This document shows, piece after piece, positions 1-64,000 of a DNA stretch of 64,000 nt. The stretch comes from Gemmataceae bacterium (lineage in GTDB: Bacteria; Planctomycetota; Planctomycetia; Gemmatales; Gemmataceae): NCBI GenBank assembly GCA_009691845.1, contig SIAJ01000013.1, positions 13,749 through 77,748 on the forward strand, given 5' to 3'. Under the pieces are notes generated by a model. The model saw only the letters and a list, made by a program, of their open reading frames with translations, was not told the origin of the DNA and did not search any database. The number at the start of each line of letters is the position of its first letter. Within the stretch, counting starts at the first letter, position 1. Both the position numbers and the translations under genes were made by a program.

Positions 1-610
1 AATCCGGATGACAACGCGAAAGCACGATCTTCACGCGATGCCCCTGCTTGCGGACATCCAGCACCACGGCCTTGATGCGATCGTTGACCTGATGCGTTTC
101 GCCCGGAATCTGCTCGCTGCGGGGCAGGATGGCCTCCACGCTTCCCGCAGCGGATTTGCCGTCCTTCGAGATGGAAACGATCGCGGTGCCATTGTCCACG
201 CGCTGAACCGTTGCGGTGAGCAATTCGCCCTTGCGAGCCTGGAATTCGGTGAACACGCCCTCGGATTCGGCTTCGCGAATCTTCTGGGTCATCACCTGCC
301 GGGCTGCCTGAGCTGCGATTCGCCCCAAGAGCTCCGGCTCCAGCATGATGTCGCCCTTTTGGGCAATGATCTCGCCGGTCGCCCGGTCGATGTGAACGAG
401 CACATCGGCTTCTTCCGTCGAGGCACGTTCGATGGCAAGTCCGATAGCCGACTCGATGCCGCCGAAGATGATGTCCTTCGAGATATTCTTCTCGCGATGC
501 ATGGCATCTACGAGGGACAGGACCGCTTGCCGCTGCTGCGCGCGCGCGAGTTCCTTGTCGACCGATGCTTCCTTCTTGGTCTTCTTGGGTTTGGTAGCGG
601 TCTTGGCCAT
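1..610 (-). CDS. nusA: Transcription termination/antitermination factor NusA, N-terminal part (runs off the window at position 1)
   Basis: Absent from the ORF track because it has no stop inside the window. Hand translation from ATG at 610-608: MAKTATKPKKTKKEASVDKELARAQQRQAVLSLVDAMHREKNISKDIIFGGIESAIGLAIER...GELLTATVQRVDNGTAIVSI...RIKAVVLDVRKQGHRVKIVLSRCHP. This is the NusA N-domain plus S1-domain pattern. Confidence 0.8.
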   Translation of the reverse strand, partial: MAKTATKPKKTKKEASVDKELARAQQRQAVLSLVDAMHREKNISKDIIFGGIESAIGLAIERASTEEADVLVHIDRATGEIIAQKGDIMLEPELLGRIAAQAARQVMTQKIREAESEGVFTEFQARKGELLTATVQRVDNGTAIVSISKDGKSAAGSVEAILPRSEQIPGETHQVNDRIKAVVLDVRKQGHRVKIVLSRCHPD

Positions 611-628
611 CGCGATCATCTCGTTGAG

Positions 629-1690
629 TTAGCGATTCAGTCGTTCGCCAGTCGTAGCGGCGAACCAATGCAGTCGTTCGGGATTCACCCATACACCGAC
701 ACAGCCCGCGAGCGATTCCGAAGCAAAACCTCGCAGCTGCGTTCGCACCGTCACCAGGATTCGGGAGTCGTGTCTTTGGTTATCCACGACCTCAGCTTCG
801 CCAATTCGGCGATGGCCATCCCGAGGCACAAAACCGACATCCTCGGGGCGAATGCCCAGGGTAACGGGGCCTTGGTGAGGGCATGGGACCCTCAGCCATT
901 CCTCGGCCACGAACTCGTCATCCTGAGAAATTCCCTCGATCAGATTGATCGCGGGACGCCCAAAATGCAAACCGACCGTGCGGTTGCCCGGTCGGGAGTA
1001 CACTTCTTCCGGAGTTCCGGATTGAAGTATTCGCCCATTTCCAAGCAACCCGACGCGGTCGGCCAGGGCCATCGCTTCGTTCGGGTCGTGAGTTACATGG
1101 ACTATTGTGAGTGCGAACCCCCTCTGAAGCAAGTGGAGATCGCGAGATAATTTTTCCGCGAGGGGAGTGTCAAGCTGCGCCAACGGCTCATCAAGCAGCC
1201 AGATCGGTGCCCGCCGAACCAGCGCCCGGGCCAGCATGACCCGCCTCTGCTCGCCTCCGGACAACTCGTGCGGACGCCTTCCTAAACGTTCGGCGATGTT
1301 CAAGATGCTTGCGGCCTCGGCAACCTGGGCATCGATTTCCTTGCGAGGGAGTCGGTCTTTTCGGGGCCTCCGGGCTTGCTCGAATTCCAGCCCGACGCGA
1401 ATGTTCCCACACACATCGCGATCCGGATAGAGGGCGGAATGCTGCGGAACATACGCGATTCCCCGTTCGTGTGGAGCAAGGTTGTGAACGGGCCGCTCGT
1501 CGAAGTGGATCGAGCCAGCAGTTGAAGTTTCGAGGCCTGCAATCAACCGCAGCAGCGTCGATTTGCCCGACCCGCTCGGTCCCAGCAGCACGAAGTAGGA
1601 GCCGGTCGCGATTGTGAGAGTTGTTGCATGAAGGCCAACAGCCCCGTTGGGAAAGGTCTTGCGAATCTCGGTCAGGCGGATGTTGGGCAT
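629..1690 (-). CDS. ABC transporter ATP-binding protein (MalK/UgpC-like, with C-terminal regulatory/OB extension)
   Basis: 353 aa. Walker A GPSGSGKST, signature LSGGEQRRV, Walker B IWLLDEPLAQLD. ATG at 1690. Ends 18 nt upstream of the nusA start. No permease gene adjacent. Confidence 0.85.
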   Translation of the reverse strand: MPNIRLTEIRKTFPNGAVGLHATTLTIATGSYFVLLGPSGSGKSTLLRLIAGLETSTAGSIHFDERPVHNLAPHERGIAYVPQHSALYPDRDVCGNIRVGLEFEQARRPRKDRLPRKEIDAQVAEAASILNIAERLGRRPHELSGGEQRRVMLARALVRRAPIWLLDEPLAQLDTPLAEKLSRDLHLLQRGFALTIVHVTHDPNEAMALADRVGLLGNGRILQSGTPEEVYSRPGNRTVGLHFGRPAINLIEGISQDDEFVAEEWLRVPCPHQGPVTLGIRPEDVGFVPRDGHRRIGEAEVVDNQRHDSRILVTVRTQLRGFASESLAGCVGVWVNPERLHWFAATTGERLNR

Positions 1691-2039
1691 ACGATTATGG
1701 TTTAGCCACGACGCGGAGGTTTAACGCAGCAGAGCGTGGGAGCACAAGAATTGAGTGATGATGCCAGCATCCCAATTGTTGTCCGCGACGTGGCGACAAA
1801 ACTCCGCTTGTGTCGCATCTTATGGTGCAGTGACGGAGTTCGGCACCCACTACCCACTTCATATCAGAGCACGCCCCGATCGAGCCACCAGTCAGATTAG
1901 GAGTGCCACGCAACCCTGCACTTTCCTACAAAAACCCAACGATATTCTTGGGACAGCCGACTGCGGGAAGTACGATTGAGTTGCTACCCGGAAATAAAAC
2001 TGGTCTAATAGTCGAATCTTCATTCTGCGAGGTCTAATC

Positions 2040-3149
2040 ATGCGCCCGTTGGCACTATTCACACTCGTGGCAGCCATCTTTGTTCTGACCGTTGGGGCGG
2101 GTGCTCAGCCGCCTGCCGCCAAGGCCAAACCCGATCCGAAGAAGGTCGATCCCAAGGCCAAGGCCGATCCTGAGCCGGCCCTGAACATGAAAATGACGAT
2201 TGCCGACATTCGTCTCGGCAAGTCGATCCTTGGTCCCAAAGTCGAAGCCAGCGACCTGAAGGGCAAGGTTGTGCTCGTGGACTATTGGGGTATCAAATGC
2301 CCCCCCTGTATCGTCGCCATGCCCAAGACGGCTGATTTGAACGCGGAGATTGGCGATTTCGGTCTGATCATTCTTGGTTCACACGTGCAAGAAGGGAACG
2401 AGGAGGACATTCGAGCGATGGCCGTGAAATTGCGAGCGAACTTCCCAATCTCGAATCAAACACGGGTGATGGGCGCAGATGACAATCGCTTCATCCCGCA
2501 CACGCTATTGTTCGATCACACCGGCAAGTGCATTTTCCGCGGCTCGCCAAGTGAAGTCGAGCCGCATATTCGCAAGGCCGTCGGCAATGCGATCATCGCG
2601 AACGCGGGTCGCGAGAAATTCACAGCGTCCTTCGAGCCAATCCTTAAAGAACTCCGTGCAGGAATGTCTCCTTTGAAAGTCTTGCCAAGAGTCGCTGCGA
2701 TGCGGAACTTTACGGGCGATGCCGGTGCGGACGCCAAGGGTCTACTTTCCGCAATGACAGCTGGCGGCCGCAAGAAACTCGAACAGGCGGAAGCATTGCG
2801 GGAGAGTAATCCAGTCGAAGCATTCGTGATGGTCGAGAAACTTCCCATGGCCTTCAAGGGCTCGCCGCTGGCCACGGAAGCGTCGGAAATGATCGGCAAA
2901 CTCAGGAAAGAGAAGGCTGTCACGGCTGAACTGAATGCTCGGCTGGCATTGGAGGGGGTGAAGAAACTCGACCAGCAACTTGGGCTAGGTACCCAGGACC
3001 CCAAGAAGCCGGAGTTTCAGAAAGCCTATGCCCCGCTGCTCGCTCAACTGAAAAGCAAAGCCACGCAAATGAAGAAGGCGTGGCCCGATGCCCTGGCAAC
3101 CAAGGAAGCCCTGGATACGGCCGAACGTTATTCAGTGGAGATCAAATAG
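2040..3149 (+). CDS. Secreted thioredoxin-fold thiol:disulfide oxidoreductase (TlpA/ResA-like) with C-terminal helical domain
   Basis: 369 aa. N-terminal signal peptide MRPLALFTLVAAIFVLTVGAGA, redox motif VVLVDYWGIKCPPCIVAMPK, and a K/E/A-rich helical tail. Confidence 0.6.
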   Translation: MRPLALFTLVAAIFVLTVGAGAQPPAAKAKPDPKKVDPKAKADPEPALNMKMTIADIRLGKSILGPKVEASDLKGKVVLVDYWGIKCPPCIVAMPKTADLNAEIGDFGLIILGSHVQEGNEEDIRAMAVKLRANFPISNQTRVMGADDNRFIPHTLLFDHTGKCIFRGSPSEVEPHIRKAVGNAIIANAGREKFTASFEPILKELRAGMSPLKVLPRVAAMRNFTGDAGADAKGLLSAMTAGGRKKLEQAEALRESNPVEAFVMVEKLPMAFKGSPLATEASEMIGKLRKEKAVTAELNARLALEGVKKLDQQLGLGTQDPKKPEFQKAYAPLLAQLKSKATQMKKAWPDALATKEALDTAERYSVEIK

Positions 3150-3612
3150 TTCGCCGATCGCTATTTACGCCCGTTTTGCGACATGGTCGCTGGTGACGAC
3201 TCGATTCGCCTACCAAAACACCGCCGCTCTTCCACCGAAGAGGGACCCCCACCGCCTCGCCAGATGGTCGAGGCAATCGTCTATTTGAACATGATTCTCG
3301 CGTTGTCGTTGAGATACCTCAAGCCAGCTGTAAACGCGGTGGCTTCCACGCCGATGAGTTGCTCGCTCGCGTTCTTCGGGCCATTTTCGGCACTGTAATT
3401 CACGTACTCCAGGCACGCCCGGCGAATATCAGCGCAGACCAGTGCGTTCGACGGCACATGGCAATCCTACCTTCCCCGAATTGAAGATGCGTGGAAGGAA
3501 TAGACGAAACTGTTATCGCGTATTCCAGGCCAAGTACGAAGTCGACTGAGCCGTGCGACTTGAGATTGCCACGCCGACGCATATCGTGATTTCACCCTCC
3601 TGGAGATTCGTC

Positions 3613-4485
3613 ATGCACTATTTTCACGCGCTGACTGCGATCGTTATCGCGGCCTGCACCACCCTGGCTGCCGACGCGGATTTCAAGTTCACGTTGCGTT
3701 CGCGAGTTGAGGACAAGCCGACGACCAAGCCGGAAGCTTGGCCCGCGAAACAGACGGCCATCATCGTCTGCGACATGTGGGACGCGCATCACTGCCTGAA
3801 TGCTGTGCGCCGCGAGGAGGAAATGGTCGCGCGCATGAACGAGTTCCTGAAGAAAACTCGCGATCAGGGAGCGTTCATCATTCATGCCCCTTCGAGTTGC
3901 ATGGACCCGTATAAGGAACATCCCGGCCGCAAACGGGCTCAATCGGCACCCGCAGCGAAAAAACTGCCCAAGGACATCGACAAGTGGTGCACCAAAATCC
4001 CGTCCGAGGAGAAGGGCAAGTATCCGATCGATCAATCCGACGGGGGCGAGGACGACGATCTCAAGGAACACGAGGAATGGCACGCGAAGCTCAAGGCGAT
4101 GGGCCGCAATCCGAAGGCCCCGTGGAAGAGCCAGCACGCAGGACTCACGATCAAGGGCGAAGATGCCATCAGCGATTCGGGCGTTGAAATCTGGAACATG
4201 CTTGAAGAACGAGGCATCAATCACGTGATTCTCGTCGGCGTTCATACCAACATGTGTGTCCTCGGCCGGCCGTTTGGCCTGCGGCAGATGGCCAAGAACG
4301 GCAAGAACGTCGTCCTGGTCCGCGATCTCACGGACACCATGTACAATCCGCAAATGCCCCCAAAGGTCAGCCATTTTCAGGGCACACAACTCATCATCGA
4401 GCACATCGAAAAATATGTTTGCCCGACGATCACGTCCGATCAAATTCTGGGCGGCAGTGAATTCAAGTTCAAGGGGGCGAAGTAG
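3613..4485 (+). CDS. Isochorismatase-like cysteine hydrolase family protein, secreted
   Basis: ORF 3553..4485, start trimmed to the ATG at 3613 (MHYFHALTAIVIAACTTLAA signal). Motifs AIIVCDMWDAHHC and VILVGVHTNMCVLGRPFGLRQM (nucleophile Cys) fit the isochorismatase fold. Confidence 0.55.
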   Translation: MHYFHALTAIVIAACTTLAADADFKFTLRSRVEDKPTTKPEAWPAKQTAIIVCDMWDAHHCLNAVRREEEMVARMNEFLKKTRDQGAFIIHAPSSCMDPYKEHPGRKRAQSAPAAKKLPKDIDKWCTKIPSEEKGKYPIDQSDGGEDDDLKEHEEWHAKLKAMGRNPKAPWKSQHAGLTIKGEDAISDSGVEIWNMLEERGINHVILVGVHTNMCVLGRPFGLRQMAKNGKNVVLVRDLTDTMYNPQMPPKVSHFQGTQLIIEHIEKYVCPTITSDQILGGSEFKFKGAK

Positions 4486-4498
4486 CTCCATCGGCTTG

Positions 4499-4526
4499 CT
4501 CCCCCTTCCCTCTTGGGGAAGGGGAG
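4499..4526. repeat. REP-like palindrome, family B (CTCCCCC..GGGGAG hairpin), just 3' of the hydrolase gene
   Basis: ctcccccttccc-tctt-ggggaaggggag, a near-perfect 12-bp stem with a one-base register shift. Same family as 23755, 57652 and 60115. Confidence 0.6.
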
Positions 4527-4529
4527 ATC

Positions 4530-4744
4530 TGATTCCCGGAAAGCGCGCCCTCATCTATCTGCCGACGCCGATCGATACGTCCGCCGCAGAACTCTCGCCC
4601 GATTTGCTCGAACTCACGGAGTGGTTGGCGAACAACGCATGAAAGAGGTACTGGTGATTCGGGCCCGTCCGCGATGATGCGAAGAAAGAACAGTCCTGCT
4701 TGATCGCTCACGAGGAACTGCCAGACGGCGATGGAAACGCTTAG
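4530..4744 (+). pseudogene. Decayed RyR (ryanodine-receptor repeat, PF02026-like) domain gene remnant
   Basis: A single frame reads ...GKRALIYLPTPIDTSAAELSPDLLELTEWLANNA*KRYW*FGPVRDDAKKEQSCLIAHEELPDGDGNA*. The remembered bacterial RyR pattern is Y.P.PIDTS..L...L..L.E.LA.N.H..WA......GW.YG..RDD..K.HPCL.PYEELPE. In-frame TGA at 4640 and 4655, roughly 8 codons missing between them, and no start codon. Confidence 0.5.
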
Positions 4745-4777
4745 ACTGATTGCTGCACTGGGGTATCGAATCACTCG

Positions 4778-5938
4778 TTAATCTTTGCGAACCAACACAT
4801 CGGCCACATCGAACGATCGGCCTTGAACAACAGCGCGACGGATTGGCCATTCCAGAGGCGGGCTCACCGCACGCCAGTTATCTTCCACGATGCAATAGGT
4901 GTCGACCAAGGACGCGGTCCCGATACGCTCCTTCCACAACACGGCCCAGCCGTTGGTCCAGCGATCTTGAGAAGTCTGCAAGAATAACCCTTCCGATGGT
5001 TCGCGTCCCGTGAGGGCGACGGGAGTCGAGGTCCACCACTCGTGCTCGAACGCGGCCTGCTTCAGAAGCACATTCCCAGCATTGATCGCGTGGACGACTC
5101 GCTCGCCGATCTTCATCCCGCCGAGATGCGTGAGCCGAAACCGAATCGCCGCTTCGTATTTCGCGCGCTCGACCTCGTGCGGAGTCTCGCGAAAGACGGT
5201 GCGCGAGGCCGTCGCATGTAAGCCGAACTTCCGTCCCGTCACTTGCAACACGCACGACTGATCGACCGGTTCCGAGCCAAAACCACGGCTAGGCATGTTC
5301 CGAGCCCGACCATCGCCCATGATTTGCAGAGCCATCGGCTCCACCCCATGCCGATACAAACGATGCGCGAGATGCCCGGCGATCTCGTCCTCCGGATCCC
5401 CCCAGGCGAAATTGCGGGCCGTCGCCTCAAGTGCGTGAACCACGAACTTGCCGAGTTCTGCCATCCGCTCGATCTCGAACGCGCTGAGCTTGCGTCGCTC
5501 GTTCGCGAAAAACGTGCCGGAGGGTTTGCAATCGCGAAAAGACTGATCCGAGATGATTTTTCGACTGAAGACGAGATCGGCCAGCATCTGCTCCCGGCTC
5601 GTGGACCAGTGCCATTCCTTGACTTGAAAGCCGAGACCGTCCAGGTTTTCCGCGAAGAACCGGGCCGAGTCGATGGAGGAACTCAACAGCCAGCGTTAAT
5701 GTGAATTGAGGAACAGGCCGGGCAATTCGTCGTGGCCGAACAGGCCCACCGGATCGGCTCCCGAGGTGAGCCCGCGAAAGTTTGCGGGATGAAGGATCAG
5801 CAGGCCTTCGCAACCGCTATCGTGCAATAGGTTGGCAATTCCCTGTTGCTTGACGTCGATGTCCAGCCGACGAGCATCGAGCTCGGCCAGGGCTGGCATT
5901 TCGAGTGTCTGCGAGTCGGGGGGCATTTCAGATTCCAT
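4778..5938 (-). pseudogene. M24 (creatinase/prolidase-fold) family protein interrupted by one in-frame TAA
   Basis: ORFs 5696..6016 and 4778..5686 are in the same frame. They are separated only by TAA (5696-5698) plus 3 codons: ...ELPGLFLNSH*RWLLSSSIDSARFF... The stop falls inside the creatinase-N-like domain (LLILHPANFRGLTSG...). The C-terminal part has the pita-bread-fold pattern. The start is uncertain (5938 or 5926). Confidence 0.55.
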
Positions 5939-6446
5939 ATGGTCGATCCACGCGGCCCTCGGCATAGGCCCGTGCCAGTTCCAAGTAGCGAGCGTTGATG
6001 GCCCGCGTCTTCGCAATCTCGTCGATTGTCGCGGAGCGAACGACCCGACCGGGAATACCCATCACGACTGAGCGAGCCGGAATACGGGCACCTTCCACCA
6101 CCACGCTACCCGCCGCGATGATGCATTCCGGACCGACGTCGCTCCCGGAAAGCACTCGGGCCCCGATGCCGATCAAGGTATCTGCACCGATGTGCGATCC
6201 GTGCAACACTCCCGCATGACCCACGACGACACCGGCTTCAATCGTCAGCGGCTTCCCAAAATCCGTGTGCAGGATGGAGCCATCCTGAATGTTCACTGTT
6301 TCGCCAAGTGTAATTCTCGCGATGTCGCCACGAATGATGGTCCCAAACCAAAGGTTGGCCCCCGCGCCGAGCACGACGTCGCCCGTCACGATTACGCCGT
6401 CGGCAAGGTACGCCCCTTTTTCCACGCGCATTTTGGGTTCCTCCAT
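5928..6446 (-). CDS. Gamma-carbonic-anhydrase-like / hexapeptide-repeat (LbH) family protein
   Basis: VIVTGDVVLGAGANLWFGTIIRGD...VNIQDGSILHTD...VVVGHAGVLHGSHIG...IGIGARVLSG...IIAAGSVVV, typical left-handed beta-helix repeats (YrdA/PaaY-like). Start trimmed to MEEPKMRVEKG. Confidence 0.8.
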   Translation of the reverse strand: MEEPKMRVEKGAYLADGVIVTGDVVLGAGANLWFGTIIRGDIARITLGETVNIQDGSILHTDFGKPLTIEAGVVVGHAGVLHGSHIGADTLIGIGARVLSGSDVGPECIIAAGSVVVEGARIPARSVVMGIPGRVVRSATIDEIAKTRAINARYLELARAYAEGRVDRPYGI

Positions 6447-6524
6447 TGTCGATTGTCGATCGAAGATGAAGATGGACGTTGCCTTTGCAATGATCATCCT
6501 GCTTCCATCGAAAGTCCGCAATCC

Positions 6525-7337
6525 ATGTTGGCCGTCGTTTTCCCGTTCGACCTGTTCGGCTCGGCAGGCACCGGGCCGGGTGCCCTGTTGCTAGGCGACG
6601 CGCTCCAGGAAATGCTGGACGATGCCAACGAAGAAACCCAGCCCGCCCGTGCCGAATCGTATCGCGATCAGCTTTCCATCGAAGAGTTCACGTTTGAAAC
6701 TCTTGAGGAATGCAACCAGTGGCGAACAACGGCAACCGAGGCCGTTCGTTCCGCCTTCAAGGAGAAAAAGCGACTCTTGTGGATTGCAGGCAATCATCTC
6801 GGCGTACTGCCGATCTACGAAGAACTGGGTCCAAAATCTCTGGTGATCCAGTTCGATGCCCATCTCGACATCTACAACCTCTCGGACAGCACGACGGAAC
6901 TTTCGCACGGGAATTATTTGCTGCATGCGAAGGGGCCAATCCCGTCAATCGCTCATGTCGGCTCGCGGGATTTGTTTTTGCCCGAGGAACATTCACGCAA
7001 CTATTTTCGCTATCAGGCCCCGGCCGAGCAAGTCGCCTCTGATCCCGACCGCGTGATTCGCGAGATCGCAAGCCTGGCCGCCAAAGCCAAACAGATTTGG
7101 ATCGACATCGATTGCGATGTGTTCGACCCGGCGTATTTCCCGGCCGTGCAGCATCCGCAACCGTTCGGGCTGTCGCCGGCGTTTGTGCTGCGCGTTCTCT
7201 CCGCGATCTGGTCGGACAAGGTCGCAGGCGTTTCGATATCCGAATTTGATCCGGGCCGCGACCGCAACGATCAAAGCCTGGCAACGCTGATTTGGTTGGT
7301 CGAATGGTGCTTGCTAATGTGGAGTGAGCCAAAGTAG
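6525..7337 (+). CDS. Ureohydrolase (arginase/agmatinase/formimidoylglutamase) family protein
   Basis: The ORF track starts at 6192, but that part overlaps the opposite-strand LbH gene. The ATG at 6525 gives MLAVVFPFDLFGSAG... Mn-ligand motifs: QFDAHLD, IDIDCDVFDP, SISEFDP. Confidence 0.75.
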   Translation: MLAVVFPFDLFGSAGTGPGALLLGDALQEMLDDANEETQPARAESYRDQLSIEEFTFETLEECNQWRTTATEAVRSAFKEKKRLLWIAGNHLGVLPIYEELGPKSLVIQFDAHLDIYNLSDSTTELSHGNYLLHAKGPIPSIAHVGSRDLFLPEEHSRNYFRYQAPAEQVASDPDRVIREIASLAAKAKQIWIDIDCDVFDPAYFPAVQHPQPFGLSPAFVLRVLSAIWSDKVAGVSISEFDPGRDRNDQSLATLIWLVEWCLLMWSEPK

Positions 7338-7344
7338 TGGCTGT

Positions 7345-8307
7345 CTAAAACCGCTTCAGGAAGCCAATGGTTAGGCCGTGCAGCAAATAATCGGCGTCCG
7401 GCTGAGTCGGCCGGTCGAAGTTGCTGACATAGAGAAGTTGATAGCCGAGAGTGCCCCAGATGGATTCGCCGAGTTGATAGCCGACGCGAGCACCGAAGTT
7501 TGGCACGAGACACCAGTCGCTTTCGACGGTTCGAACCGAGCTGCGATCCAGTGTTTCTGTAACACTTCCGAATGCCAGCTTGCCTAGTGCTTCAGCGAAA
7601 TACGGACCAAACCGATATTGGGCATTGATGCCGATCTGCCCCGCGTTCAGGGTATTTACTGCGTGCTGATCGTCGAGAAAGGTAGGGGTACTGAACAGGT
7701 ATGTCTCGTCGAATCTCAGATAGCGATAACCAATCAGCCCATCGATTCTCAGCCGCTCCTGCGAGTACAATTCTGCCCGCAAATTCACGTCCCCCGTACT
7801 CAGGGTGAACGGCGATTGGATAGTTCTTGCGAATTGCGAATCGTTGAAGTCGGCACGCGTGGTCAGGATACTCAGATCGAGGCCTGCAGTTCTTTCCTCA
7901 GAAAACCAGTACCCGGCCTCTGCAAACACTCCATACAGAAATCGGCGATCCACACTCGGCAGATTCGAGGACTTGCCGACGAAGAAATCTGCCTCGAACC
8001 AGAATTGCCGGCACGGTTTGCAGTCGCCATCGCAACCGCCAGTCTTGCAATCGGGACTCTGTTCGGGAAGATAAACGTGGTTCGGGTTGTACTCGTTCGC
8101 GCAAGATCGGCACGGCTTTCGCGAAGGCTGTTTCCCCTCCGGCATTGGTAACAGAATGGGTGGGTCGTAGTTCGGTTCGGTCGCGAAGGACTGAGCGATG
8201 CGCCCGGATGGAATTGGCAGCGTTCCGGTAGGCGGTAGTTCTTGGGCTTGCGCAGGCGTGCAAGCTACCAGAAGGAACCATGCTCTCAGGAACCGTCGAG
8301 CCGTCAT
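7345..8307 (-). CDS. Outer-membrane beta-barrel protein (planctomycete BBP7-like)
   Basis: Signal MTARRFLRAWFLLVACTPAQA, a Cys-rich N-terminal segment (CRSC...CKTGGCDGDCKPC), alternating beta-strand pattern, and a C-terminal aromatic residue (...GLTIGFLKRF). Confidence 0.5.
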   Translation of the reverse strand: MTARRFLRAWFLLVACTPAQAQELPPTGTLPIPSGRIAQSFATEPNYDPPILLPMPEGKQPSRKPCRSCANEYNPNHVYLPEQSPDCKTGGCDGDCKPCRQFWFEADFFVGKSSNLPSVDRRFLYGVFAEAGYWFSEERTAGLDLSILTTRADFNDSQFARTIQSPFTLSTGDVNLRAELYSQERLRIDGLIGYRYLRFDETYLFSTPTFLDDQHAVNTLNAGQIGINAQYRFGPYFAEALGKLAFGSVTETLDRSSVRTVESDWCLVPNFGARVGYQLGESIWGTLGYQLLYVSNFDRPTQPDADYLLHGLTIGFLKRF

Positions 8308-8478
8308 TGTGTCTCTTGGTTGGACTGTCCGAAGATTCGTGCCTGCGCTGCCTGAACTATCGGAATTCCGCGCTCGAACACTACATACCTTCCTCAAACT
8401 GGCCGATAATTAGGTGTGGCGAGCTTGCCAGGATCGCCCAGTTTATTTCTTTGTTGGCTGCTGCTCCGAATGCGAGTG

Positions 8479-8499
8479 TCGGCACACGGAGTGTGCCGG
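8479..8499. repeat. REP-like hairpin, family A (CGGCACAC-GGA-GTGTGCCG)
   Basis: Perfect 8-bp stem and 3-nt loop in the divergent intergenic region. It creates the translation artefacts ..RHTECAG.. and ..GTRSVPAP.. in the ORF track. Confidence 0.65.
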
Positions 8500-8521
8500 C
8501 TCCTATCAGGTGAGGCGATTT

Positions 8522-9370
8522 ATGCGGACGTACTTATATCGCCCGGCTGTTTTCGTCACATTCTTGCTCGTATGCCTGATGTTTGCTCCGGCACGATTGG
8601 TGATTGGCGACCGCGAGATTCATCCGACTCCGTCCCGTGCCCCAAGCGACGATTTGCTCATCCCTCCGTCCATCGAACAATCGTTTGCCGAGTTATGCAA
8701 AAACGATCCAATAGGTGCCCTCGCAAGGTCGATGCACCGCTATAAGCAAGAAGTCGAAGGCTACACCTGCATAATGGCGAAGCAGGAACGAATTAATGGC
8801 ACGCTGAACAAGCCAGAGGTCATACGCTGCGACGTTCGTGAGTCGCCGTTTTCGGTTTACTTGTATTGGGTCGAAGGCCGAGCCCGGGCCCACTCTCTGT
8901 TGTACCCTGCCGAAGGCCGCAACGATCGCCTGGCGATCGTGCCGGGGAACGAGGTCGTTCGCAAGGTGATGCCCTACGTCACGCGCAGCCTGGATGACAA
9001 GGAGGTGCGGGCCCAGTCGCGTTACCCGATCACGCAGTCCGGCATGAACACCGGCTTGGCCCGCGCTCATGCGGCCATGATTGTCGCTCGGGATCAGGGA
9101 ATGTTGAAGACCCGCTACGATGGCATCCGGCCGATTCCGGAACTCGGCGGTAAATTGTGCCACGTGCTGTACCGTGACAGCGATATTCCAGAAGAGGATG
9201 GACAGACGCATCTCATGCTTTGCTTCGATGTGGACAACCTCATGCAAGTAGGGGCCGTCGTCCACGCAGGCAACGAACTCGTAGCGACCTATTTTTTCCG
9301 CGATGTCGTCCTCAACCCCAGATTCGAACCGGGACGTTTCTCGATTGACCGAATTAAATCCGCGAAGTGA
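8522..9370 (+). CDS. Hypothetical membrane-anchored protein (DUF1571-like, from memory)
   Basis: The ATG at 8522 gives MRTYLYRPAVFVTFLLVCLMFAP (TM anchor). The body resembles what I recall of DUF1571 (..EGYTCIMAKQERINGTL..VYLYW..). The family call is tentative. Confidence 0.4.
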   Translation: MRTYLYRPAVFVTFLLVCLMFAPARLVIGDREIHPTPSRAPSDDLLIPPSIEQSFAELCKNDPIGALARSMHRYKQEVEGYTCIMAKQERINGTLNKPEVIRCDVRESPFSVYLYWVEGRARAHSLLYPAEGRNDRLAIVPGNEVVRKVMPYVTRSLDDKEVRAQSRYPITQSGMNTGLARAHAAMIVARDQGMLKTRYDGIRPIPELGGKLCHVLYRDSDIPEEDGQTHLMLCFDVDNLMQVGAVVHAGNELVATYFFRDVVLNPRFEPGRFSIDRIKSAK

Positions 9371-9441
9371 TCGGTTTTGGTCACTGCATCTTTTTGCATA
9401 ATCTCCATTCCAACGCAAGCTCCGCACGTCATACTAATGGA

Positions 9442-10791
9442 ATGAGCCAAACGGATTTCTTCGACCTGCGACCGGAAGTTGCTCAGGCGCGACTGTCCTT
9501 GGCCGTGGACGTCATGAAAGAGCTGAGTCAGGCTGACGATCCGCAAGACATGTGCAAGGTTTTCGCCAAGCGGATGCGGAGCATCTTTCCCACGGCTCGG
9601 CAAATCTCGCTCAGTCGCCGCGATCTTCCGGCACCCCAGCTGCGCGTCACTCGCTACAGCGAGTGGAAGGAAGATCTCAATCCCTGGGTGGATGTCGATC
9701 GTCTGCCGAGACTCGATCGAGGTTTATTCAGCGAATTGATTTACACAGGCCGGCCAAGAATTATCGACGTGTTAGACGTGGCCGCGGACGACCCGGCCTA
9801 TACGTACCTCGAAGGCCAGCAGTCGCTCCTCGCCATTCCGCTGTACGAAGCGGGCGATCCGGTGAACATGGTCGTTCTCACGCGGGAAGCAGGAAATGCA
9901 TTTCCTCCCGAACGCGTGCCCGATCTCGTGTGGATGGGCAACCTCTTCGGTAGAGCTACGCAAGCGGCCTTCCAGTCACAAAAGCTCAAGGTGGATCACG
10001 AACGGACCAAGCACGAAATGCGTCAGGTGGCCCGGTTGCAACGCAGTCTGCTGCCAACGGAACTTCCGAAAGTTTCCACGCTGGACCTCGCCTTCTATTC
10101 ACGTTCGACCAGCGATGCCGGGGGCGATTATTACAACGCCATCTCACTGCCGCGTGGCCGGGTGGGCTTCCTTCTTGCCGATGTATGCGGACATGGCGCG
10201 GCGGCCGCGATGTTGGTTGCTGTTCTGCATTCTCTCGTGACGACGTATACCGGACCGGTTGTTCCGCCCGGCCATTTGCTCTCGTACATGAACGATCACC
10301 TCAGCAAACTGTCGGCACGCTCCGCGGGGATGTTCGTAACGGCGGTCTATGCAGTTTACGATCCGGATCATGGGTCATTGAGCTGGTCGAATGCCGGCCA
10401 TCCGCCGTCGCGATTAGTGCGGGGAGCGACTGGCGTGAAGGAGGTGCTCACGGGAGAACGGTGCGTACCGTTGGGAATCGTCGGGGGAACCGTTTACCCG
10501 GAAACGGAGGTTCAACTTGCTCCCGGCGATCAGATTCTGATGCATACGGACGGGGTGACGGAAGCGAAGAACCCGGATGGAGAGATGTTCGGCGTCGATC
10601 GACTGGACGAGGTTCTGAAGCCGACGCCTGGGAGTGCCCGTTCGATGATCGGCGGCGTGCTGGAAGCACTGGAGGCGTTCACCTCCGGCACTCCACCGGC
10701 CGACGACTACACAATGCTAGCGCTCAAGTTTGTTCAGTCACGCAAGAAGGCAGGCGAAGTCTCAGGCTCATGGCAAGCGATTGGACACTAA
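9442..10791 (+). CDS. PP2C-family (SpoIIE/RsbU-type) Ser/Thr phosphatase with N-terminal GAF-like sensor domain
   Basis: DAGGDYYNAI, LLADVCGHGAAAAM, LMHTDGVTEAKNPDGEMFG and a terminal ..ADDYTMLAL are canonical SpoIIE/PP2C motifs. ATG at 9442. Confidence 0.8.
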   Translation: MSQTDFFDLRPEVAQARLSLAVDVMKELSQADDPQDMCKVFAKRMRSIFPTARQISLSRRDLPAPQLRVTRYSEWKEDLNPWVDVDRLPRLDRGLFSELIYTGRPRIIDVLDVAADDPAYTYLEGQQSLLAIPLYEAGDPVNMVVLTREAGNAFPPERVPDLVWMGNLFGRATQAAFQSQKLKVDHERTKHEMRQVARLQRSLLPTELPKVSTLDLAFYSRSTSDAGGDYYNAISLPRGRVGFLLADVCGHGAAAAMLVAVLHSLVTTYTGPVVPPGHLLSYMNDHLSKLSARSAGMFVTAVYAVYDPDHGSLSWSNAGHPPSRLVRGATGVKEVLTGERCVPLGIVGGTVYPETEVQLAPGDQILMHTDGVTEAKNPDGEMFGVDRLDEVLKPTPGSARSMIGGVLEALEAFTSGTPPADDYTMLALKFVQSRKKAGEVSGSWQAIGH

Positions 10792-10799
10792 GGGAATTA

Positions 10800-10837
10800 C
10801 ACTGGGCACGCCAATCAGGAGATTGGCGTGCCCAGTG
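10800..10837. terminator. Perfect 17-bp hairpin between convergent genes (bidirectional terminator candidate, no U-tract)
   Basis: cactgggcacgccaatc-agga-gattggcgtgcccagtg. It lies between the phosphatase stop (10791) and the helicase stop (10868). Confidence 0.5.
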
Positions 10838-10867
10838 TGGAATTCCGTCCTCGCCTAAACACCGAAC

Positions 10868-12100
10868 CTACCTGCGACCACCCTGTCCGCGAGTTGGCTT
10901 CAGATACCGGCCGCCCGCAGCAACCGGTCCCGGCTTGCGGCGATCCTCGGGGGCCTTGTCCGCACGGTTTGGGCCGGCGTGGTAATCGAAATCTTTCAGA
11001 TGCTCGCGGGGAATACGTTTGCCGAGATGCCGTTCGACACGTGCCAATCGCCCCGATTCCTCAGGCGAGACAAGAACAAAGGACATGCCTTCGTCGCCAG
11101 CCCGGCCGGTTCGCCCAATGCGATGCACGTATTCTTCCGGAGCTTCCGGGACGTCGAAATTTACGACGTGCGTGATGTGCCGAACGTCGAGGCCGCGAGC
11201 CGCGATGTTCGTAGCCACCATGATCGGCACCGATTTGTTCCGAAATGCCTGCATGGCACGGGCCCGCTGGCTGGGGCTGCGGTTGCTGTGCAACTCGGCC
11301 ACGCCGTGACCGGCATCGTACAGCTTGCCGGCGAGTTTCTTCGCACCGTGCTTGGTTCGCGTGAACACAAGCACCGAAGGACGTTCCCACTGTTCCAGGA
11401 GATGCTGAAGCAGCGCAGTCTTCAGATGCGTCGCAACCGGGTAGGCCATCTGGCTAACGGAACTCGTTGGCGTACCTTGTGTGCCGATGGACACGTTGAC
11501 AGGATCGTGGAGGATCGCTTTGCCGAGGCTTGCGATTTCAGGCGGCATGGTTGCCGAGAACAGCAACGTTTGCCGTTTGGTCGGCAGCTTCTGGATAATT
11601 CGCTTCAAGCTGGGCAGAAAGCCCATATCGAACATTTGGTCGGCTTCATCGAGAATCAGCGTGCCGATCGCATTCGGCCGAAACGCTCCGCCATCGAGGT
11701 GGTCGAGCAATCGACCTGGCGTGGCGACGACGACATCAATGCCAGCACGCAGATCGCGAGCTTGCGGGAACGAGGGGACGCCGCCGATGACAAGCGTCGA
11801 GCGTATTTGCGTGCCCGCGGCGAGGCCGCGGAAGACCTCGTGAATCTGCTGTGCAAGTTCACGGGTCGGGGTGAGAATCAGGGCGCGGCTTGAGCCGCGT
11901 GGCTGTGTGAGCAGTCCGTGCAGGACTGGCAACAGGAACGCGGCCGTTTTGCCGGTGCCGGTTTGTGCGGTGGCAACGAGATCCCGTCCGCTCAAAACAA
12001 CAGGGATGGCCTGCGTCTGGATGGGAGTTGGGGTCGTATAACCGAGGTTTTGGGCGTTTCGCGCGAGAGAGGGGGAAAGGCCGAGGGTCAAAAAAGGCAT
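10868..12100 (-). CDS. DEAD-box ATP-dependent RNA helicase (RhlE-like, basic C-terminal tail)
   Basis: Q-motif ..GYTTPTPIQ, AQTGTGKTAAF, LILDEADQMFDMGF, SAT, VHRIGRTGRAG. Start trimmed to MPFLTLGL (ATG at 12100). Confidence 0.9.
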   Translation of the reverse strand: MPFLTLGLSPSLARNAQNLGYTTPTPIQTQAIPVVLSGRDLVATAQTGTGKTAAFLLPVLHGLLTQPRGSSRALILTPTRELAQQIHEVFRGLAAGTQIRSTLVIGGVPSFPQARDLRAGIDVVVATPGRLLDHLDGGAFRPNAIGTLILDEADQMFDMGFLPSLKRIIQKLPTKRQTLLFSATMPPEIASLGKAILHDPVNVSIGTQGTPTSSVSQMAYPVATHLKTALLQHLLEQWERPSVLVFTRTKHGAKKLAGKLYDAGHGVAELHSNRSPSQRARAMQAFRNKSVPIMVATNIAARGLDVRHITHVVNFDVPEAPEEYVHRIGRTGRAGDEGMSFVLVSPEESGRLARVERHLGKRIPREHLKDFDYHAGPNRADKAPEDRRKPGPVAAGGRYLKPTRGQGGRR

Positions 12101-12200
12101 TAAAAACTCGTGGGACACAAAGAAGGAAACACAACTAACATCTATAGTGTAGCGTGAGTCACGCCTTTTTCCAAGCCAGAATCTTTCTTTCCTTCCTAAG

Positions 12201-13994
12201 ATGGCCCCGATCGTCAACATTGCCGCTTACAAATTCGTCGCGATGGCGAACCTGGAGGAACTGCGTCGCGAGTTGCAGAGCCTTACAGAACGACTGCAAC
12301 TTCGCGGTTCCATCCTGCTCAGCATCGAGGGCGTCAACCTGTTCGTCGCCGGATCGCGTGACGGCATTGACACGCTACTCGATCGTGTGCGGCAAATACC
12401 GGGCATAGGCCATCTTGATGTCAAGGAAAGCCTTAGCAGTGAACGGCCGTTCAATCGCATGCTCGTCAAGATCAAGAAGGAGATCATCGCTTTCGACGTT
12501 CCGGGCATCGACCCCAGGAAGTACTCGTCGCGTCGGGTATCGGCTCAGGAGTTGAAGGGTTGGCTCGATGAAGGCCGCCCAATCACGCTTTTGGACACTC
12601 GCAATAACTTCGAGATCAAGGTCGGAACTTTTCACAATGCGCGAGCCATCGACCTGGAGGACTTTCGCGACTTCCCCACCGCGGTCGATCAGCTGCCGGA
12701 CGAATTGAAGCAACAAACGATCGTGACTTTCTGCACGGGCGGCATTCGTTGCGAGAAGGCCGCCCCATATCTGGAACGCGAAGGCTTTCGCGAAGTCTAC
12801 CAGCTGGATGGCGGCATCCTGAAATATTTTGAGGAATGCGGCAGCGAGCATTTTGACGGCCAGTGCTTCGTGTTCGACAAACGTGTCGCCGTCGATCCGG
12901 ATTTGAAAGAGTGTTCCGTTCGGCAGTGCTTTGCCTGCTGGGCCGTTCTATCGGCCGACGATCTAGCATCGCCGAGGTACGTCGAGGGAAAATCGTGCTC
13001 CAGCTGCTTCCGGTCCGCGAGTCCGACCGGGGAGCAGCTGCTCGAACAGCGGCGAGACGCAATCCGCGAGGCGACAGGAATATTGCCAGGCAGTTTGCCT
13101 TATGAAAACGTGCGTCCGATCAGCGTCCCGTTACGCTTTGATGGCCTCGAAGTGCTCGATTTTCTGGACGCGATGAAAACGCACTTGACCCGCGATGAAT
13201 GGCACCAGGCGTGTGCCGAGGGCAGGCTGACCTGTCGAGGCGAAACAGTTCAACCAGGCCGAGCAGTGCGCTCGGGCGAGCGGCTACTGCACACCATGCC
13301 GGCCACATGCGAGCCGGACGTGGCCGTCACAATCGCGATCCTCCACGAAGATGATGCGATCGTGGTAATCAACAAGCCGGCCCCGCTTCCCATGCACCCC
13401 TGCGGACGATTCAATCGAAATTCGCTGACCCATATTCTGAATCAGGTCTATCGTCCGCTACGTCTGCTGCCGGTCCATCGGCTCGATGCGGATACAACCG
13501 GAATCGTCGTCTTTGCAAAAAATCGCGAGGTCGCTCGGACTCTGCAGGAGCGATTCGAAGCGAGCGCGATGCACAAGGCCTACCTAGCCCGCGTTCTGGG
13601 CCATCCGGCCGAAGACAATTTCGAGTGCAACGAGTTGGTCCAATCACAACCTGGGCCAAGCGGGATTCGCCTGACGGATGCGAATGGGGTCGCAGCCAGA
13701 ACGCGTTTTCGTGTGCGTAGCCGGCTGCGAGATGGCACTGCACTACTTGAGGTTGAGCCGTTGTCAGGTCGCACGAACCAGATTCGCGTGCATCTGTGGT
13801 CGCTCGGGTTCCCGATTATGGGCGACCCGATGTATCTTTCGAATCAACAACTCGGCACGGCAAAGGGTTTGTCGGTGAATGATCCACCATTGTGTCTACA
13901 TGCCAGTTCGATCGAGTTCGATCATCGGTTGACGGAGCAGACGATTCGATTCGAAGCACCAGTGCCCAGTTGGGGGACCGGCGAGAATGGGTGA
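12201..13994 (+). CDS. Fusion protein: TrhO/YceA-like rhodanese tRNA U34 hydroxylase (N) + RluA-family pseudouridine synthase (C)
   Basis: N-terminal half: IAAYKFV...FCTGGIRCEKA...GGILKYF...CFVFDKRVAV (UPF0176/TrhO pattern), then a Cys cluster. C-terminal half: ILHEDDAIVVINKP, VHRLDADTTGIVVFAK, GRTNQIRVHL (RluA catalytic Asp and RNA-binding motifs). Confidence 0.75.
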   Translation: MAPIVNIAAYKFVAMANLEELRRELQSLTERLQLRGSILLSIEGVNLFVAGSRDGIDTLLDRVRQIPGIGHLDVKESLSSERPFNRMLVKIKKEIIAFDVPGIDPRKYSSRRVSAQELKGWLDEGRPITLLDTRNNFEIKVGTFHNARAIDLEDFRDFPTAVDQLPDELKQQTIVTFCTGGIRCEKAAPYLEREGFREVYQLDGGILKYFEECGSEHFDGQCFVFDKRVAVDPDLKECSVRQCFACWAVLSADDLASPRYVEGKSCSSCFRSASPTGEQLLEQRRDAIREATGILPGSLPYENVRPISVPLRFDGLEVLDFLDAMKTHLTRDEWHQACAEGRLTCRGETVQPGRAVRSGERLLHTMPATCEPDVAVTIAILHEDDAIVVINKPAPLPMHPCGRFNRNSLTHILNQVYRPLRLLPVHRLDADTTGIVVFAKNREVARTLQERFEASAMHKAYLARVLGHPAEDNFECNELVQSQPGPSGIRLTDANGVAARTRFRVRSRLRDGTALLEVEPLSGRTNQIRVHLWSLGFPIMGDPMYLSNQQLGTAKGLSVNDPPLCLHASSIEFDHRLTEQTIRFEAPVPSWGTGENG

Positions 13995-14016
13995 CAGGTG
14001 CCACATTTCGCCGACC

Positions 14017-16128
14017 TCACCGCGTCCACTCTTCCAGCAGATCCTTCGGCGGATCCTTGAGCAGTTTCATCGCCCCTTCGATGACCTCCGCCCTCTGATC
14101 GGGAGTCAACTTGCCGTGCTGCGAACCCTCGACTCGATTGAGGCGAAGCAGCGTACTCACTTCGGCTTGCAACCCTTCACCTTCGCCGCGTTCGATTAAT
14201 ACTCGCACGATGCGAAAGCGCAGAGGGACCTCTTCGAGCGGCTCGCGCTCAGCGATTTCGCCCACCAGCTTATTCAAGGCGACAATCCGTTCCGGCTCTC
14301 GTGCTTTCGAGTTCCTGCGGTAAAGCAAAAAAGCCTCGATTAAGCTGCGTTTCGCAGCCAAGTTCTGTGGATCGAGCTGAGCAGCCAACTCGGACGACTT
14401 GCGTGTTTCATCGGCAACGCGGGCGGCATCCTCCGGGTCGGCGAGGAGTTGATACTCCCAAAGTGGCCGACGCCAACGGGCGATTTCGAGCCACAGGGCT
14501 GCGTTACCCGGATCGCGGTCGGCTGCGCCTCGTAGCGGGAGGACGATGTTCCCCAGTAGGTAGTTTCGCGAAGCCGTGAGTGCGTTCGCTTTCAGCGGAG
14601 CGGTCCTGGCTCGCTCGAACTCCCGGTGCTTGTCCGGAAAATGCCGGCTCGCCATTCGGGCCTGTCGAACGGCACTTGCCGTGGCCCAGGCTGGCAACGC
14701 GGCCGTTACCAAGAATCCAATCGCCAGGGCTGCGGACAGGACAACTGCGACTCCACGCAGGGGCCTCGACCAAGGGCCAGCCGGCTTTGTCGATTCGTTC
14801 GCTCGGAGATTCCCTGCCAGGGCGAGCATCGCAAAAATCTGCACGAGCAGTGTGAAGCGGCCCGGAGCATCGGAGACCAGGCCATAAGCGAGTACGAACC
14901 CCACTCCCAAGAGCATCGCACGAACAAGTGCGGATCGACTCGGCCGCAGAGCTTCGAGCACGGCGAACGCGGCAAACCAGAACGCGGCACGAAACACGGC
15001 TGCCGTGCCGAGGTTGAACACTTCGTCCGCACGGGACTCGGCTGGCATCTCGCTATAAGCCCAAATGAAGCCGAAGACCAACCCGGCTGCACCGCCAAGA
15101 TGAAACTCCCAGCGTGGCCGAATAATTGCGGCCTCTTTTTGTTCTGGATCGTTCGTAGGCCAGGCTTTCCTCATGGTGCATGCGGCGGCGGCGACCATCA
15201 ATATGAGACCGATCGGGCCGATCGTGGCGGCCAAACCGAACCAGGCACCCGTCGGTCCCGTGAAAGCCCCGGCAACCCGCGTGAAATTTCCAGGTCCCAC
15301 GCCGAGGAACGGAGAGTGTTCGATGAGCGAGCAGGCTGCCGACCAGTTAGCCGAATCGTCGCGAAACGGCTTGGCCAGAATCGCGGCAAGTATTCCAGCC
15401 GCGATGAGTGCGGGAAAGCCGAGAATCCACGGCCATCGCTTGGTACTTCGCCCGGTCCTCGCGAGCACAAGGGCAGCCGGCAATGTTAGAAACAAGAACA
15501 ACAGCAGGGTTTCGGACGAATCGAAAGTACCGCGCGTCACTTTCGGAATGCCAGGCGGCTGATTCAATTCCGGATAAAACTCATCGGTCCCCGCCAGCAA
15601 CTTGGACGAGTCGGCCACAACCACGTCCATCGGCCGCAAATCGAGCGGCCCGCTCAGGGATTGATAAAGTCCCAGTGCGGCCACGCTGACGGCCGATGCC
15701 ACGATGGCGTTCAGAAGGCCCCGGCTATCCGCGTGGGAGGCGGCCAGCCGCCGCGTGAGGTACACAATGCCCGCGAGCGAAATCCACTCCCAGGCGACAA
15801 ACAATCCAGGCCGGGCATAGCGATCGGCCAATTGCGAACTGATGTACGCAACCATGCCAACACTAGCGAGCAGGAGCGGAACAATCGGCCACGAGGCTCG
15901 ATGTCGAACGTGCAACACCCGCCACAGGGTTGTCGCGAACAGCAAAAGCAACACGCAGAAATTGAATGAGACTGGCCCGGTGCCCGCTGTAAGCCGCAAT
16001 CGCCCGGGGTCTTCCCCGGAAACCAACGGACGTGCCACGATTAACGCAGTGAGGGCAGCCACCAACGATCGTTCGAGAAAGATTGGTATCGGAACGGTGG
16101 AGATGGCCTTGGCTGGTTTAGGGCTCAT
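14017..16128 (-). CDS. Polytopic membrane protein with O-antigen-ligase (Wzy_C)-like core and C-terminal helical/TPR-like domain
   Basis: 703 aa with at least 10 predicted TM segments. The motif HSPFLGVGPGNF resembles the O-antigen ligase family loop. The soluble alpha-helical C-terminus covers about 200 aa. Confidence 0.5.
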   Translation of the reverse strand: MSPKPAKAISTVPIPIFLERSLVAALTALIVARPLVSGEDPGRLRLTAGTGPVSFNFCVLLLLFATTLWRVLHVRHRASWPIVPLLLASVGMVAYISSQLADRYARPGLFVAWEWISLAGIVYLTRRLAASHADSRGLLNAIVASAVSVAALGLYQSLSGPLDLRPMDVVVADSSKLLAGTDEFYPELNQPPGIPKVTRGTFDSSETLLLFLFLTLPAALVLARTGRSTKRWPWILGFPALIAAGILAAILAKPFRDDSANWSAACSLIEHSPFLGVGPGNFTRVAGAFTGPTGAWFGLAATIGPIGLILMVAAAACTMRKAWPTNDPEQKEAAIIRPRWEFHLGGAAGLVFGFIWAYSEMPAESRADEVFNLGTAAVFRAAFWFAAFAVLEALRPSRSALVRAMLLGVGFVLAYGLVSDAPGRFTLLVQIFAMLALAGNLRANESTKPAGPWSRPLRGVAVVLSAALAIGFLVTAALPAWATASAVRQARMASRHFPDKHREFERARTAPLKANALTASRNYLLGNIVLPLRGAADRDPGNAALWLEIARWRRPLWEYQLLADPEDAARVADETRKSSELAAQLDPQNLAAKRSLIEAFLLYRRNSKAREPERIVALNKLVGEIAEREPLEEVPLRFRIVRVLIERGEGEGLQAEVSTLLRLNRVEGSQHGKLTPDQRAEVIEGAMKLLKDPPKDLLEEWTR

Positions 16129-16276
16129 GAACGTTTAGGTTTCATTGCTTGCATTTCACACAGTCACTTTTCGTTGCAGGTCGCGCGTGTGCAATGCAAT
16201 CCAATTTGGAACAACCCGGAAATCGGGTGCGGAAGTGGGATTGTATTCTGATGCCGAAAGTCCGTCATAGGTTCCT

Positions 16277-16960
16277 TTATCGCAGCCGCATCTGCTTCAA
16301 CCAGTCCGCGATCCAGGCAAGTTGGGTATCGGACATCTTCGTGGCAGGGTCCTGTCTGTAATCGATCTTGTCTGCGAAATTCGATTGATCGTACGCACGG
16401 GCAAACGTGCCCTGGAGGTCGAGAATCGTATCGCGATCATCGGGAGACAACGGCACCTTGAAGCGTGGCAGACGCTTGGCCAGCGTGGACGTGTAAATCT
16501 CGAAGCGTTCCGGTTGCGTACACCGCGTGACCGTGACCGCGAAGTCCCATTCCGGCAAGCCCTCGCGGCTATAGTCGAGCAGCGGGGCCCCTTGCAGACT
16601 CAAATCGATCTCGACAATGCTGGCGTTCTGCGAACGCGCCATGCGCCGCGTCTCGAAGTAGGCCGTGCGGCCTTGTGGTAGCTTCTTGTTGGTCGGCGAA
16701 GGCACATCGATCAGCGTGACCAGCCGCCCATCGGTCCGCTGGCGAAGTTCGATGTACTCCTCCTGGCGTTCCTGACGAATGATCGACGTGAAGAGAGGCT
16801 CCTCGGTCACGAAGCTTCGCTGATTGATGCGGGCTCGATAACGATCGACCAGCCCAGGCAACAAAATCTGGTACAGGCTGGCAACGAGCTGATGTTGGAA
16901 CTGAGGCCAGTGTGCCTCATCGTCCAGATAAGGGTCCATTCCGGGAAAGGGGGAAGGCAT
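16277..16960 (-). CDS. DUF4058 family protein
   Basis: The N-terminus MPSPFPGMDPYLDDEAHWPQFQHQL is the characteristic DUF4058 start as I remember it (cyanobacteria and planctomycetes). Confidence 0.65.
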   Translation of the reverse strand: MPSPFPGMDPYLDDEAHWPQFQHQLVASLYQILLPGLVDRYRARINQRSFVTEEPLFTSIIRQERQEEYIELRQRTDGRLVTLIDVPSPTNKKLPQGRTAYFETRRMARSQNASIVEIDLSLQGAPLLDYSREGLPEWDFAVTVTRCTQPERFEIYTSTLAKRLPRFKVPLSPDDRDTILDLQGTFARAYDQSNFADKIDYRQDPATKMSDTQLAWIADWLKQMRLR

Positions 16961-17107
16961 GTCGCGCGTCTCCCGCGATGGCCGCGCGGACTAACCGCGC
17001 TTGTGGGTGTCATCGGTACCTGAAGTGGCTTGTATTGTAATCGAGCACAAGCCGATTTTCCTAGATGGTGAAAAGTTTGTTTGAGTCGATTCGCGCGAAA
17101 GAAAAAT

Positions 17108-17596
17108 TCACGGACGCAACGATTCTGGGAGTACCGAGTACTGTATTTTCCCGGCTACCGACTTTGAGACAACGCATCCGCGATTGCCTTGGCGCTGCGT
17201 GAACGCGGCCAGCAGTGCCGCCTGCCCGCAGGAATGGACGTGAATGTGACTCACCCTCTGTCGGCGACAATAGGCCGCGAGATGGGCCGCACAGACGCTC
17301 AGGCCGAGGAAGCGAAGTCGATCGCGAAGCGAGGCCCGCAAGCCGAGCCAGAAACGGACAACCCGCAAGGCACCCAGGGGACGCACGAGCAAACGAAGCA
17401 AGCTCGAAGCGGGAGGCGGAAAAACATCATGTGTCGCAGCCGCCGCCTGATCGCGAAATGCATGAGGACAAGCCGAAGGAGGGGGCCGACTGGTGGAAAG
17501 AAAAACTGGTTCGCTGCCGAGCTTGCGAAGTTCCTCGCACTCGCGCCAAAAGAAGATGTGCGTCATGCCGGGGGAACTCCGGCACAAGATAACCAA
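17108..17596 (-). pseudogene. N-terminal fragment of a GT4/WcaL-like glycosyltransferase (truncated)
   Basis: ..GMTHIFFWRECEELRKLG..(V)FLST...LLRLLVRPLGALR..LSVCAAHLAAYCRRQRVSHIHVHSCGQAALLAAF.. follows the N-domain pattern of this GT family (..SHSFI.REI..L...G..V....HLHAHFG...A..A). Similarity stops around residue 150 and no GT C-domain follows in any frame. Confidence 0.4.
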
Positions 17597-17780
17597 GCCG
17601 GAACGGTTCGGACATGTACGAAGATTGTATACCCAGGCGAGCGGAGCGGCGTAAGCCGCGCGATGAGGACGCGGAACAGGGGCTTGAAATTCGTCGCCGC
17701 ACTTACCAGAGTGCGGGAGACCTTGGCCCCATGCGACGCCTCACGTTTGGGAAAGGTCCCTCGCGTTCCGACGAGCGCGG

Positions 17781-18503
17781 CTACGCGATCGACTCCGCGG
17801 GTCTGCATCCCAACAGCCAAATCTCGCCGAACTCCTCCGGTTGATCGAGATCAACTTCCAGCAGCTTGATGAGTTCCAAGATGGCCAGGAAGATGCCGAT
17901 GAAACGGGCACGTGAGAAAGGTGGGGAGAACAGGCCGCGAAAGGGGACTCGGCCCCGATCGCGAACAAAATCGCGGACGAAGTCCAGGTACGAAGATTGC
18001 GGCGTTTCGTCGGCCATCAAGTTGAGTGGCTGGAGCGACTGCGTCTCCCGGATCAAACGGCCAAACGCACTCACGAGGTCCCACAACTCCACGCGGCGAA
18101 ACCGGGGCGAGGTTGCGCCTTCCTCATCGTCGGGCAATATCCGTGGTACGTGGAACTGGCGTTCCTCGGCCAGTTGTTCGAGATGTCCCGCAGCCTCCTT
18201 GGTCTTGCGGTATTCGACGAGTTGCTTCACCAATTCGCGGCGTGGATCGTCTGGCTCTGGGCCGGTTGCCTTCTCGGTCTGGGGAAGCAGCAGGCGGCTT
18301 TTGATCTCCATCAGGGTTGCGGCCATGACGAGAAACTCGCCGGCCCATTCCACGTCGATCGTTTGGACGGCGAAGAGGTAGTCGAGAAACTGCTCGGCGA
18401 TCCGTGCAACCGGGATGTCGCGCACGTCCATCTCATTCCGCTTCACTAGGTAAAGAAGCAGATCGAGCGGACCCTGAAACGTATCGATAGCGACTTCGTG
18501 CAT
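17781..18503 (-). CDS. scpA: Segregation and condensation protein A (kleisin ScpA)
   Basis: MHEVAIDTFQGPLDLLLYLVKRNEMDVRDIPVARIAEQFLDYL is the classic ScpA N-terminus. 240 aa. Confidence 0.85.
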   Translation of the reverse strand: MHEVAIDTFQGPLDLLLYLVKRNEMDVRDIPVARIAEQFLDYLFAVQTIDVEWAGEFLVMAATLMEIKSRLLLPQTEKATGPEPDDPRRELVKQLVEYRKTKEAAGHLEQLAEERQFHVPRILPDDEEGATSPRFRRVELWDLVSAFGRLIRETQSLQPLNLMADETPQSSYLDFVRDFVRDRGRVPFRGLFSPPFSRARFIGIFLAILELIKLLEVDLDQPEEFGEIWLLGCRPAESIA

Positions 18504-18697
18504 CGTCCGTGAATGGAGGGAGGCTGAGCGGTCATATTCTTACGCCTGGTCTCCGTTGAGGGGAAGAGGCGTTCACTTGCGGACGCTTCGGCATCCTCGG
18601 GAGGAGCCCGAAGCGTTAGCGAGGGGTGCACTTCACACAGGTAAGAATCTAATCGGGAGTACGGATTGTTCGTTACCCCTTGTGAAGCACAACAAAC

Positions 18698-21600
18698 CTA
18701 GGAAAGGGGTAGCCAGTCCACGTCGCTCCTGGAGTGTGCGGACTGGGTGTGATCGCCGTGCTCTTCGCAGAGTTTGGTAAACGCATTCACGTTCTCGCGA
18801 CGGGACTCACGCCAAATCATGAAGTCTTCATCGCTGGGTGCCACGTGTATTTCCTCCCGACAGAATTTTCGCACCCTATCGACATGCGCTTCTGCTGAAG
18901 CAGGAACCCCGATTACTGTGAGTGTGGGCTTTCCTTGGCCGAGATCGCCGGGCGTAGCCCGATCGAGTAGGTCGGCAATTCGGTCCTTGCCTCCAGCGTC
19001 CGCCGTCTCTGCAAGTGCCTTGAGAATGGGCGAAGCGGTCGGTGCCGGCAGTCTAGTTTCCAGGAAGCGCGAGGCTTGCTCGGTAAGCAAGTGCAGAAAT
19101 GCCGCACCGAATTCCGTCGAGCGGTTACAGGCATTCGTGACCCCTCGACATTCGTGGCAGATTCGACCCTGGAGCTTTTTGTCGAATTCTCGGAGTTCAT
19201 CGGGTCGGATTGAATCAAGCAAAAGCATGGCCGATTCCCGAATCGAATTTGTACCATCCGGGAACACCGGGCGACTCAGGCCGTCGTCGATTTCGCTTGT
19301 CGTCCCGCCGACGTCCAACTGTTTCAGGAAGTTGACAAGTTGGCTCCGAATCGCCGTCACTTCGCGGACGAGTTCGGGCACGTTACCCACAATGATTCGA
19401 TACACGCCCGCACATGCTCCTAACACCTGACCTTGAAATCGGGCCAGGGCCCAGTGTTTCATTGCTCGCGAATTCGCGGCTGGCAACAGGGCTTTTTGAA
19501 TCGTCCGAGCAGAACTCTTCGAGGTCGAGGCTAGCAACTGTTGGTGGATTGGAGCGAAAAATCTGGCGGCATCGGCTTCCAGGTCGATTGCTGCTTGCTC
19601 AACTTTGGTAATGGCCCGGCACAACCTTTCTCGAAGGAGGCGGATCGCTTCTTCTGTACCGCCCACGCGCAATCCTGGCTGTTCGATGAGGGCCAAAATC
19701 GAAGTGGCTAGCCGTGAATCTGCCTGAGAAGCAAGCTCCTGGACTTTGGTCTGAAGAGCGGCGGGGATCGTAGGCAGGTGGTCGCGTTCGAAAGTACCAG
19801 GGCGTCCCAGCAAGACGACGAGTTTGCCAAAAGCCTGCGACGCCCGAACAAAGTCGCTCTCCTCGGCTTCATCGTCCATCAACGGTTCTAGGGCTTGATA
19901 AAGAGCCTCCTGAAGAGGTTGGCCAAGAGTTTTCTTGAGATGTTCATCGAACATGTTGCGGAGAAACTCTTGGCCCAGTTGGCGTTCTTGCCATAGAGAC
20001 GCGATCAATTCCCGGGGATACGAACCAGTTAACTCGCTGCCCTTTCCCATCCAGGCGGCAAGCGTTCGCTGGGCAAGCATTGTCGAGGCCGTTCGCAGAA
20101 TCGCTTTTCGTGGCCACTTCAGCCGTTGTGTACCAACCACGGTGAAGGGGAGATTACTTTGAGCAACCGTGGCTGTGGTCCGGCCAAGCGGTGTCAGCAG
20201 TTCCGTGAACATCACTTCCGCGGCCAGCGATTCGGAATGCTTGCTCTCCTGGCGGTCGCATGTCCCTGGGAGCGGAATCAGGGTCACGCGCCGAAAGGGG
20301 CGGTCCGGATCAGTAATTGTCCCTTCGCTGGTATCGAACGTGGCGGCGTAGCACGATTCGGCGTGGTAATAGTGATTGAGTTCCGCGAGTGCCGTGCGGA
20401 CATTGCCAATGTTGCGGCGATTGCTGGTTTGTGAAATCCCTGCCGGGACGCCGAGTAAAGCCGAGACTCGGATACTTGAACATCCCAGGTTCCTGAGTTC
20501 GCGGCGAATGAGATAGGTGCAATCCAAGAACATGCCGGAACCAGTGCCACCGTGCAGAGACGAGGCCACGACCACGCGTGGCAGGTTCGTCCACATTCGC
20601 TGGCCCGTGATTCGAATCGCTTCCAGGAGGCAAGTCGGATTCAACAGCGGTTCGAGGGCCTTGCGAATACGATGGCAAATCACGTGATAGTGGTCGCACA
20701 GGGCCAGGCGACCTAGGCAACGAATCCCTTCCGTACTCGGTGTCCGTGGGATCCGGAACAGGTCCTCTTGTTTCAGCCAGGCATCGACCGGAGCGATTCC
20801 TTCACGCGAAAGGTAATGCGTGGGTCGGCGCAAGGTGGTCAACAACACATCCTCGGAATCCAAGGCCGTAGTGGAAGAACCCGAGGTGGCCAATTGCATC
20901 GTGGTCGGATCCGTATCAATCTGGAGCCAGCGCAAGTGCGGCAGGGTCGGGCGGCCGAAGCGATCCGCGATCCATTGTCGGGTGGCACGCAGAAAAGCCA
21001 GTCCGGTTCCGCCCAGACCGACAACCAGAGTCGGAGCCAGCACTCCATCGTCGAGAATCTCTTCCGGTGCCCTCGCTCGCGAGGATGCGGCCGGGACTGT
21101 CGGGGCCTTTCTCGCCGTGGTGAGCGCAGTCGGCCGCCATACCGTTGATTTCGGCGTGATTAGCGCCGGCAGGGACTTCGGTCGAGGCAGTTGCGCCTGC
21201 TCTGGGGAGCTATCCGTTCGGGTGGCCATTCTGGAGTCAGGAGTTTCCGTATGGCCGGCCGGTTTCTTCTCTCGATTATCGCCCGGAATTTGCACCTCCC
21301 CGAGCAGGGCTTTCACGAACTCAGTACAACTCGAAAAGCGATCGTCGGGCTTTTTGGCCAGCGCTTTGAAGATGGCTTCCCGATCCGGAGACGGCAAACC
21401 GACGAGGTCGGGAACACCCGTGAGGTGCTGCATGATCAGCTGTCGCGTGTTGGATCCGTTGAACGGCCGCTTGCCGATCAGCATTTCCATGTAGACGATG
21501 GCCAGACTATACTGGTCGCTCTGGCGGCTCACCCACCCATTGAACGATTCGGGCGGGGCATACATCGGCGTGATGCCACCCGTTACGGCTGCACGTGCAC

Positions 21601-22111
21601 CATCGAGGTCCTTGGCGAGTCCAAAGTCCGCGACCTTGATATGGCGACCGACTAGAAACAGGTTCTGCGGCTTGATGTCGAGATGCTGAATCTAATGGTG
21701 AAGATTCATCAGATCGAGTGCCTCGGCCGCTTCCACCATGTACTGCAGAAGTTCGGCGCGAGGGATGCCCGGCAGGCCGGAATCGGCTGCCTCGGTGAAG
21801 CGATCGAACAGGTTTCTATCGGCCAACTCCATGACAATCAGGAGTTGGCCGTCGATGACTTCGATACGTTCGAGGGAGAGCAAAAACGGATGTCGAATCG
21901 TCTTGACGCGGTTGAGCGAGCGGAACTCTTGCTCGGCCCCTCTGTTATCACTGCCATCACTATCCTTGCCGCCGAAGACGAACTTGATGGCCTTGTGCAT
22001 CCCACCGGGGGCCTCGGCCTTCCAGACCTCGCCGTAGCCCCCTCGGCCAAGACGTCTGATGAGCCGGTAGCCTGGTATGGGCTCGGCATTCACTGCGGCG
22101 GGTTGTTGCAT
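18698..22111 (-). pseudogene. Ser/Thr protein kinase fused to a tubulin/FtsZ-like GTPase domain and a long helical C-terminal region; single in-frame TAG at 21692-21694
   Basis: ORFs 21692..22123 and 18698..21565 share a frame. Reading through gives ..LDLMNLHH*IQHLDIKPQNLFLVGRHIKVADFGLAKDLDGARAAVTGGITPMYAPPESF.. Kinase motifs: LGRGGYGEVW, AIKF, HLDIKPQN, DFG, APE. Downstream: VVGLGGTGLAF and SSLHGGTGSGMF (tubulin signature-like, PF13809-type). The likely start is the ATG at 22111 (MQQPAAV). Confidence 0.75.
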
Positions 22112-22204
22112 GGAGGTGAGCAACGTTTACGAAACTCGTTAGGCAAGAGTAAGGGCAATTTGGCGATGACGGAATATAGTTCATTCAGGATGGAAACCAG
22201 CGTT

Positions 22205-22256
22205 GACATGCCCAGTTTTCGTGGGGCACGGACATGCCCAGTTTTCATGGGGCACG
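22205..22256. promoter_or_regulatory. Tandem 26-bp direct repeat (2 copies, 1 mismatch), each unit an imperfect palindrome, in the divergent kinase/ASCH intergenic region
   Basis: gacatgcccagttttcGtggggcacg | gacatgcccagttttcAtggggcacg. Each unit contains TGCCCA-N7-TGGGGCA. TTGACA at 22203-22208 overlaps the first unit. Confidence 0.6.
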
Positions 22257-22289
22257 AGAATTGTGCCTGGCTCTCACAAGGAGTCTAGA

Positions 22290-22706
22290 TTGCTGAAACA
22301 AACGAATTACGCGCTCTCGATCAAGCAGCCTTGGGCAGCCCTCGTGGTCGCGGGGATCAAAACGATCGAGATTCGCACATGGGCGACGTCGATTCGCGGC
22401 CGAATTTTCGTCCATGCTGCCAGCATCCCCGATAAGCGGCCCGAAGGCTGGGCCGCAATTCCGGAACACTTAAGGACACTCGCCGAAACGGTGGGCGGAG
22501 TGATCGGAGCCGTCGATTTGCTCTCGTGCATCGGCTATCGCACTGCCGCGAAATTCAAGCTGGACGCGAATAAACACCTGAACGACCCGTCGTGGTTCGA
22601 AGGCCCGCAGATGTACGGGTTTCAGTTCGGTTCGCCCGCAGTCTTGCCGTTCCTCCGTTACAAAGGAAATGTGCGATTTTTTAAGGTCGAAGAATTAGGC
22701 GAGTGA
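22290..22706 (+). CDS. ASCH domain protein
   Basis: ALSIKQPWAALVVAGIKTIEIRTW..RGRIFVHA is the ASCH (ASC-1 homology, PUA-like) signature. I prefer the in-frame TTG at 22290 because AAGGAG lies 6 nt upstream. The ORF-track start at 22203 falls inside the tandem repeat. Confidence 0.7.
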   Translation: MLKQTNYALSIKQPWAALVVAGIKTIEIRTWATSIRGRIFVHAASIPDKRPEGWAAIPEHLRTLAETVGGVIGAVDLLSCIGYRTAAKFKLDANKHLNDPSWFEGPQMYGFQFGSPAVLPFLRYKGNVRFFKVEELGE

Positions 22707-22822
22707 CTCTGCCCGATCGAGTCTGCTTCAGTGACGGAATGTTGATCTGGCCGGAATTGTCCAGGGCGTAGCGCGACATGGAACGAGTACGCCTTGAAGG
22801 GAAGGGAGCGAGGGTTCGGCAG

Positions 22823-24109
22823 CTACTCCTTCGCGGACGCTTCAGGCTTCGAAACCAATCCTGCCACAACCGCCTGCAAGAACGCCGCCGCCGGTGCCCC
22901 GTCAACTGCACGATGGTCGAAGGTCAAACTCAACGTAACAATTTCCCGGATGGCGACTTGTCCCTCGAAAACCGCTGGCTGCTTCGCAATGCGGCCGATG
23001 CCGAGGATCGCAATCTCCGGCCAGTTGATGATCGGGGTGAACGCATCGATCCCGAATCGGCCGAGGTTCGTGATGGTGAACGAGCCACCTTGCATTGCAC
23101 TCGCGGACAGCTGCCGTAAACGTGCCTTTTCAGCTATTTCCTTGGTTCGTCGCTCAAGTTCTACAAGAGACAAAGCGGAAACGTCGCGAATTACGGGCAC
23201 CATCAGTCCCGCCGGGGTATCCACCGCGACGCCAATATCAATCTGTGATGCAATCTCCAGTCGTTCGCCGACCCAGCGCGCGTTGAGAGCGGGATGCTTC
23301 TGAAGTGTCTCTGCCGTGATTCGGATGATGAAGTCCGTGAAGGTCGGCACCACGCCAGATGTGCCCTTGCGCTGCTCACGCCACTTCACCAACTCCGTTA
23401 CATCGGCCGTAGTTGTCAGCGTCACGGGAACGGTTGACTTCACGCTGTGGAGCAGATGAGCCGCGATGGCTTGCCGAGTCGATGACAGAGCTTTGCCGGC
23501 CCCGAGCGCAAGCACATCCCGTTCGCGAATGCGGCCATTGCGGCCCGTGCCGTCGATTCGCGACAGGTCCACGCCTCTCTCGCGTGCAACTCGCCGCGCT
23601 CGTGGCGAACTTGCTCGGGAGACAGGCCGAGTTTCGATGGCACGCAAATCTCCCGCATCAATTCGGCCGCCAATGCCGCTGCCAGCGATCTTGGCGAGAT
23701 CAACGGACAGCGCGCGCGCCAAACGCCGCACGGCCGGGCTGGCCGCGGGCAAGGCTCCCCCCTCTCCACTTCGGAGAAGAGGGCCAGGGAGGAGAGGTTT
23801 GGGTTGGGGATCATTGACCGGCTGAGACTTCCTCTCAGGCCCAGTCTCGGCACGTGGAGTGGAAGAAGAGACCTCCAAAAATGCAACGGTGGCACCCACG
23901 GCCACCGTGTCTCCCTCTTTCGGTCCATCGGCCGGAATGCGCAAGATGCCCGCGTCGATGGCTTCGACTTCCTGAACTGCTTTATCGCCTTCGAGTTTGA
24001 ACAGGGCATCGCCCGGTTGAATCGTGGTGCCATCCTGCTTGAGCCAACCCAGGAACACGCCCGACTCCATGTTCCAGCCGAAACGAGGGACGAGGATTTC
24101 TATGGGCAT
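22823..24109 (-). CDS. Dihydrolipoamide acyltransferase (E2) of a 2-oxoacid dehydrogenase complex
   Basis: Lipoyl domain ..FKLEGDKAVQEVEA.., two E3/E1-binding (PSBD-like) segments (PAVRRLARALSVDLAKIAGSG.., PRARRVARERGVDLSRIDGTG..), and catalytic SLTFDHRAVDGAPAAAFL. ATG at 24109 (MPIEILVP). Confidence 0.85.
   Translation of the reverse strand: MPIEILVPRFGWNMESGVFLGWLKQDGTTIQPGDALFKLEGDKAVQEVEAIDAGILRIPADGPKEGDTVAVGATVAFLEVSSSTPRAETGPERKSQPVNDPQPKPLLPGPLLRSGEGGALPAASPAVRRLARALSVDLAKIAGSGIGGRIDAGDLRAIETRPVSRASSPRARRVARERGVDLSRIDGTGRNGRIRERDVLALGAGKALSSTRQAIAAHLLHSVKSTVPVTLTTTADVTELVKWREQRKGTSGVVPTFTDFIIRITAETLQKHPALNARWVGERLEIASQIDIGVAVDTPAGLMVPVIRDVSALSLVELERRTKEIAEKARLRQLSASAMQGGSFTITNLGRFGIDAFTPIINWPEIAILGIGRIAKQPAVFEGQVAIREIVTLSLTFDHRAVDGAPAAAFLQAVVAGLVSKPEASAKE
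23755..23797. repeat. Family-B REP-like palindrome embedded in frame in the E2 inter-domain linker
   Basis: ctcccccctctccacttcggagaagagggccagggaggagagg. The first 13 nt are identical to the intergenic copy at 60115. It is translated on the minus strand as ..PKPLLPGPLLRSGEGGA.. Confidence 0.5.
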
Positions 24110-24133
24110 GACAAATTCTCTTCGCGTCAAGAT

Positions 24134-24171
24134 AGTAGTCCGCACACTCCGTGTGCGGAAAGACTGCACAC
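24134..24171. repeat. REP-like hairpin, family A, in the E1-E2 intergenic spacer
   Basis: agtagTCCGCACAC-tcc-GTGTGCGGAaagactgcacac, a perfect 9-bp stem at 24139-24159 followed by a partial third half-site. Confidence 0.65.
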
Positions 24172-24225
24172 AATCGAATTCGGCGCGGTTCGTGCGGGCA
24201 GTCGGCACACGGGGTGAGCCGACGA

Positions 24226-26187
24226 CTATTCCGCCAACAAATCGCGGATGGCTTTTTGAATATCCTCCGCGCTCGGCACGACGGCTTTTTCCAAAGTTGG
24301 GCTATAAGGCGTTGGCGTGTGGATGCCGTTGAGCCGGCGAATCGGTGCATCGAGATCGTCGAAGCCGCGATCCGCGACCTGGGCCGCGATCTCCGCTCCG
24401 ACGCCGAACGGGCCGAAGGTCTCATCGACTACCAGCAGCCGGCTCGTTTTTCGAACCGACTTCAGAATCGTTTCCACATCGAGCGGGGCGACCGTGCGTG
24501 GGTCGATGAGTTCGACGGAGATGCCTTCTCCGGCCAGCGTTTCACACACGGCCCGGACGCGATGAACCATTGCGCACAAAGCCACCACGGTCAGATCTCG
24601 GCCTTCGCGAACAACCGCAGCCTGGCCAAACGGAATCTCGTAGGCCTCGGTCGGAACCGGGCCCTTCACGCTTAGCACATCGCGGTGTTCCAGGAACACC
24701 ACCGGATCATGGCAGCGCAGTGCATGCGTTAGCAAGCCTTTCGCGTCGTAAGGATTCGACGGCACCACGACACGCAACCCAGGCACCTGAGCGAAGAGCG
24801 GATAGTAATTCCCCGAATGGTGCGTGGCGGCTGAGTGACCGACCCCGATGCATCCACGCAGAAGGATCGGCATCTTCAACCGTCCGCTCGACATGTACTG
24901 CATCTTGGCGATCTGGTTGATGATCTCGCCGAGCCCATCGAGCACGAAGTCCGCGAACATGAAATCGACAATGGGCCGCGACCCGGTCATCGCTGCCCCG
25001 CCCGCCAGGCCGACGAAGCCGCGTTCAGCGATTGGGGTATCGCACAGCCGTTGCGGCCCGTACTTTTCGTAAAGCCCCGCCGTCGTCTTGAAGTTGCCCC
25101 CGCGTTTGCCAATGCCTTCGCCGAGCACGAAGATCGAGTCATCGCTGGCCATGGCATCGCTCAGTGCTTCCAGCGTGGCAGCCATGAACGTGATTTCACG
25201 GTTGCCGGGTTGAGGCGCCGCTCTCGGAGTTCGCGGTTCGGCATAGATGAACGAATTGGCCGACGCCGGCTCTGGCCAGGCGGCTTGCTCGGCCGCTTGC
25301 GTGGCCTCGGCGACCTCAGTTTCGATTGCCTTCTCAATCTCGGTGACACTTATCCCGCTGGAAACCATCCGGGAGCGGAGACGCTCGATCGGGCAGAGTT
25401 TCTTCCACTCGTCGACCTCCTCACGAGTGCGGTAGCCAAAATCTCCCATGCCCTCGGCATGAGCGCGGGTTCGATACGTGCGACATTCGAGCAGCGTCGG
25501 CCCGTTGCCGGCTCGGGCCCGCTCGACCGCCTGGCCTGCGACATGCGAAACGCTTAGCACGTCATTGCCGTCCACGAGTACGCCCGGAATGCCGTAAGCG
25601 GCCCCGCGGCTGGCTACCTCGGGATTGCCCGCCGCATAGGCGAAAGGCACCTCGGTCGCGTATTGATTGTTTTCGCACACGAACAGCACGGGCAGTTTCC
25701 AGATCGAGGCCAGGTTCAGGCCTTCGTGAAAGGCACCGTTATTCACGGCCCCATCGCCGAAGAACGCGACTGCGACCCGATCGCTTTTCAAGATGCGAAA
25801 GCTATAGCCCGCCCCCGCCGCCTGTAAAATGCACGGTCCAACAATGCCGCTGGTCCCCATCATGCCGGTTTCCGGCGCGAACAAGTGCATGCTGCCGCCC
25901 CGGCCACGCGAGCAACCGGCTTCCCGCCCGAACAACTCGGCAATCAACTGGAAGGTCGAAACACCCTTGGCCAACGCGTGCCCGTGGCCCCGGTGCGTGC
26001 TGAAGACCACGTCCTCTTTACGCAGATGGGAGCAGACACCGACCGCAATCGCTTCCTGTCCAACGTAAGTGTGACAGGCACCGTGAATCAAGCCACGCTG
26101 ATGGCACTTCGCCAGTTGCTCTTCGCACTTGCGAATGCGGAGCATCGATTGGAAGAGGTTGGCCGCGTTACTGGGGAGAGCTATCAC
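24226..26187 (-). CDS. Fused E1 alpha + E1 beta subunit of a thiamine-diphosphate-dependent 2-oxoacid dehydrogenase
   Basis: Alpha part: LFQSMLRIRKCEEQ, CHTYVGQEA, GRGGSMHLF, GDGAVNNG. Beta part: ITFMAATLEAL.., DTPIAERGFVGLAGGAAMTGSRPIV. The ORF track begins at the ATG at 26274, but residues 3-25 are a translated REP element. I prefer the GTG at 26187. The start is uncertain. Confidence 0.85.
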   Translation of the reverse strand: MIALPSNAANLFQSMLRIRKCEEQLAKCHQRGLIHGACHTYVGQEAIAVGVCSHLRKEDVVFSTHRGHGHALAKGVSTFQLIAELFGREAGCSRGRGGSMHLFAPETGMMGTSGIVGPCILQAAGAGYSFRILKSDRVAVAFFGDGAVNNGAFHEGLNLASIWKLPVLFVCENNQYATEVPFAYAAGNPEVASRGAAYGIPGVLVDGNDVLSVSHVAGQAVERARAGNGPTLLECRTYRTRAHAEGMGDFGYRTREEVDEWKKLCPIERLRSRMVSSGISVTEIEKAIETEVAEATQAAEQAAWPEPASANSFIYAEPRTPRAAPQPGNREITFMAATLEALSDAMASDDSIFVLGEGIGKRGGNFKTTAGLYEKYGPQRLCDTPIAERGFVGLAGGAAMTGSRPIVDFMFADFVLDGLGEIINQIAKMQYMSSGRLKMPILLRGCIGVGHSAATHHSGNYYPLFAQVPGLRVVVPSNPYDAKGLLTHALRCHDPVVFLEHRDVLSVKGPVPTEAYEIPFGQAAVVREGRDLTVVALCAMVHRVRAVCETLAGEGISVELIDPRTVAPLDVETILKSVRKTSRLLVVDETFGPFGVGAEIAAQVADRGFDDLDAPIRRLNGIHTPTPYSPTLEKAVVPSAEDIQKAIRDLLAE

Positions 26188-26207
26188 GTGGGTGCCTTTG
26201 ATTCCAA

Positions 26208-26261
26208 AGTAGTCTGCACACGGAGCGTGCAGACCGTCCGCAGACTCCGTGTGCGGACTAC
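26208..26261. repeat. Double family-A REP element (two inverted 17-nt units, two hairpins)
   Basis: aGTAGTCtGCACACGGAG...CTCCGTGTGCGGACTAC. The inner hairpins are gtctgcac/gtgcagac (26212-26234) and gtccgca/tgcggac (26236-26258). Confidence 0.65.
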
Positions 26262-26278
26262 GATGAGGCGGCATTGGC

Positions 26279-27478
26279 CTACCGACCCGAATACACTCGC
26301 TTCTTCACATCCTCCGGCAGACGGTCAGGATATGGCAACGCCTGCAAGAAATGAACCACGTCCCAGGTTTGCGACTCGCTGAGCGCTATCGCGGCCGGCA
26401 TGTTCGATGGGCCGATCCCGCCATGAATTCGGCGATAGAGTTGCTCGGGGGCCGTGCCTCCCTTTCGTCTCGCATCGGTCAAATCGCCTGGCTTGATCAG
26501 CGTGCCCCAGACGTCGTATTGCAGCTTGGTATCGCGGCCATAGTTCATGTGGCAGGTCACGCAGGCGGCCCCTTTTTGATCGAGAAACAGAGTGTGGCCA
26601 CGCACAATTGATTCGGCCACCGCGGGAGAATTCTCCGCGAAGGTCGGCTTGATTGCCGGCATCACGTCGTTGTTCGCCTTCTGCCATGCCCGGAGTTCAT
26701 TGCGTGTGATCTCCTTCGCATCCGAAGCCAGATCGGCATTCAATCCCGGTTCGCCATGGACCAAAAGCGTGCGAAGAATCTCAAACTCCGTTCGGCCACG
26801 GACGCTGAGATAGATCACATAGTCGATTAACCGCTGACGTTCCTCTTCGCTACGCAACTTGAACCTGGGCATTTGCGTGCCGGGAAGCCCGTTGGTCAGC
26901 GTGAAGAACAGGTCGTCCCGGGTTGGCTTTCGCGGTCCGGTGGCGTTCGTGGAAACGAACTTGAAAGCTCCCTGGCGGAAGTCGCGGGGATGAGGCGTGA
27001 TCCACGGGGCGGTCTGTCCGCGGCCATTGCCGTTTACGCCGTGACACTGCTGACAGTGCTTGCGAAACAGCTTGCTTCCGGTCGCGAGGTGTTCTGGCGA
27101 GAGACCGAGTTCATTGGCGAGAATTTTAGATTCGTGGTCATCGGCGAATTCAGGCTCGGCGGGCGTGCCGAAGGATTTTCGCAGATGCCCGTTCAATTGG
27201 TCATGCAGCGATTCAGGCACGTCTTCCGGGTTGCGAACCTTGCCGCCGCGTTCGTTGATGCGCTGGATCGCTTCATCCAGTTCGCCCGCAGCTTCCGGTT
27301 GATTCGGGACGTTCTTGGGTAATTCGAGAACGATCCAATCTTGACGCGGTGGGTAAACGAAGGAATTGGGATAGGCGTCCGGATCGCTATTGCAGCCGCC
27401 ACAACCGGCACAGGCAAAAAGCAAGAAGGCCAGCAAAGCTGGCCGTCGCACACTGCCCGTTCGTGATCGGGCCGCCAT
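26279..27478 (-). CDS. Dihaem c-type cytochrome lipoprotein
   Basis: Lipobox LLFACAGCGGC and two CxxCH sites (CQQCH, CVTCH). The ATG overlaps the coxIV stop (TGATG). It is the last gene of the oxidase operon. Confidence 0.75.
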   Translation of the reverse strand: MAARSRTGSVRRPALLAFLLFACAGCGGCNSDPDAYPNSFVYPPRQDWIVLELPKNVPNQPEAAGELDEAIQRINERGGKVRNPEDVPESLHDQLNGHLRKSFGTPAEPEFADDHESKILANELGLSPEHLATGSKLFRKHCQQCHGVNGNGRGQTAPWITPHPRDFRQGAFKFVSTNATGPRKPTRDDLFFTLTNGLPGTQMPRFKLRSEEERQRLIDYVIYLSVRGRTEFEILRTLLVHGEPGLNADLASDAKEITRNELRAWQKANNDVMPAIKPTFAENSPAVAESIVRGHTLFLDQKGAACVTCHMNYGRDTKLQYDVWGTLIKPGDLTDARRKGGTAPEQLYRRIHGGIGPSNMPAAIALSESQTWDVVHFLQALPYPDRLPEDVKKRVYSGR

Positions 27479-27810
27479 CACAACCCTCCGAGGAATCTCG
27501 TGAGATAGTCGCTCAGGGGCATGGCGAAGAGGATCAGCATGATGAAGAGCGCGGAACCTGCTGTTAGCCAGGTCAGCGAGTCGGCCTTGTTCAAATGCAT
27601 CCAGTAATAACCGACCAGCCCGACCTGTACGGCGGAAATGAGCATGTGCACGATGAGCGCGCTATCACCAATGTGGGACAACGAGACACCGATGGTGGCA
27701 ATCACGCCAACAAAAATCGCGACCCAGACGGCAATGATCGCACCCGGGTTATCCACGCTAGCGGCGGGATTATCGAGTTTCTGGTGCTTGTGGTCGAAAT
27801 AGAAAGCCAT
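27478..27810 (-). CDS. Cytochrome c oxidase subunit IV (prokaryotic CoxD-type small membrane subunit)
   Basis: Start trimmed to MAFYFDHKHQKL. Three TM helices and the position immediately after ctaE fit PF03626-type subunit IV. Confidence 0.6.
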   Translation of the reverse strand: MAFYFDHKHQKLDNPAASVDNPGAIIAVWVAIFVGVIATIGVSLSHIGDSALIVHMLISAVQVGLVGYYWMHLNKADSLTWLTAGSALFIMLILFAMPLSDYLTRFLGGL

Positions 27811-27869
27811 CTCAAACCTCTCTAGTTTCAAGTTTCGAGCTTCGTTGAAACTCGAAACTTGTAACACGG

Positions 27870-28598
27870 TCAAAAATGCAACCCGTGATGCGGCCCGGCC
27901 AGGTACAGAAGCGGCATCAGGAACAGCCAGATCGCATCCACCAAGTGCCAGTAAAGGCTCGTCACCTCAACGCCAACATATCGGTCAGCCGTGATCCAGC
28001 CCATATAGGCCCGATACCACAAGTAAAAGATGGCCCCGATACCGATGATGATGTGCAACCCGTGGATGCCGGTCATGATGAAATAGAAAGTCATGAACAA
28101 GCGAATGCGTTGCGGGGCGATCCCTTTTTTCTCCCACTGATCGTTGAAAGTACTGAGGGCTTTCGAGTGGTCGTCGGGGTCGTGAACCAGTTCTTTGCCG
28201 AAGTTCTTGCAGAACGGCACCAGGCCTTCTTCGTAGTCTTGGTTGTACTCGTAGGCCTTGAAGCACATGAACCCAGCACCCAATATGCCGGTGATGGCCA
28301 GCAGATTCATGAGTGCTTTTCGATTCCCCAGTTGAGCGGCACGAATCGCGAACGTGATCGTTAAGCTGCTCGTGAGCAGCAAGACGGTGTTAATGCCCGC
28401 GACCAGGACGTTCAACTGACCGCTTGCAGCGGCCCATTCCTTCGGATACCAGATGCGGTAGACCGTGTAGGCCAAGAACACACCACCGAAGAACAGAACT
28501 TCCGTAGCGAGAAACATCCACATGCCGAGGCGTTCCGCCCCGCGCTGCTGCTCGATGTCTTCGAAGTGGTGCTTCAGCGCGCCTTCGTTAGCGGACAT
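27870..28598 (-). CDS. ctaE: Cytochrome c oxidase subunit III
   Basis: LKHHFEDIEQQRGAERLGMWMFLATEVLFFGGVF...SLYWHLVDAIWLFL are canonical subunit III motifs. Confidence 0.9.
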   Translation of the reverse strand: MSANEGALKHHFEDIEQQRGAERLGMWMFLATEVLFFGGVFLAYTVYRIWYPKEWAAASGQLNVLVAGINTVLLLTSSLTITFAIRAAQLGNRKALMNLLAITGILGAGFMCFKAYEYNQDYEEGLVPFCKNFGKELVHDPDDHSKALSTFNDQWEKKGIAPQRIRLFMTFYFIMTGIHGLHIIIGIGAIFYLWYRAYMGWITADRYVGVEVTSLYWHLVDAIWLFLMPLLYLAGPHHGLHF

Positions 28599-30273
28599 CG
28601 GCCTTCTCCCCGGTCTGAGTCATGTTCAGCGAATATTCGTAAGGCCCACAAACAACCTTTGGCGTCGCCTCGAAGTTGTGCGTGATCGGCGGGCTTTCCG
28701 CCACCCATTCCAGGCCGGTCGCGCCCCACGGATTCGGTCCGGCCTTCTTGCCCGTGAAGAACGAGGCAATCAAGTACGTGTGGATCAACAGGAACGCGGC
28801 TGCCTGGATCGAATATCCAGCAGTCGAGAGTACGTTCAGGTACTGAAACTCCGCCGGATAGTTCGGGTAACGTCGCGGCATGCCGTGATAGCCGAGCCAG
28901 AACTGCGGCGTGAACGTGGTCACGTAGCCGACGCAAATCATGATGGCGCCGATCCGGCTCCAGAAGTCGCTGTACATCACGCCGAACATTTTGGGCCACC
29001 AGTAGTGCAACGCACCCAGGTAGCCGAGCACCATGCCGCCGACCATCACGAAGTGGAAGTGGGCAACCACAAAGTAGGTATCGTGCAAGTGCAAGTCCGA
29101 GCCGAGCGTGGCCAGCGGAATACCTGTCAAGCCACCCACGGTGAACAGTACAAGAAAGCCAAGAGCGAAGATCATCGGTGCCTGGAAGCTAATCGCTCCC
29201 CGATACAGCGTCGCTGTCCAGTTAAAGATCTTGATGGCCGAGGGGACCGCGACGAACATGCTCAGCAGCGAGAACAACAACGCGGCATAGTAGCTGATGC
29301 CCGCCACGAACATATGGTGAGCCCAAACCAAGAAGCCGACGATGGCGATGCCAACGCTCGACCAGGCCACAGCGGTGTAGCCGAAGATGTTCTTTCGGCT
29401 GAAGCACGTGAGCAGTTCGCTCACCATGCCCATCGCGGGAAGAATCATGATGTACACGGCCGGGTGACTGTAGAACCAGAACAAATGCTGGAACAGCAAT
29501 GGGTCGCCATCGAGTGCCGGATCGAAGATACCGATCGGCATGCCGAGGGCGTTCGAGCCGGTCTCGACCATGAGTAAGGTCAGTGCGATGGCCAACACGG
29601 GCGTGGCGAGAAGCTGAATCAAGCTGGTCGCGTACATGGCCCAGCAGAAGAGCGGCAGGCGGCCCCAGGTCATGCCAGGAGCACGCATGCGGTGCATGGT
29701 TACAATGATGTTCAAGCCGGTCATGATGCCCGAGAAGCCGGTGATGAACACGCCGAACACGCCTGGCACAACATTCGAGTGGCTCGATCGACTGCTGTAG
29801 GGAGGATAGAGGGTCCATCCCGTATCGATGCCGCCGGTCAGCAAGGCGAAGACGGCGAATGAAGCGCCGACCATCCACACGTACCACGAAGCAATATTCA
29901 GCTTTGGGAAGGCCATGTCTTTCGCGCCGATCATGATTGGCACGAAGAAGTTCCCCATCACGCCGGGGATGGATGGAATGAGAAACAAGAAGAGCATCAC
30001 CACGCCGTGGGCGGTGAAGGTCTTGTTGTAGGTGTCGTTATCCATGATCAAGCCGGTGGGCGAGAGCAGGTTGGTGCGAACCAGACCAGCAAGAGCGCCG
30101 CCGACGCCGAAGAAGATCGTCAGCATGACCAGGTACATGATGCCGATGCGCTTGTGATCGACCGTGAACAGCCAGGACCAAATGCTCCAGCCATCTTTCA
30201 GGTAGCTGACATGTGCGGAGTGTGCCGGGTGTTCGTTGGAGGCATGGGCCTCATGTTTAGTAGCCGTACTCAT
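28588..30273 (-). CDS. ctaD: Cytochrome c oxidase subunit I (haem-copper oxidase catalytic subunit)
   Basis: 561 aa with ..WFYSHPAVYIMILPAMG.., ..WAHHMF.., ..HDTYFVVAHFH... The ATGA overlap with the ctaC stop fits translational coupling. Confidence 0.95.
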   Translation of the reverse strand: MSTATKHEAHASNEHPAHSAHVSYLKDGWSIWSWLFTVDHKRIGIMYLVMLTIFFGVGGALAGLVRTNLLSPTGLIMDNDTYNKTFTAHGVVMLFLFLIPSIPGVMGNFFVPIMIGAKDMAFPKLNIASWYVWMVGASFAVFALLTGGIDTGWTLYPPYSSRSSHSNVVPGVFGVFITGFSGIMTGLNIIVTMHRMRAPGMTWGRLPLFCWAMYATSLIQLLATPVLAIALTLLMVETGSNALGMPIGIFDPALDGDPLLFQHLFWFYSHPAVYIMILPAMGMVSELLTCFSRKNIFGYTAVAWSSVGIAIVGFLVWAHHMFVAGISYYAALLFSLLSMFVAVPSAIKIFNWTATLYRGAISFQAPMIFALGFLVLFTVGGLTGIPLATLGSDLHLHDTYFVVAHFHFVMVGGMVLGYLGALHYWWPKMFGVMYSDFWSRIGAIMICVGYVTTFTPQFWLGYHGMPRRYPNYPAEFQYLNVLSTAGYSIQAAAFLLIHTYLIASFFTGKKAGPNPWGATGLEWVAESPPITHNFEATPKVVCGPYEYSLNMTQTGEKADVR

Positions 30274-31394
30274 TTCGGACCTCCCTCGCCGGTCGGTGTC
30301 TTTGGTGCTGCCGGCGGCTCAGTCGTTCCGCCGACCGGGGCCACCCAATCTTCCGTGCGGACCGGCGTTTCACCCTTCTTCAGCGACTTGATATACGCGA
30401 TCACTTTGATGAGGTCCTCCTCGCTTACCTTGTCCGGGCCGAAGTGCGGCATGATTGGCTCCCAGCCATCGCGGACTTTGGCTCGTGGCCGGCGGATCGA
30501 CTCGCGGAGATAATTCTCGTCGGCGATGACCGTGCCTCCACCCTTGATCGGGCGGCGCGTGTTGTAAATTTCTTCGAGTATCGGCGCCTTCGACTTCTGG
30601 GTGTCGTGGCACTGGATACAGTTGAGCTTCTGGAACAGTTGCCGGCCCTGATGGGCGAGCGAACCATCGACCGAGTTTTTGCCCGGCCCGGTCTTCCATT
30701 TGCCCTCAAGCCACTCTTCGTATTCCTTCTGCTCGACGACCATCACCTTGCCAACCATCAGCGAGTGATTGGTGCCGCAGTACTGATCGCAGAAGATGTC
30801 GTAGGTTCCAGTTTTCGTCGGATGATACCACGTACTCACATAACGGCCCGGTACGGCATCGATCTTCTGGCGGAAAGCCGGGATGCCAAAATTGTGAATC
30901 ACGTCTTCCGATGTCAGGACGATTTTGACGGGCCGATTCACCGGAAGGACCATGATGCCTTCGAAGTAACCCTCGCCGCCAATTTCCTTCGCGTAATCGA
31001 GGCTATTTTGCCCGATGATCACGCGTTGACCGCCCGGATATTGCACCTTCCACATCCATTGTTTGCCGACGACGTAGATTTCCGGTGCGTCGGCCGGCGG
31101 ATGCAGGGCCACGTTGTAAATCTGCGCTCCCCAGCCGAAGAAGGCGAGGAAGATGATGAGCGGAATAATCGTCCAGGCGAGTTCCAGTTTGTGCGACCCG
31201 AGGATGCGCGGCGTGGGTGCGTAGCCGAGTTCGCCAGGATTCTTGCGCCGATACATGATGCAGAACAGGCCAATGACCGCGTAGACAGCCAATCCGGTCG
31301 CTCCGGTTACCGCGGAGATCGCCCAGATGATGTTGTCCACGTGCCAGGCCAGCTCACTGGCTTGTTCGGGGAAGAATCGCGTTTGCAGAATCAT
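30270..31394 (-). CDS. ctaC: Cytochrome c oxidase subunit II with fused C-terminal cytochrome c domain (caa3 type)
   Basis: CuA site FCDQYCGTNHSLM. C-terminal haem c site LNCIQCH. Start trimmed to the ATG at 31394 (MILQTRFFPEQAS); the longer ORF starts at a TTG. Confidence 0.9.
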   Translation of the reverse strand: MILQTRFFPEQASELAWHVDNIIWAISAVTGATGLAVYAVIGLFCIMYRRKNPGELGYAPTPRILGSHKLELAWTIIPLIIFLAFFGWGAQIYNVALHPPADAPEIYVVGKQWMWKVQYPGGQRVIIGQNSLDYAKEIGGEGYFEGIMVLPVNRPVKIVLTSEDVIHNFGIPAFRQKIDAVPGRYVSTWYHPTKTGTYDIFCDQYCGTNHSLMVGKVMVVEQKEYEEWLEGKWKTGPGKNSVDGSLAHQGRQLFQKLNCIQCHDTQKSKAPILEEIYNTRRPIKGGGTVIADENYLRESIRRPRAKVRDGWEPIMPHFGPDKVSEEDLIKVIAYIKSLKKGETPVRTEDWVAPVGGTTEPPAAPKTPTGEGGPK

Positions 31395-31487
31395 AAGCGT
31401 CGATCCATTGGAGCATCCGGCCTTTGTGGGGGACGGGCCTCCCGGCCTGTCCGAAAACCCGGCAGACCTGGAGGTCTGCCGCCACAA

Positions 31488-32522
31488 CTATTCGACTCCC
31501 GCCCCAGCTAGAGGCGGCAACTGCCGTTGTGCCTTCGCCGACTTCCACAATATTCGTCCCACGACGATAATTGCAATCGTCATCACCACATAAATACCCA
31601 CGAACGCCAACTTGGGCATGCTCGCGAACATGATCACCGGGACCAGGGACAAGTAGCCGATGATTCCGATGACCATCACGCGGATACCGGGAATTCGCCA
31701 GCATTTCCAGGCATAAAAACCGGCCAGGAGCAACAGCATCAACGCCCCACCGGAACGCATGATGCCCATCACGTTTGCTGAATGCTTGCCCGTGTGCGGG
31801 TTGTAGCGGTAGCACGAGAAGAAATCGCGTATCTCCCGAGTTCCGACGAAGCTGTTATCCTTCGCCACGGCCTGGAGCGATTCTTTCACCTCGGCCGGTG
31901 GATAGTCGATGCCCGCAAAGTACCGGGAGATTGTGCCATTCGGCGACAGCACGATGATGCCGGACGGATGGTTGTATTCCTTGAGCATTCGGTCGTATTC
32001 GTAGTGGAAGCCAACGGCTGCGGTCAGTTTCTCGATGCTCGGCATCTTGCCCGTGAGGAATCGCCAGCCCCCATCGGCTTCTTTGCGACCGTACTCGGTC
32101 ACGAAGTACATCTTCTTGGCCTTCGCAAGCTCTGGCTTTTCTTTCGGGTCGAAGCTCACGGCCACGACGTTGAACTCCTTGCCACACGTGAAGTCGCCAC
32201 CCATTCGTCGCATCGAATCGAGAACGCCGGCCAGCACTTCACCGCAGAGCATCGGGCAGCGGTAGTAGGCCATGATCAAAATCGTTGGCTTATTGTTGAT
32301 GCAAGAGCCTAGAGTCACCTCGGTGCCGTTCTCATCTAGGAACGCGAGATCGAGCGGGACCTTGTCGCCGAGCTTTTGATCGTAGTTGGCATTCGCGGTC
32401 GCTTTGTCCGGACCGGTCGAACCCGGGGCAAGACCATCACCAGCAAGCGCGCTAACAAACGGCGCAAGAAGGGCCACCAGCGTGATGAAGAGCTTCGCAG
32501 CGTTGGTTCGATTGATTCTCAT
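31488..32522 (-). CDS. SCO1/SenC copper chaperone with an additional C-terminal polytopic membrane region
   Basis: Signal/anchor MRINRTNAAKLFITLVALLA, thioredoxin-fold CxxxC motif AYYRCPMLCGEVL, then about 100 C-terminal residues predicted as 3 TM helices (..ALMLLLLAGFYAW..VMVIGIIGYLSLVPVIMF..FVGIYVVMTIAIIVVG..). Confidence 0.8.
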   Translation of the reverse strand: MRINRTNAAKLFITLVALLAPFVSALAGDGLAPGSTGPDKATANANYDQKLGDKVPLDLAFLDENGTEVTLGSCINNKPTILIMAYYRCPMLCGEVLAGVLDSMRRMGGDFTCGKEFNVVAVSFDPKEKPELAKAKKMYFVTEYGRKEADGGWRFLTGKMPSIEKLTAAVGFHYEYDRMLKEYNHPSGIIVLSPNGTISRYFAGIDYPPAEVKESLQAVAKDNSFVGTREIRDFFSCYRYNPHTGKHSANVMGIMRSGGALMLLLLAGFYAWKCWRIPGIRVMVIGIIGYLSLVPVIMFASMPKLAFVGIYVVMTIAIIVVGRILWKSAKAQRQLPPLAGAGVE

Positions 32523-32611
32523 GGGCCTTCTCTTTTCTGAACTACCTACGCCTCCGATCAGTAATCGAGGAGGCTCAAATGTAAAGCGAACTTGGCGAAA
32601 TCTGTCCGGAA

Positions 32612-33247
32612 TTATTCCTTCGCGTTCGCTGGTAATTTAGGTGCCTCCGGAATCTTGCCGGTGCCGCCATTCGATTCCTTGGGGCGATCCCAGTTGGCAT
32701 TCAGGTCCAACGGCGTCGCCCCAGCACGGGCTTTCAAGTGACCGCCAGAGAGCAACGCCTCAATGGCCTGGTCGATCGGCATGCGATCCTTGTCCTTGGC
32801 TTGCAACGCCGCGATCTTTTCGGGACGCAAGTCTTCCGCATGGTATCGCGGCGAGTTTCCTTCCTTCGTCACCTTCTGCGTCGTCATCTCGGCAGTGATC
32901 GTGTACTGCCCTTCGCGTTTCGTCTGTTCGGTCAGCATCAGCCCTTCGAGCCGGGGTTGCTGAACTTCGGCCTTCGGGTCGGTTGAGGAAATCCGTGCGA
33001 ACCGTTCGTTCATCGGTGCAGAATTTCGCTCAGCCGCTTCCCTGTTTTCCGGTGGGTCGCCGGGAGTTCGCGGATCAAAGATGTTCGCGAATAGAATCCA
33101 GGTAATCACGAACGCAAGCGCTGCCGTGCCGATGACCACGGCCGGGACGGCCAGGATCGGCTTGACGGAAAACTTGTCCGGCTCGTACGCCATACCGTGC
33201 GTTGGACCCAGAGGTTTGAACTCGCCGTGCGAGTCGCTAGTGGCCAT
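32612..33247 (-). CDS. Membrane-anchored protein in the ActG position of the ACIII operon
   Basis: One TM helix (ILAVPAVVIGTAALAFVITWILF). The gene overlaps the end of actF. Assigned by position only. Confidence 0.4.
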   Translation of the reverse strand: MATSDSHGEFKPLGPTHGMAYEPDKFSVKPILAVPAVVIGTAALAFVITWILFANIFDPRTPGDPPENREAAERNSAPMNERFARISSTDPKAEVQQPRLEGLMLTEQTKREGQYTITAEMTTQKVTKEGNSPRYHAEDLRPEKIAALQAKDKDRMPIDQAIEALLSGGHLKARAGATPLDLNANWDRPKESNGGTGKIPEAPKLPANAKE

Positions 33248-34643
33248 GATGGTACGCCTCCAGCAAGTACATTTCCCGTGCTGGTAGCAGCGGGTGTTTC
33301 TTCAGTTGTCCGAAAAACACAAACATCCAGGCGCCCCCGATGCCGACCCATGCGGCCACGTCCATGAGGACGTAGAACTTCGGAGCATGTTCGTGCGACA
33401 TCGACGGTTGAATCCACCACATCTCGTCGAAGAACACGACGACGAGAAGCATGGCAGAAATGTTCCGCAGTGCATTCGGGCTCGACTTCACGCGACGGAA
33501 CAAGAGCAACAGGAACGGAATCGGGAAGTGGAACAGCACCGCGAGCGATGCGTACCAGCCCCAACCACCCCGTGTTCGCTTCAAGTAGTACGGAATCTCT
33601 TCGGGCAAGTTGCCGATCCAAATCAGCATGTACTGCGAGAAGTTGAAATACGTCCATGCCAGCGTGAACGCGAGCATCAAGCTGCCCAGGTGAATTTGCT
33701 CCGTGGCGGGGAACAGGTTGGCGAAGCGTGGCTCGCCCTTCCTCTTCAAATACAGCAAGGTCAACAAGCTAACTGCATAGGCCGTCACGGCCGCGTTATC
33801 GAACATGATCACAGGGAACATGCTCGAGGTGAAGGTCGGTTCCAGGGACATCACCCAGTCGGTCGCGATCCAGGTCATAAAGATCGCGAACACGAACAGG
33901 CCGAACGAACCGACGTAGCGCTGGCTGAACCGGGCGGTACGAGCCACATCCAGATTATCGTGGTACTCGGCCGTCATGGCTTTCTTCAGCATCACGAAGA
34001 TCAGCAAGCCGAAAGCGGCGAAGTAGAGGAACCCGCGAATCACGGTGAAGGTCGGGTTCAGCAGATCGTTGACCTTCTCATCCTCGTCCACTTCCAGGTG
34101 CGGGCTGATGTTGTTGAAGATTGAATCGTCGCCGTGCTTGGCGACCTTGGCCGCAGCGATCTGTGTTTTCTCTTTCTTCGCGTCCGATTCGGGTTTGGCT
34201 TCACCTTCTACGTGATGGTGCATGTGATGGTGATGCCGGGCCCACCAATAGATGGATTTTTCGCCCATTATCATCGTGGCCGCCACGACCAGAAACAGTG
34301 GCAGACTCACCAGGAACAGCGTGCGGCAATTCGATTCGAGCGGGCGGCGAAGCAGGATGCCCCAACGGCCGCCGGTCACGTATTGAACCAGCAGGAAGAA
34401 CAAACTTCCCAGCCCGACCAGCGTCCAGAACATCCAACCTGAGAGGAAGGAGAGGAACGGCTGTTGAACCTTGGCGGTCTCGTTTGCCTCGGCACCGTAG
34501 TAGATGCCGGACAGGATCAGGAACGCAATCAGACCGATCAGGCCCACGCGGAGCGCGAACTTCTGCGGTCCGTCGAGCAGTGCCTTGCGGTGCTCCGGAG
34601 TGTCCGAGACGACCGGCGTGTGATTCGCGGCGGCGTCACTCAT
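33237..34643 (-). CDS. actF: Alternative Complex III subunit ActF (NrfD-like polytopic membrane subunit 2)
   Basis: 468 aa, about 10 TM helices, ATGA overlap with actE, in the position after actE. Confidence 0.7.
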   Translation of the reverse strand: MSDAAANHTPVVSDTPEHRKALLDGPQKFALRVGLIGLIAFLILSGIYYGAEANETAKVQQPFLSFLSGWMFWTLVGLGSLFFLLVQYVTGGRWGILLRRPLESNCRTLFLVSLPLFLVVAATMIMGEKSIYWWARHHHHMHHHVEGEAKPESDAKKEKTQIAAAKVAKHGDDSIFNNISPHLEVDEDEKVNDLLNPTFTVIRGFLYFAAFGLLIFVMLKKAMTAEYHDNLDVARTARFSQRYVGSFGLFVFAIFMTWIATDWVMSLEPTFTSSMFPVIMFDNAAVTAYAVSLLTLLYLKRKGEPRFANLFPATEQIHLGSLMLAFTLAWTYFNFSQYMLIWIGNLPEEIPYYLKRTRGGWGWYASLAVLFHFPIPFLLLLFRRVKSSPNALRNISAMLLVVVFFDEMWWIQPSMSHEHAPKFYVLMDVAAWVGIGGAWMFVFFGQLKKHPLLPAREMYLLEAYHHGH

Positions 34644-35362
34644 TTCTTACCCCCCAGCACTCGCTCGGTCTCGGTCTTGTTCTGGCTCAACTGCAACGCC
34701 TTCACGTAAGCCGCGATCCGCCAGCGGTCGGCGATCGGTATTTGGGCCGCGTATTCCGGCATGCCGCCATAGCCCTTCGTGATCACTTCAAAAATATAGC
34801 CGGCCGGAATCTCACGCAGAGGGATCCGGAAGTTCGCGTTGGTTTCCGGGTCCTTGTAGAACGCAAATCCACGCGAGTTGTCCGTATGAAAGTTTGGCGG
34901 AGCCAGGAAGCCACGCTCGACAATCTTGCCTTTGCCGTCGCCGACGGGGCTATGGCAGGGCATGCAGTAGATCTGGTAACGTTCTTTGCCTCGCTGCAGG
35001 TCGGCTGCTGTCAGTTGAAACGGAAACTCACTCACGAAATTCGACTTCTTATTGGGGATGCCCGGTCCGGTTTTCATTTCCTTGTCCGTGCCATCGTCGT
35101 TTAAGATCTTCACGGTCTGAAACTGCTTGCCTTCGGCTGTGAGACCGGAAGCGAGCGGATCGTCGTCAAGAATCTGGCCGCGATGAACAACTCCCTCTTC
35201 GAGCGGGCGAGAGGACCGATGATCGGGGAAGAAATCGGTTTCATCCAGAGGTCGGTACTGCGGCGAGTGGGCCATCCGCTGTTGACAAGCTGTCAGTGTG
35301 AGAATCGCGAATACGAGCGATCCCCAGCGAACGAATTTCGCATTCAGTTGAGCGCGTCTCAC
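34640..35362 (-). CDS. actE: Alternative Complex III subunit ActE (monohaem cytochrome c lipoprotein)
   Basis: Lipobox ILTLTAC and a single CMPCH haem site. Overlaps the actD stop. Confidence 0.75.
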   Translation of the reverse strand: MRRAQLNAKFVRWGSLVFAILTLTACQQRMAHSPQYRPLDETDFFPDHRSSRPLEEGVVHRGQILDDDPLASGLTAEGKQFQTVKILNDDGTDKEMKTGPGIPNKKSNFVSEFPFQLTAADLQRGKERYQIYCMPCHSPVGDGKGKIVERGFLAPPNFHTDNSRGFAFYKDPETNANFRIPLREIPAGYIFEVITKGYGGMPEYAAQIPIADRWRIAAYVKALQLSQNKTETERVLGGKK

Positions 35363-35928
35363 TCGGGCACCTCCACCACGGATTGTGGTTGCAAGCCGAG
35401 GAGAAATTCCTTGGTCGTGTTCAGGTCGAACTTGGGATCATTTGCTTCCACGGTCAGGAAGAACTTGTCCCGCGTGGCGGCTTCAAACTTCGGGGCGTTG
35501 AACAGCGGATGATGCGGCCGCGGCAATCCGCAGACGGCCAGAAGACCGAACAAGCCGCTGAGGGCACACGTCAGAATGCCCCCTTCGAATGTCACTGGTA
35601 TGAACGACGGCCAACTGTCGAGCCAGCCGATGGGATCGGAGACGGCACGACCGGCAACGTTGAGCGGATAATCGACCGCGTTCAAGTACCATTGCATGCA
35701 AAAGGCACTCGTCGCTCCGACGAGGCCGCCGCACAGCATGACCGTGGCCATCTCGGATTTGACGAAGCCCAAGGCGTCGGCAATTTCCGCGACGCCGTAC
35801 GGGGAATACCCGTCGAGCTTTGTGTAACCGGCTTCCTTGGCCCGCTTGATGGCCACGACCAAGGCTTCCGGATTGTCGTACTCGGCCAGCAAGCAGAAGA
35901 GCTTGGAGCCTTTCGCAGGCGCACTCAC
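35359..35928 (-). CDS. actD: Alternative Complex III subunit ActD (DUF3341-type)
   Basis: MSAPAKGSKLFCLLAEYDNPEALVVAIKRAKEAGYTKLDGYSPYGV.. is the typical ActD N-terminal soluble domain, followed by 2 TM helices. Confidence 0.8.
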   Translation of the reverse strand: MSAPAKGSKLFCLLAEYDNPEALVVAIKRAKEAGYTKLDGYSPYGVAEIADALGFVKSEMATVMLCGGLVGATSAFCMQWYLNAVDYPLNVAGRAVSDPIGWLDSWPSFIPVTFEGGILTCALSGLFGLLAVCGLPRPHHPLFNAPKFEAATRDKFFLTVEANDPKFDLNTTKEFLLGLQPQSVVEVPE

Positions 35929-37355
35929 GGGGGGCCCTCCGCACTTGCGTGTCCGTCGCGACCACCGGATTTCTTCGGCAGCAACTCACGGATTTCCGTC
36001 ATGCTAATCATCGGCACATAGCGAACGAACAGCATGAAGAAGGTGAAGAACATTCCAAACGTACCAATAAACGTTGCCCAGTCCCAGATTGTCGGAGCAT
36101 ATCGGCCCCACGCGGCAGGGATGTACTCGCGGGTCAGCGTGATCACGATTACATAGCGCTCGAACCACATACCAATCAGGGCCACGATTGACACGGAGAA
36201 CAGGACGATCGAGTTCATACGCCACTTCTTCACCCACAGAATCTGCGGGACGACAAAGTTGCAGAAGATCAGGCACCAGAACGACCATCCGTAAGGCCCG
36301 AACATACGTTGCTTGCTCGTGCCCCATTCGTATTCGCTATGGCTGTACCACGCCATCCACACTTCGCTGAAGTACCCGTAGGACACCATCATGCCCGTCG
36401 CCAGCATCACCTTGGCACAACAGTCGATGTGCCAGTCCGTGATGAAGTCTTCGAGGTGATACCACTTGCGCAGCGGTATCGCGAGGACCAGTACCATCGC
36501 GAAGCCCGAGAAAATGGCCCCGATGACGAAGAATGGCGGGAAGATGGTCGCGTGCCACAACGGCACAATCGACACGGCGAAGTCGAAGGACACGATCGAG
36601 TGAACGGAGAACACAAGCGGCGTCGAAATGCCGGCCAGGATCAAGTACACCTTCTCGTAGCGACGCCAGTGATAAGCACTGCCACGCCAGCCCATCGACA
36701 ACATGCCGTAAATCCACTTCTGGATCTTGGTCGGCGACGAATCACGCAGTACCGCGAAGTCCGGAATCAGACCGACGTACCAGAAGACGACCGACACCGT
36801 GAAGTACGTTGAAACCGCGAACACGTCCCACGCCAGCGGGCTGCGGAATTGTGGCCACATGGCGAAATTATTCGGGAACGGGAACAGCCAGTAGGCGAGC
36901 CACGGTCTGCCCATGTGCAACAACGGGAACACGCCTGCACACATAACCGCGAAAATCGTCATGGCCTCGGCGAATCGATTGATACTCGTTCGCCAGCGTT
37001 GATGCAGAAGCAACAAGATTGCGGAGATCAGCGTGCCGGCGTGGCCGATGCCGATCCACCACACGAAGTTGATGATCGCGAAGCCCCAGGCCGTCGGGAC
37101 GTTGATGCCCCAGATGCCGGTGCCCATCGTGAGCAAGTAGGTGACCGCCACCGCGAACATGCCGAACATCGCGAAGCCGGCGGCGAACACGATGTACCAT
37201 TCACGCGGGTGCGGTTTGACGCACGTCGCGATATCCCCGATCGAATCGACCACGGAGCCGAGCGAGTGATTCCCGCCGATGGCCAGTGGCATCGCTTCGA
37301 CGTGCGGCGCCACGCCTGGTCCATCTCCGTGTTGTTCGAGAACACCAGTTGACAT
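35925..37355 (-). CDS. actC: Alternative Complex III subunit ActC (NrfD/PsrC-like quinol-interacting membrane subunit)
   Basis: 476 aa, polytopic, immediately downstream of actB. NrfD-like W/F-rich helices. Confidence 0.85.
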   Translation of the reverse strand: MSTGVLEQHGDGPGVAPHVEAMPLAIGGNHSLGSVVDSIGDIATCVKPHPREWYIVFAAGFAMFGMFAVAVTYLLTMGTGIWGINVPTAWGFAIINFVWWIGIGHAGTLISAILLLLHQRWRTSINRFAEAMTIFAVMCAGVFPLLHMGRPWLAYWLFPFPNNFAMWPQFRSPLAWDVFAVSTYFTVSVVFWYVGLIPDFAVLRDSSPTKIQKWIYGMLSMGWRGSAYHWRRYEKVYLILAGISTPLVFSVHSIVSFDFAVSIVPLWHATIFPPFFVIGAIFSGFAMVLVLAIPLRKWYHLEDFITDWHIDCCAKVMLATGMMVSYGYFSEVWMAWYSHSEYEWGTSKQRMFGPYGWSFWCLIFCNFVVPQILWVKKWRMNSIVLFSVSIVALIGMWFERYVIVITLTREYIPAAWGRYAPTIWDWATFIGTFGMFFTFFMLFVRYVPMISMTEIRELLPKKSGGRDGHASAEGPP

Positions 37356-37359
37356 TCAG

Positions 37360-40300
37360 CTATGCCCCCTTCGGCTTCGGCATGTCGGGGTTCGGGTTGC
37401 GGACGGCTGCCAGGTAGCTCGTTCGCGGCATCGTATTCAATTCGGCCAGCAACCCATAGTTCGTCGGCTGTTGCTTCCAGGTATTCACTTTGGCCTTCGC
37501 ATCGTTCAGATCGCCGAAGATGATCGCACCGGCCGGGCAAGCTTGCTGGCAGGCCGTCACGATTTCCCCGTCCTTGATCTCGCGTCCCGTTCGCTCGGAT
37601 TCGATTCCCGCTGAGCGAATTCGCTGGACGCAGTAGGTACACTTTTCCATCACGCCACGCTCGCGGACCGTGACTTCCGGGTTCCGCATGAGCTTGTACG
37701 TGTCGGTCTTCCAGTCCGCAAAGGTCAGGAAGTTGAAGCGGCGAACTTTATAAGGGCAGTTGTTCGAGCAGTAGCGAGTGCCGACGCAGCGGTTGTAAAC
37801 CATGTCGTTCAGGCCGTCGGCACTATGCACGGTCGCGGCCACGGGGCACACAACTTCGCACGGAGCCTTCTCGCACTGCTGACACGGCACCGGCTGGAAG
37901 TGCGTGGTCAGATTGTCGGGATCGTCGGCCTTGCCTTCGTAGTAACGATCGACGCGAATCCAGTGCATCTCACGACCGCGCGTCACTTCTTTCTTGCCGA
38001 CGACCGGGATGTTGTTCTCCGCCATACAAGCGGTGACGCAGGCGCTACAGCCATTGCAGGCCGTGAGGTCGATGGCCATCGCCCAACGGTGGCCTTCTTT
38101 GTTCGTCGCCGGGGCCATGGTCAACGGAATCAACCGCGGATCGTCGTGGCCGTGATCTTCTTCCTTCTTGTCATCCTTGGTGTGTTCATGCTTGTGCTCT
38201 TTGGCTTTCTCGCCCTTCCACTCGTTGGGCGAGCCAGGCACGTTTTCGTCGATCGAACGCCATTCGGGCGAGGCAACCGGCGGCACTTTCGCGAACAGTG
38301 CGACCTTGCCGTGCGTCCGCTTGTTCTCCTTCAGGTTCTCTTCGTATTCGTGCAGCGTTCCCTGGCGAACCGGCCGGCGGCCTTCCATGCGGAAGTGAGC
38401 CTGCGTGCTGGCCAGCAGATACGTTTCGCCAGTGCCAGCGATCTTCACGCCGAGCGCGTTCCACGCGGCCCCGCTTGTTCGCACAGCATACGCGTTGAAG
38501 CCAGTGCCCTTGGCGACCTTGCCACCCTTTTGGCGACCGTAGCCGAGGTGCAAGGTGATCGAATCATCTGCGTGACCAGGCTGAATCCAGACGGCCGCTT
38601 TCAGCTTCTTGTCGCCAACCGTGATCTCGGCCATGTCGGCAACGGACCGACCGTGCTCGCCGCCACCCGTCGATTCGATGTTGATCTTGAAGCCATGCTT
38701 TTCGGCCGTCTTTGGGCTGACGATGAGGGCATTATCCCAGGTCAGCTTGGTGATCGGCTTTGGCAATTCCTGCAACCAGCCGTTATTCAGATAGCGGCCG
38801 TCGTGAATCGCAGGATCGGGCCGGAGCGTGAGTTCCAGGCCGGCAACCGGGGCAGTGTAAGCCGGGATGTTCGCGGCATTCGGCTGCTTATCTACGCGAG
38901 CGCTGGCCGAGTTCGGAATGATGCCTTCCTGCAACGCGTGCTGCCAGGCGGCATCGAAGTCCACCTTGCTGCCGCTCGCCGGCCAGTTTTTCTTCCAGTA
39001 GCCCTTCACGATCTCACGCGGATTCAACTCGGTGCGATCGCCGACCAGGTAGGCCAACAATTCCAGTGGCGATCGACCGTTGAACAGCGGAGCAATCAGT
39101 GGTTGGCACAGCGTCACCGTGCCATCGTGAGCCCGGCCATCGCCCCAGGTCTCCAGGAAGTGAGTCTGGTTGATATGCCAATCGCATTCAGCGGCAGTCT
39201 CGTCGCTGTGCGAGCCCATGTGAACCGTCAGGCTGACTCGTTCCAGGGCCTTCTTGAAGTCCACGTCGGCTGGCGAGGTGAAGACCGGATTTACGCCAAT
39301 GATGAGCAATGCACCCACGGTTCCGGCGGACATTTCGGCCACGAGTTCCTTGAACTCGGCTGCCTGGGTCGTCGGCTTGATTTCGATGGGCGCGTGATTC
39401 AGGACCGTCGTGCCGATGTTGCCGAGTGCCCCGTTCATCGCGTGAGCCAGTGCGTGAACGGCAGGCGGCTGATTCTCGCCGGCGATCACGATGCTCTTGC
39501 CCTTGTGGGCATTCAGGTCATTGACAAGTTCTTTGATCCAATTTTTTGCGGCCTCTGAGATCGCCACTTCTTGGACAGCGGCACCGACTCCCTTGGCGAT
39601 GTTGCGAGCGATGGCTTCCACGTCCGCCGAACGCACAGCGAGACGATGATCCGCGACTCCGCCAGTTGATGTCAGCATCGACTCGATGACGTAAAGCCGA
39701 TTCATCTCCTCGGCCGAGGGAACTTTGCCGCCCTCTTTGAGATGGCTGTTACGTAGACGGTTGAAATCCTTCGTGTAGCGAACGGCACCGGGGCCGTTGC
39801 TCAAGAAATCGGCATCGAGCGAAAGAACGCGAAGAGCTTTGGTGAAATCGTAGACGGTGTTGACGGGCTCGCCGTATGCGAGCTTGGCACCTTCGCGGAC
39901 ATTGTCGCGATTGGCCGGTTCGTATTGAACCCACTTCGCCGATGGATAGAGCTTGAGGAATTCATCCTGAATCATCGAGCCAAGTGCCGGCGAACCAACC
40001 GTGTCCGTCAAAATGCGAATGGCTCGCGGGGGATTCTCGGTTCGCAATCGCTCAAGAGCAGTCCGCAGTTCGAGGACCGCCGTATCCCAGCCGGTATCAA
40101 CACCCTTCTTGGTGATCCGCCGCGAGCGGTCTGGATCGTACATATCCAGAAGCGATGCTTGAGCGATCGCGTCGATCGAGCCGAGACTGGTCGGGTGCGA
40201 AGGGTTCCCCTCGAGTTTGATCGGCCGGCCTTCCCGGCTCTTGGCGAGCAAACCAATCGTAATTCCGCCTTGCGTGAACCCCGTGGCATAGAAGAGCGGG

Positions 40301-40578
40301 ATGCCGAGCGTCATCTGTTCGGGTTGGCGAACGTACGGAAAAATCTTTTCGCGGGAAGCAGGACGAGGCGAGCAGCCAATACCAGCCAGGGCGACCGAGG
40401 CACCGGCCAGGGTCAGGAACGTTCGACGAGAGACGGGATCATTCCAGGCAGTTGCGTCTTCCGGGAACTCCCGATGGAGCATGTCCTGGAATTCCGGACT
40501 CTTCGCCAATTCCTCGAGGCCGACCCACTGCTCGTGGTCGACCACGGGGGCCAGCGGTTCTTCGGTTGTCCGGGTCAT
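37360..40578 (-). CDS. actB: Alternative Complex III subunit ActB (molybdopterin-oxidoreductase-like domain fused to a 4Fe-4S ferredoxin domain)
   Basis: 1072 aa. Tat signal SRRTFLTLAGASVALAG. C-terminal FeS clusters CNGCSACVTAC, CQQCEKAPCEVVCP, CVGTRYCSNNCP, CTYC...CQQACP. Confidence 0.9.
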   Translation of the reverse strand: MTRTTEEPLAPVVDHEQWVGLEELAKSPEFQDMLHREFPEDATAWNDPVSRRTFLTLAGASVALAGIGCSPRPASREKIFPYVRQPEQMTLGIPLFYATGFTQGGITIGLLAKSREGRPIKLEGNPSHPTSLGSIDAIAQASLLDMYDPDRSRRITKKGVDTGWDTAVLELRTALERLRTENPPRAIRILTDTVGSPALGSMIQDEFLKLYPSAKWVQYEPANRDNVREGAKLAYGEPVNTVYDFTKALRVLSLDADFLSNGPGAVRYTKDFNRLRNSHLKEGGKVPSAEEMNRLYVIESMLTSTGGVADHRLAVRSADVEAIARNIAKGVGAAVQEVAISEAAKNWIKELVNDLNAHKGKSIVIAGENQPPAVHALAHAMNGALGNIGTTVLNHAPIEIKPTTQAAEFKELVAEMSAGTVGALLIIGVNPVFTSPADVDFKKALERVSLTVHMGSHSDETAAECDWHINQTHFLETWGDGRAHDGTVTLCQPLIAPLFNGRSPLELLAYLVGDRTELNPREIVKGYWKKNWPASGSKVDFDAAWQHALQEGIIPNSASARVDKQPNAANIPAYTAPVAGLELTLRPDPAIHDGRYLNNGWLQELPKPITKLTWDNALIVSPKTAEKHGFKINIESTGGGEHGRSVADMAEITVGDKKLKAAVWIQPGHADDSITLHLGYGRQKGGKVAKGTGFNAYAVRTSGAAWNALGVKIAGTGETYLLASTQAHFRMEGRRPVRQGTLHEYEENLKENKRTHGKVALFAKVPPVASPEWRSIDENVPGSPNEWKGEKAKEHKHEHTKDDKKEEDHGHDDPRLIPLTMAPATNKEGHRWAMAIDLTACNGCSACVTACMAENNIPVVGKKEVTRGREMHWIRVDRYYEGKADDPDNLTTHFQPVPCQQCEKAPCEVVCPVAATVHSADGLNDMVYNRCVGTRYCSNNCPYKVRRFNFLTFADWKTDTYKLMRNPEVTVRERGVMEKCTYCVQRIRSAGIESERTGREIKDGEIVTACQQACPAGAIIFGDLNDAKAKVNTWKQQPTNYGLLAELNTMPRTSYLAAVRNPNPDMPKPKGA

Positions 40579-40687
40579 TAAATCCCCTCAGTCATTTCTC
40601 ACGACCGATGTTCCCATACGTCCAAAGTAGCCGGCACATTCCGAGTGCCGACCTACCGCACAAGAAGTGCGGGCTACTGTCAGCACC

Positions 40688-41383
40688 TCAACGGTGACAA
40701 GTCGAACAACTCGTAATCTGAATCGCGTCGCGGATTTTCAACTTGTTGTGGTCGATAATCTCATCCGTCGTCCAGGCTTCGCCTGTCTTCGGGTTCGGAT
40801 GATCCTTGTCGCGACGCCAGGTCATGCTGAAGATCTCTTCTTTCGGCCGCAGATTCGGCCCTGGGTTGCGATGGCACTTCAGGCACCATTCCATCAACAG
40901 CGATTTATCCTGAAACGTCAAATTCATTTTGTCGATCTCGCCGTGGCAGGAGTAACAGCCGACACCCTTGGCCAGGTGAATCGAGTGATTGAAGTAGACG
41001 TAATTGGGTAGGTTATGCACACCCTCCCAGGGGATTGACTTATCCTGCTTGTAGCTTTCGCGAACAGGCCCGAGCATATCGGAACCAGCCCACATTTGTT
41101 GATGGCAATTCATACACGTCTTCGTCGGCGGGATTCCGGCATAAGCGGAAGTTTCCACGGACGTATGGCAGTATCGACAATCGATGCCCAACTCACCCAC
41201 GTGATGTTTATGGCTGAATGGCACAGGTTGGTCAATAACCTCTCGTTCGCCTGTGATATACGGCGATCGATAAATGATTGTCCCGCCGAGGATCGAGCCG
41301 ACGAACAGCAACGGAAGACCGAACACGGAAATCCGTGCGACCGAGTTCATGCTGCTGTGGAATATCTGGGCCATCAGGACCAT
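40688..41383 (-). CDS. actA: Alternative Complex III subunit ActA (pentahaem cytochrome c)
   Basis: Five CxxCH sites: CRYCH, CMNCH, CYSCH, CLKCH, CSTCH. N-terminal TM anchor. Confidence 0.85.
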   Translation of the reverse strand: MVLMAQIFHSSMNSVARISVFGLPLLFVGSILGGTIIYRSPYITGEREVIDQPVPFSHKHHVGELGIDCRYCHTSVETSAYAGIPPTKTCMNCHQQMWAGSDMLGPVRESYKQDKSIPWEGVHNLPNYVYFNHSIHLAKGVGCYSCHGEIDKMNLTFQDKSLLMEWCLKCHRNPGPNLRPKEEIFSMTWRRDKDHPNPKTGEAWTTDEIIDHNKLKIRDAIQITSCSTCHR

Positions 41384-41421
41384 CCTTCATGGCAAACAAG
41401 CCAACGAACCGTGCGACCAGC

Positions 41422-41763
41422 TTAAAAGAACCGAAAGAAAATCAATTCGGACAGTTTGGTAGTCAACAAAGCACTCGTCGCAGCCACCCCGGAGATCAGG
41501 ATGCCGGAGAGTGGATAATAAATGCCTCGTGCCTTGGTGCGAACACCCAGGATGATGCTCAGGATTCCCAGGCTCGACGCTGCGAACGAGAGCAGGAACC
41601 CGAACGGAATCCACCAAAATACGAGCAGAGCAAAATAGCTCATGCCGAACGAGACCACCGCGAGGCCCCGCACGGTAGCGTGGAGTTCGTGAACCTCGAT
41701 CATGGCCGATTCGGGGGCCTTCATTTCGAGAGTCTCCAAAGCCGCATCATTGCAAGAGGTCAC
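41422..41763 (-). CDS. Small membrane protein of unknown function upstream of actA
   Basis: 113-aa ORF with 3 hydrophobic helices (..LAVVSFGMSYFALLVFWWIPFGFLLSF..LGILSIILGV..ILISGVAATSALL..). Start ambiguous (41763, 41724 or 41703). Confidence 0.4.
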   Translation of the reverse strand: MTSCNDAALETLEMKAPESAMIEVHELHATVRGLAVVSFGMSYFALLVFWWIPFGFLLSFAASSLGILSIILGVRTKARGIYYPLSGILISGVAATSALLTTKLSELIFFRFF

Positions 41764-42259
41764 AGGAAACCCCGAGCCGACCTACCTCGAGTCGTTCAAC
41801 TATTGTGCTAGGCGAGCGACACCCGACCAGTGGTTCGGTTGGAAAAAACCGAAATCAAGAGCGGATTGCAACTCCTACGGGTCCCGGTTCCTCATTCTTG
41901 GGAATAGCAAGCGAGACGATCGCCAGAAGTGGGAATCGGCGAGCCTGAAGCGTCAGCGAGGGCGACAGTCTTCCAACAACAATTGCGTGAACCCTTAAAG
42001 ACAAACACGACGTAGGACTGTCCTTCGCCGCGATACGGATCCGAAAGTGCTTTCACGTCTGCCCGCGTGCGACCTTCCACGTAGAAGCTCTGAAATCGGT
42101 CCGGATGAAGTACGCCATCCGTCGCAGCAGGAAGTTCAATCGTTCCAGCAGTGTCGGCGAGATGGAGTGGCATGAAGAATCGGGGAAGATTCCAGCGCCG
42201 GTCGCCGCGAAGAAACCTTCGAGGCAGCGTACAGGACTGTCAGCAATGAAAAAGGTCGA

Positions 42260-42784
42260 TTAACGCTGCTTCTTCCGTCGCTTCCACCATCGCGAACTGT
42301 AGGGCAACACGAACAAATAGATCCCCGTACACCACAGGCCGAACACGATGCCCGCGACCGGCAGGAACACGTAGAGCTTCACCGAATCGGCAAACCACGA
42401 TCCGTCGTGCAGCGATTCAATCAGGTCGCTACGGCGATAAGCCTTCTGCACCACTTGCCCCGTTCCACTATCGACCTGGATTTCCCAGCGATTTCGAGCT
42501 TGGATTTTCACCAGTCCACGATCGGGACGCACATCCAGCCGTTCGATATCGTCCCATGAATGAATTTCAGCTTCGGGCACGGATTTGCCAGCTGCCAGAA
42601 TCGCATCGAACGAAACCGTGGGCGATTTGCCCGTCCCCTTGGTCGTGGCTGGCTGCACCCACGTCCACTCCTTCTTGAGTTGCAGCAGGAAGCCCGTGAC
42701 GATCACGAGTAGAAAGGGCAATGCGATCAGAATCGCACCCCAGCGGTGGCTCTTCCGCATGAACACACGAGGGTTGAATGGCAT
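42260..42784 (-). CDS. PepSY-domain membrane protein
   Basis: MPFNPRVFMRKSHRWGAILIALPFLLVIVTGFLL.. (the PepSY-TM-like KxHRW start), a central PepSY-like domain, and a C-terminal TM helix plus basic tail. Confidence 0.6.
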   Translation of the reverse strand: MPFNPRVFMRKSHRWGAILIALPFLLVIVTGFLLQLKKEWTWVQPATTKGTGKSPTVSFDAILAAGKSVPEAEIHSWDDIERLDVRPDRGLVKIQARNRWEIQVDSGTGQVVQKAYRRSDLIESLHDGSWFADSVKLYVFLPVAGIVFGLWCTGIYLFVLPYSSRWWKRRKKQR

Positions 42785-42852
42785 GGGAACCTCGCAAGCG
42801 TTTAACGCCACGGATTTCTCGGCGCAGCCTGGCCGAAATTAGTACAGATTCA

Positions 42853-42932
42853 CCACGGATTTCACGGATTTACACGGATAAAACCAGGCCGCTCAACCAT
42901 TTCTTATCCGTGTAAATCCGTGAAATCCGTGG
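42853..42932. repeat. Perfect 29-bp inverted repeat with a 22-nt spacer; each arm consists of three 9-10 bp CACGGATTT-type units
   Basis: Arm 1, 42853-42881: ccacggatttcacggatttacacggataa. Arm 2, 42904-42932: ttatccgtgtaaatccgtgaaatccgtgg, the exact reverse complement. A solo unit lies at 42809-42818 (cacggatttc). Confidence 0.85.
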
Positions 42933-43035
42933 TCTTAAATGTCTTTCCTGTACCCGACGCAAATCTTGCCGTTCTACGAAAACTCTGCTCCTTGGTAGAG
43001 CGGATCCAAAATGTAGAAGTTACCCAGCCCCGCCC

Positions 43036-43063
43036 AAATCTGTGCAATCGGTGTAATCTGTGG
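43036..43063. repeat. Degenerate third array of the same 9-bp unit (AATCNGTG x3)
   Basis: aaatctgtg-caatcggtg-taatctgtgg, in the same orientation as arm 2 above, 36 nt upstream of the helicase start. Confidence 0.6.
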
Positions 43064-43098
43064 ATGACAGTCAATCACCATGAACCCAAGAATTTCTG

Positions 43099-44988
43099 AT
43101 GACTCCGCTCGGCGACGACCACTTTGATCGGCTCTCTCGCTTACTCGACCTTGAGGGAGAGGCCGAGCGCGAACAGGCGACCCGCTCAGATTCCGAGGGC
43201 GAGGGGCGAGCCCTGACTGCCCTCGTCGTTCGCGACGAAGACGCAGGCCTGGGCGGAAGATTGCTGCTTACGTTTGGCAAACGCGATCTGGCCTTGCCAT
43301 TGCCCCCCACGCGATTGCAACCGGGTTCGCCCGTGTTGTTGAAGTGTCCGAACGATGGCGACCAGGTTGCGGTGCGTGGGATCGTCTTCGCTCGCGATCG
43401 AACGACGATTCGTGTCGCCATCGACGCTTCGGATGATTCGATTCCCGAAGGCGAAACCTGGAGGATCGAACTCTCAAGCGACGAACTGTCCCGTCGCCGG
43501 CAGAAGTCCGCGATGGCGTCAGCCAAGAACGCGAAACGCGATCGCCTCGCCGAGTTGCGCGAAGTGCTTCTCGGTCGCCGGGAACCGGAGTTCGACAAGC
43601 CCACGCCGCTCTCGCCGCTCGATGCTGGGCTGAACGAATCGCAACAGGATGCCATCGCCCTGGCTCTCGCCGCGAAGGACCTGGCCATCATTCACGGCCC
43701 ACCGGGCACCGGCAAGACGACGGCCGTGGTCGAAGTGATCCGCCAGGCGGTTCGGCGTGGCGATCGCGTGCTGGCCTGTGCGCCGAGCAACCTGGCCGTG
43801 GACAATCTGCTCGAAAAATTGCTCGCGGCCGGTGAAAACCCGGTGCGTCTCGGGCACCCGGCCCGCGTGTCTGAATCGCTGCGGGAGCACACGCTCGATG
43901 TCTTGGCCGAGAGCCATTCGGACGCGAAGCAGGCGCGCAAGTTCTACAAGGAAGCCCACGCGATGCTGCGAAAATCCGGCAAATGGACGAGGGCCAAGCC
44001 GGAGCCGGGCGAGCGCGGCAGCCTGCGTCGCGAAGCCCGCGCCCTGATTGACGACGCCCGCAAGCTCGACGACCTGGCCGTCGAAAAGATTCTCGACGGC
44101 ACGCGGATTCTCTGTGCCACGCTCACGGGATTGAACGCCGACTTGCTGGGGAATCGCACGTTCGATCTGATCGCAATCGATGAAGCCTGCCAAACCCCGG
44201 AGCCGGCCTGCTGGACCGCAATCGGCCGGGCGAAGCGAATCGTGCTGGCCGGCGATCACTGCCAGCTTCCGCCCACGGTGCTCTCGCTCGAAGCTAGTCG
44301 AAAGGGACTGCGCGTTAGTCTCATGGAGAGGCTCGTCGCCTGTTTCGGCCCAACGATCACTCGGCGACTTCGCATGCAATACCGCATGAACGACGCCATC
44401 GCCGGCTTCTCTTCGGCCGAGTTTTATGCAACCGATTTGGTAGCGCACGAATCGGTGACGGGGCATCTGCTTCGCGATCTTCCCGGAGTCGAATCGACTG
44501 CGCTAACGGTTACCCCAGTGCAATTCATCGACACGGCCGGCGCGGGCTACGACGAGGAAGAAGTGAACGAGAGTAAACGGAACGTCAACGAAGCCAAGCT
44601 GGCCGTCGTGAAAGTCCGCGGCTTGCTTGAAGCCGGCCTGGCACCGGAGCAGATTGCCGTGATCGCCCCGTATTCTGCACAAGTGAAATTATTGCGCGAG
44701 ATGCTCGACGTTGCCGGTCTTGAAATCGACAGCGTCGATGGTTTCCAGGGCCGCGAGAAGGAGGCGGTCGTGTTGACGATCGTCAGGTCAAATCCCGAAG
44801 GTGATGTCGGTTTCCTGGCAGATGTCAGGCGAACCAACGTGGCCCTCACGCGGGCAAGGCGAAAGCTCATCGTGATCGGCGACAGCGCAACACTGGCGAA
44901 TCATCCGTTCTACCAACGAATGCTGACCTATTTCGAACAAATCGGAGCATACAGCAGCGTGTGGGAGGAAAGCGATCCGGCCACGTAA
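43099..44988 (+). CDS. Superfamily-1 helicase of the Upf1/DNA2/IGHMBP2-like family
   Basis: IIHGPPGTGKTT (Walker A), LIAIDEACQ (Walker B), DGFQGREKEAV, NVALTRARRKLIVIG. The N-terminal roughly 170 aa form a beta-rich domain. Confidence 0.85.
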   Translation: MTPLGDDHFDRLSRLLDLEGEAEREQATRSDSEGEGRALTALVVRDEDAGLGGRLLLTFGKRDLALPLPPTRLQPGSPVLLKCPNDGDQVAVRGIVFARDRTTIRVAIDASDDSIPEGETWRIELSSDELSRRRQKSAMASAKNAKRDRLAELREVLLGRREPEFDKPTPLSPLDAGLNESQQDAIALALAAKDLAIIHGPPGTGKTTAVVEVIRQAVRRGDRVLACAPSNLAVDNLLEKLLAAGENPVRLGHPARVSESLREHTLDVLAESHSDAKQARKFYKEAHAMLRKSGKWTRAKPEPGERGSLRREARALIDDARKLDDLAVEKILDGTRILCATLTGLNADLLGNRTFDLIAIDEACQTPEPACWTAIGRAKRIVLAGDHCQLPPTVLSLEASRKGLRVSLMERLVACFGPTITRRLRMQYRMNDAIAGFSSAEFYATDLVAHESVTGHLLRDLPGVESTALTVTPVQFIDTAGAGYDEEEVNESKRNVNEAKLAVVKVRGLLEAGLAPEQIAVIAPYSAQVKLLREMLDVAGLEIDSVDGFQGREKEAVVLTIVRSNPEGDVGFLADVRRTNVALTRARRKLIVIGDSATLANHPFYQRMLTYFEQIGAYSSVWEESDPAT

Positions 44989-45040
44989 GCGATGGAAATT
45001 TCTATGATTTGCAGATCCGAGGCAGTGCCGGCAAATCCTT

Positions 45041-45640
45041 ATGCCCCAACAACTCACGCTCGTCTGTCATCCCCTCACGCCCGACCGCTGGGACGATTTT
45101 GAAAAGCTCTTCGGCGAACGAGGGGCTTGCGGCGGTTGTTGGTGTACTGCCTGGCGGCGCCCGTGCGCCGATTTCGTGCGCGAGAAAGGGGCGGGCAACC
45201 GCCGATTTATTTTGAAGGTCGTTTGAGACGGTGAACCTCCTGGAATCATCGGCTACCTCGGGAAAGAACCCATCGGCTGGTGTGCAGTCGCGCTTCGCGA
45301 AGAGTATGTGGCACTCGAACGTTCGCGAATTCTCAAGCCCGTGGATGACACTCCCGTTTGGTCGATTTCTTGCCTGTTCGTCCACAAGGGACAGCGGAAA
45401 AAAGGGATCAGCGTTCAACTGCTGCGCGATGCAGTTGACCATGTGAAATCGCGAGGGGGAAAGGTCGTTGAAGGCTATCCGGTCGAGCCTTACTCGGAAG
45501 ACATGCCCGCCCCGTTTGCCTGGGTCGGGCTTGCCAGTGCTTTCCTCGCGGCCGGGTTCAAGGAAGTTGCCCGGCGCTCAAAGTCGCGGCCCATCATGCG
45601 GATCGAAATCAAGAAGGCCGCTGGTCGTTCGAAGCGTTAA
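45041..45640 (+). pseudogene. GNAT-family N-acetyltransferase interrupted by one in-frame TGA (45224-45226)
   Basis: ORFs 45041..45226 and 45308..45640 share a frame. Reading through gives ..FGERGACGGCWCTAWRRPCADFVREKGAGNRRFILKVV*DGEPPGIIGYLGKEPIGWCAVALREEYVALERSRILKPVDDTPVWSISCLFVHKGQRKKGISVQLL.. This is one continuous member of a GNAT subfamily I recognise (FGERGACGGCWCM.WR...). Confidence 0.7.
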
Positions 45641-46833
45641 TTTACGACGCCCGCTTTCCGAAGCTCTTCCAATCGCACAGCATCGAGGCCCAGGTATTCG
45701 CCCAGGATCATGTCCGTGTGTTCCCCCAATCGGGGCGGAAACGTCGGACTCGGCAACTCGGCCCCGGTGAAGTGGAACGGCGTGCCTATCAGATCCACGG
45801 GCTTGCCGTGCGGGTCCGTCACGTTCATCCTCATGCCGCGACTGAGCACCTGCTCGTTCTGGAAGACCGATGCATAATCGTTTACCGGCGCATGTGGGAC
45901 GCGAGTGTGCTCCAAGCGTTCGCACCAGGCGGCCACGGTTCGCTGCAAGAACAGCTCGTTCAGGATCGGGAACAGCACCTCACGATGTTGCACGCGAAGC
46001 GGGTTGCTCGTGAAGCGGGCATCGCTTGCCAAGTTCGGTGATTCCGCAGCCACGCAGAAGTGCTGCCATTGCGAATCATTGCCCACGTTCAGTGCGATCC
46101 AGCCATCGCTGGCCTGGAACACCGCATACGGCACGATCTGGAAGTGTGCATTACCGGGCCGGGGCGGGACTTTGCCCGTGAGCAAGTAAGCCTGAGCGAG
46201 ATTGATCTGCGCGGCAATCGCGCAATCGAGCAGAGCGAGATCAATGTGATACCCGTGACCCGATTGCTCACGGGCTCGCAAGGCTGCAAGAATACCGATG
46301 CCCGCGTACATGCCGGTGAGGATATCTGCCATGGCCACGCCGACCTTACACGGCGGTCCTTTCACAGGACCGGTCATCGACATCAACCCGCTCAGTGCCT
46401 GTATTGCGAGGTCGTAACCGGGATCGTTTTTCATCGGGCCGGTCTGGCCGAAGCCGGTGATGGAACAAGCGACCAACCGGGGATGGCGAGCCAACAGATC
46501 TTTGGGTGCAAGCCCCATTTTCTCGGCACTATCGGTGCGAAAGTTTTCGATGAGCACATCGCACTTGTCGATGAGATCGTGAAAGAGCTTCAACCCTTCG
46601 GGCTTGCCGAGGTCGAGTGCGAACGCTCGCTTGTTCCGATTCGCACACAGGTAATAGGCAGACATCTGCACATCGTGAAATGGCGGCCCCCAAGTGCGAG
46701 TATCGTCGCCCTGGCCTGGGCGTTCGAGCTTGATGACCTCTGCACCGAGATCAGCAAGAATCTGGCCGCAGAATGGACCGGCCAACACACGGGAGGCGTC
46801 GAGGACTTTAAGGCCGGAGAGGGGGGTGTGCAT
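45637..46833 (-). CDS. Family III CoA-transferase (CaiB/BaiF/Frc-like)
   Basis: LSGLKVLDASRVLAGPFCGQILADLGAEVIKLERP is the family hallmark. 398 aa. Its stop overlaps the GNAT stop. Confidence 0.9.
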   Translation of the reverse strand: MHTPLSGLKVLDASRVLAGPFCGQILADLGAEVIKLERPGQGDDTRTWGPPFHDVQMSAYYLCANRNKRAFALDLGKPEGLKLFHDLIDKCDVLIENFRTDSAEKMGLAPKDLLARHPRLVACSITGFGQTGPMKNDPGYDLAIQALSGLMSMTGPVKGPPCKVGVAMADILTGMYAGIGILAALRAREQSGHGYHIDLALLDCAIAAQINLAQAYLLTGKVPPRPGNAHFQIVPYAVFQASDGWIALNVGNDSQWQHFCVAAESPNLASDARFTSNPLRVQHREVLFPILNELFLQRTVAAWCERLEHTRVPHAPVNDYASVFQNEQVLSRGMRMNVTDPHGKPVDLIGTPFHFTGAELPSPTFPPRLGEHTDMILGEYLGLDAVRLEELRKAGVVN

Positions 46834-46859
46834 ACGGTTCTAGTTCGCGTGTGTGACGT

Positions 46860-47030
46860 TTCGACCCAGACGTTCTTGGCTTTCGCGTACCAGTCTTCCA
46901 GCGTTGTGATGAGCAAGGTGATCACCTCGCGATGCACGTCACTCTCGGCGAGAGGGCGTCCATCCGCAGTAGGGTACCCTTCTTCCAGCTGATCGGCGTT
47001 TCTTCGATGGAGTGCACAGCATGACTTGTA
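46860..47030 (-). pseudogene. Fragment of a Uma2-family (DUF820) endonuclease gene
   Basis: Hand translation gives ..DQLEEGYPTADGRPLAESDVHREVITLLITTLEDWYAKAKNVWVE.. The remembered Uma2 pattern is YP.SDG.PMAE...H...I..L...LE..+A....V+V.GNL. There is no in-frame ATG upstream, and similarity ends at the CoA-transferase start region. Confidence 0.35.
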
Positions 47031-47080
47031 TACAGCGTCAATTTCGCAGTTTTATTGTACTCGAAGCACTTGAGTGATCG

Positions 47081-47557
47081 CTACGTCGCGTGGCCCACGA
47101 GGGAATACTCCTTCGCGTGCAAACGCAGCGCATCGGCGGGGGTCATGTTGAAGAGGGTGCGGCCATCGCTCACCCATGTGCCGCGACGAAAGTGCATGAC
47201 GGCCGTCGCTTGGCGTGGCTCGGTCGCGGCTTCGACTCCTTCCATGTCTCCACCAGGGACCGGATCGAAGAGCACCGTTACGGGGATGAGAGCCGCGAGC
47301 CTTCGCGTGGCCTTGTCGCGGACCAGCGTGTAGTCGTCCGTGAAGCGGCAGGAGATCCAGCGTAGGCCACGCGGCTTTCCGGTCGAGGCCGCGGCCTTCA
47401 GAACCACCTCTTCCAGTCGCTCGGCCTGCAAGCGGAACGATTCGCGAGCCCGCGCAGTCTGGACCTCGCGCCCAAGTCGAAAGAGCCACCAGGCCCCGCC
47501 TAGCAGCACTAGCGCGGCAAGTGGAAGAAGAAGCGGCCAGAGTTCGAGCCCGCTCAC
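47081..47557 (-). CDS. Hypothetical membrane-anchored protein
   Basis: GTG start overlapping the upstream stop (GTGA). N-terminal TM helix LWPLLLPLAALVLLGGAWWLF. No recognisable family. Confidence 0.4.
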   Translation of the reverse strand: MSGLELWPLLLPLAALVLLGGAWWLFRLGREVQTARARESFRLQAERLEEVVLKAAASTGKPRGLRWISCRFTDDYTLVRDKATRRLAALIPVTVLFDPVPGGDMEGVEAATEPRQATAVMHFRRGTWVSDGRTLFNMTPADALRLHAKEYSLVGHAT

Positions 47558-48861
47558 GGAGACTCCCGTCCGAGGGATTCGTAATAGCTGTAGCGATGAT
47601 CGCGCATCAGCTGGAGTGATTTGGCGATTTCGCCTCGTAAGGGTTCATGGTAGTTGGGAAAGTGTTTTGCGATCATCTGGTCCGCTGTCAGTCCCGAGCG
47701 AACGTCCGCTTCCCAGGCTTCTTCGGACGGGCGCAATTTCGTCTCCGCGTCGCGGAAACCACTCGCCACATTCACAGGCGTGAGACAGGCCACCACGATG
47801 AACAGTGCCGCAGGGCCGTGGCGGGAAAGCCTTCCACCGCGAAGGAGCCAAGCGAAGTACGCGGCAGCCACGGGCGGGAACACGATCCAACCGTAGCGCC
47901 AGGCGAATCCCATGTCGTTGTGGAATCCTGAACGTCCCCAGCCGATTCCGAACGACACGGCCCCGCCGGCCAGTGCGAAGAGTAGCAATCCGGCCGAACG
48001 AAGATCGCGAAAGGCGGACGCAACCAGGAGTGCGAACACCAGGATGGCCGCGAAGAGAAGGGCGATCGCCAACACCGGCCACAAACCGGTGGCTGACGGG
48101 CCAAATGCCATGGATTGTGCTTGCAGGCCGACGCGGAGCGATTCGTAGAGGCCTGCACTCGGCGGATGATGGCCGGGGCGAACGTATCCCTGGAAATAGA
48201 GGGCGATGTACAAGGGGGTTATGCCGACGAGTGCGAGAAGAAGCACGCGTTGCCACATCATCAGCTTGCCGCGAAACGCGAGCAGTACAACCCACGCCCC
48301 CGCTGCGACTCCGTAGGGCAATCCGGCCGAACCGCACAGGAGTAGCAGCCAACCAAGTAGGGTGGCGACAATCGCTCGGTGAAAAGCGGCTTGCCCGGTG
48401 CATTTCACGATGACCCACAGGAGCGTGCATGCCAGCACGGTCATCAACATGAAACACATCTGATAACCCATGTACAGGTTTTCACCCTGACCCGGGTGCA
48501 TCAGCAGCATCGGAAAAACTGCATCGAAGAGCGACGGCCTACCTCGCACGTCGCGTGCCAAACGGATCAGACCGGCAGCCAGCAGGCTCATGGAAAGGCA
48601 ACTTACGTAACAGCCAAGCCTCAGATCGCCGCTCGCTCGAAACTGAAGTAGGTAGATGACGCGTGGCAACGGGAAGCGATGTTCGTTGTGGAGTTCCCAG
48701 AGCCAGGGAATACGGGGCTTCTCTCCGTACAAGACCGGGACGAACTCCCATTCGTCGACGAAGGGGTTGGTCAGGGCGTACCGCGAGACATAAACGAGGC
48801 TGGTAATCAGCATCACGAGCCAAAGGACGAATAGCACAATCCGAGCGTAACGTTCGTTCAT
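47554..48861 (-). CDS. Polytopic membrane protein, possibly a GT-C-fold glycosyltransferase
   Basis: 435 aa with about 11 TM helices. The first loop, ..FVDEWEFVPVLYGEKPRIPWLWELHNEHRFPLPR.., resembles the acidic first loops of GT-C enzymes. The family is not identified. Confidence 0.45.
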   Translation of the reverse strand: MNERYARIVLFVLWLVMLITSLVYVSRYALTNPFVDEWEFVPVLYGEKPRIPWLWELHNEHRFPLPRVIYLLQFRASGDLRLGCYVSCLSMSLLAAGLIRLARDVRGRPSLFDAVFPMLLMHPGQGENLYMGYQMCFMLMTVLACTLLWVIVKCTGQAAFHRAIVATLLGWLLLLCGSAGLPYGVAAGAWVVLLAFRGKLMMWQRVLLLALVGITPLYIALYFQGYVRPGHHPPSAGLYESLRVGLQAQSMAFGPSATGLWPVLAIALLFAAILVFALLVASAFRDLRSAGLLLFALAGGAVSFGIGWGRSGFHNDMGFAWRYGWIVFPPVAAAYFAWLLRGGRLSRHGPAALFIVVACLTPVNVASGFRDAETKLRPSEEAWEADVRSGLTADQMIAKHFPNYHEPLRGEIAKSLQLMRDHRYSYYESLGRESP

Positions 48862-48935
48862 GCTTGTCGGAATCGGGTGCGGGATGTAAGGTAGGTAAAC
48901 CGAATTCTCCGAACCACTGCAGAGGCTTGTCCGTC

Positions 48936-49097
48936 ATGGTCGAACGTCGAATGGAACTGGACCGCCGCTATCACCGTAAGGAAAAGATGCGGAAGCTCAA
49001 GCGGAAGCTGATTGAAGCCAAGGGCGAAGCCCGCGACAAAATCCTCGCGAAGATCCACGCACTGAGCCCGTTCTGGACGGAACCGAAAAAAGCATAA
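48936..49097 (+). CDS. Small basic helical protein (53 aa), hypothetical
   Basis: MVERRMELDRRYHRKEKMRKLKRKLIEAKGEARDKILAKIHALSPFWTEPKKA. It resembles small conserved K/R-rich proteins I have seen annotated as hypothetical in this phylum. ATG at 48936. Confidence 0.4.
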   Translation: MVERRMELDRRYHRKEKMRKLKRKLIEAKGEARDKILAKIHALSPFWTEPKKA

Positions 49098-49108
49098 GTG
49101 CACAGTAG

Positions 49109-49138
49109 AACGTGCCAGGTGATCTCACTTGGCACGTT
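49109..49138. terminator. Hairpin between convergent genes (9-bp stem), followed by TCACTTTT
   Basis: aacgtgcca-ggtgatctcact-tggcacgtt, lying between the small ORF stop (49097) and the aroA stop (49139). Confidence 0.45.
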
Positions 49139-50482
49139 TCACTTTTGACTTTGTACTTTCAACAAGTCTTGCCAGAACCCCGGATACGTCTTCGCGACGC
49201 AGCCGGGGTTCTTGATTCCTACACCAGGCACCTTCAAACCAATCAATGCCAGGCTCATGGCCATGCGATGGTCGTGGTACGTGTCGACAGCCGCCCCGTG
49301 CAATGGTCGTGGCGTGATCTTCAAGCCGTCCTCGAATTCTTCAACCGCCGCTCCGAGCCTGCGTAGTTCGGTCGCCAAGGCCGCGATGCGATCAGTTTCT
49401 TTGTGCCGAATATGAGCGACGTTGCGAATCCGCGTAGGCCCCTCGGCAAAACATGCGACGGCCCCGAGAGTCATGACGGTATCGCTAATCGCGTTCATAT
49501 CGACATCAACGCCCTGCAATGCTCCGCCGTGGACGGTGATGCCCGCGTCGCAGGTTTCGACACGGCAACCCATCTGCTGAAGCACACCCACGAAATGCAC
49601 GTCGCCTTGCAAGCTACTGAGCGACAGGTTCTGAACAGTGACCCGGCCACCGAGAATCGCGGCGGCGGCGAAGAAGTAGCTGGCGGCGGACGCGTCGGGT
49701 TCGATGGCGTAGCGGCCTTGAAGTAGCGTTTCGCCAACAGATTGAACTCGATACTCGTTCGGCTCGCTGCGAGAAACAATACTCCCCCAAGACACCATCA
49801 TGCTCAGTGTCATCTCGATGTAGGGCTCCGAAACAACCGGGCCGTCAACGCGGATCGTGAGCGCACGACCAGTGTGAGGAGCGGCCATGAGCAGCGCACT
49901 CAAGAATTGACTGCTTACATCGGCACGAATGTGAACGAGGTCAGCCTGAATTCCCGAAGCCTTCAGGGTAATCGGTGGGCAGCCCGTGCCGTTATCGCTG
50001 GTTGCCTGGGCCCCGATTTGCGTCAAGGCATTGAGCAAGTCGCGAATTGGCCGTTCGCGCATGCGTGGCACGCCATCGAGCCTGTAGGTGCCGTGGCCCA
50101 ACGCAAGCATGGCCGTCAGGAAACGAACCGTTGTTCCGGAATTGGCCACAAAAAGATCTGCCGATTCCGCAGGAATGATCCGCCCGGAAAGGTTGCGAGC
50201 GATTCGAACGGTCGGCCAATTGACCTCGACTCGAAAGCCAAGCCGTGTGAGGCACTCGACCATGACTTCGGTGTCTTCGCTCTGCAAGGCATTGGTTAGT
50301 TCGCATTCTTCGCGTTGACTGGCCAATGCTGCTAACACCAGTGCCCGATTCGTGATGCTCTTGGAACCTGGGACCGAGACCGTGGCCGAAAGCGCACGAC
50401 CAGAAAATGGCTGGATTTCAAGCGGATCGGGATAGGAAAAACCGGCGCTCAATATGTGACCCTCACCAAAAACAACCCACAT
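49139..50482 (-). CDS. aroA: 3-phosphoshikimate 1-carboxyvinyltransferase (EPSP synthase)
   Basis: VSVPGSKSITNRALVLAALA, ..LFVANSGTTVRFL.., ..HRMAMSLAL.. The start at 50482 overlaps the truA 3' end by 34 nt. Confidence 0.9.
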   Translation of the reverse strand: MWVVFGEGHILSAGFSYPDPLEIQPFSGRALSATVSVPGSKSITNRALVLAALASQREECELTNALQSEDTEVMVECLTRLGFRVEVNWPTVRIARNLSGRIIPAESADLFVANSGTTVRFLTAMLALGHGTYRLDGVPRMRERPIRDLLNALTQIGAQATSDNGTGCPPITLKASGIQADLVHIRADVSSQFLSALLMAAPHTGRALTIRVDGPVVSEPYIEMTLSMMVSWGSIVSRSEPNEYRVQSVGETLLQGRYAIEPDASAASYFFAAAAILGGRVTVQNLSLSSLQGDVHFVGVLQQMGCRVETCDAGITVHGGALQGVDVDMNAISDTVMTLGAVACFAEGPTRIRNVAHIRHKETDRIAALATELRRLGAAVEEFEDGLKITPRPLHGAAVDTYHDHRMAMSLALIGLKVPGVGIKNPGCVAKTYPGFWQDLLKVQSQK

Positions 50483-51183
50483 GCCGGTGCAGTCGGCCCT
50501 GCCAGCCGGCGATCCTCGGCCTTCAAGATCTCTGCCATCTTATCCTCAGTCCAGTATCCCCGGCCGACGTTGATCAGCGTGCCGGCAATCGCACGTACCA
50601 TGTTGTAGAGAAAGCCGTCGGCTTCCACCTCGATCCGGATCGATTCGTCGGTTCGGGTCACGTCCAATCGCGTGATGGTGCGGACACTCGTCTTCCGGTT
50701 CGGCCACTCGGTTTCAAAGCTGTGGAAGTCGTGCGTCCCGACCAGAACCATGGCGGCTCGATCCATCGCTTCCACGACGAGCCGTTGCTTGAAGTGATAG
50801 GCATAGCGGCGTGAGAACGGATCCGCGAGAGGGCCATCGTGGATGACATAGCGGTACAGCTTTCGCACCGCGTGCCGGTTGGCATCGAATGCCGGGTCAA
50901 CTTCTTCCGCCTCGATCACCACCAGATCTTCCGGCAGATTCGCGTTGATCGCCCGTGGAAGCTTTTCGGTCGGCAGGTGTGTCTCCGAGAGAAAATTCAC
51001 AACTTGTCCGAGTGCGTGAACGCCCGCATCCGTGCGACCGCTCGCGTTGGCGTAAGGGCGAACACCGGTCACTTTCGCGATGGCCAGCTCCAACGTTTCC
51101 TGAACCGTCCGCCCATCCGGCTGGACTTGCCAGCCGAGGAAATCGGTGCCATCGTAGCGAAGGGTGAGTTTGAAGTTGCGCAT
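50449..51183 (-). CDS. truA: tRNA pseudouridine(38-40) synthase TruA
   Basis: MRNFKLTLRYDGTDFLGWQVQ...GRTDAGVHALGQVVNF (catalytic Asp). Start trimmed to the ATG at 51183. Confidence 0.9.
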   Translation of the reverse strand: MRNFKLTLRYDGTDFLGWQVQPDGRTVQETLELAIAKVTGVRPYANASGRTDAGVHALGQVVNFLSETHLPTEKLPRAINANLPEDLVVIEAEEVDPAFDANRHAVRKLYRYVIHDGPLADPFSRRYAYHFKQRLVVEAMDRAAMVLVGTHDFHSFETEWPNRKTSVRTITRLDVTRTDESIRIEVEADGFLYNMVRAIAGTLINVGRGYWTEDKMAEILKAEDRRLAGPTAPACGLFLVRVTY

Positions 51184-51835
51184 CGGACGATTCATAGGGT
51201 GCTCTGTTCACGTAGCAGCCGCCCCAGAGACTGCCGCCCATGGCGAACCAGGCCAAGCAACTCGTACCCCGGCACTTCGCCTGATCCCGACGCCGAGCCG
51301 GCGGGCGATAAAAGATTGGTGACGGTGTTCACGGTGACAGTGACGTTGCTTGACACGAACTGCATCACTTTCGGCTTTCTGGCGACAAACATCTTTCGCC
51401 AGCGTGGACAATTGTGGACATTTTGGGACACCTCTGGCCGATCGGCTCGCCGACCGCGACGGGCCACACACATGAAATAGCGCCGCGAAGGCAAATGTTA
51501 AGCGGTCTTGGCGGAAAATGTGAAAGTATCCGCGACCTGGGGAGGGAAGCCAACCTCGAACTTGACTTGGATGCTCACGGCAAACGGACTTCGTCCAGCT
51601 GAGCGAGGTATAACTTCATGCCCTTTACTGACAAAACCTGACAAGTCTTGACATCCGATTCTGTGTCCACCTCGTGTGCATCAAATTCTCGAAAGACAAC
51701 ATGTCAATCGGGTGCGCCCATCGCGACGCATGCAGATTCCCTAATTGGACAACCCGAGTCAAGGTTGGTAGGTCTGCGAATCCGCCGATGCCGAAGACGG
51801 GGGAATGCGGAAGAGCAATGGAGCTACGGAGAATG

Positions 51836-51961
51836 CTGGATTACCCCAGAATGCCGGATACAACTGGTTGACGTTGTCTCCGGACTGGCTTCACCGCTCA
51901 GGTACTGCAACACGACCTGAGCCTTGAACTCAGCCGAGAAGGACCGACGAATTCAACGCAT
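51836..51961 (-). mobile_element. Remnant of an IS3-family transposase OrfA (HTH, PF01527-like); degraded, with no OrfB and no inverted repeats recognised
   Basis: Hand translation: MR*IRRSFSAEFKAQVVLQYLSGEASPE.., against the remembered OrfA consensus M.K.RRSFS.EFKAQVVLE.LSGE.S..ELCR. In-frame TGA at codon 3; similarity is lost after about 27 codons. Confidence 0.45.
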
Positions 51962-52238
51962 GGAACAGGTTTTCTACAGAGCAACTTTCCTCGCTTTCAA
52001 GTCGCGTGCTCTTTCTTCGGAATGCCCCACGGCCTTATCGTCGATGCCAGGCCAAGATTCTTGGCGCTCTTCGCGTTCCTCTCGACTGAGCCAAACGTCT
52101 GCCTTCAGGCGATGGATTGCCGCACAGCTTCCAAAAGCAAAAAACGAGTTGCCTACCCGCTAGATTTCCTCGCCGTTAAACGCCGGAACTCGAATAACGA
52201 ATGACGTAGGAAGCCTTTCGCATTCATCGGGCCATTGC

Positions 52239-54344
52239 ATGGGAACCGCTGCTACACCCACCGCGCCTGCCTTCCTACTGGACCAGAAATGGCCGTTCCG
52301 GATCGCGTTGGCCGTTTGGCTGGCGGTCGGCGTGGGGGCCTGGTTCCTGGCGGAGGGCATGGGTCGACCTGGGCAGGTGATTCTGGTCGGGCTTTGGATC
52401 ATTGGTCTTGGGCTTCTCTTACGGCAATTCATCCTCTCGCTATTTGGGCCGGTGCTGGCTTACGACATGCTCCGGGTCGGTCGCCGGAGCCGGCAGATTT
52501 GGTTTCGGCTGGCCTACGCCATCCTGCTCGCGTTTCTTTTTACCTGGATTTACTTCGCGTGGGTGTCGTTTCGAGGTCCTGGCCAGGTGAGGCCCAAGGA
52601 CCTGTCTCAACTGGCCGAAACATATTTCGGCGTCTACATGGTCGTTCAGTTTATCCTGGTGTGCGTGCTCACGCCTGCCTCGGTTGCTGGTGCCATCGCG
52701 GAGGAAAAAGAACGCCGAACACTGGAGTTCCTGCTCGCCACCGATCTGAATAACCGCGAAATCGTGTTCGGTAAGTTGGCGACGCGCGTGGGAAGTCTGC
52801 TGTTGCTCCTCGCGGCCGGCCTGCCAATCCTGACGCTCATGCAGTTTTTCGGCGGCATCGATCCCGATCTGGTAATTGCCGGATTCGTGGCCACTGTGCT
52901 CATCGTGCTCAGCCTGGCCGCAGTCGGGATGGCCGCCTCGGTGCTGGCGCGGAAGGCACGCGATGCCATTGCACTCACATATTTGATCGGCGTCGCCTAC
53001 ATCGTTCTCTCGCTCTTGCTCTACGGCCTGGCAGTCATTTCCGCTCTCAAGTGGGACTTTGATATCCTGGGCTACACGATTTCCTCCGAGGATGCCGCCT
53101 ACCCGTTCGTGGCCGGGAATCCGTTCTTCCAGGTGGTTATCGTTTTGGAAACGCGGGGCGGTGGGACACGCGATCTCTTCGAAACCCTTTGGCATTTCAC
53201 CGCCTTTCATCTGTTCGTGATCGTGCTCTTCCTCGCCTGGGCCGGATTACGGTTGCGCTCGATCGCACTGGCACAAACGTTTGGCAGTACACGCCGATCG
53301 ATTTTTCGGAGGTTGGTTGCTCCACGACAAGAGAATTCAAAATCGGCGACGCGACGACGGCCCTACGCCAGAAAGTCCACACGGCCCGAGGTCGGTTCGT
53401 ACCCGATCATGTGGAAAGAAGTTTTCGTCGATGCCGGCCTGCGCATGGGAGCTTTTGGCAAATTCGTGATCATCGGCTTGGTGGGGCTTTCGTTCGTGCC
53501 GATCGCGCTCATCTTCTGGTTTTCGTTCATCGACTATTCGGGCTGGCGGAGCAACAATAGCGACTGGTGGGTCCTCGAACGCTGGAAGCAATTCGGCGAA
53601 GGAATGAACGCCTATCTACGCGTGGCGGGGACCGTGGCCACCACACTTGTATTTCTTGCCGTGGCCGTGCGCGGTTCGGGCGTGATTTCCGGCGAACGTG
53701 ATCGGCACACGCTGGATGTCTTGCTCACCACGCCGCTCAACGCCCCGACAATTGTCTGGGGCAAGTGGTGGGGCTGCATTCTCGGCATGCGTTGGGCCTG
53801 GGCTTGGATCTTCTCCCTCTGGGTGTTGACAGTCGCGGCCGGTGGCGTCCATCCGATCATGTTTCCCGCGGCAATCATCAGCATTGCCGTTTACGCCAGC
53901 GGCTTTGCCTGGATTGGCATCTACTGTTCCTTGCAAATGCGTTCGACACTGCGTGCCACGATGGCCGCGATCCTCCTGAGCATCTTCTTCGGTGGCGGCT
54001 ACTTCCTGATCTTCGTGATGTGCTGCGTGCTTCCGCTCTCGTTTGGGCCAGGTCCGGGGAGCGATATGAGAATCTTCGTCGATTTGCTCTGTTCGTTCTC
54101 CCCGCCGGTTAATCTCGGCTGGCTGCCGGTTCATGAGCTTAACGAACGCGAACTCTCGCTGGCGAGCCGCGACATGCCGTATCCTTCGTTCTGGATCCTG
54201 GGCCTGATCGCCTGGGGAGTCTTTTCGCTGGCTCTATCGCGAGTGTGTGTGATGAAGTTTCGGCTGCTCGCAAACCGCCTGCCGATGGTCCCTGAACGAT
54301 CCGTGCGCCCTCACAACGTGCCTCCGCCGCTGCCGCGAGTTTGA
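52239..54344 (+). CDS. Internally duplicated ABC-2-type transporter permease (two tandem modules)
   Basis: Module 1: ..AEEKERRTLEFLLATDLNNREIVFGKL.. Module 2: ..SGERDRHTLDVLLTTPLNAPTIVWGKWWG.. Each is followed by about 5 TM helices. No ATPase gene adjacent. Confidence 0.6.
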   Translation: MGTAATPTAPAFLLDQKWPFRIALAVWLAVGVGAWFLAEGMGRPGQVILVGLWIIGLGLLLRQFILSLFGPVLAYDMLRVGRRSRQIWFRLAYAILLAFLFTWIYFAWVSFRGPGQVRPKDLSQLAETYFGVYMVVQFILVCVLTPASVAGAIAEEKERRTLEFLLATDLNNREIVFGKLATRVGSLLLLLAAGLPILTLMQFFGGIDPDLVIAGFVATVLIVLSLAAVGMAASVLARKARDAIALTYLIGVAYIVLSLLLYGLAVISALKWDFDILGYTISSEDAAYPFVAGNPFFQVVIVLETRGGGTRDLFETLWHFTAFHLFVIVLFLAWAGLRLRSIALAQTFGSTRRSIFRRLVAPRQENSKSATRRRPYARKSTRPEVGSYPIMWKEVFVDAGLRMGAFGKFVIIGLVGLSFVPIALIFWFSFIDYSGWRSNNSDWWVLERWKQFGEGMNAYLRVAGTVATTLVFLAVAVRGSGVISGERDRHTLDVLLTTPLNAPTIVWGKWWGCILGMRWAWAWIFSLWVLTVAAGGVHPIMFPAAIISIAVYASGFAWIGIYCSLQMRSTLRATMAAILLSIFFGGGYFLIFVMCCVLPLSFGPGPGSDMRIFVDLLCSFSPPVNLGWLPVHELNERELSLASRDMPYPSFWILGLIAWGVFSLALSRVCVMKFRLLANRLPMVPERSVRPHNVPPPLPRV

Positions 54345-54401
54345 CCTCGACGATTCCGCCTGCTTCGCAGTAAGATGTGGGTGTCCCTCCCACCTAACTC
54401 G

Positions 54402-56225
54402 ATGCAAATCATGCCAAACAAAAGAGCCATTCTTGCTTGCCTGGTAGTACTCTCATCGGCGTCGCTGCTTCACGGCGACCAGTCCTCCATCGACCGCATG
54501 AAGAAGGACCTTTACTTCCTCGCCAGCGAGGAATGCGAAGGCCGCGGGTTGAAGACCGAAGGCATACAGAAAGCGGCTGCATACATTGCCGCCGAGTTCA
54601 AGGCCGCAGGCTTGAAACCCGCGATGAAGGACGGCTCGTACTTCCAGCCGTTCGGCGTCAAGGAAAGCTACCTCGAGAATGGACCGAACAAGTTGCTGAT
54701 GACTGGTCCGGACGGCAAACAGATCGAGCCGGCATTTTTGAAAGCCTTCACCGTGTCCGGCCTGAGCGGCCGAGGCGGAATCGGCGGCGGCGTCGTCTTC
54801 GCGGGTTACGGCATCACGAGCGCCAAGTACGACGACTACAAGGACCTCAATGTCAAGAACCAGGTTGTCATCGTCTTCCGTCAATTCCCAAGAGGAAAAG
54901 CCAAGAAAGATGGCTTGTTTACGGAGGAAGAATCACGCAAGCACTCGCCGCTGATCGAGAAGATTAACCTGGCTGCCAAAAACGGGGCGGCAGCCGTGGT
55001 CTTCGTCAACGACAAGGAGATGGCCGGCAAGGACGACCCGTTGATGGGCTTCAGTTATGCCAGCGAGGACGGCAAGATCGGGTCGATACCCGTGGTTCAC
55101 GTGAAACGAGCGGTTATCGATCAGATCCTGGCCGCGAACGGACAGTCGGTCGAAAAACTTGAAGCAGCCATCGACGGCGATTTGAAGCCGCGCAGCACGG
55201 TTCTCGCGGGCTGGTCGGCCAACGTGCAAACGGCAGTCGGCATTCGCGAGATCATCACCAAAAACGTCGTCGGTGTGCTCGAAGGGACGGGGCTCCTCGG
55301 CGAAGAGACCGTCGTGATCGGTGCTCACTACGATCACCTTGGTCGCGGCGAACGTGGTACCAGAGAGCTCGGCAGCACCGCGATTCACTACGGTGCGGAC
55401 GACAACGGCTCCGGCACGACCGCACTCTTGGAACTCGCTCGCCGCTATGGGGCCCGCAAGGATCGCACGGGCCGTCGCATCGTGTTTGTCGCGTTCAGCG
55501 GCGAGGAAAAGGGCCTTCTCGGTTCATTGCACTACTGCGACAAGCCGCCGTTCGCCATGAAGGACACCGTGGCCATGCTGAACATGGACATGCTCGGCCG
55601 CCTGCGGCCCGACGGCAAAACTAAGAAGGATCGTATCACGATCGGCGGCATCGGTTCCGCGAAGAACTTTGAGAAACTGCTCGACGACGCGAACGCCAAG
55701 CCCGACTTCCACATCGACAAGGTCAAGAGTGGCACAGGCCCGAGCGACCACACCTCGTTCTACCTCGCCAAGGTCCCCGTTTACTTCTTCTACACGGGCG
55801 ATCATCCCGAATACCACACGCCAAAGGACAAGCCGGAGACGATCAACTTCGACGGCATTCTGAAAGTCGCGAACATCGTGGACGATCTGACGACGACGAT
55901 CTCGGTCGCGAAGGATCGCCCCGAGTACGTGGCGGGAGTGGGCGGTTCCATGTCCGGCGGACCGACCGGGCCGAAGCTGGGCCTGATGCCGCGATACGAC
56001 GATGCTGAGACCAAAGGCATGGAAGTCAGCGGCGTCGTCCCCGGCGGAGCCGCCGAGGCCGCGGGCATCAAGAAAGGCGACCGCATCATGGCCATTGCCG
56101 GCAAGCCCGTCAAGAACGTCCAGGACTACATGAAAGCCATGTCCGGCCTGAAACGCGGCGAGGAAGTGGAACTCACGATCGAACGCGATGACAAGACGCT
56201 CAAGGTGAAGGCGACACCGAAGTGA
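54402..56225 (+). CDS. Secreted M28-family aminopeptidase with PA domain and C-terminal PDZ domain
   Basis: Zn ligand motifs GAHYDHLG, HYGADDNGSGTTALLELAR, FSGEEKGLLGS, NMDMLG, GPSDHTSF. PDZ: GMEVSGVVPGGAAEAAGIKKGDRIMAIAG. Signal peptide after the ATG at 54402. Confidence 0.8.
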   Translation: MQIMPNKRAILACLVVLSSASLLHGDQSSIDRMKKDLYFLASEECEGRGLKTEGIQKAAAYIAAEFKAAGLKPAMKDGSYFQPFGVKESYLENGPNKLLMTGPDGKQIEPAFLKAFTVSGLSGRGGIGGGVVFAGYGITSAKYDDYKDLNVKNQVVIVFRQFPRGKAKKDGLFTEEESRKHSPLIEKINLAAKNGAAAVVFVNDKEMAGKDDPLMGFSYASEDGKIGSIPVVHVKRAVIDQILAANGQSVEKLEAAIDGDLKPRSTVLAGWSANVQTAVGIREIITKNVVGVLEGTGLLGEETVVIGAHYDHLGRGERGTRELGSTAIHYGADDNGSGTTALLELARRYGARKDRTGRRIVFVAFSGEEKGLLGSLHYCDKPPFAMKDTVAMLNMDMLGRLRPDGKTKKDRITIGGIGSAKNFEKLLDDANAKPDFHIDKVKSGTGPSDHTSFYLAKVPVYFFYTGDHPEYHTPKDKPETINFDGILKVANIVDDLTTTISVAKDRPEYVAGVGGSMSGGPTGPKLGLMPRYDDAETKGMEVSGVVPGGAAEAAGIKKGDRIMAIAGKPVKNVQDYMKAMSGLKRGEEVELTIERDDKTLKVKATPK

Positions 56226-56232
56226 GTTATTG

Positions 56233-56328
56233 GCTCACGCGAAGTCGCAGAGACGCAAAGAAGAAGGCGGATCGGAACTCCCGTTTCTTCTCTTCTTTGC
56301 GTCTCTGCGACTTCGCGTGAGCTTTTTT
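56233..56328 (+). terminator. Intrinsic terminator with a perfect 30-bp stem and T6 tract (REP-like family C)
   Basis: gctcacgcgaagtcgcagagacgcaaagaa (56233-56262) pairs with ttctttgcgtctctgcgacttcgcgtgagc (56293-56322), followed by tttttt. It starts 8 nt after the peptidase stop. Confidence 0.8.
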
Positions 56329-57629
56329 CATTTCTTCAACGACACGCACACAATTTCCTGATCGTTCCGTGCGAACACGCAGCCATCGGCGAAGGCCGGG
56401 TGGCTCCACACCACTTGTCGGCCGAACGCGGTCGTCGTTTTATCGAGTAGCTTCGCCCGGCTGATCTCCTCGTATCCCTTGGGCGAAAGCTTCGCGATAA
56501 TCAGCGCGCCGTTCTCCGAGAACAGGAAGAAGCGGTCGCCGTTCTTGACGATGAACGCGGTGCCGGCATTCGCGGGCTTGCCGTCGAACGGCACGTCCGA
56601 TTCCCACAAGCGTTCGCCCGTGTCCATCTTCACGCAACGCAGATGGCCGGTCTGGTCCACGCCGTACATGTGTCCGTCTTCCACGAATGGCGTCATGCTG
56701 ATCGGATAGATCGCGTTGGTCTTTTTGCCACGCCAGAGTTCCGTGGCCTCGGGCTTGTCGGCCGCGAGTTTCATCATCACGCCGTTGGCCCCTTCGCCGG
56801 CGACGTAAAGGAGATTACCATCCTTGCGTGGCGTCATGATCGACATCTTGTACGCGGCCTGAACCAACACCGACCAGTGCTTCTTGCCCGTCTCTGGATC
56901 GAGCGAGTTGAGCGAGGTCGCATGCCAAATGAGCAGTTGCCGCGTGCCGCCTGCCTCGATGATCGTCGGCGGGCAATAACCTTGCTCTTCAGCCGTGAGC
57001 GACTTCCAGAGTTCCTTGCCCGTTTCCTTGTCGAACGCGACCGCACAGCTTCCTTCGCCACCGACGACACAGATGAGCTTGTTGCCATCGACGAGCGGAT
57101 GACTCGCATAACCCCAGATGGCAGTCTTTGCGCCATAGTCCTTCTTGAAATCCTTGGCCCAGACGAGCGTGCCCTTGGCCGCATCCAGGCAGGTCAAGTT
57201 GCCTTCGGTGCCCAGAAAATAGACTTTGCCGCCCGAGACCGTCGGCGTGCAGCGTGGCCCGATTGGGTAGGAGACCGTGTACTTGCAGTCGTATTCGTAC
57301 TTCCAGACCAGCGTGCCTGTCTTCGCATTCAGGCAAAGAACGCGTTCTTTGCCGGTGAAGTTTGTGCGGTCGTAGACCTCTTTGCCGACGTCGCCCTCGG
57401 TGAGGTAGTCGGCTACGTATACTTTGCCGTCCGCAACTGCAGGCCCGGTGAAGCCTCCGGACACCTTGGCTCGCCAAAGAACCTTGGGCCCACCATCCGG
57501 GAACTTGTCGAGGATGCCGGTTTCACGCCAAATGCTGTCGCGTTTGGGGCCGAGCCATTGCGGCCAGTCGTCGGCGACGGCGAGGCTTGTAGAGCCCAAT
57601 GCGAGGAACAGGCAGAGAAGTCGTTTCAT
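56328..57629 (-). CDS. Secreted PQQ-like (BamB-type) beta-propeller repeat protein, paralogue 1
   Basis: Signal MKRLLCLFLALGSTSLAVA, then DDWPQWLGPKRDSIWRETGILDKFP..GPAVADGKVYV.. The repeated ..G.L.C.D..TG..W.. blades fit the propeller family. Confidence 0.8.
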   Translation of the reverse strand: MKRLLCLFLALGSTSLAVADDWPQWLGPKRDSIWRETGILDKFPDGGPKVLWRAKVSGGFTGPAVADGKVYVADYLTEGDVGKEVYDRTNFTGKERVLCLNAKTGTLVWKYEYDCKYTVSYPIGPRCTPTVSGGKVYFLGTEGNLTCLDAAKGTLVWAKDFKKDYGAKTAIWGYASHPLVDGNKLICVVGGEGSCAVAFDKETGKELWKSLTAEEQGYCPPTIIEAGGTRQLLIWHATSLNSLDPETGKKHWSVLVQAAYKMSIMTPRKDGNLLYVAGEGANGVMMKLAADKPEATELWRGKKTNAIYPISMTPFVEDGHMYGVDQTGHLRCVKMDTGERLWESDVPFDGKPANAGTAFIVKNGDRFFLFSENGALIIAKLSPKGYEEISRAKLLDKTTTAFGRQVVWSHPAFADGCVFARNDQEIVCVSLKK

Positions 57630-57651
57630 GGGGAAGTCCTTTCGATTCTTG

Positions 57652-57676
57652 CTCCCCTCTCCGTTTCGGGGGGGAG
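57652..57676. repeat. Family-B REP-like palindrome (degenerate) between the two propeller genes
   Basis: ctcccctctcc-gtttc-gggggggag. Confidence 0.5.
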
Positions 57677-57689
57677 AAAAGCAACGCCG

Positions 57690-58994
57690 CTACTGATTTG
57701 CCAACGACACACAAATCAACTCTTTATCATTCCGCACGAACATGCGTTTGTTCGCATAGGCCGGGGCGCAAAGCACGACATCCCGGCCACCCGAATGGCC
57801 TGTTGGCTCGATCACCTTCGCCCGGCTCAGTTCCGTGTAACCCTTCGGCGACATTTTTGCGAAGAGTATTTCGCCCATGTCGTTGAACAGGATGCAGCGA
57901 TCGCCGTTGCGGACGATGTTGGCCGTCACGCACTGGCCCTTCTTGCCGCCGACCGGTTCCAGCGTTTCCCAGACACGTTTCCCTGTAGCCAACTCGACAC
58001 AGCGCAGTTCGCCATCCTGGCAGATGCCATACACGTGTTCGCCTTCCGCGAACGGCTGAGTATTCACGGGGTACAGTCCGCTCGAACTCTTGCCGGACCA
58101 AAGAACCTCGGGCTTGGTGTCCTTGGCCGTCAGCTTCATCCCTTTGCATATTTGAGAATAGCACCCCACGAAGAAGTAGTCGCCGTGCAGAATCGGCACC
58201 ATGATTGCGGAGCCACTGGAAGCCTTCAGAGGTTCCGTCCAGATCTTCTTGCCGGTTTCCGGATCGAGAGCGTTGATCGATGTCGCATGAAAGACGAGCA
58301 ACTGTTTCTGCCCGCCGACCTCGATGATGCTCGGTGAACTGTAGCCCGGTTGCTCGGCCGTCAGTGCTCGCCAAATCTCCTTGCCGGTTTTTTTGTCGAG
58401 TGCAACTACGCAGGCCCCGTCGCCTCCCGTGATGGCATACAGCTTGTCGCCATCCACGAACGGATGTCCGGCAAACCCCCAGAGGGGCGTCTTCGCTCCG
58501 TAGTCCTTCTGGTAATCTTTCTGCCAGATCAGCGTGCCCTTTTCCGCATCCAGGCATGTCAGTCGGCCTTCGGCACCCAAGAAATACACGCGGCCATCGT
58601 TTACACAAGGCGTCACTCGCGGCCCGTTGGGGAACGAGATCGTGTAGCGCATCGGGTATTCGAAGGCCCAAAGCTGCTTGCCGGTTTTTTCGTCGAAACA
58701 CAGAACGCGTTCGGTTCCTTGATGGTTCGTGCGTTCGTACACTTCCGCCTTCACGTCGACACTGGAAACAAAGTCGCCGAGGTAGACACGACCGTTCGCG
58801 ACGGCCGGGCCGGTGTAGCCTCCCGCGACTTTCGTTCGCCAGAAGATTTTCGGACCGCCGGCCGGGAACTTCTCGATCAGGCCGGTCTCGCGCCAAATGT
58901 TGTCGCGTTTCGGGCCCATCCACTGTGGCCAATCGTCGGCCACAGAAAGTTGAATGGATACTACGGTGATCAAGAGTGAAATGCCGTATCGCAT
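57690..58994 (-). CDS. Secreted PQQ-like beta-propeller repeat protein, paralogue 2
   Basis: MRYGISLLITVVSIQLSVADDWPQWMGPKRDNIWRETGLIEKFP.. It is collinear with paralogue 1 over the full length; by eye more than half the residues are identical. Confidence 0.8.
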   Translation of the reverse strand: MRYGISLLITVVSIQLSVADDWPQWMGPKRDNIWRETGLIEKFPAGGPKIFWRTKVAGGYTGPAVANGRVYLGDFVSSVDVKAEVYERTNHQGTERVLCFDEKTGKQLWAFEYPMRYTISFPNGPRVTPCVNDGRVYFLGAEGRLTCLDAEKGTLIWQKDYQKDYGAKTPLWGFAGHPFVDGDKLYAITGGDGACVVALDKKTGKEIWRALTAEQPGYSSPSIIEVGGQKQLLVFHATSINALDPETGKKIWTEPLKASSGSAIMVPILHGDYFFVGCYSQICKGMKLTAKDTKPEVLWSGKSSSGLYPVNTQPFAEGEHVYGICQDGELRCVELATGKRVWETLEPVGGKKGQCVTANIVRNGDRCILFNDMGEILFAKMSPKGYTELSRAKVIEPTGHSGGRDVVLCAPAYANKRMFVRNDKELICVSLANQ

Positions 58995-59006
58995 CTGTAA
59001 CTCGAC

Positions 59007-59651
59007 TTAAATGTGCTGAATGACGTCCTCGGTTCGAAAGCGAACCTTGGGAATGGCGGCCTGCTTGTCGTCCGTCGTACGATACCCGGCCGGACAGGCG
59101 ACCACGGTGCGATAGCCGAGTTCGGCGATTCCGAGTACCTCGTCGTACTTCACGGGATCGATTCCTTCCATCGGGCATGTGTCCACGCCCATCATCGCGG
59201 CCGCGGCCATGAACTGGCCGAGGGCGATATAGACCTGCCGCGTCGCCCACTCGTCGACCAGAAAGGTCGGGCTGGTCAGACTTCCCATCATCATCTTCTT
59301 GAAGCCCGCGAGCGCGGCAATCGTTTGCCCGCGAACTTCGGCAATTCGTGCCAGATAGCGATCGATATCCGCCTCGCCCGCCTGCGACTTGATCGCGAAG
59401 ACTACCATGTGCGAACAATCCTGCGGTTGCTTTTGGCCCCATGAGTGTGCTGGAAGTATCTCCTTGATCTCCGGCTTGGTGATCACGAAGAACTTCCATG
59501 GCTGCAAGCCGTAACTCGAAGGAGTGAGGACGAGGGCCTGTTCCAGCGCCGCCCAGGTTTCCAGTGCGATGGTCCGCGTGGAGTCGAATTTCTTGGTTGC
59601 GTATCGCCACCTGAGTTGGGCGACAACGGCTTCGGGACTTGAACTGGACAT
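59007..59651 (-). CDS. Nitroreductase-family NAD(P)H:FMN oxidoreductase
   Basis: ..LRWRYATKKFD.., ..PSSYGLQPWKF.., ..CPMEGID.. ATG at 59651 (MSSSSPE). Confidence 0.8.
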   Translation of the reverse strand: MSSSSPEAVVAQLRWRYATKKFDSTRTIALETWAALEQALVLTPSSYGLQPWKFFVITKPEIKEILPAHSWGQKQPQDCSHMVVFAIKSQAGEADIDRYLARIAEVRGQTIAALAGFKKMMMGSLTSPTFLVDEWATRQVYIALGQFMAAAAMMGVDTCPMEGIDPVKYDEVLGIAELGYRTVVACPAGYRTTDDKQAAIPKVRFRTEDVIQHI

Positions 59652-59694
59652 GGTACTCCGCCGATGAATGATAGGTCCCATATATAGTAGGCCG

Positions 59695-60099
59695 TCAGGC
59701 TGCGGTATCGCCTTTCATCAGCGCGATTGCGGCAGCGAAAGCGATCAGGCCACCGACCACGCTCGAGCCTGCGTAAAGTGCCGCCAGATCCCAACGGCCC
59801 TTCTGAATCGCCTCGGCCACTTCGAGCGAGAACGTTGAAAACGTCGTGAACCCGCCGCAGAATCCCGTGCCGAGAAGTAGAAACCCTGTCCCGCCACGAT
59901 CCTTGAAGATTGCCGCCACAACTCCGAGTAAGAGCGAACCCGACACGTTGATGACGAACGTACCCCACGTGTAGTTTTGTGCCCAAGGCTGAGCACGAAA
60001 CCACAGCCCGATCCAGTAACGGGCGTTGCAGCCAATCGCACCGCCGAGGCTGATGAGCGTAATGGGCTGAACCAGGATTGCGGCTAACCAGGTCATCAT
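59695..60099 (-). CDS. crcB: Fluoride ion channel CrcB/FluC
   Basis: 134 aa, 4 TM helices, signature GFCGGFTTFSTFS. Confidence 0.85.
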   Translation of the reverse strand: MMTWLAAILVQPITLISLGGAIGCNARYWIGLWFRAQPWAQNYTWGTFVINVSGSLLLGVVAAIFKDRGGTGFLLLGTGFCGGFTTFSTFSLEVAEAIQKGRWDLAALYAGSSVVGGLIAFAAAIALMKGDTAA

Positions 60100-60114
60100 T
60101 TGCCTCGAGTTTTC

Positions 60115-60144
60115 CTCCCCCCTCTCCGTTTCGGAGAGGGGGAG
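60115..60144. repeat. Family-B REP-like palindrome between the MFS gene and crcB
   Basis: ctcccccctctcc-gtttc-ggagagggggag, a 12-bp stem with one extra C. Confidence 0.65.
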
Positions 60145-60156
60145 CTAGACAGGCCA

Positions 60157-61386
60157 TCACTTCGAACGCACATATGTCATCGCAATCACACCCAACAACA
60201 TCCACCCAGCCGCATACAAGAACGCAACTTCCGGCTTCCAGACGAACAACAACCCGACAGCCAGGCTCGCTGCGAAATCGCCGATGCCGTTGACGCATCC
60301 CAGCACGCCATACGCCGTGCCGCGACGAGTGCGATCCGGAATCAGGTCGGCCGTCATCGCCCCTTCAAGCGATTCCTGCACCGCGATGTACACGCCTGCC
60401 AGCACGAAGAGTGAGGCGACATACGGGAGCGTTCCAAGTTGCCAGGCGAACCCGGCCGCGAATCCCAACATGACCAGGACGCCAAGCAGATAACCCATCA
60501 CGAGCAATCCACGTCGTCCAAGTCGATCGCTGATCGCGCCAACCGGAAACGCCGTCAACGCACCCCACGTGTTGCGAGTTGCATAAAGGATCGGACCTAG
60601 CACGATGGCGGTCTCAAGCCCGAGTTCCGGCGTCAGCAGGATTGTGGCTGCGAGAATCAGCAGCGAGTGCGAGAAATCGCCCATGCCGAACAGGCCGACG
60701 GCAAGCAGATAACGTCGAAAGGGTCGCGGCAATTCGGCCAGCGATTCTCGGAAGCGAATTCCAGGTCGCGGCGTGAATCGTTGTTCGCGAACCAGAAAGA
60801 GAAAGCAGAGAGCAGCCCCGATACCCGGAATGAGTGTCAGAAGGAACACCACGCGATGTGGTGCGGCTGTCGTTTCGAGTATCGTGATCGGCAACGTCGC
60901 AAGGAGAACGGCCCCGAGAAGCGGGCCGATGATCGCCCCGATCGTGTCGCCGGCTCGATGGAATCCGAACGCCCGCCCCAACGCGGCTGGCGGCACCGAG
61001 TCGGCCAGAATCGCGTCGCGCAGCGGGCCTCGCAGACCCTTGCCAATCCAGGCGAGAGATTTACCCAGCAGGATTAGCGGCCAACCGATGGCAAAAGCGT
61101 ACAGCGACAGCGAAACTCCGGTGAGTGCGTAGCCGCCGACCACAAAAATCTTGCGTTTGCCAATGCGGTCCGAGTAGTAGCCAACGCCAAGCTTGACGAA
61201 GTTCGCCAGGGCATCGCCCGTGCCCTCGACGAGGCCGAGCATCCACTGCGGAATATGCAGGATGAGAAAGAACCCAGCCAGCACACTCGTCGCCATCTCA
61301 TAGGCCACGTCGGCGAGCAGGCTCGTCAATCCGGCTCCAATGACGGTGCGATTCAGCCAGCGTGTCGGAGGGGCCTCTTCGGACAT
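60157..61386 (-). CDS. Major facilitator superfamily transporter
   Basis: 409 aa, 12 TM helices, MFS loop motif ..YSDRIGKRK.. and a second-half equivalent ..ISDRLGRRG.. Confidence 0.8.
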   Translation of the reverse strand: MSEEAPPTRWLNRTVIGAGLTSLLADVAYEMATSVLAGFFLILHIPQWMLGLVEGTGDALANFVKLGVGYYSDRIGKRKIFVVGGYALTGVSLSLYAFAIGWPLILLGKSLAWIGKGLRGPLRDAILADSVPPAALGRAFGFHRAGDTIGAIIGPLLGAVLLATLPITILETTAAPHRVVFLLTLIPGIGAALCFLFLVREQRFTPRPGIRFRESLAELPRPFRRYLLAVGLFGMGDFSHSLLILAATILLTPELGLETAIVLGPILYATRNTWGALTAFPVGAISDRLGRRGLLVMGYLLGVLVMLGFAAGFAWQLGTLPYVASLFVLAGVYIAVQESLEGAMTADLIPDRTRRGTAYGVLGCVNGIGDFAASLAVGLLFVWKPEVAFLYAAGWMLLGVIAMTYVRSK

Positions 61387-61411
61387 TGGGGTGTTCTACC
61401 AATGTGGCGGC

Positions 61412-61429
61412 ATCCCGGCGCGCCGGGAT
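61412..61429. promoter_or_regulatory. Perfect 18-bp palindrome 26 nt upstream of the MFS-crcB start codon
   Basis: ATCCCGGCGCGCCGGGAT (61412-61429). Candidate operator or 5' UTR hairpin. Confidence 0.4.
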
Positions 61430-61564
61430 CCAACGTCTTAGCCACGATTACCTGATCGGCGCGGATGAGTGCCGCCGGGTGAACGAGCCAGCGCTGGTTA
61501 GCCTTCAAGTGCTTTGTCATCCCATCCATCACACTAAGGTTGACGAAGCACTAGCGGGTGAGTG

Positions 61565-61595
61565 AAAAAAAAACCGTCCCGTGGGAACGGGACGG
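61565..61595 (-). terminator. Strong intrinsic terminator on the minus strand
   Basis: The minus strand reads ccgtcccgt-tccc-acgggacgg followed by T9 (A9 at 61565-61573 on the plus strand). Confidence 0.85.
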
Positions 61596-61810
61596 AGGAG
61601 GGAAGTTTCGCCAGCCCGGCAAACGAGTCTGGCGATCAAGTCGGCGCTATCAGGATAACGGGAACCGCACGGGGGGAAGTTGCGGGACTCCCGGTTGCAT
61701 AAGGTCGCAAAACATCGGCTCGATCGCAACGGTTCGAATTGGGAACTGTTACCACCGAACCGCCTCGACGGGTTCCGGCCCGTCGAAGCCTCTTTTCTGC
61801 CGGCCCCGCG
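61596..61810 (-). ncRNA. Candidate unclassified structured RNA ending at the terminator (class unknown)
   Basis: ORF-free region containing stable local hairpins on the minus strand: CUUCGACGGG-CCGGAA-CCCGUCGAGG (61763-61788) and CGGUUCG-N19-CGAACCG (61730-61762). It is followed by the terminator. The 5' boundary is not determined. Confidence 0.25.
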
Positions 61811-62009
61811 GAGGGTTCATCACCCGTCCGAGTTTGGTCAGCTTGAAAAGATAAATGCTATCGGCGTGCCAAGGGCAGATTTTTTCAGGCGAACGACCGC
61901 AAGCAGTTATTGGAAAGTGACTTACGAATAATGATCTCTAGTGTGCTCGATTCGTGCCGGAAGCAATTTTTACAACTTCGCAACGCAGACTGTGTAATTT
62001 TACCCGTCC

Positions 62010-63326
62010 TCAGTGGACAAGAATCACGCGAACGTCCATCACGTTCGTGTTCGTCAGGCCGGTTTTGATCAGGCTGTCGGCCGCGTTCAAAATCGGGTAG
62101 GCGTCGTGGCGATCGAGATGGGATGCGATGTCCATTCCGGCAGCACGTATGGCGGGTATCGTCCGCTCGTCGGCCACGGCACCGGCGGCATCCGTGGGGC
62201 CATCCTCGCCGTCGGTCCCGCCGCTCAGGACCGCGATGTTTCGCATCCCGTTCTCGCCAAGTTTGTGCAGCATGGCCAGGACGAACTCCTGATTGCGGCC
62301 TCCCTTACCCGAATCCTTGCCGAGCGAGACTGTCGTTTCCCCGCCGATCAGCACGCATAACGGGGATGCGGCTGGCAGGTGATCGACCTGGATCGATCGA
62401 ACCAGACCCGTGACAACCGTGGCGACTTCCCGCGTTTCGCCTTCGATGAACGAGCCGAGATTCAGCACGCGATATCCCAGTGCCTCGGCCTTGGCCGTGG
62501 CGGCACGCAGGGCAGCCGCGTTATTAGCCAGGAGTAAATTGTGGACGTTGCCCGGCAGAGCCTTGAGAGTCTCGGCAATCAAACCCTTTGCTCCGCGCTC
62601 CAGATGGGAGACAACCGAGGCCGGTGCTTTCTCGCGGAGCTGGAAGCGTTCGAGAACGCCCAACGCCTCGGCAAACGTCGATGGGTCGGCGGCCGTCGGC
62701 CCGGAGGCGATTACGTCGAGCGGATCGCCGACAACGTCCGAGATGATCAGGCTGAAGAGTTCACGCCCTCGGAACGCCTGGGCGAGCCGGCCCCCCTTGA
62801 TTCGCGATAAGTGCTTGCGAACGGAGTTCATGTCTTGAACGGTCGCGCCGCAATGGTGAAGCAATTTCGTGATGGCTTGCTTTTCTGCAAGCGAGACACC
62901 CTCCGGGGCGGGCAACAGGGCTGAGCCGCCTCCAGAAATCAAGCAGATTGCGACATCATCGGGACCAGCCTTGTTCAAGAGAGCCAACATCTCCTCGGCC
63001 CCGGCAACACCTTCGACGGTCGGGAAATTGCTCGCAGGTGGGCGGGCGGCGTGGAGCCGAATCCGCTGCAAAGGCCTGACGGCATCAGCAGGAACATTAA
63101 CGAGCCCGGTGACTTTGTGCAGATGCTCGCCCAAGGAAGCTTCGAGTGCCGCACTCATCGCGGCTCCGGCCTTGCCGGCACCGACGACCAGGATGCGATT
63201 CGCGGCAACAAAGGCTTTCTTGAGCGCACGGTTGTCGGCAATGTGCTTGGGAAGCAGTGCCTCCGGCCTCACCGCATCAACGGCGGCGTGCCAGATGGCG
63301 AGTGCGTGCTGGGAGAGGTCAGTCAT
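62010..63326 (-). CDS. Glycerate kinase (MOFRL/DUF4147 family, glycerate 2-kinase / TtuD-like)
   Basis: ..ILVVGAGKAGAAMSAALE.., ..CLISGGGSALL.., ..GGETTVSLGKDSGKGGRNQEFVLA.., ..LSGGTDGEDGPTDAAG.. The ATG at 63326 overlaps the ubiX stop (ATGA). Confidence 0.85.
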   Translation of the reverse strand: MTDLSQHALAIWHAAVDAVRPEALLPKHIADNRALKKAFVAANRILVVGAGKAGAAMSAALEASLGEHLHKVTGLVNVPADAVRPLQRIRLHAARPPASNFPTVEGVAGAEEMLALLNKAGPDDVAICLISGGGSALLPAPEGVSLAEKQAITKLLHHCGATVQDMNSVRKHLSRIKGGRLAQAFRGRELFSLIISDVVGDPLDVIASGPTAADPSTFAEALGVLERFQLREKAPASVVSHLERGAKGLIAETLKALPGNVHNLLLANNAAALRAATAKAEALGYRVLNLGSFIEGETREVATVVTGLVRSIQVDHLPAASPLCVLIGGETTVSLGKDSGKGGRNQEFVLAMLHKLGENGMRNIAVLSGGTDGEDGPTDAAGAVADERTIPAIRAAGMDIASHLDRHDAYPILNAADSLIKTGLTNTNVMDVRVILVH

Positions 63327-63937
63327 GAGAGATCCTTGTCTTCTCCCCACCGGTTTAGCAGCCCATGCTCCACGCCCAATTGATCGCAGACGCGGCCGAC
63401 GATGAAGTCGATCATGTCGTCAATCGTCTTCGGCAACGTGTAAAACGCGGGCATTGCCGGTAGCACCACGGCACCGGCCTCGGCGAGCGTGGCCAGGTTT
63501 CGCAGTTGAATCACGCCCAATGGCGTCTCGCGGGGCACCACGATCAGCTTGCGGCGTTCTTTCAGATGCACGTCGGCGGCTCGGTGAATCAGGTTCTCGG
63601 ACGTACCATGTGCGATTGCCGCCACGGTTCCCATGCTACAGGGGCAGACGACCATGCCGGCCGTCAAGAACGAACCGCTCGCGATTCCAGCCTGGAAGTT
63701 GCGGTAATGGTGGTACTGAAGCCGGGAGAAGTCCGTGCGGGCCGGGAGCAGTTTCGCCGGATCGAAATGGTCGATATCCAGATTGACGTTCAACTCGCGC
63801 TGCATCACCTCAGTGGCTGCGGGACTGATCACGAGATGAATTTGCCGGCCGGTATTCAGCAGCACATCCAGAAGCCGCACACCATAGGGTGAACCGCTGG
63901 CCCCGGTCATGGCGAGAACGAGAGGAAGGTGTGTCAT
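63323..63937 (-). CDS. ubiX: Flavin prenyltransferase UbiX
   Basis: LVLAMTGASGSPYGVRLLDVLL...VVCPCSMGTVAAIAHG...RRKLIVVPRETPL. Confidence 0.9.
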   Translation of the reverse strand: MTHLPLVLAMTGASGSPYGVRLLDVLLNTGRQIHLVISPAATEVMQRELNVNLDIDHFDPAKLLPARTDFSRLQYHHYRNFQAGIASGSFLTAGMVVCPCSMGTVAAIAHGTSENLIHRAADVHLKERRKLIVVPRETPLGVIQLRNLATLAEAGAVVLPAMPAFYTLPKTIDDMIDFIVGRVCDQLGVEHGLLNRWGEDKDLS

Positions 63938-64000
63938 TCGTCAATCAATGCGGCGGCGGGGGATTGCGTAAGCGATCGGGAAGTATGAATGAGTCGTCGT

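Follow-up and report, generated by a model that had tools for sequence, protein, structure and literature searches.

Organization of the locus

The gene described here lies on the minus strand of the window (the whole 64-kb stretch of DNA analysed) at positions 22111-18698. Translation of this interval gave one frame of 1137 codons followed by a terminal TAG, with a sole internal stop, an in-frame TAG at codon 140 (21692-21694). This agrees with a preliminary description, made from the letters alone, of a single frame carrying one TAG. Every motif quoted in that description was located in the translation, namely LGRGGYGEVW, AIKF, IQHLDIKPQNLF, VADFGLAK and MYAPPE in a kinase part and VVGLGGTGLAF and SSLHGGTGSGMF in a tubulin-like part, and the catalytic motifs are indeed preserved. 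The comparisons below place the gene in the planctomycetal protein-kinase/FtsZl1 family, as this locus's copy of the 'A' paralogue, the one found next to an ASCH gene.

The next gene downstream, also on the minus strand and separated by 194 bp, is scpA (17781-18503), which encodes the SMC kleisin. On the other side a divergent gene on the plus strand (22290-22706) encodes a 138-aa ASCH-domain protein (Pfam E = 7.8e-8); its start is most likely the TTG at 22290, which follows an AAGGAG. The 178-bp intergenic region between the divergent genes contains the 26-bp tandem duplication reported earlier (22205-22256). Its two copies, at 22205-22230 and 22231-22256, are identical at 25 of 26 positions, and at the orthologous locus L083 the unit occurs once. 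A candidate promoter element of the kinase gene (GGTTTCCA...GAATGAACTATATTC) can be placed on the minus strand at 22172-22200, and related elements occupy the same place in orthologous loci.

Among the ORFs of the window, interruption in the middle of a domain is unique to the kinase/FtsZl1 gene. The other long ORF pairs sharing a frame (SCO1 and COX2, an ABC-2 permease and an M28 peptidase, two PQQ beta-propeller proteins, and a nitroreductase) are separate complete genes, which argues against an assembly that is error-ridden in general. A second kinase/FtsZl1 paralogue was sought in the window and not found; a 1075-aa ORF at 37360-40587, considered for this role, encodes a molybdopterin/Fe-S oxidoreductase. 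Assignment to anti-phage defence was dropped, as a PADLOC search gave no match for either the FtsZl1 part or the ASCH protein. A search of NCBIfam returned kinase models only, all far under their cut-offs.

Domain architecture

Pfam, AlphaFold and Foldseek together support the domain order proposed in the preliminary description, in which a kinase is joined by a Pro/Ser/Thr-rich linker to a PF13809 GTPase domain that is followed by a long helical tail. The Pkinase profile matched residues 15-270 (E = 3.2e-31, 109 bits). Codons 1-139 (21695-22111, minus strand), called in the ENA annotation as a separate 139-aa Pkinase fragment, encode what precedes the stop, the N-lobe and helix alpha-E, with the LGRGGYG Gly loop, Lys43 in AIKF and the Glu of AEQEF. 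Codons 141-270 (21302-21691, minus strand) encode the catalytic loop HLDIKPQN, the DFG and APPE motifs and the C-lobe, and here the family-invariant residues are all kept. The catalytic motifs of a Hanks-type kinase (PF00069) are therefore complete in the frame (LGRGGYG, AIK43F, AEQE, H143-L-D145-IKPQN150, D162FG and APPE188), and the domain itself is interrupted by the TAG at 21692-21694, between helix alpha-E and the catalytic loop. Because HLD stands in place of HRD, the kinase is of the non-RD type. A PDB profile search by sequence placed PknA and PknB among the nearest solved kinase structures; kinase matches swamped its output, which contained nothing on the FtsZ-like part.

The linker (residues 272-355; 21047-21298, minus strand) is rich in Pro, Ser and Thr as had been claimed, these residues making up 34.5% of it as against 19% of the whole protein. 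It includes a conserved K-S-L-P-A-L-I-T-P at residues 312-320 (21152-21178).

Tubulin_2 (PF13809) matched residues 362-682 (20066-21028, minus strand) with E = 2.2e-33 and 116.5 bits, against a cut-off of 27, over profile positions 1-353 of 356. The signature loops for GTP binding are present: VVGLGGTG (365-370), which includes the T1 sequence GLGGTG (21002-21019), and HGGTGSG (520-526), which includes the T4 sequence GGTGSG (20534-20551), together with an IDTD motif and Asn570. G367, G521, G522 and G526 are invariant in an alignment of 15 sequences, and the T4 glycines are invariant over 106. The AlphaFold model (pLDDT 92.3, pTM 0.84) matched CetZ2 (4b45, 3e-6) best in Foldseek, along with CetZ1, many FtsZ structures and tubulin; there were 107 matches at E<=1e-3, with a probability of 1.0 for those listed. 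In a viral structure library phage FtsZ and tubulin ranked top. The model thus shows the central domain to have a predicted FtsZ/tubulin-like fold, in keeping with the nucleotide-binding signature recognized earlier.

It is nevertheless not a canonical member of the FtsZ/CetZ/tubulin (PF00091) superfamily. The predicted nucleotide-binding fold, the T1-like GLGGTG and the T4 GGTGSG are shared, whereas PF00091, FtsZ_C and Tubulin_C gave no Pfam match at E<=0.01, neither a T7 loop nor a C-terminal activation domain is recognizable, and the domain carries large inserts besides being fused to a kinase on one side and to a coiled-coil tail of ~450 aa on the other. Beyond strand S6 the model is helical, with one further strand only, and the TM-score to FtsZ, CetZ and tubulin structures is only ~0.5 of target length, an extent close to that of the GTPase half.

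The C-terminal region (residues 683-1137; 18701-20065, minus strand) also fits its first description as long helical sequence. Over the last ~450 residues the prediction is largely helical, with antiparallel, coiled-coil-like helices of 30-59 residues followed by a small alpha/beta end domain. The model of the C-terminal 447 residues is confident (pLDDT 88.6); neither a fold search of the PDB (best E = 0.43) nor Pfam gave a match for them.

A common family in Gemmataceae

The fusion of a signalling kinase to a cytoskeletal-type GTPase had been singled out as unusual, a view that did not survive comparison with databases and literature. FtsZl1 proteins with an N-terminal protein kinase were first described in Planctomycetes in 2010 by Makarova & Koonin (PMC2875224), and the fusion was noted again in 2023 and 2024 (PMC9871819, PMC11032199). 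The architecture is not new and is common in Gemmataceae planctomycetes; NCBI already names homologues 'tubulin-like doman-containing protein'. Full-length homologues number more than 120 (1110-1284 aa, the best 69% identical), and all are built from a Hanks-type Ser/Thr kinase, a Pro/Ser/Thr-rich tether, a Tubulin_2 domain, a coiled-coil and a small C-terminal domain. The window gene is collinear with them, with its frame broken at codon 140, and would need read-through to give a single polypeptide. In every orthologue both halves form one gene, which disposes of the possibility that they are normally separate genes sharing a frame by coincidence. Genome searches turned up at least 582 loci of the family, and individual genomes carry several paralogues. 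The best 80 of these loci, which were examined, belong to Gemmatales (Gemmataceae/Gemmatales wherever the contig could be reliably classified), and the best genomic-contig match among them is only 40% identical. A query lacking the kinase matched 2416 representative clusters at E<=1e-3, and the best 150 of the 2416 were mostly proteins of 1100-1250 aa in which the match started near residue 350. A literature search for experimental work on the FtsZl1/Tubulin_2 family, such as assays of GTP binding, hydrolysis or assembly, found none.

The window protein resembles the planctomycetal FtsZl1 subgroup (PMC2875224) in its kinase, its FtsZ-like GTPase with GGTGSG, its extended coiled-coil and helical C-terminal domain without FtsZ_C or Tubulin_C, and its occurrence in Planctomycetes; it differs in being broken by a nonsense codon. 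The genomic surroundings differ from those of FtsZl1 elsewhere. The vWA-domain, OmpA-like or P-loop GTPase genes typical of FtsZl1 operons were sought with Pfam and not found among the called genes within ~10 kb, where the families are ASCH, SMC_ScpA, 2-oxoacid dehydrogenase E1/E2, COX, DUF4058, rhodanese/PseudoU_synth, DEAD helicase and SpoIIE. The conserved neighbours here are instead ASCH and scpA, with a tandem paralogue added in relatives. A kinase, which is a frequent operon partner of FtsZl1, is supplied here in cis.

Mycobacterial Ser/Thr kinases of the PknA/PknB type phosphorylate FtsZ in trans. Such phosphorylation is alluded to in PMC2875224. In both cases a Hanks-type kinase is functionally coupled to a protein of the FtsZ superfamily; in contrast to the PknA/PknB type, kinase and FtsZ-like module here form one polypeptide, the kinase is non-RD (HLD), and both a transmembrane segment and a PASTA sensor domain are lacking.

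Synteny with ASCH and scpA

Pairing of an ASCH gene with a kinase/FtsZl1 gene recurs in at least 31 related loci, and linkage of kinase/FtsZl1 to scpA in several Gemmataceae loci. In L003, L004, L022, L083 and L085 a tandem 'B' paralogue lies between A and scpA or right after A. In L020 the A (1210 aa) and B (1213 aa) genes abut; an apparent 3478-aa ORF at this locus of 70% GC is an artefact, the real A and B genes lying in another frame. The B paralogue is absent from the window locus. Because L016, L038 and L047, from other genera, have a single intact copy followed directly by scpA, the missing B is not in itself a sign of decay.

The Prosthecobacter BtubA and BtubB genes are tandem tubulin genes within the PVC superphylum. 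A passage of PMC3349469 cites them. Many Gemmataceae loci likewise hold two ancient paralogues head-to-tail, whereas BtubA and BtubB are bona fide tubulins without kinase or coiled-coil, and the window has A alone.

The stop at codon 140

The TAG at 21692-21694 replaces a conserved Gln (HHQIQHLD). All 14 aligned orthologues have Gln at this position, and the Gln codons of orthologues are CAG or CAA; in the closest, L083_A, CAT CAG ATC corresponds to CAT TAG ATT of the window. A stop at the codon-140 position was seen in none of 105 aligned homologues and in none of 87 copies of the motif in related loci.

The TAG was also examined in other assemblies. Compared with the window, the Logan assembly of run SRR12053441 has 1 mismatch over 14,731 bp and that of SRR12053440 has 0 over 8,439 bp, and both contain the TAG; the gene calls of the ENA assembly (139 aa and 955 aa) are consistent with the same TAG. 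The exact 955-aa ORF was found on 8 contigs, and a search of the protein database for an intact copy more than 69% identical found none. TAG is thus the consensus base call in independent assemblies of two sequencing runs. These have adjacent accessions and are near-identical to the window; the base is accordingly real in that population, which is a narrower statement than fixation in the species.

The preliminary description had left a very recent nonsense mutation, a base-call error and read-through side by side. The first is favoured and the other two are disfavoured: the stop most likely arose by a real CAG-to-TAG change that turned the codon of Gln140, just ahead of the catalytic loop, into a nonsense codon.

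Constraint on the interrupted copy

The gene has one lesion only in 3.4 kb and no frameshift, and retains all family-invariant kinase and GTPase residues. Among 77 columns with a conservation of 90% or more, it departs from the family at 7, compared with a family median of 2. Three of the seven departures are grouped at residues 504-507, where L504Q, G505R and R507W (20591-20602, minus strand) alter otherwise conserved positions just ahead of strand S4 and loop T4; a compensated frameshift was rejected as their origin, the changes being point substitutions. In a relative-rate test, 54-57 changes were unique to the window protein and 33-42 to its sisters (p = 0.02-0.13). There are thus signs of mildly relaxed constraint, the acceleration being weak and the p-values borderline; selection could therefore persist, acting through read-through or through restart at Met183.

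Interpretation of the interrupted gene

We consider a genuine nonsense allele of the A paralogue to be the best explanation, with a probability of about 0.6; the gene would then be a young pseudogene, or a strong hypomorph if it retains any function. Translation would normally stop after the 139-residue N-lobe fragment, and full-length product would arise only by rare near-cognate read-through. Such read-through at UAG tends to insert Gln and would thereby give back the residue of the wild type. Past the stop, translation could first restart at the ATG of Met183 (21563-21565, minus strand), which opens the 955-aa ORF of the gene callers; the 955-codon remainder would have no earlier start, and no clear Shine-Dalgarno sequence precedes this one. 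It is this combination of fragment-only translation and a remainder lacking an evident ribosome-binding site that makes a young pseudogene or strong hypomorph most likely. The intact relatives are probably cytoplasmic, GTP-regulated, self-assembling scaffolds, whose assembly would gather the tethered non-RD kinases and might lead them to phosphorylate each other, the LPALxTP motif of the linker, or partners.

The alternative that deserves most attention, although we think it unlikely, is functional fission of the gene into a 139-aa N-lobe fragment and a working, kinase-dead FtsZl1-type protein of 955 aa restarted at Met183. The 955-codon ORF is intact, with its T1 and T4 loops and family invariants, the signals of decay are weak, and a kinase-dead product could still work because most FtsZl1 proteins outside Planctomycetes normally have no kinase (PMC2875224). 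However, Met183 lies within the kinase C-lobe, so that the product would be burdened with ~90 residues of orphan C-lobe, and the restart lacks a Shine-Dalgarno-like sequence. The additional substitutions at conserved sites fall in the Tubulin_2 and C-terminal parts and not in the kinase, the opposite of what abandonment of the kinase alone would give. Both apparently kinase-less close relatives examined are artefacts: P0143 has its start 37 bp from the end of a contig, and in the assembly containing P0121 the adjoining genes are fragmented too.

The remaining explanations would leave the protein whole. That the true base is C, in an intact gene misread by sequencing or assembly, would account for a codon one base away from the conserved CAG and for the otherwise perfect preservation of the gene; this is very improbable, since two separate runs yielded assemblies with the identical TAG and the ENA assembly, judged by its 139-aa and 955-aa calls, agrees. 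In addition, 8 database contigs carry the 955-aa ORF with no intact near-identical protein, and no other stop splits a domain in the 64-kb window. Programmed read-through or recoding of TAG, by a suppressor tRNA or an alternative code, would make the full-length protein the normal product, as preservation of all motifs downstream of the stop would allow. Near-cognate and supE-type suppression typically put Gln, the residue replaced here, at UAG. Against this, TAG terminates 23 of the 83 long ORFs in the window, including scpA and the kinase/FtsZl1 gene itself, a search of the 64-kb window for tRNA genes, which also bears on a pyrrolysine-type reading, found none, and orthologues ought to share a recoding site if it were conserved, whereas the homologues and motif copies surveyed above lack the stop. 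With TAG a normal terminator and no orthologue bearing a stop there, we regard programmed read-through as scarcely credible.

Implications for the wider family

All planctomycetes lack FtsZ (PMC12673574). FtsZ-less Gemmataceae keep several copies of what is predicted by sequence to be a kinase-tethered FtsZ-like GTPase, and this makes the wider family more interesting than the window copy. On the synteny, one may speculate, with little confidence, that the arrangement of divergent ASCH, A, B and scpA represents a kinase-regulated, two-paralogue cytoskeletal system that is being dismantled in the window lineage. If true, the system might be likened to alpha/beta-tubulin or BtubA/B and could serve budding division or chromosome segregation, and the window lineage, with B absent and a nonsense codon in A, would argue that in one organism at least it is redundant or can be dispensed with. 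The disrupted natural copy suggests that loss of the A paralogue is not lethal, and the shared gene order (divergent ASCH, tandem A and B, scpA) offers hypotheses and genetic targets in the tractable Gemmata or Tuwongella. For annotation, the 139-aa 'kinase' and 955-aa 'tubulin-like' ORFs called at this locus are one disrupted gene of a known family.

A nonsense-disrupted member of the kinase/FtsZl1 family

Translation of the minus strand between 22111 and 18698 gave one continuous frame of 1137 codons, interrupted only by a TAG at 21692-21694 (codon 140); the frame ends at the gene's own terminal stop, also TAG, at 18698-18700. Pfam matched Pkinase at residues 15-270 (E 3.2e-31) and Tubulin_2 (PF13809) at residues 362-682 (E 2.2e-33; score 116.5 bits, cut-off 27). 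The kinase is of the Hanks type, non-RD (HLD), with complete catalytic motifs, and Pro, Ser and Thr make up 34.5% of the linker at residues 272-355. The preliminary description, made from sequence alone, had proposed a Ser/Thr kinase joined by a Pro/Ser/Thr-rich linker to a tubulin/FtsZ-like domain and split by one in-frame TAG. All the motifs that it quoted were found in the translated frame, as was the 26-bp tandem duplication in the promoter region shared with the divergent ASCH gene (22205-22256, 25/26 bases identical), and its observation of the sequence was accurate in all particulars.

Its view that the fusion is unusual was not sustained, as the family was first described in 2010 and has many members in Gemmataceae. 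In that description, FtsZl1 proteins combine an FtsZ-like domain with a coiled-coil and a C-terminal domain made of helices, and those of planctomycetes have an N-terminal protein kinase (Makarova & Koonin, 2010, PMC2875224). The FtsZ-like domain is Tubulin_2 PF13809, and its link to kinases in planctomycetes has been restated (Santana-Molina et al., 2023, PMC9871819); a tubulin-like domain is the commonest partner of cytoplasmic Ser/Thr kinases in Planctomycetota (Odelgard et al., 2024, PMC11032199). The gene is a nonsense-disrupted member of this known family. A literature search found no experimental work on kinase/FtsZl1 proteins, and they go unmentioned in a 2025 review that stresses the loss of ftsZ throughout the planctomycetes. 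What interest remains lies in a family that has not been explored by experiment, in bacteria without FtsZ, and in its synteny, of which no description was found in the searchable literature and in which an ASCH gene, an ASCH-adjacent family member (A), a tandem second paralogue (B) and the SMC kleisin gene scpA lie together.

With the read-through translation as query, a protein database gave more than 120 full-length matches (1110-1284 aa), all with Pkinase and Tubulin_2, the closest (P0001-P0003) being 68-69% identical to the query. By source name, homologues labelled 'tubulin-like doman-containing protein' occur in Zavarzinella, Tuwongella, Frigoriglobus and other Gemmataceae. Scanning genomes, one for each species, turned up at least 582 family loci; the best 80 of these were from Gemmataceae/Gemmatales, frequently two or more per genome. 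When a kinase-free query (residues 340-1137) was run against 1.8 billion representative proteins, it matched 2416 clusters at E ≤ 1e-3, of which 306 also passed E ≤ 1e-30. The best 150 matches were mostly 1100-1250 aa long with alignments starting at about residue 350, indicating that most of them carry a kinase. In one related locus, L085 (ENA ERZ25039463 contig_110127, 210 kb), A, B and the adjoining 4HFCP_synth are each cut into several called genes, a pattern resembling long-read assembly indel errors. As this case shows, database entries for 'kinase-less' or fragmentary members of the family are often artefacts.

Predicted architecture and mode of action

Residues 340-1137 were modelled with AlphaFold2 from 106 sequences, and the model was confident (pLDDT 92.3, pTM 0.84). 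Foldseek against the PDB gave 107 matches at E ≤ 1e-3, the listed ones all having probability 1.0; CetZ2 (4b45, 3e-6), CetZ1, tubulin and dozens of FtsZ structures are among them. Phage FtsZ and tubulin were matched in a viral library. TM-scores reached about 0.5 of target length only, roughly the size of the nucleotide-binding half, to which the match is tentatively mapped. No T7-type loop was seen in the model, which is helical beyond the S6-equivalent strand, in agreement with the original FtsZl1 description, where elements past helix H5 were not alignable. Modelled alone (pLDDT 88.6), the C-terminal 447 residues formed very long antiparallel helices and then a small alpha/beta domain, and a fold search of this region yielded no PDB counterpart (best E 0.43).

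From N- to C-terminus, the parts are a non-RD Hanks kinase, a flexible Pro/Ser/Thr-rich tether, a domain whose GTP-binding fold is FtsZ-like, then a coiled-coil and lastly an alpha/beta domain. Within the variable tether, the motif K-[S/T]-x-P-A-L-x-T-P (21152-21178, residues 312-320) is kept in nearly all of 15 aligned proteins and is a candidate site for autophosphorylation or docking. A proposed mode of action for intact relatives is that the FtsZ-like and coiled-coil parts self-associate in a GTP-dependent manner and so bring the tethered kinase domains close together; these would then act in trans on one another, or phosphorylate the linker motif or partner proteins. In the source organism the stop would cut the protein off after the kinase N-lobe. 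Near-cognate read-through at UAG tends to insert Gln, and full-length protein would arise only by rare events of this kind; alternatively, a protein of 955 aa without kinase activity would come from a weak restart at Met183.

The stop codon is a real allele

The residue aligned with the codon-140 TAG is Gln in 14/14 orthologues (HHQIQHLD), answering the question of which residue the stop replaced. The window reads CAT TAG ATT against CAT CAG ATC in the closest orthologue; one C-to-T transition turns CAG into TAG. Both this TAG and the 26-bp duplication are present in Logan assemblies of the runs SRR12053441 (1 mismatch to the window in 14,731 bp) and SRR12053440 (0 mismatches in 8,439 bp), and the 955-aa downstream ORF was matched exactly on 8 public contigs. 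ENA assembly gene calls give the identical pair of 139 and 955 aa, no intact near-identical protein was found in the protein database, and a split within a domain was seen in none of the window's other genes. We conclude from these results that the TAG is a real allele of the source organism. The adjacent accession numbers and near-identity of the assemblies to the window make the runs appear to be one population. A 201-aa ORF lies antisense to the kinase N-lobe (21683-22288, plus strand), where some public annotations place a 197-aa gene instead of the 139-aa kinase fragment; it had no Pfam match and is probably spurious.

The preliminary description had left a recent nonsense mutation, a base-call error and read-through side by side. 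The first is favoured. An artefact is very improbable, given the TAG in the assemblies of both runs. Programmed read-through is equally improbable: 23 of 83 long ORFs in the window, this gene and scpA among them, terminate in TAG, and no tRNA gene lies in the window, so that recoding is not supported. We consider the gene a pseudogene or hypomorph, with a probability of about 0.6. It carries one lesion and no frameshifts in 3.4 kb, and all family-invariant kinase and GTPase residues are kept, as might also be seen had the gene undergone functional fission into two products, a reading that we regard as unlikely. At columns conserved at ≥90%, the window protein departs at 7 of 77, against a family median of 2 and 2-3 in its closest relatives. 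Three of the seven, the point substitutions L504Q, G505R and R507W (20591-20602, residues 504-507), are at positions 92-100% conserved in 105 homologues, just before strand S4 leading into the T4 loop (GGTGSG). In a relative-rate test, the window protein had 54-57 unique changes versus 33-42 in each of three sisters (p = 0.02-0.13). Judged from these sequence comparisons, the evidence is consistent with recent inactivation, with constraint relaxed mildly at most.

Conserved neighbourhood

The ASCH-domain gene (22290-22706, plus strand) is divergent from the kinase/FtsZl1 gene across 178 bp, and its probable start is the TTG at 22290, which AAGGAG precedes. In the closest orthologous locus, L083, the 26-bp unit is single-copy (CACGAAAACTGGCA, about 1811-1910) and embedded in the palindrome TTTTCGTGCAGCACGAAAA; by this comparison the duplication is specific to the window lineage. 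Within each window unit lies an imperfect inverted repeat, TGCCCCA...TGGGCA; it may represent a binding site for a regulator, present here twice. Upstream of the kinase/FtsZl1 gene, a promoter-like element (22172-22200) is kept in many orthologous loci (L004, L007, L008, L009, L015, L020, L030, L040, L045 and others). In Fimbriiglobus/Gemmata-type loci it consists of TTTTGCCAAAC and GAGCTAAAGAGT with 12-13 bp between them, and its form in the window and L083 is GAATGAACTATATTC; a standard sigma-70 scan did not flag it. An ASCH gene is adjacent (≤500 bp) in 29 of the best 80 Gemmatales loci (within L002-L056, and L076), and in L083 and L085, with intergenic lengths of about 130-470 bp. The recurrence of this pairing in several family clades suggests that the two genes are co-regulated or functionally linked; no description of it was found in searchable papers.

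Many loci carry a second kinase/FtsZl1 gene head-to-tail, directly downstream (L003, L004, L007, L009, L013, L014, L015, L020, L033, L034, L045, L083, L085). In a neighbour-joining tree, most ASCH-adjacent A and most downstream B copies fell into separate clades, the exceptions being the L003 pair and L045_A, so the A/B duplication is old. The window protein was sister to L083_A, the A copy of the closest orthologous locus. scpA (17781-18503, minus strand) lies directly downstream of the window gene, and likewise of the kinase/FtsZl1 gene(s) in 8 related loci from different genera (L003, L004, L016, L022, L024, L038, L047, L085); many other loci have no such linkage. The fullest arrangement, ASCH <-> A -> B -> scpA, occurs in L003, L004 and L085, and the window has ASCH <-> A(TAG) -> scpA, with no B remnant in the 194-bp spacer (18504-18697). 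The absence of B is suggestive of decay and not proof, because intact single-copy loci also adjoin scpA (L016, L038, L047). The vWA, OmpA-like and P-loop GTPase genes typical of FtsZl1 operons in other phyla were absent within about 10 kb of the window gene. Upstream of the ASCH gene (22823-31487, minus strand) are a 2-oxoacid dehydrogenase E1/E2 pair and a cytochrome c oxidase cluster (SCO1, COX2, COX1, COX3), and two adjacent PQQ/BamB-like beta-propeller paralogues share one frame at 56328-59006 (minus strand); all are ordinary housekeeping genes.
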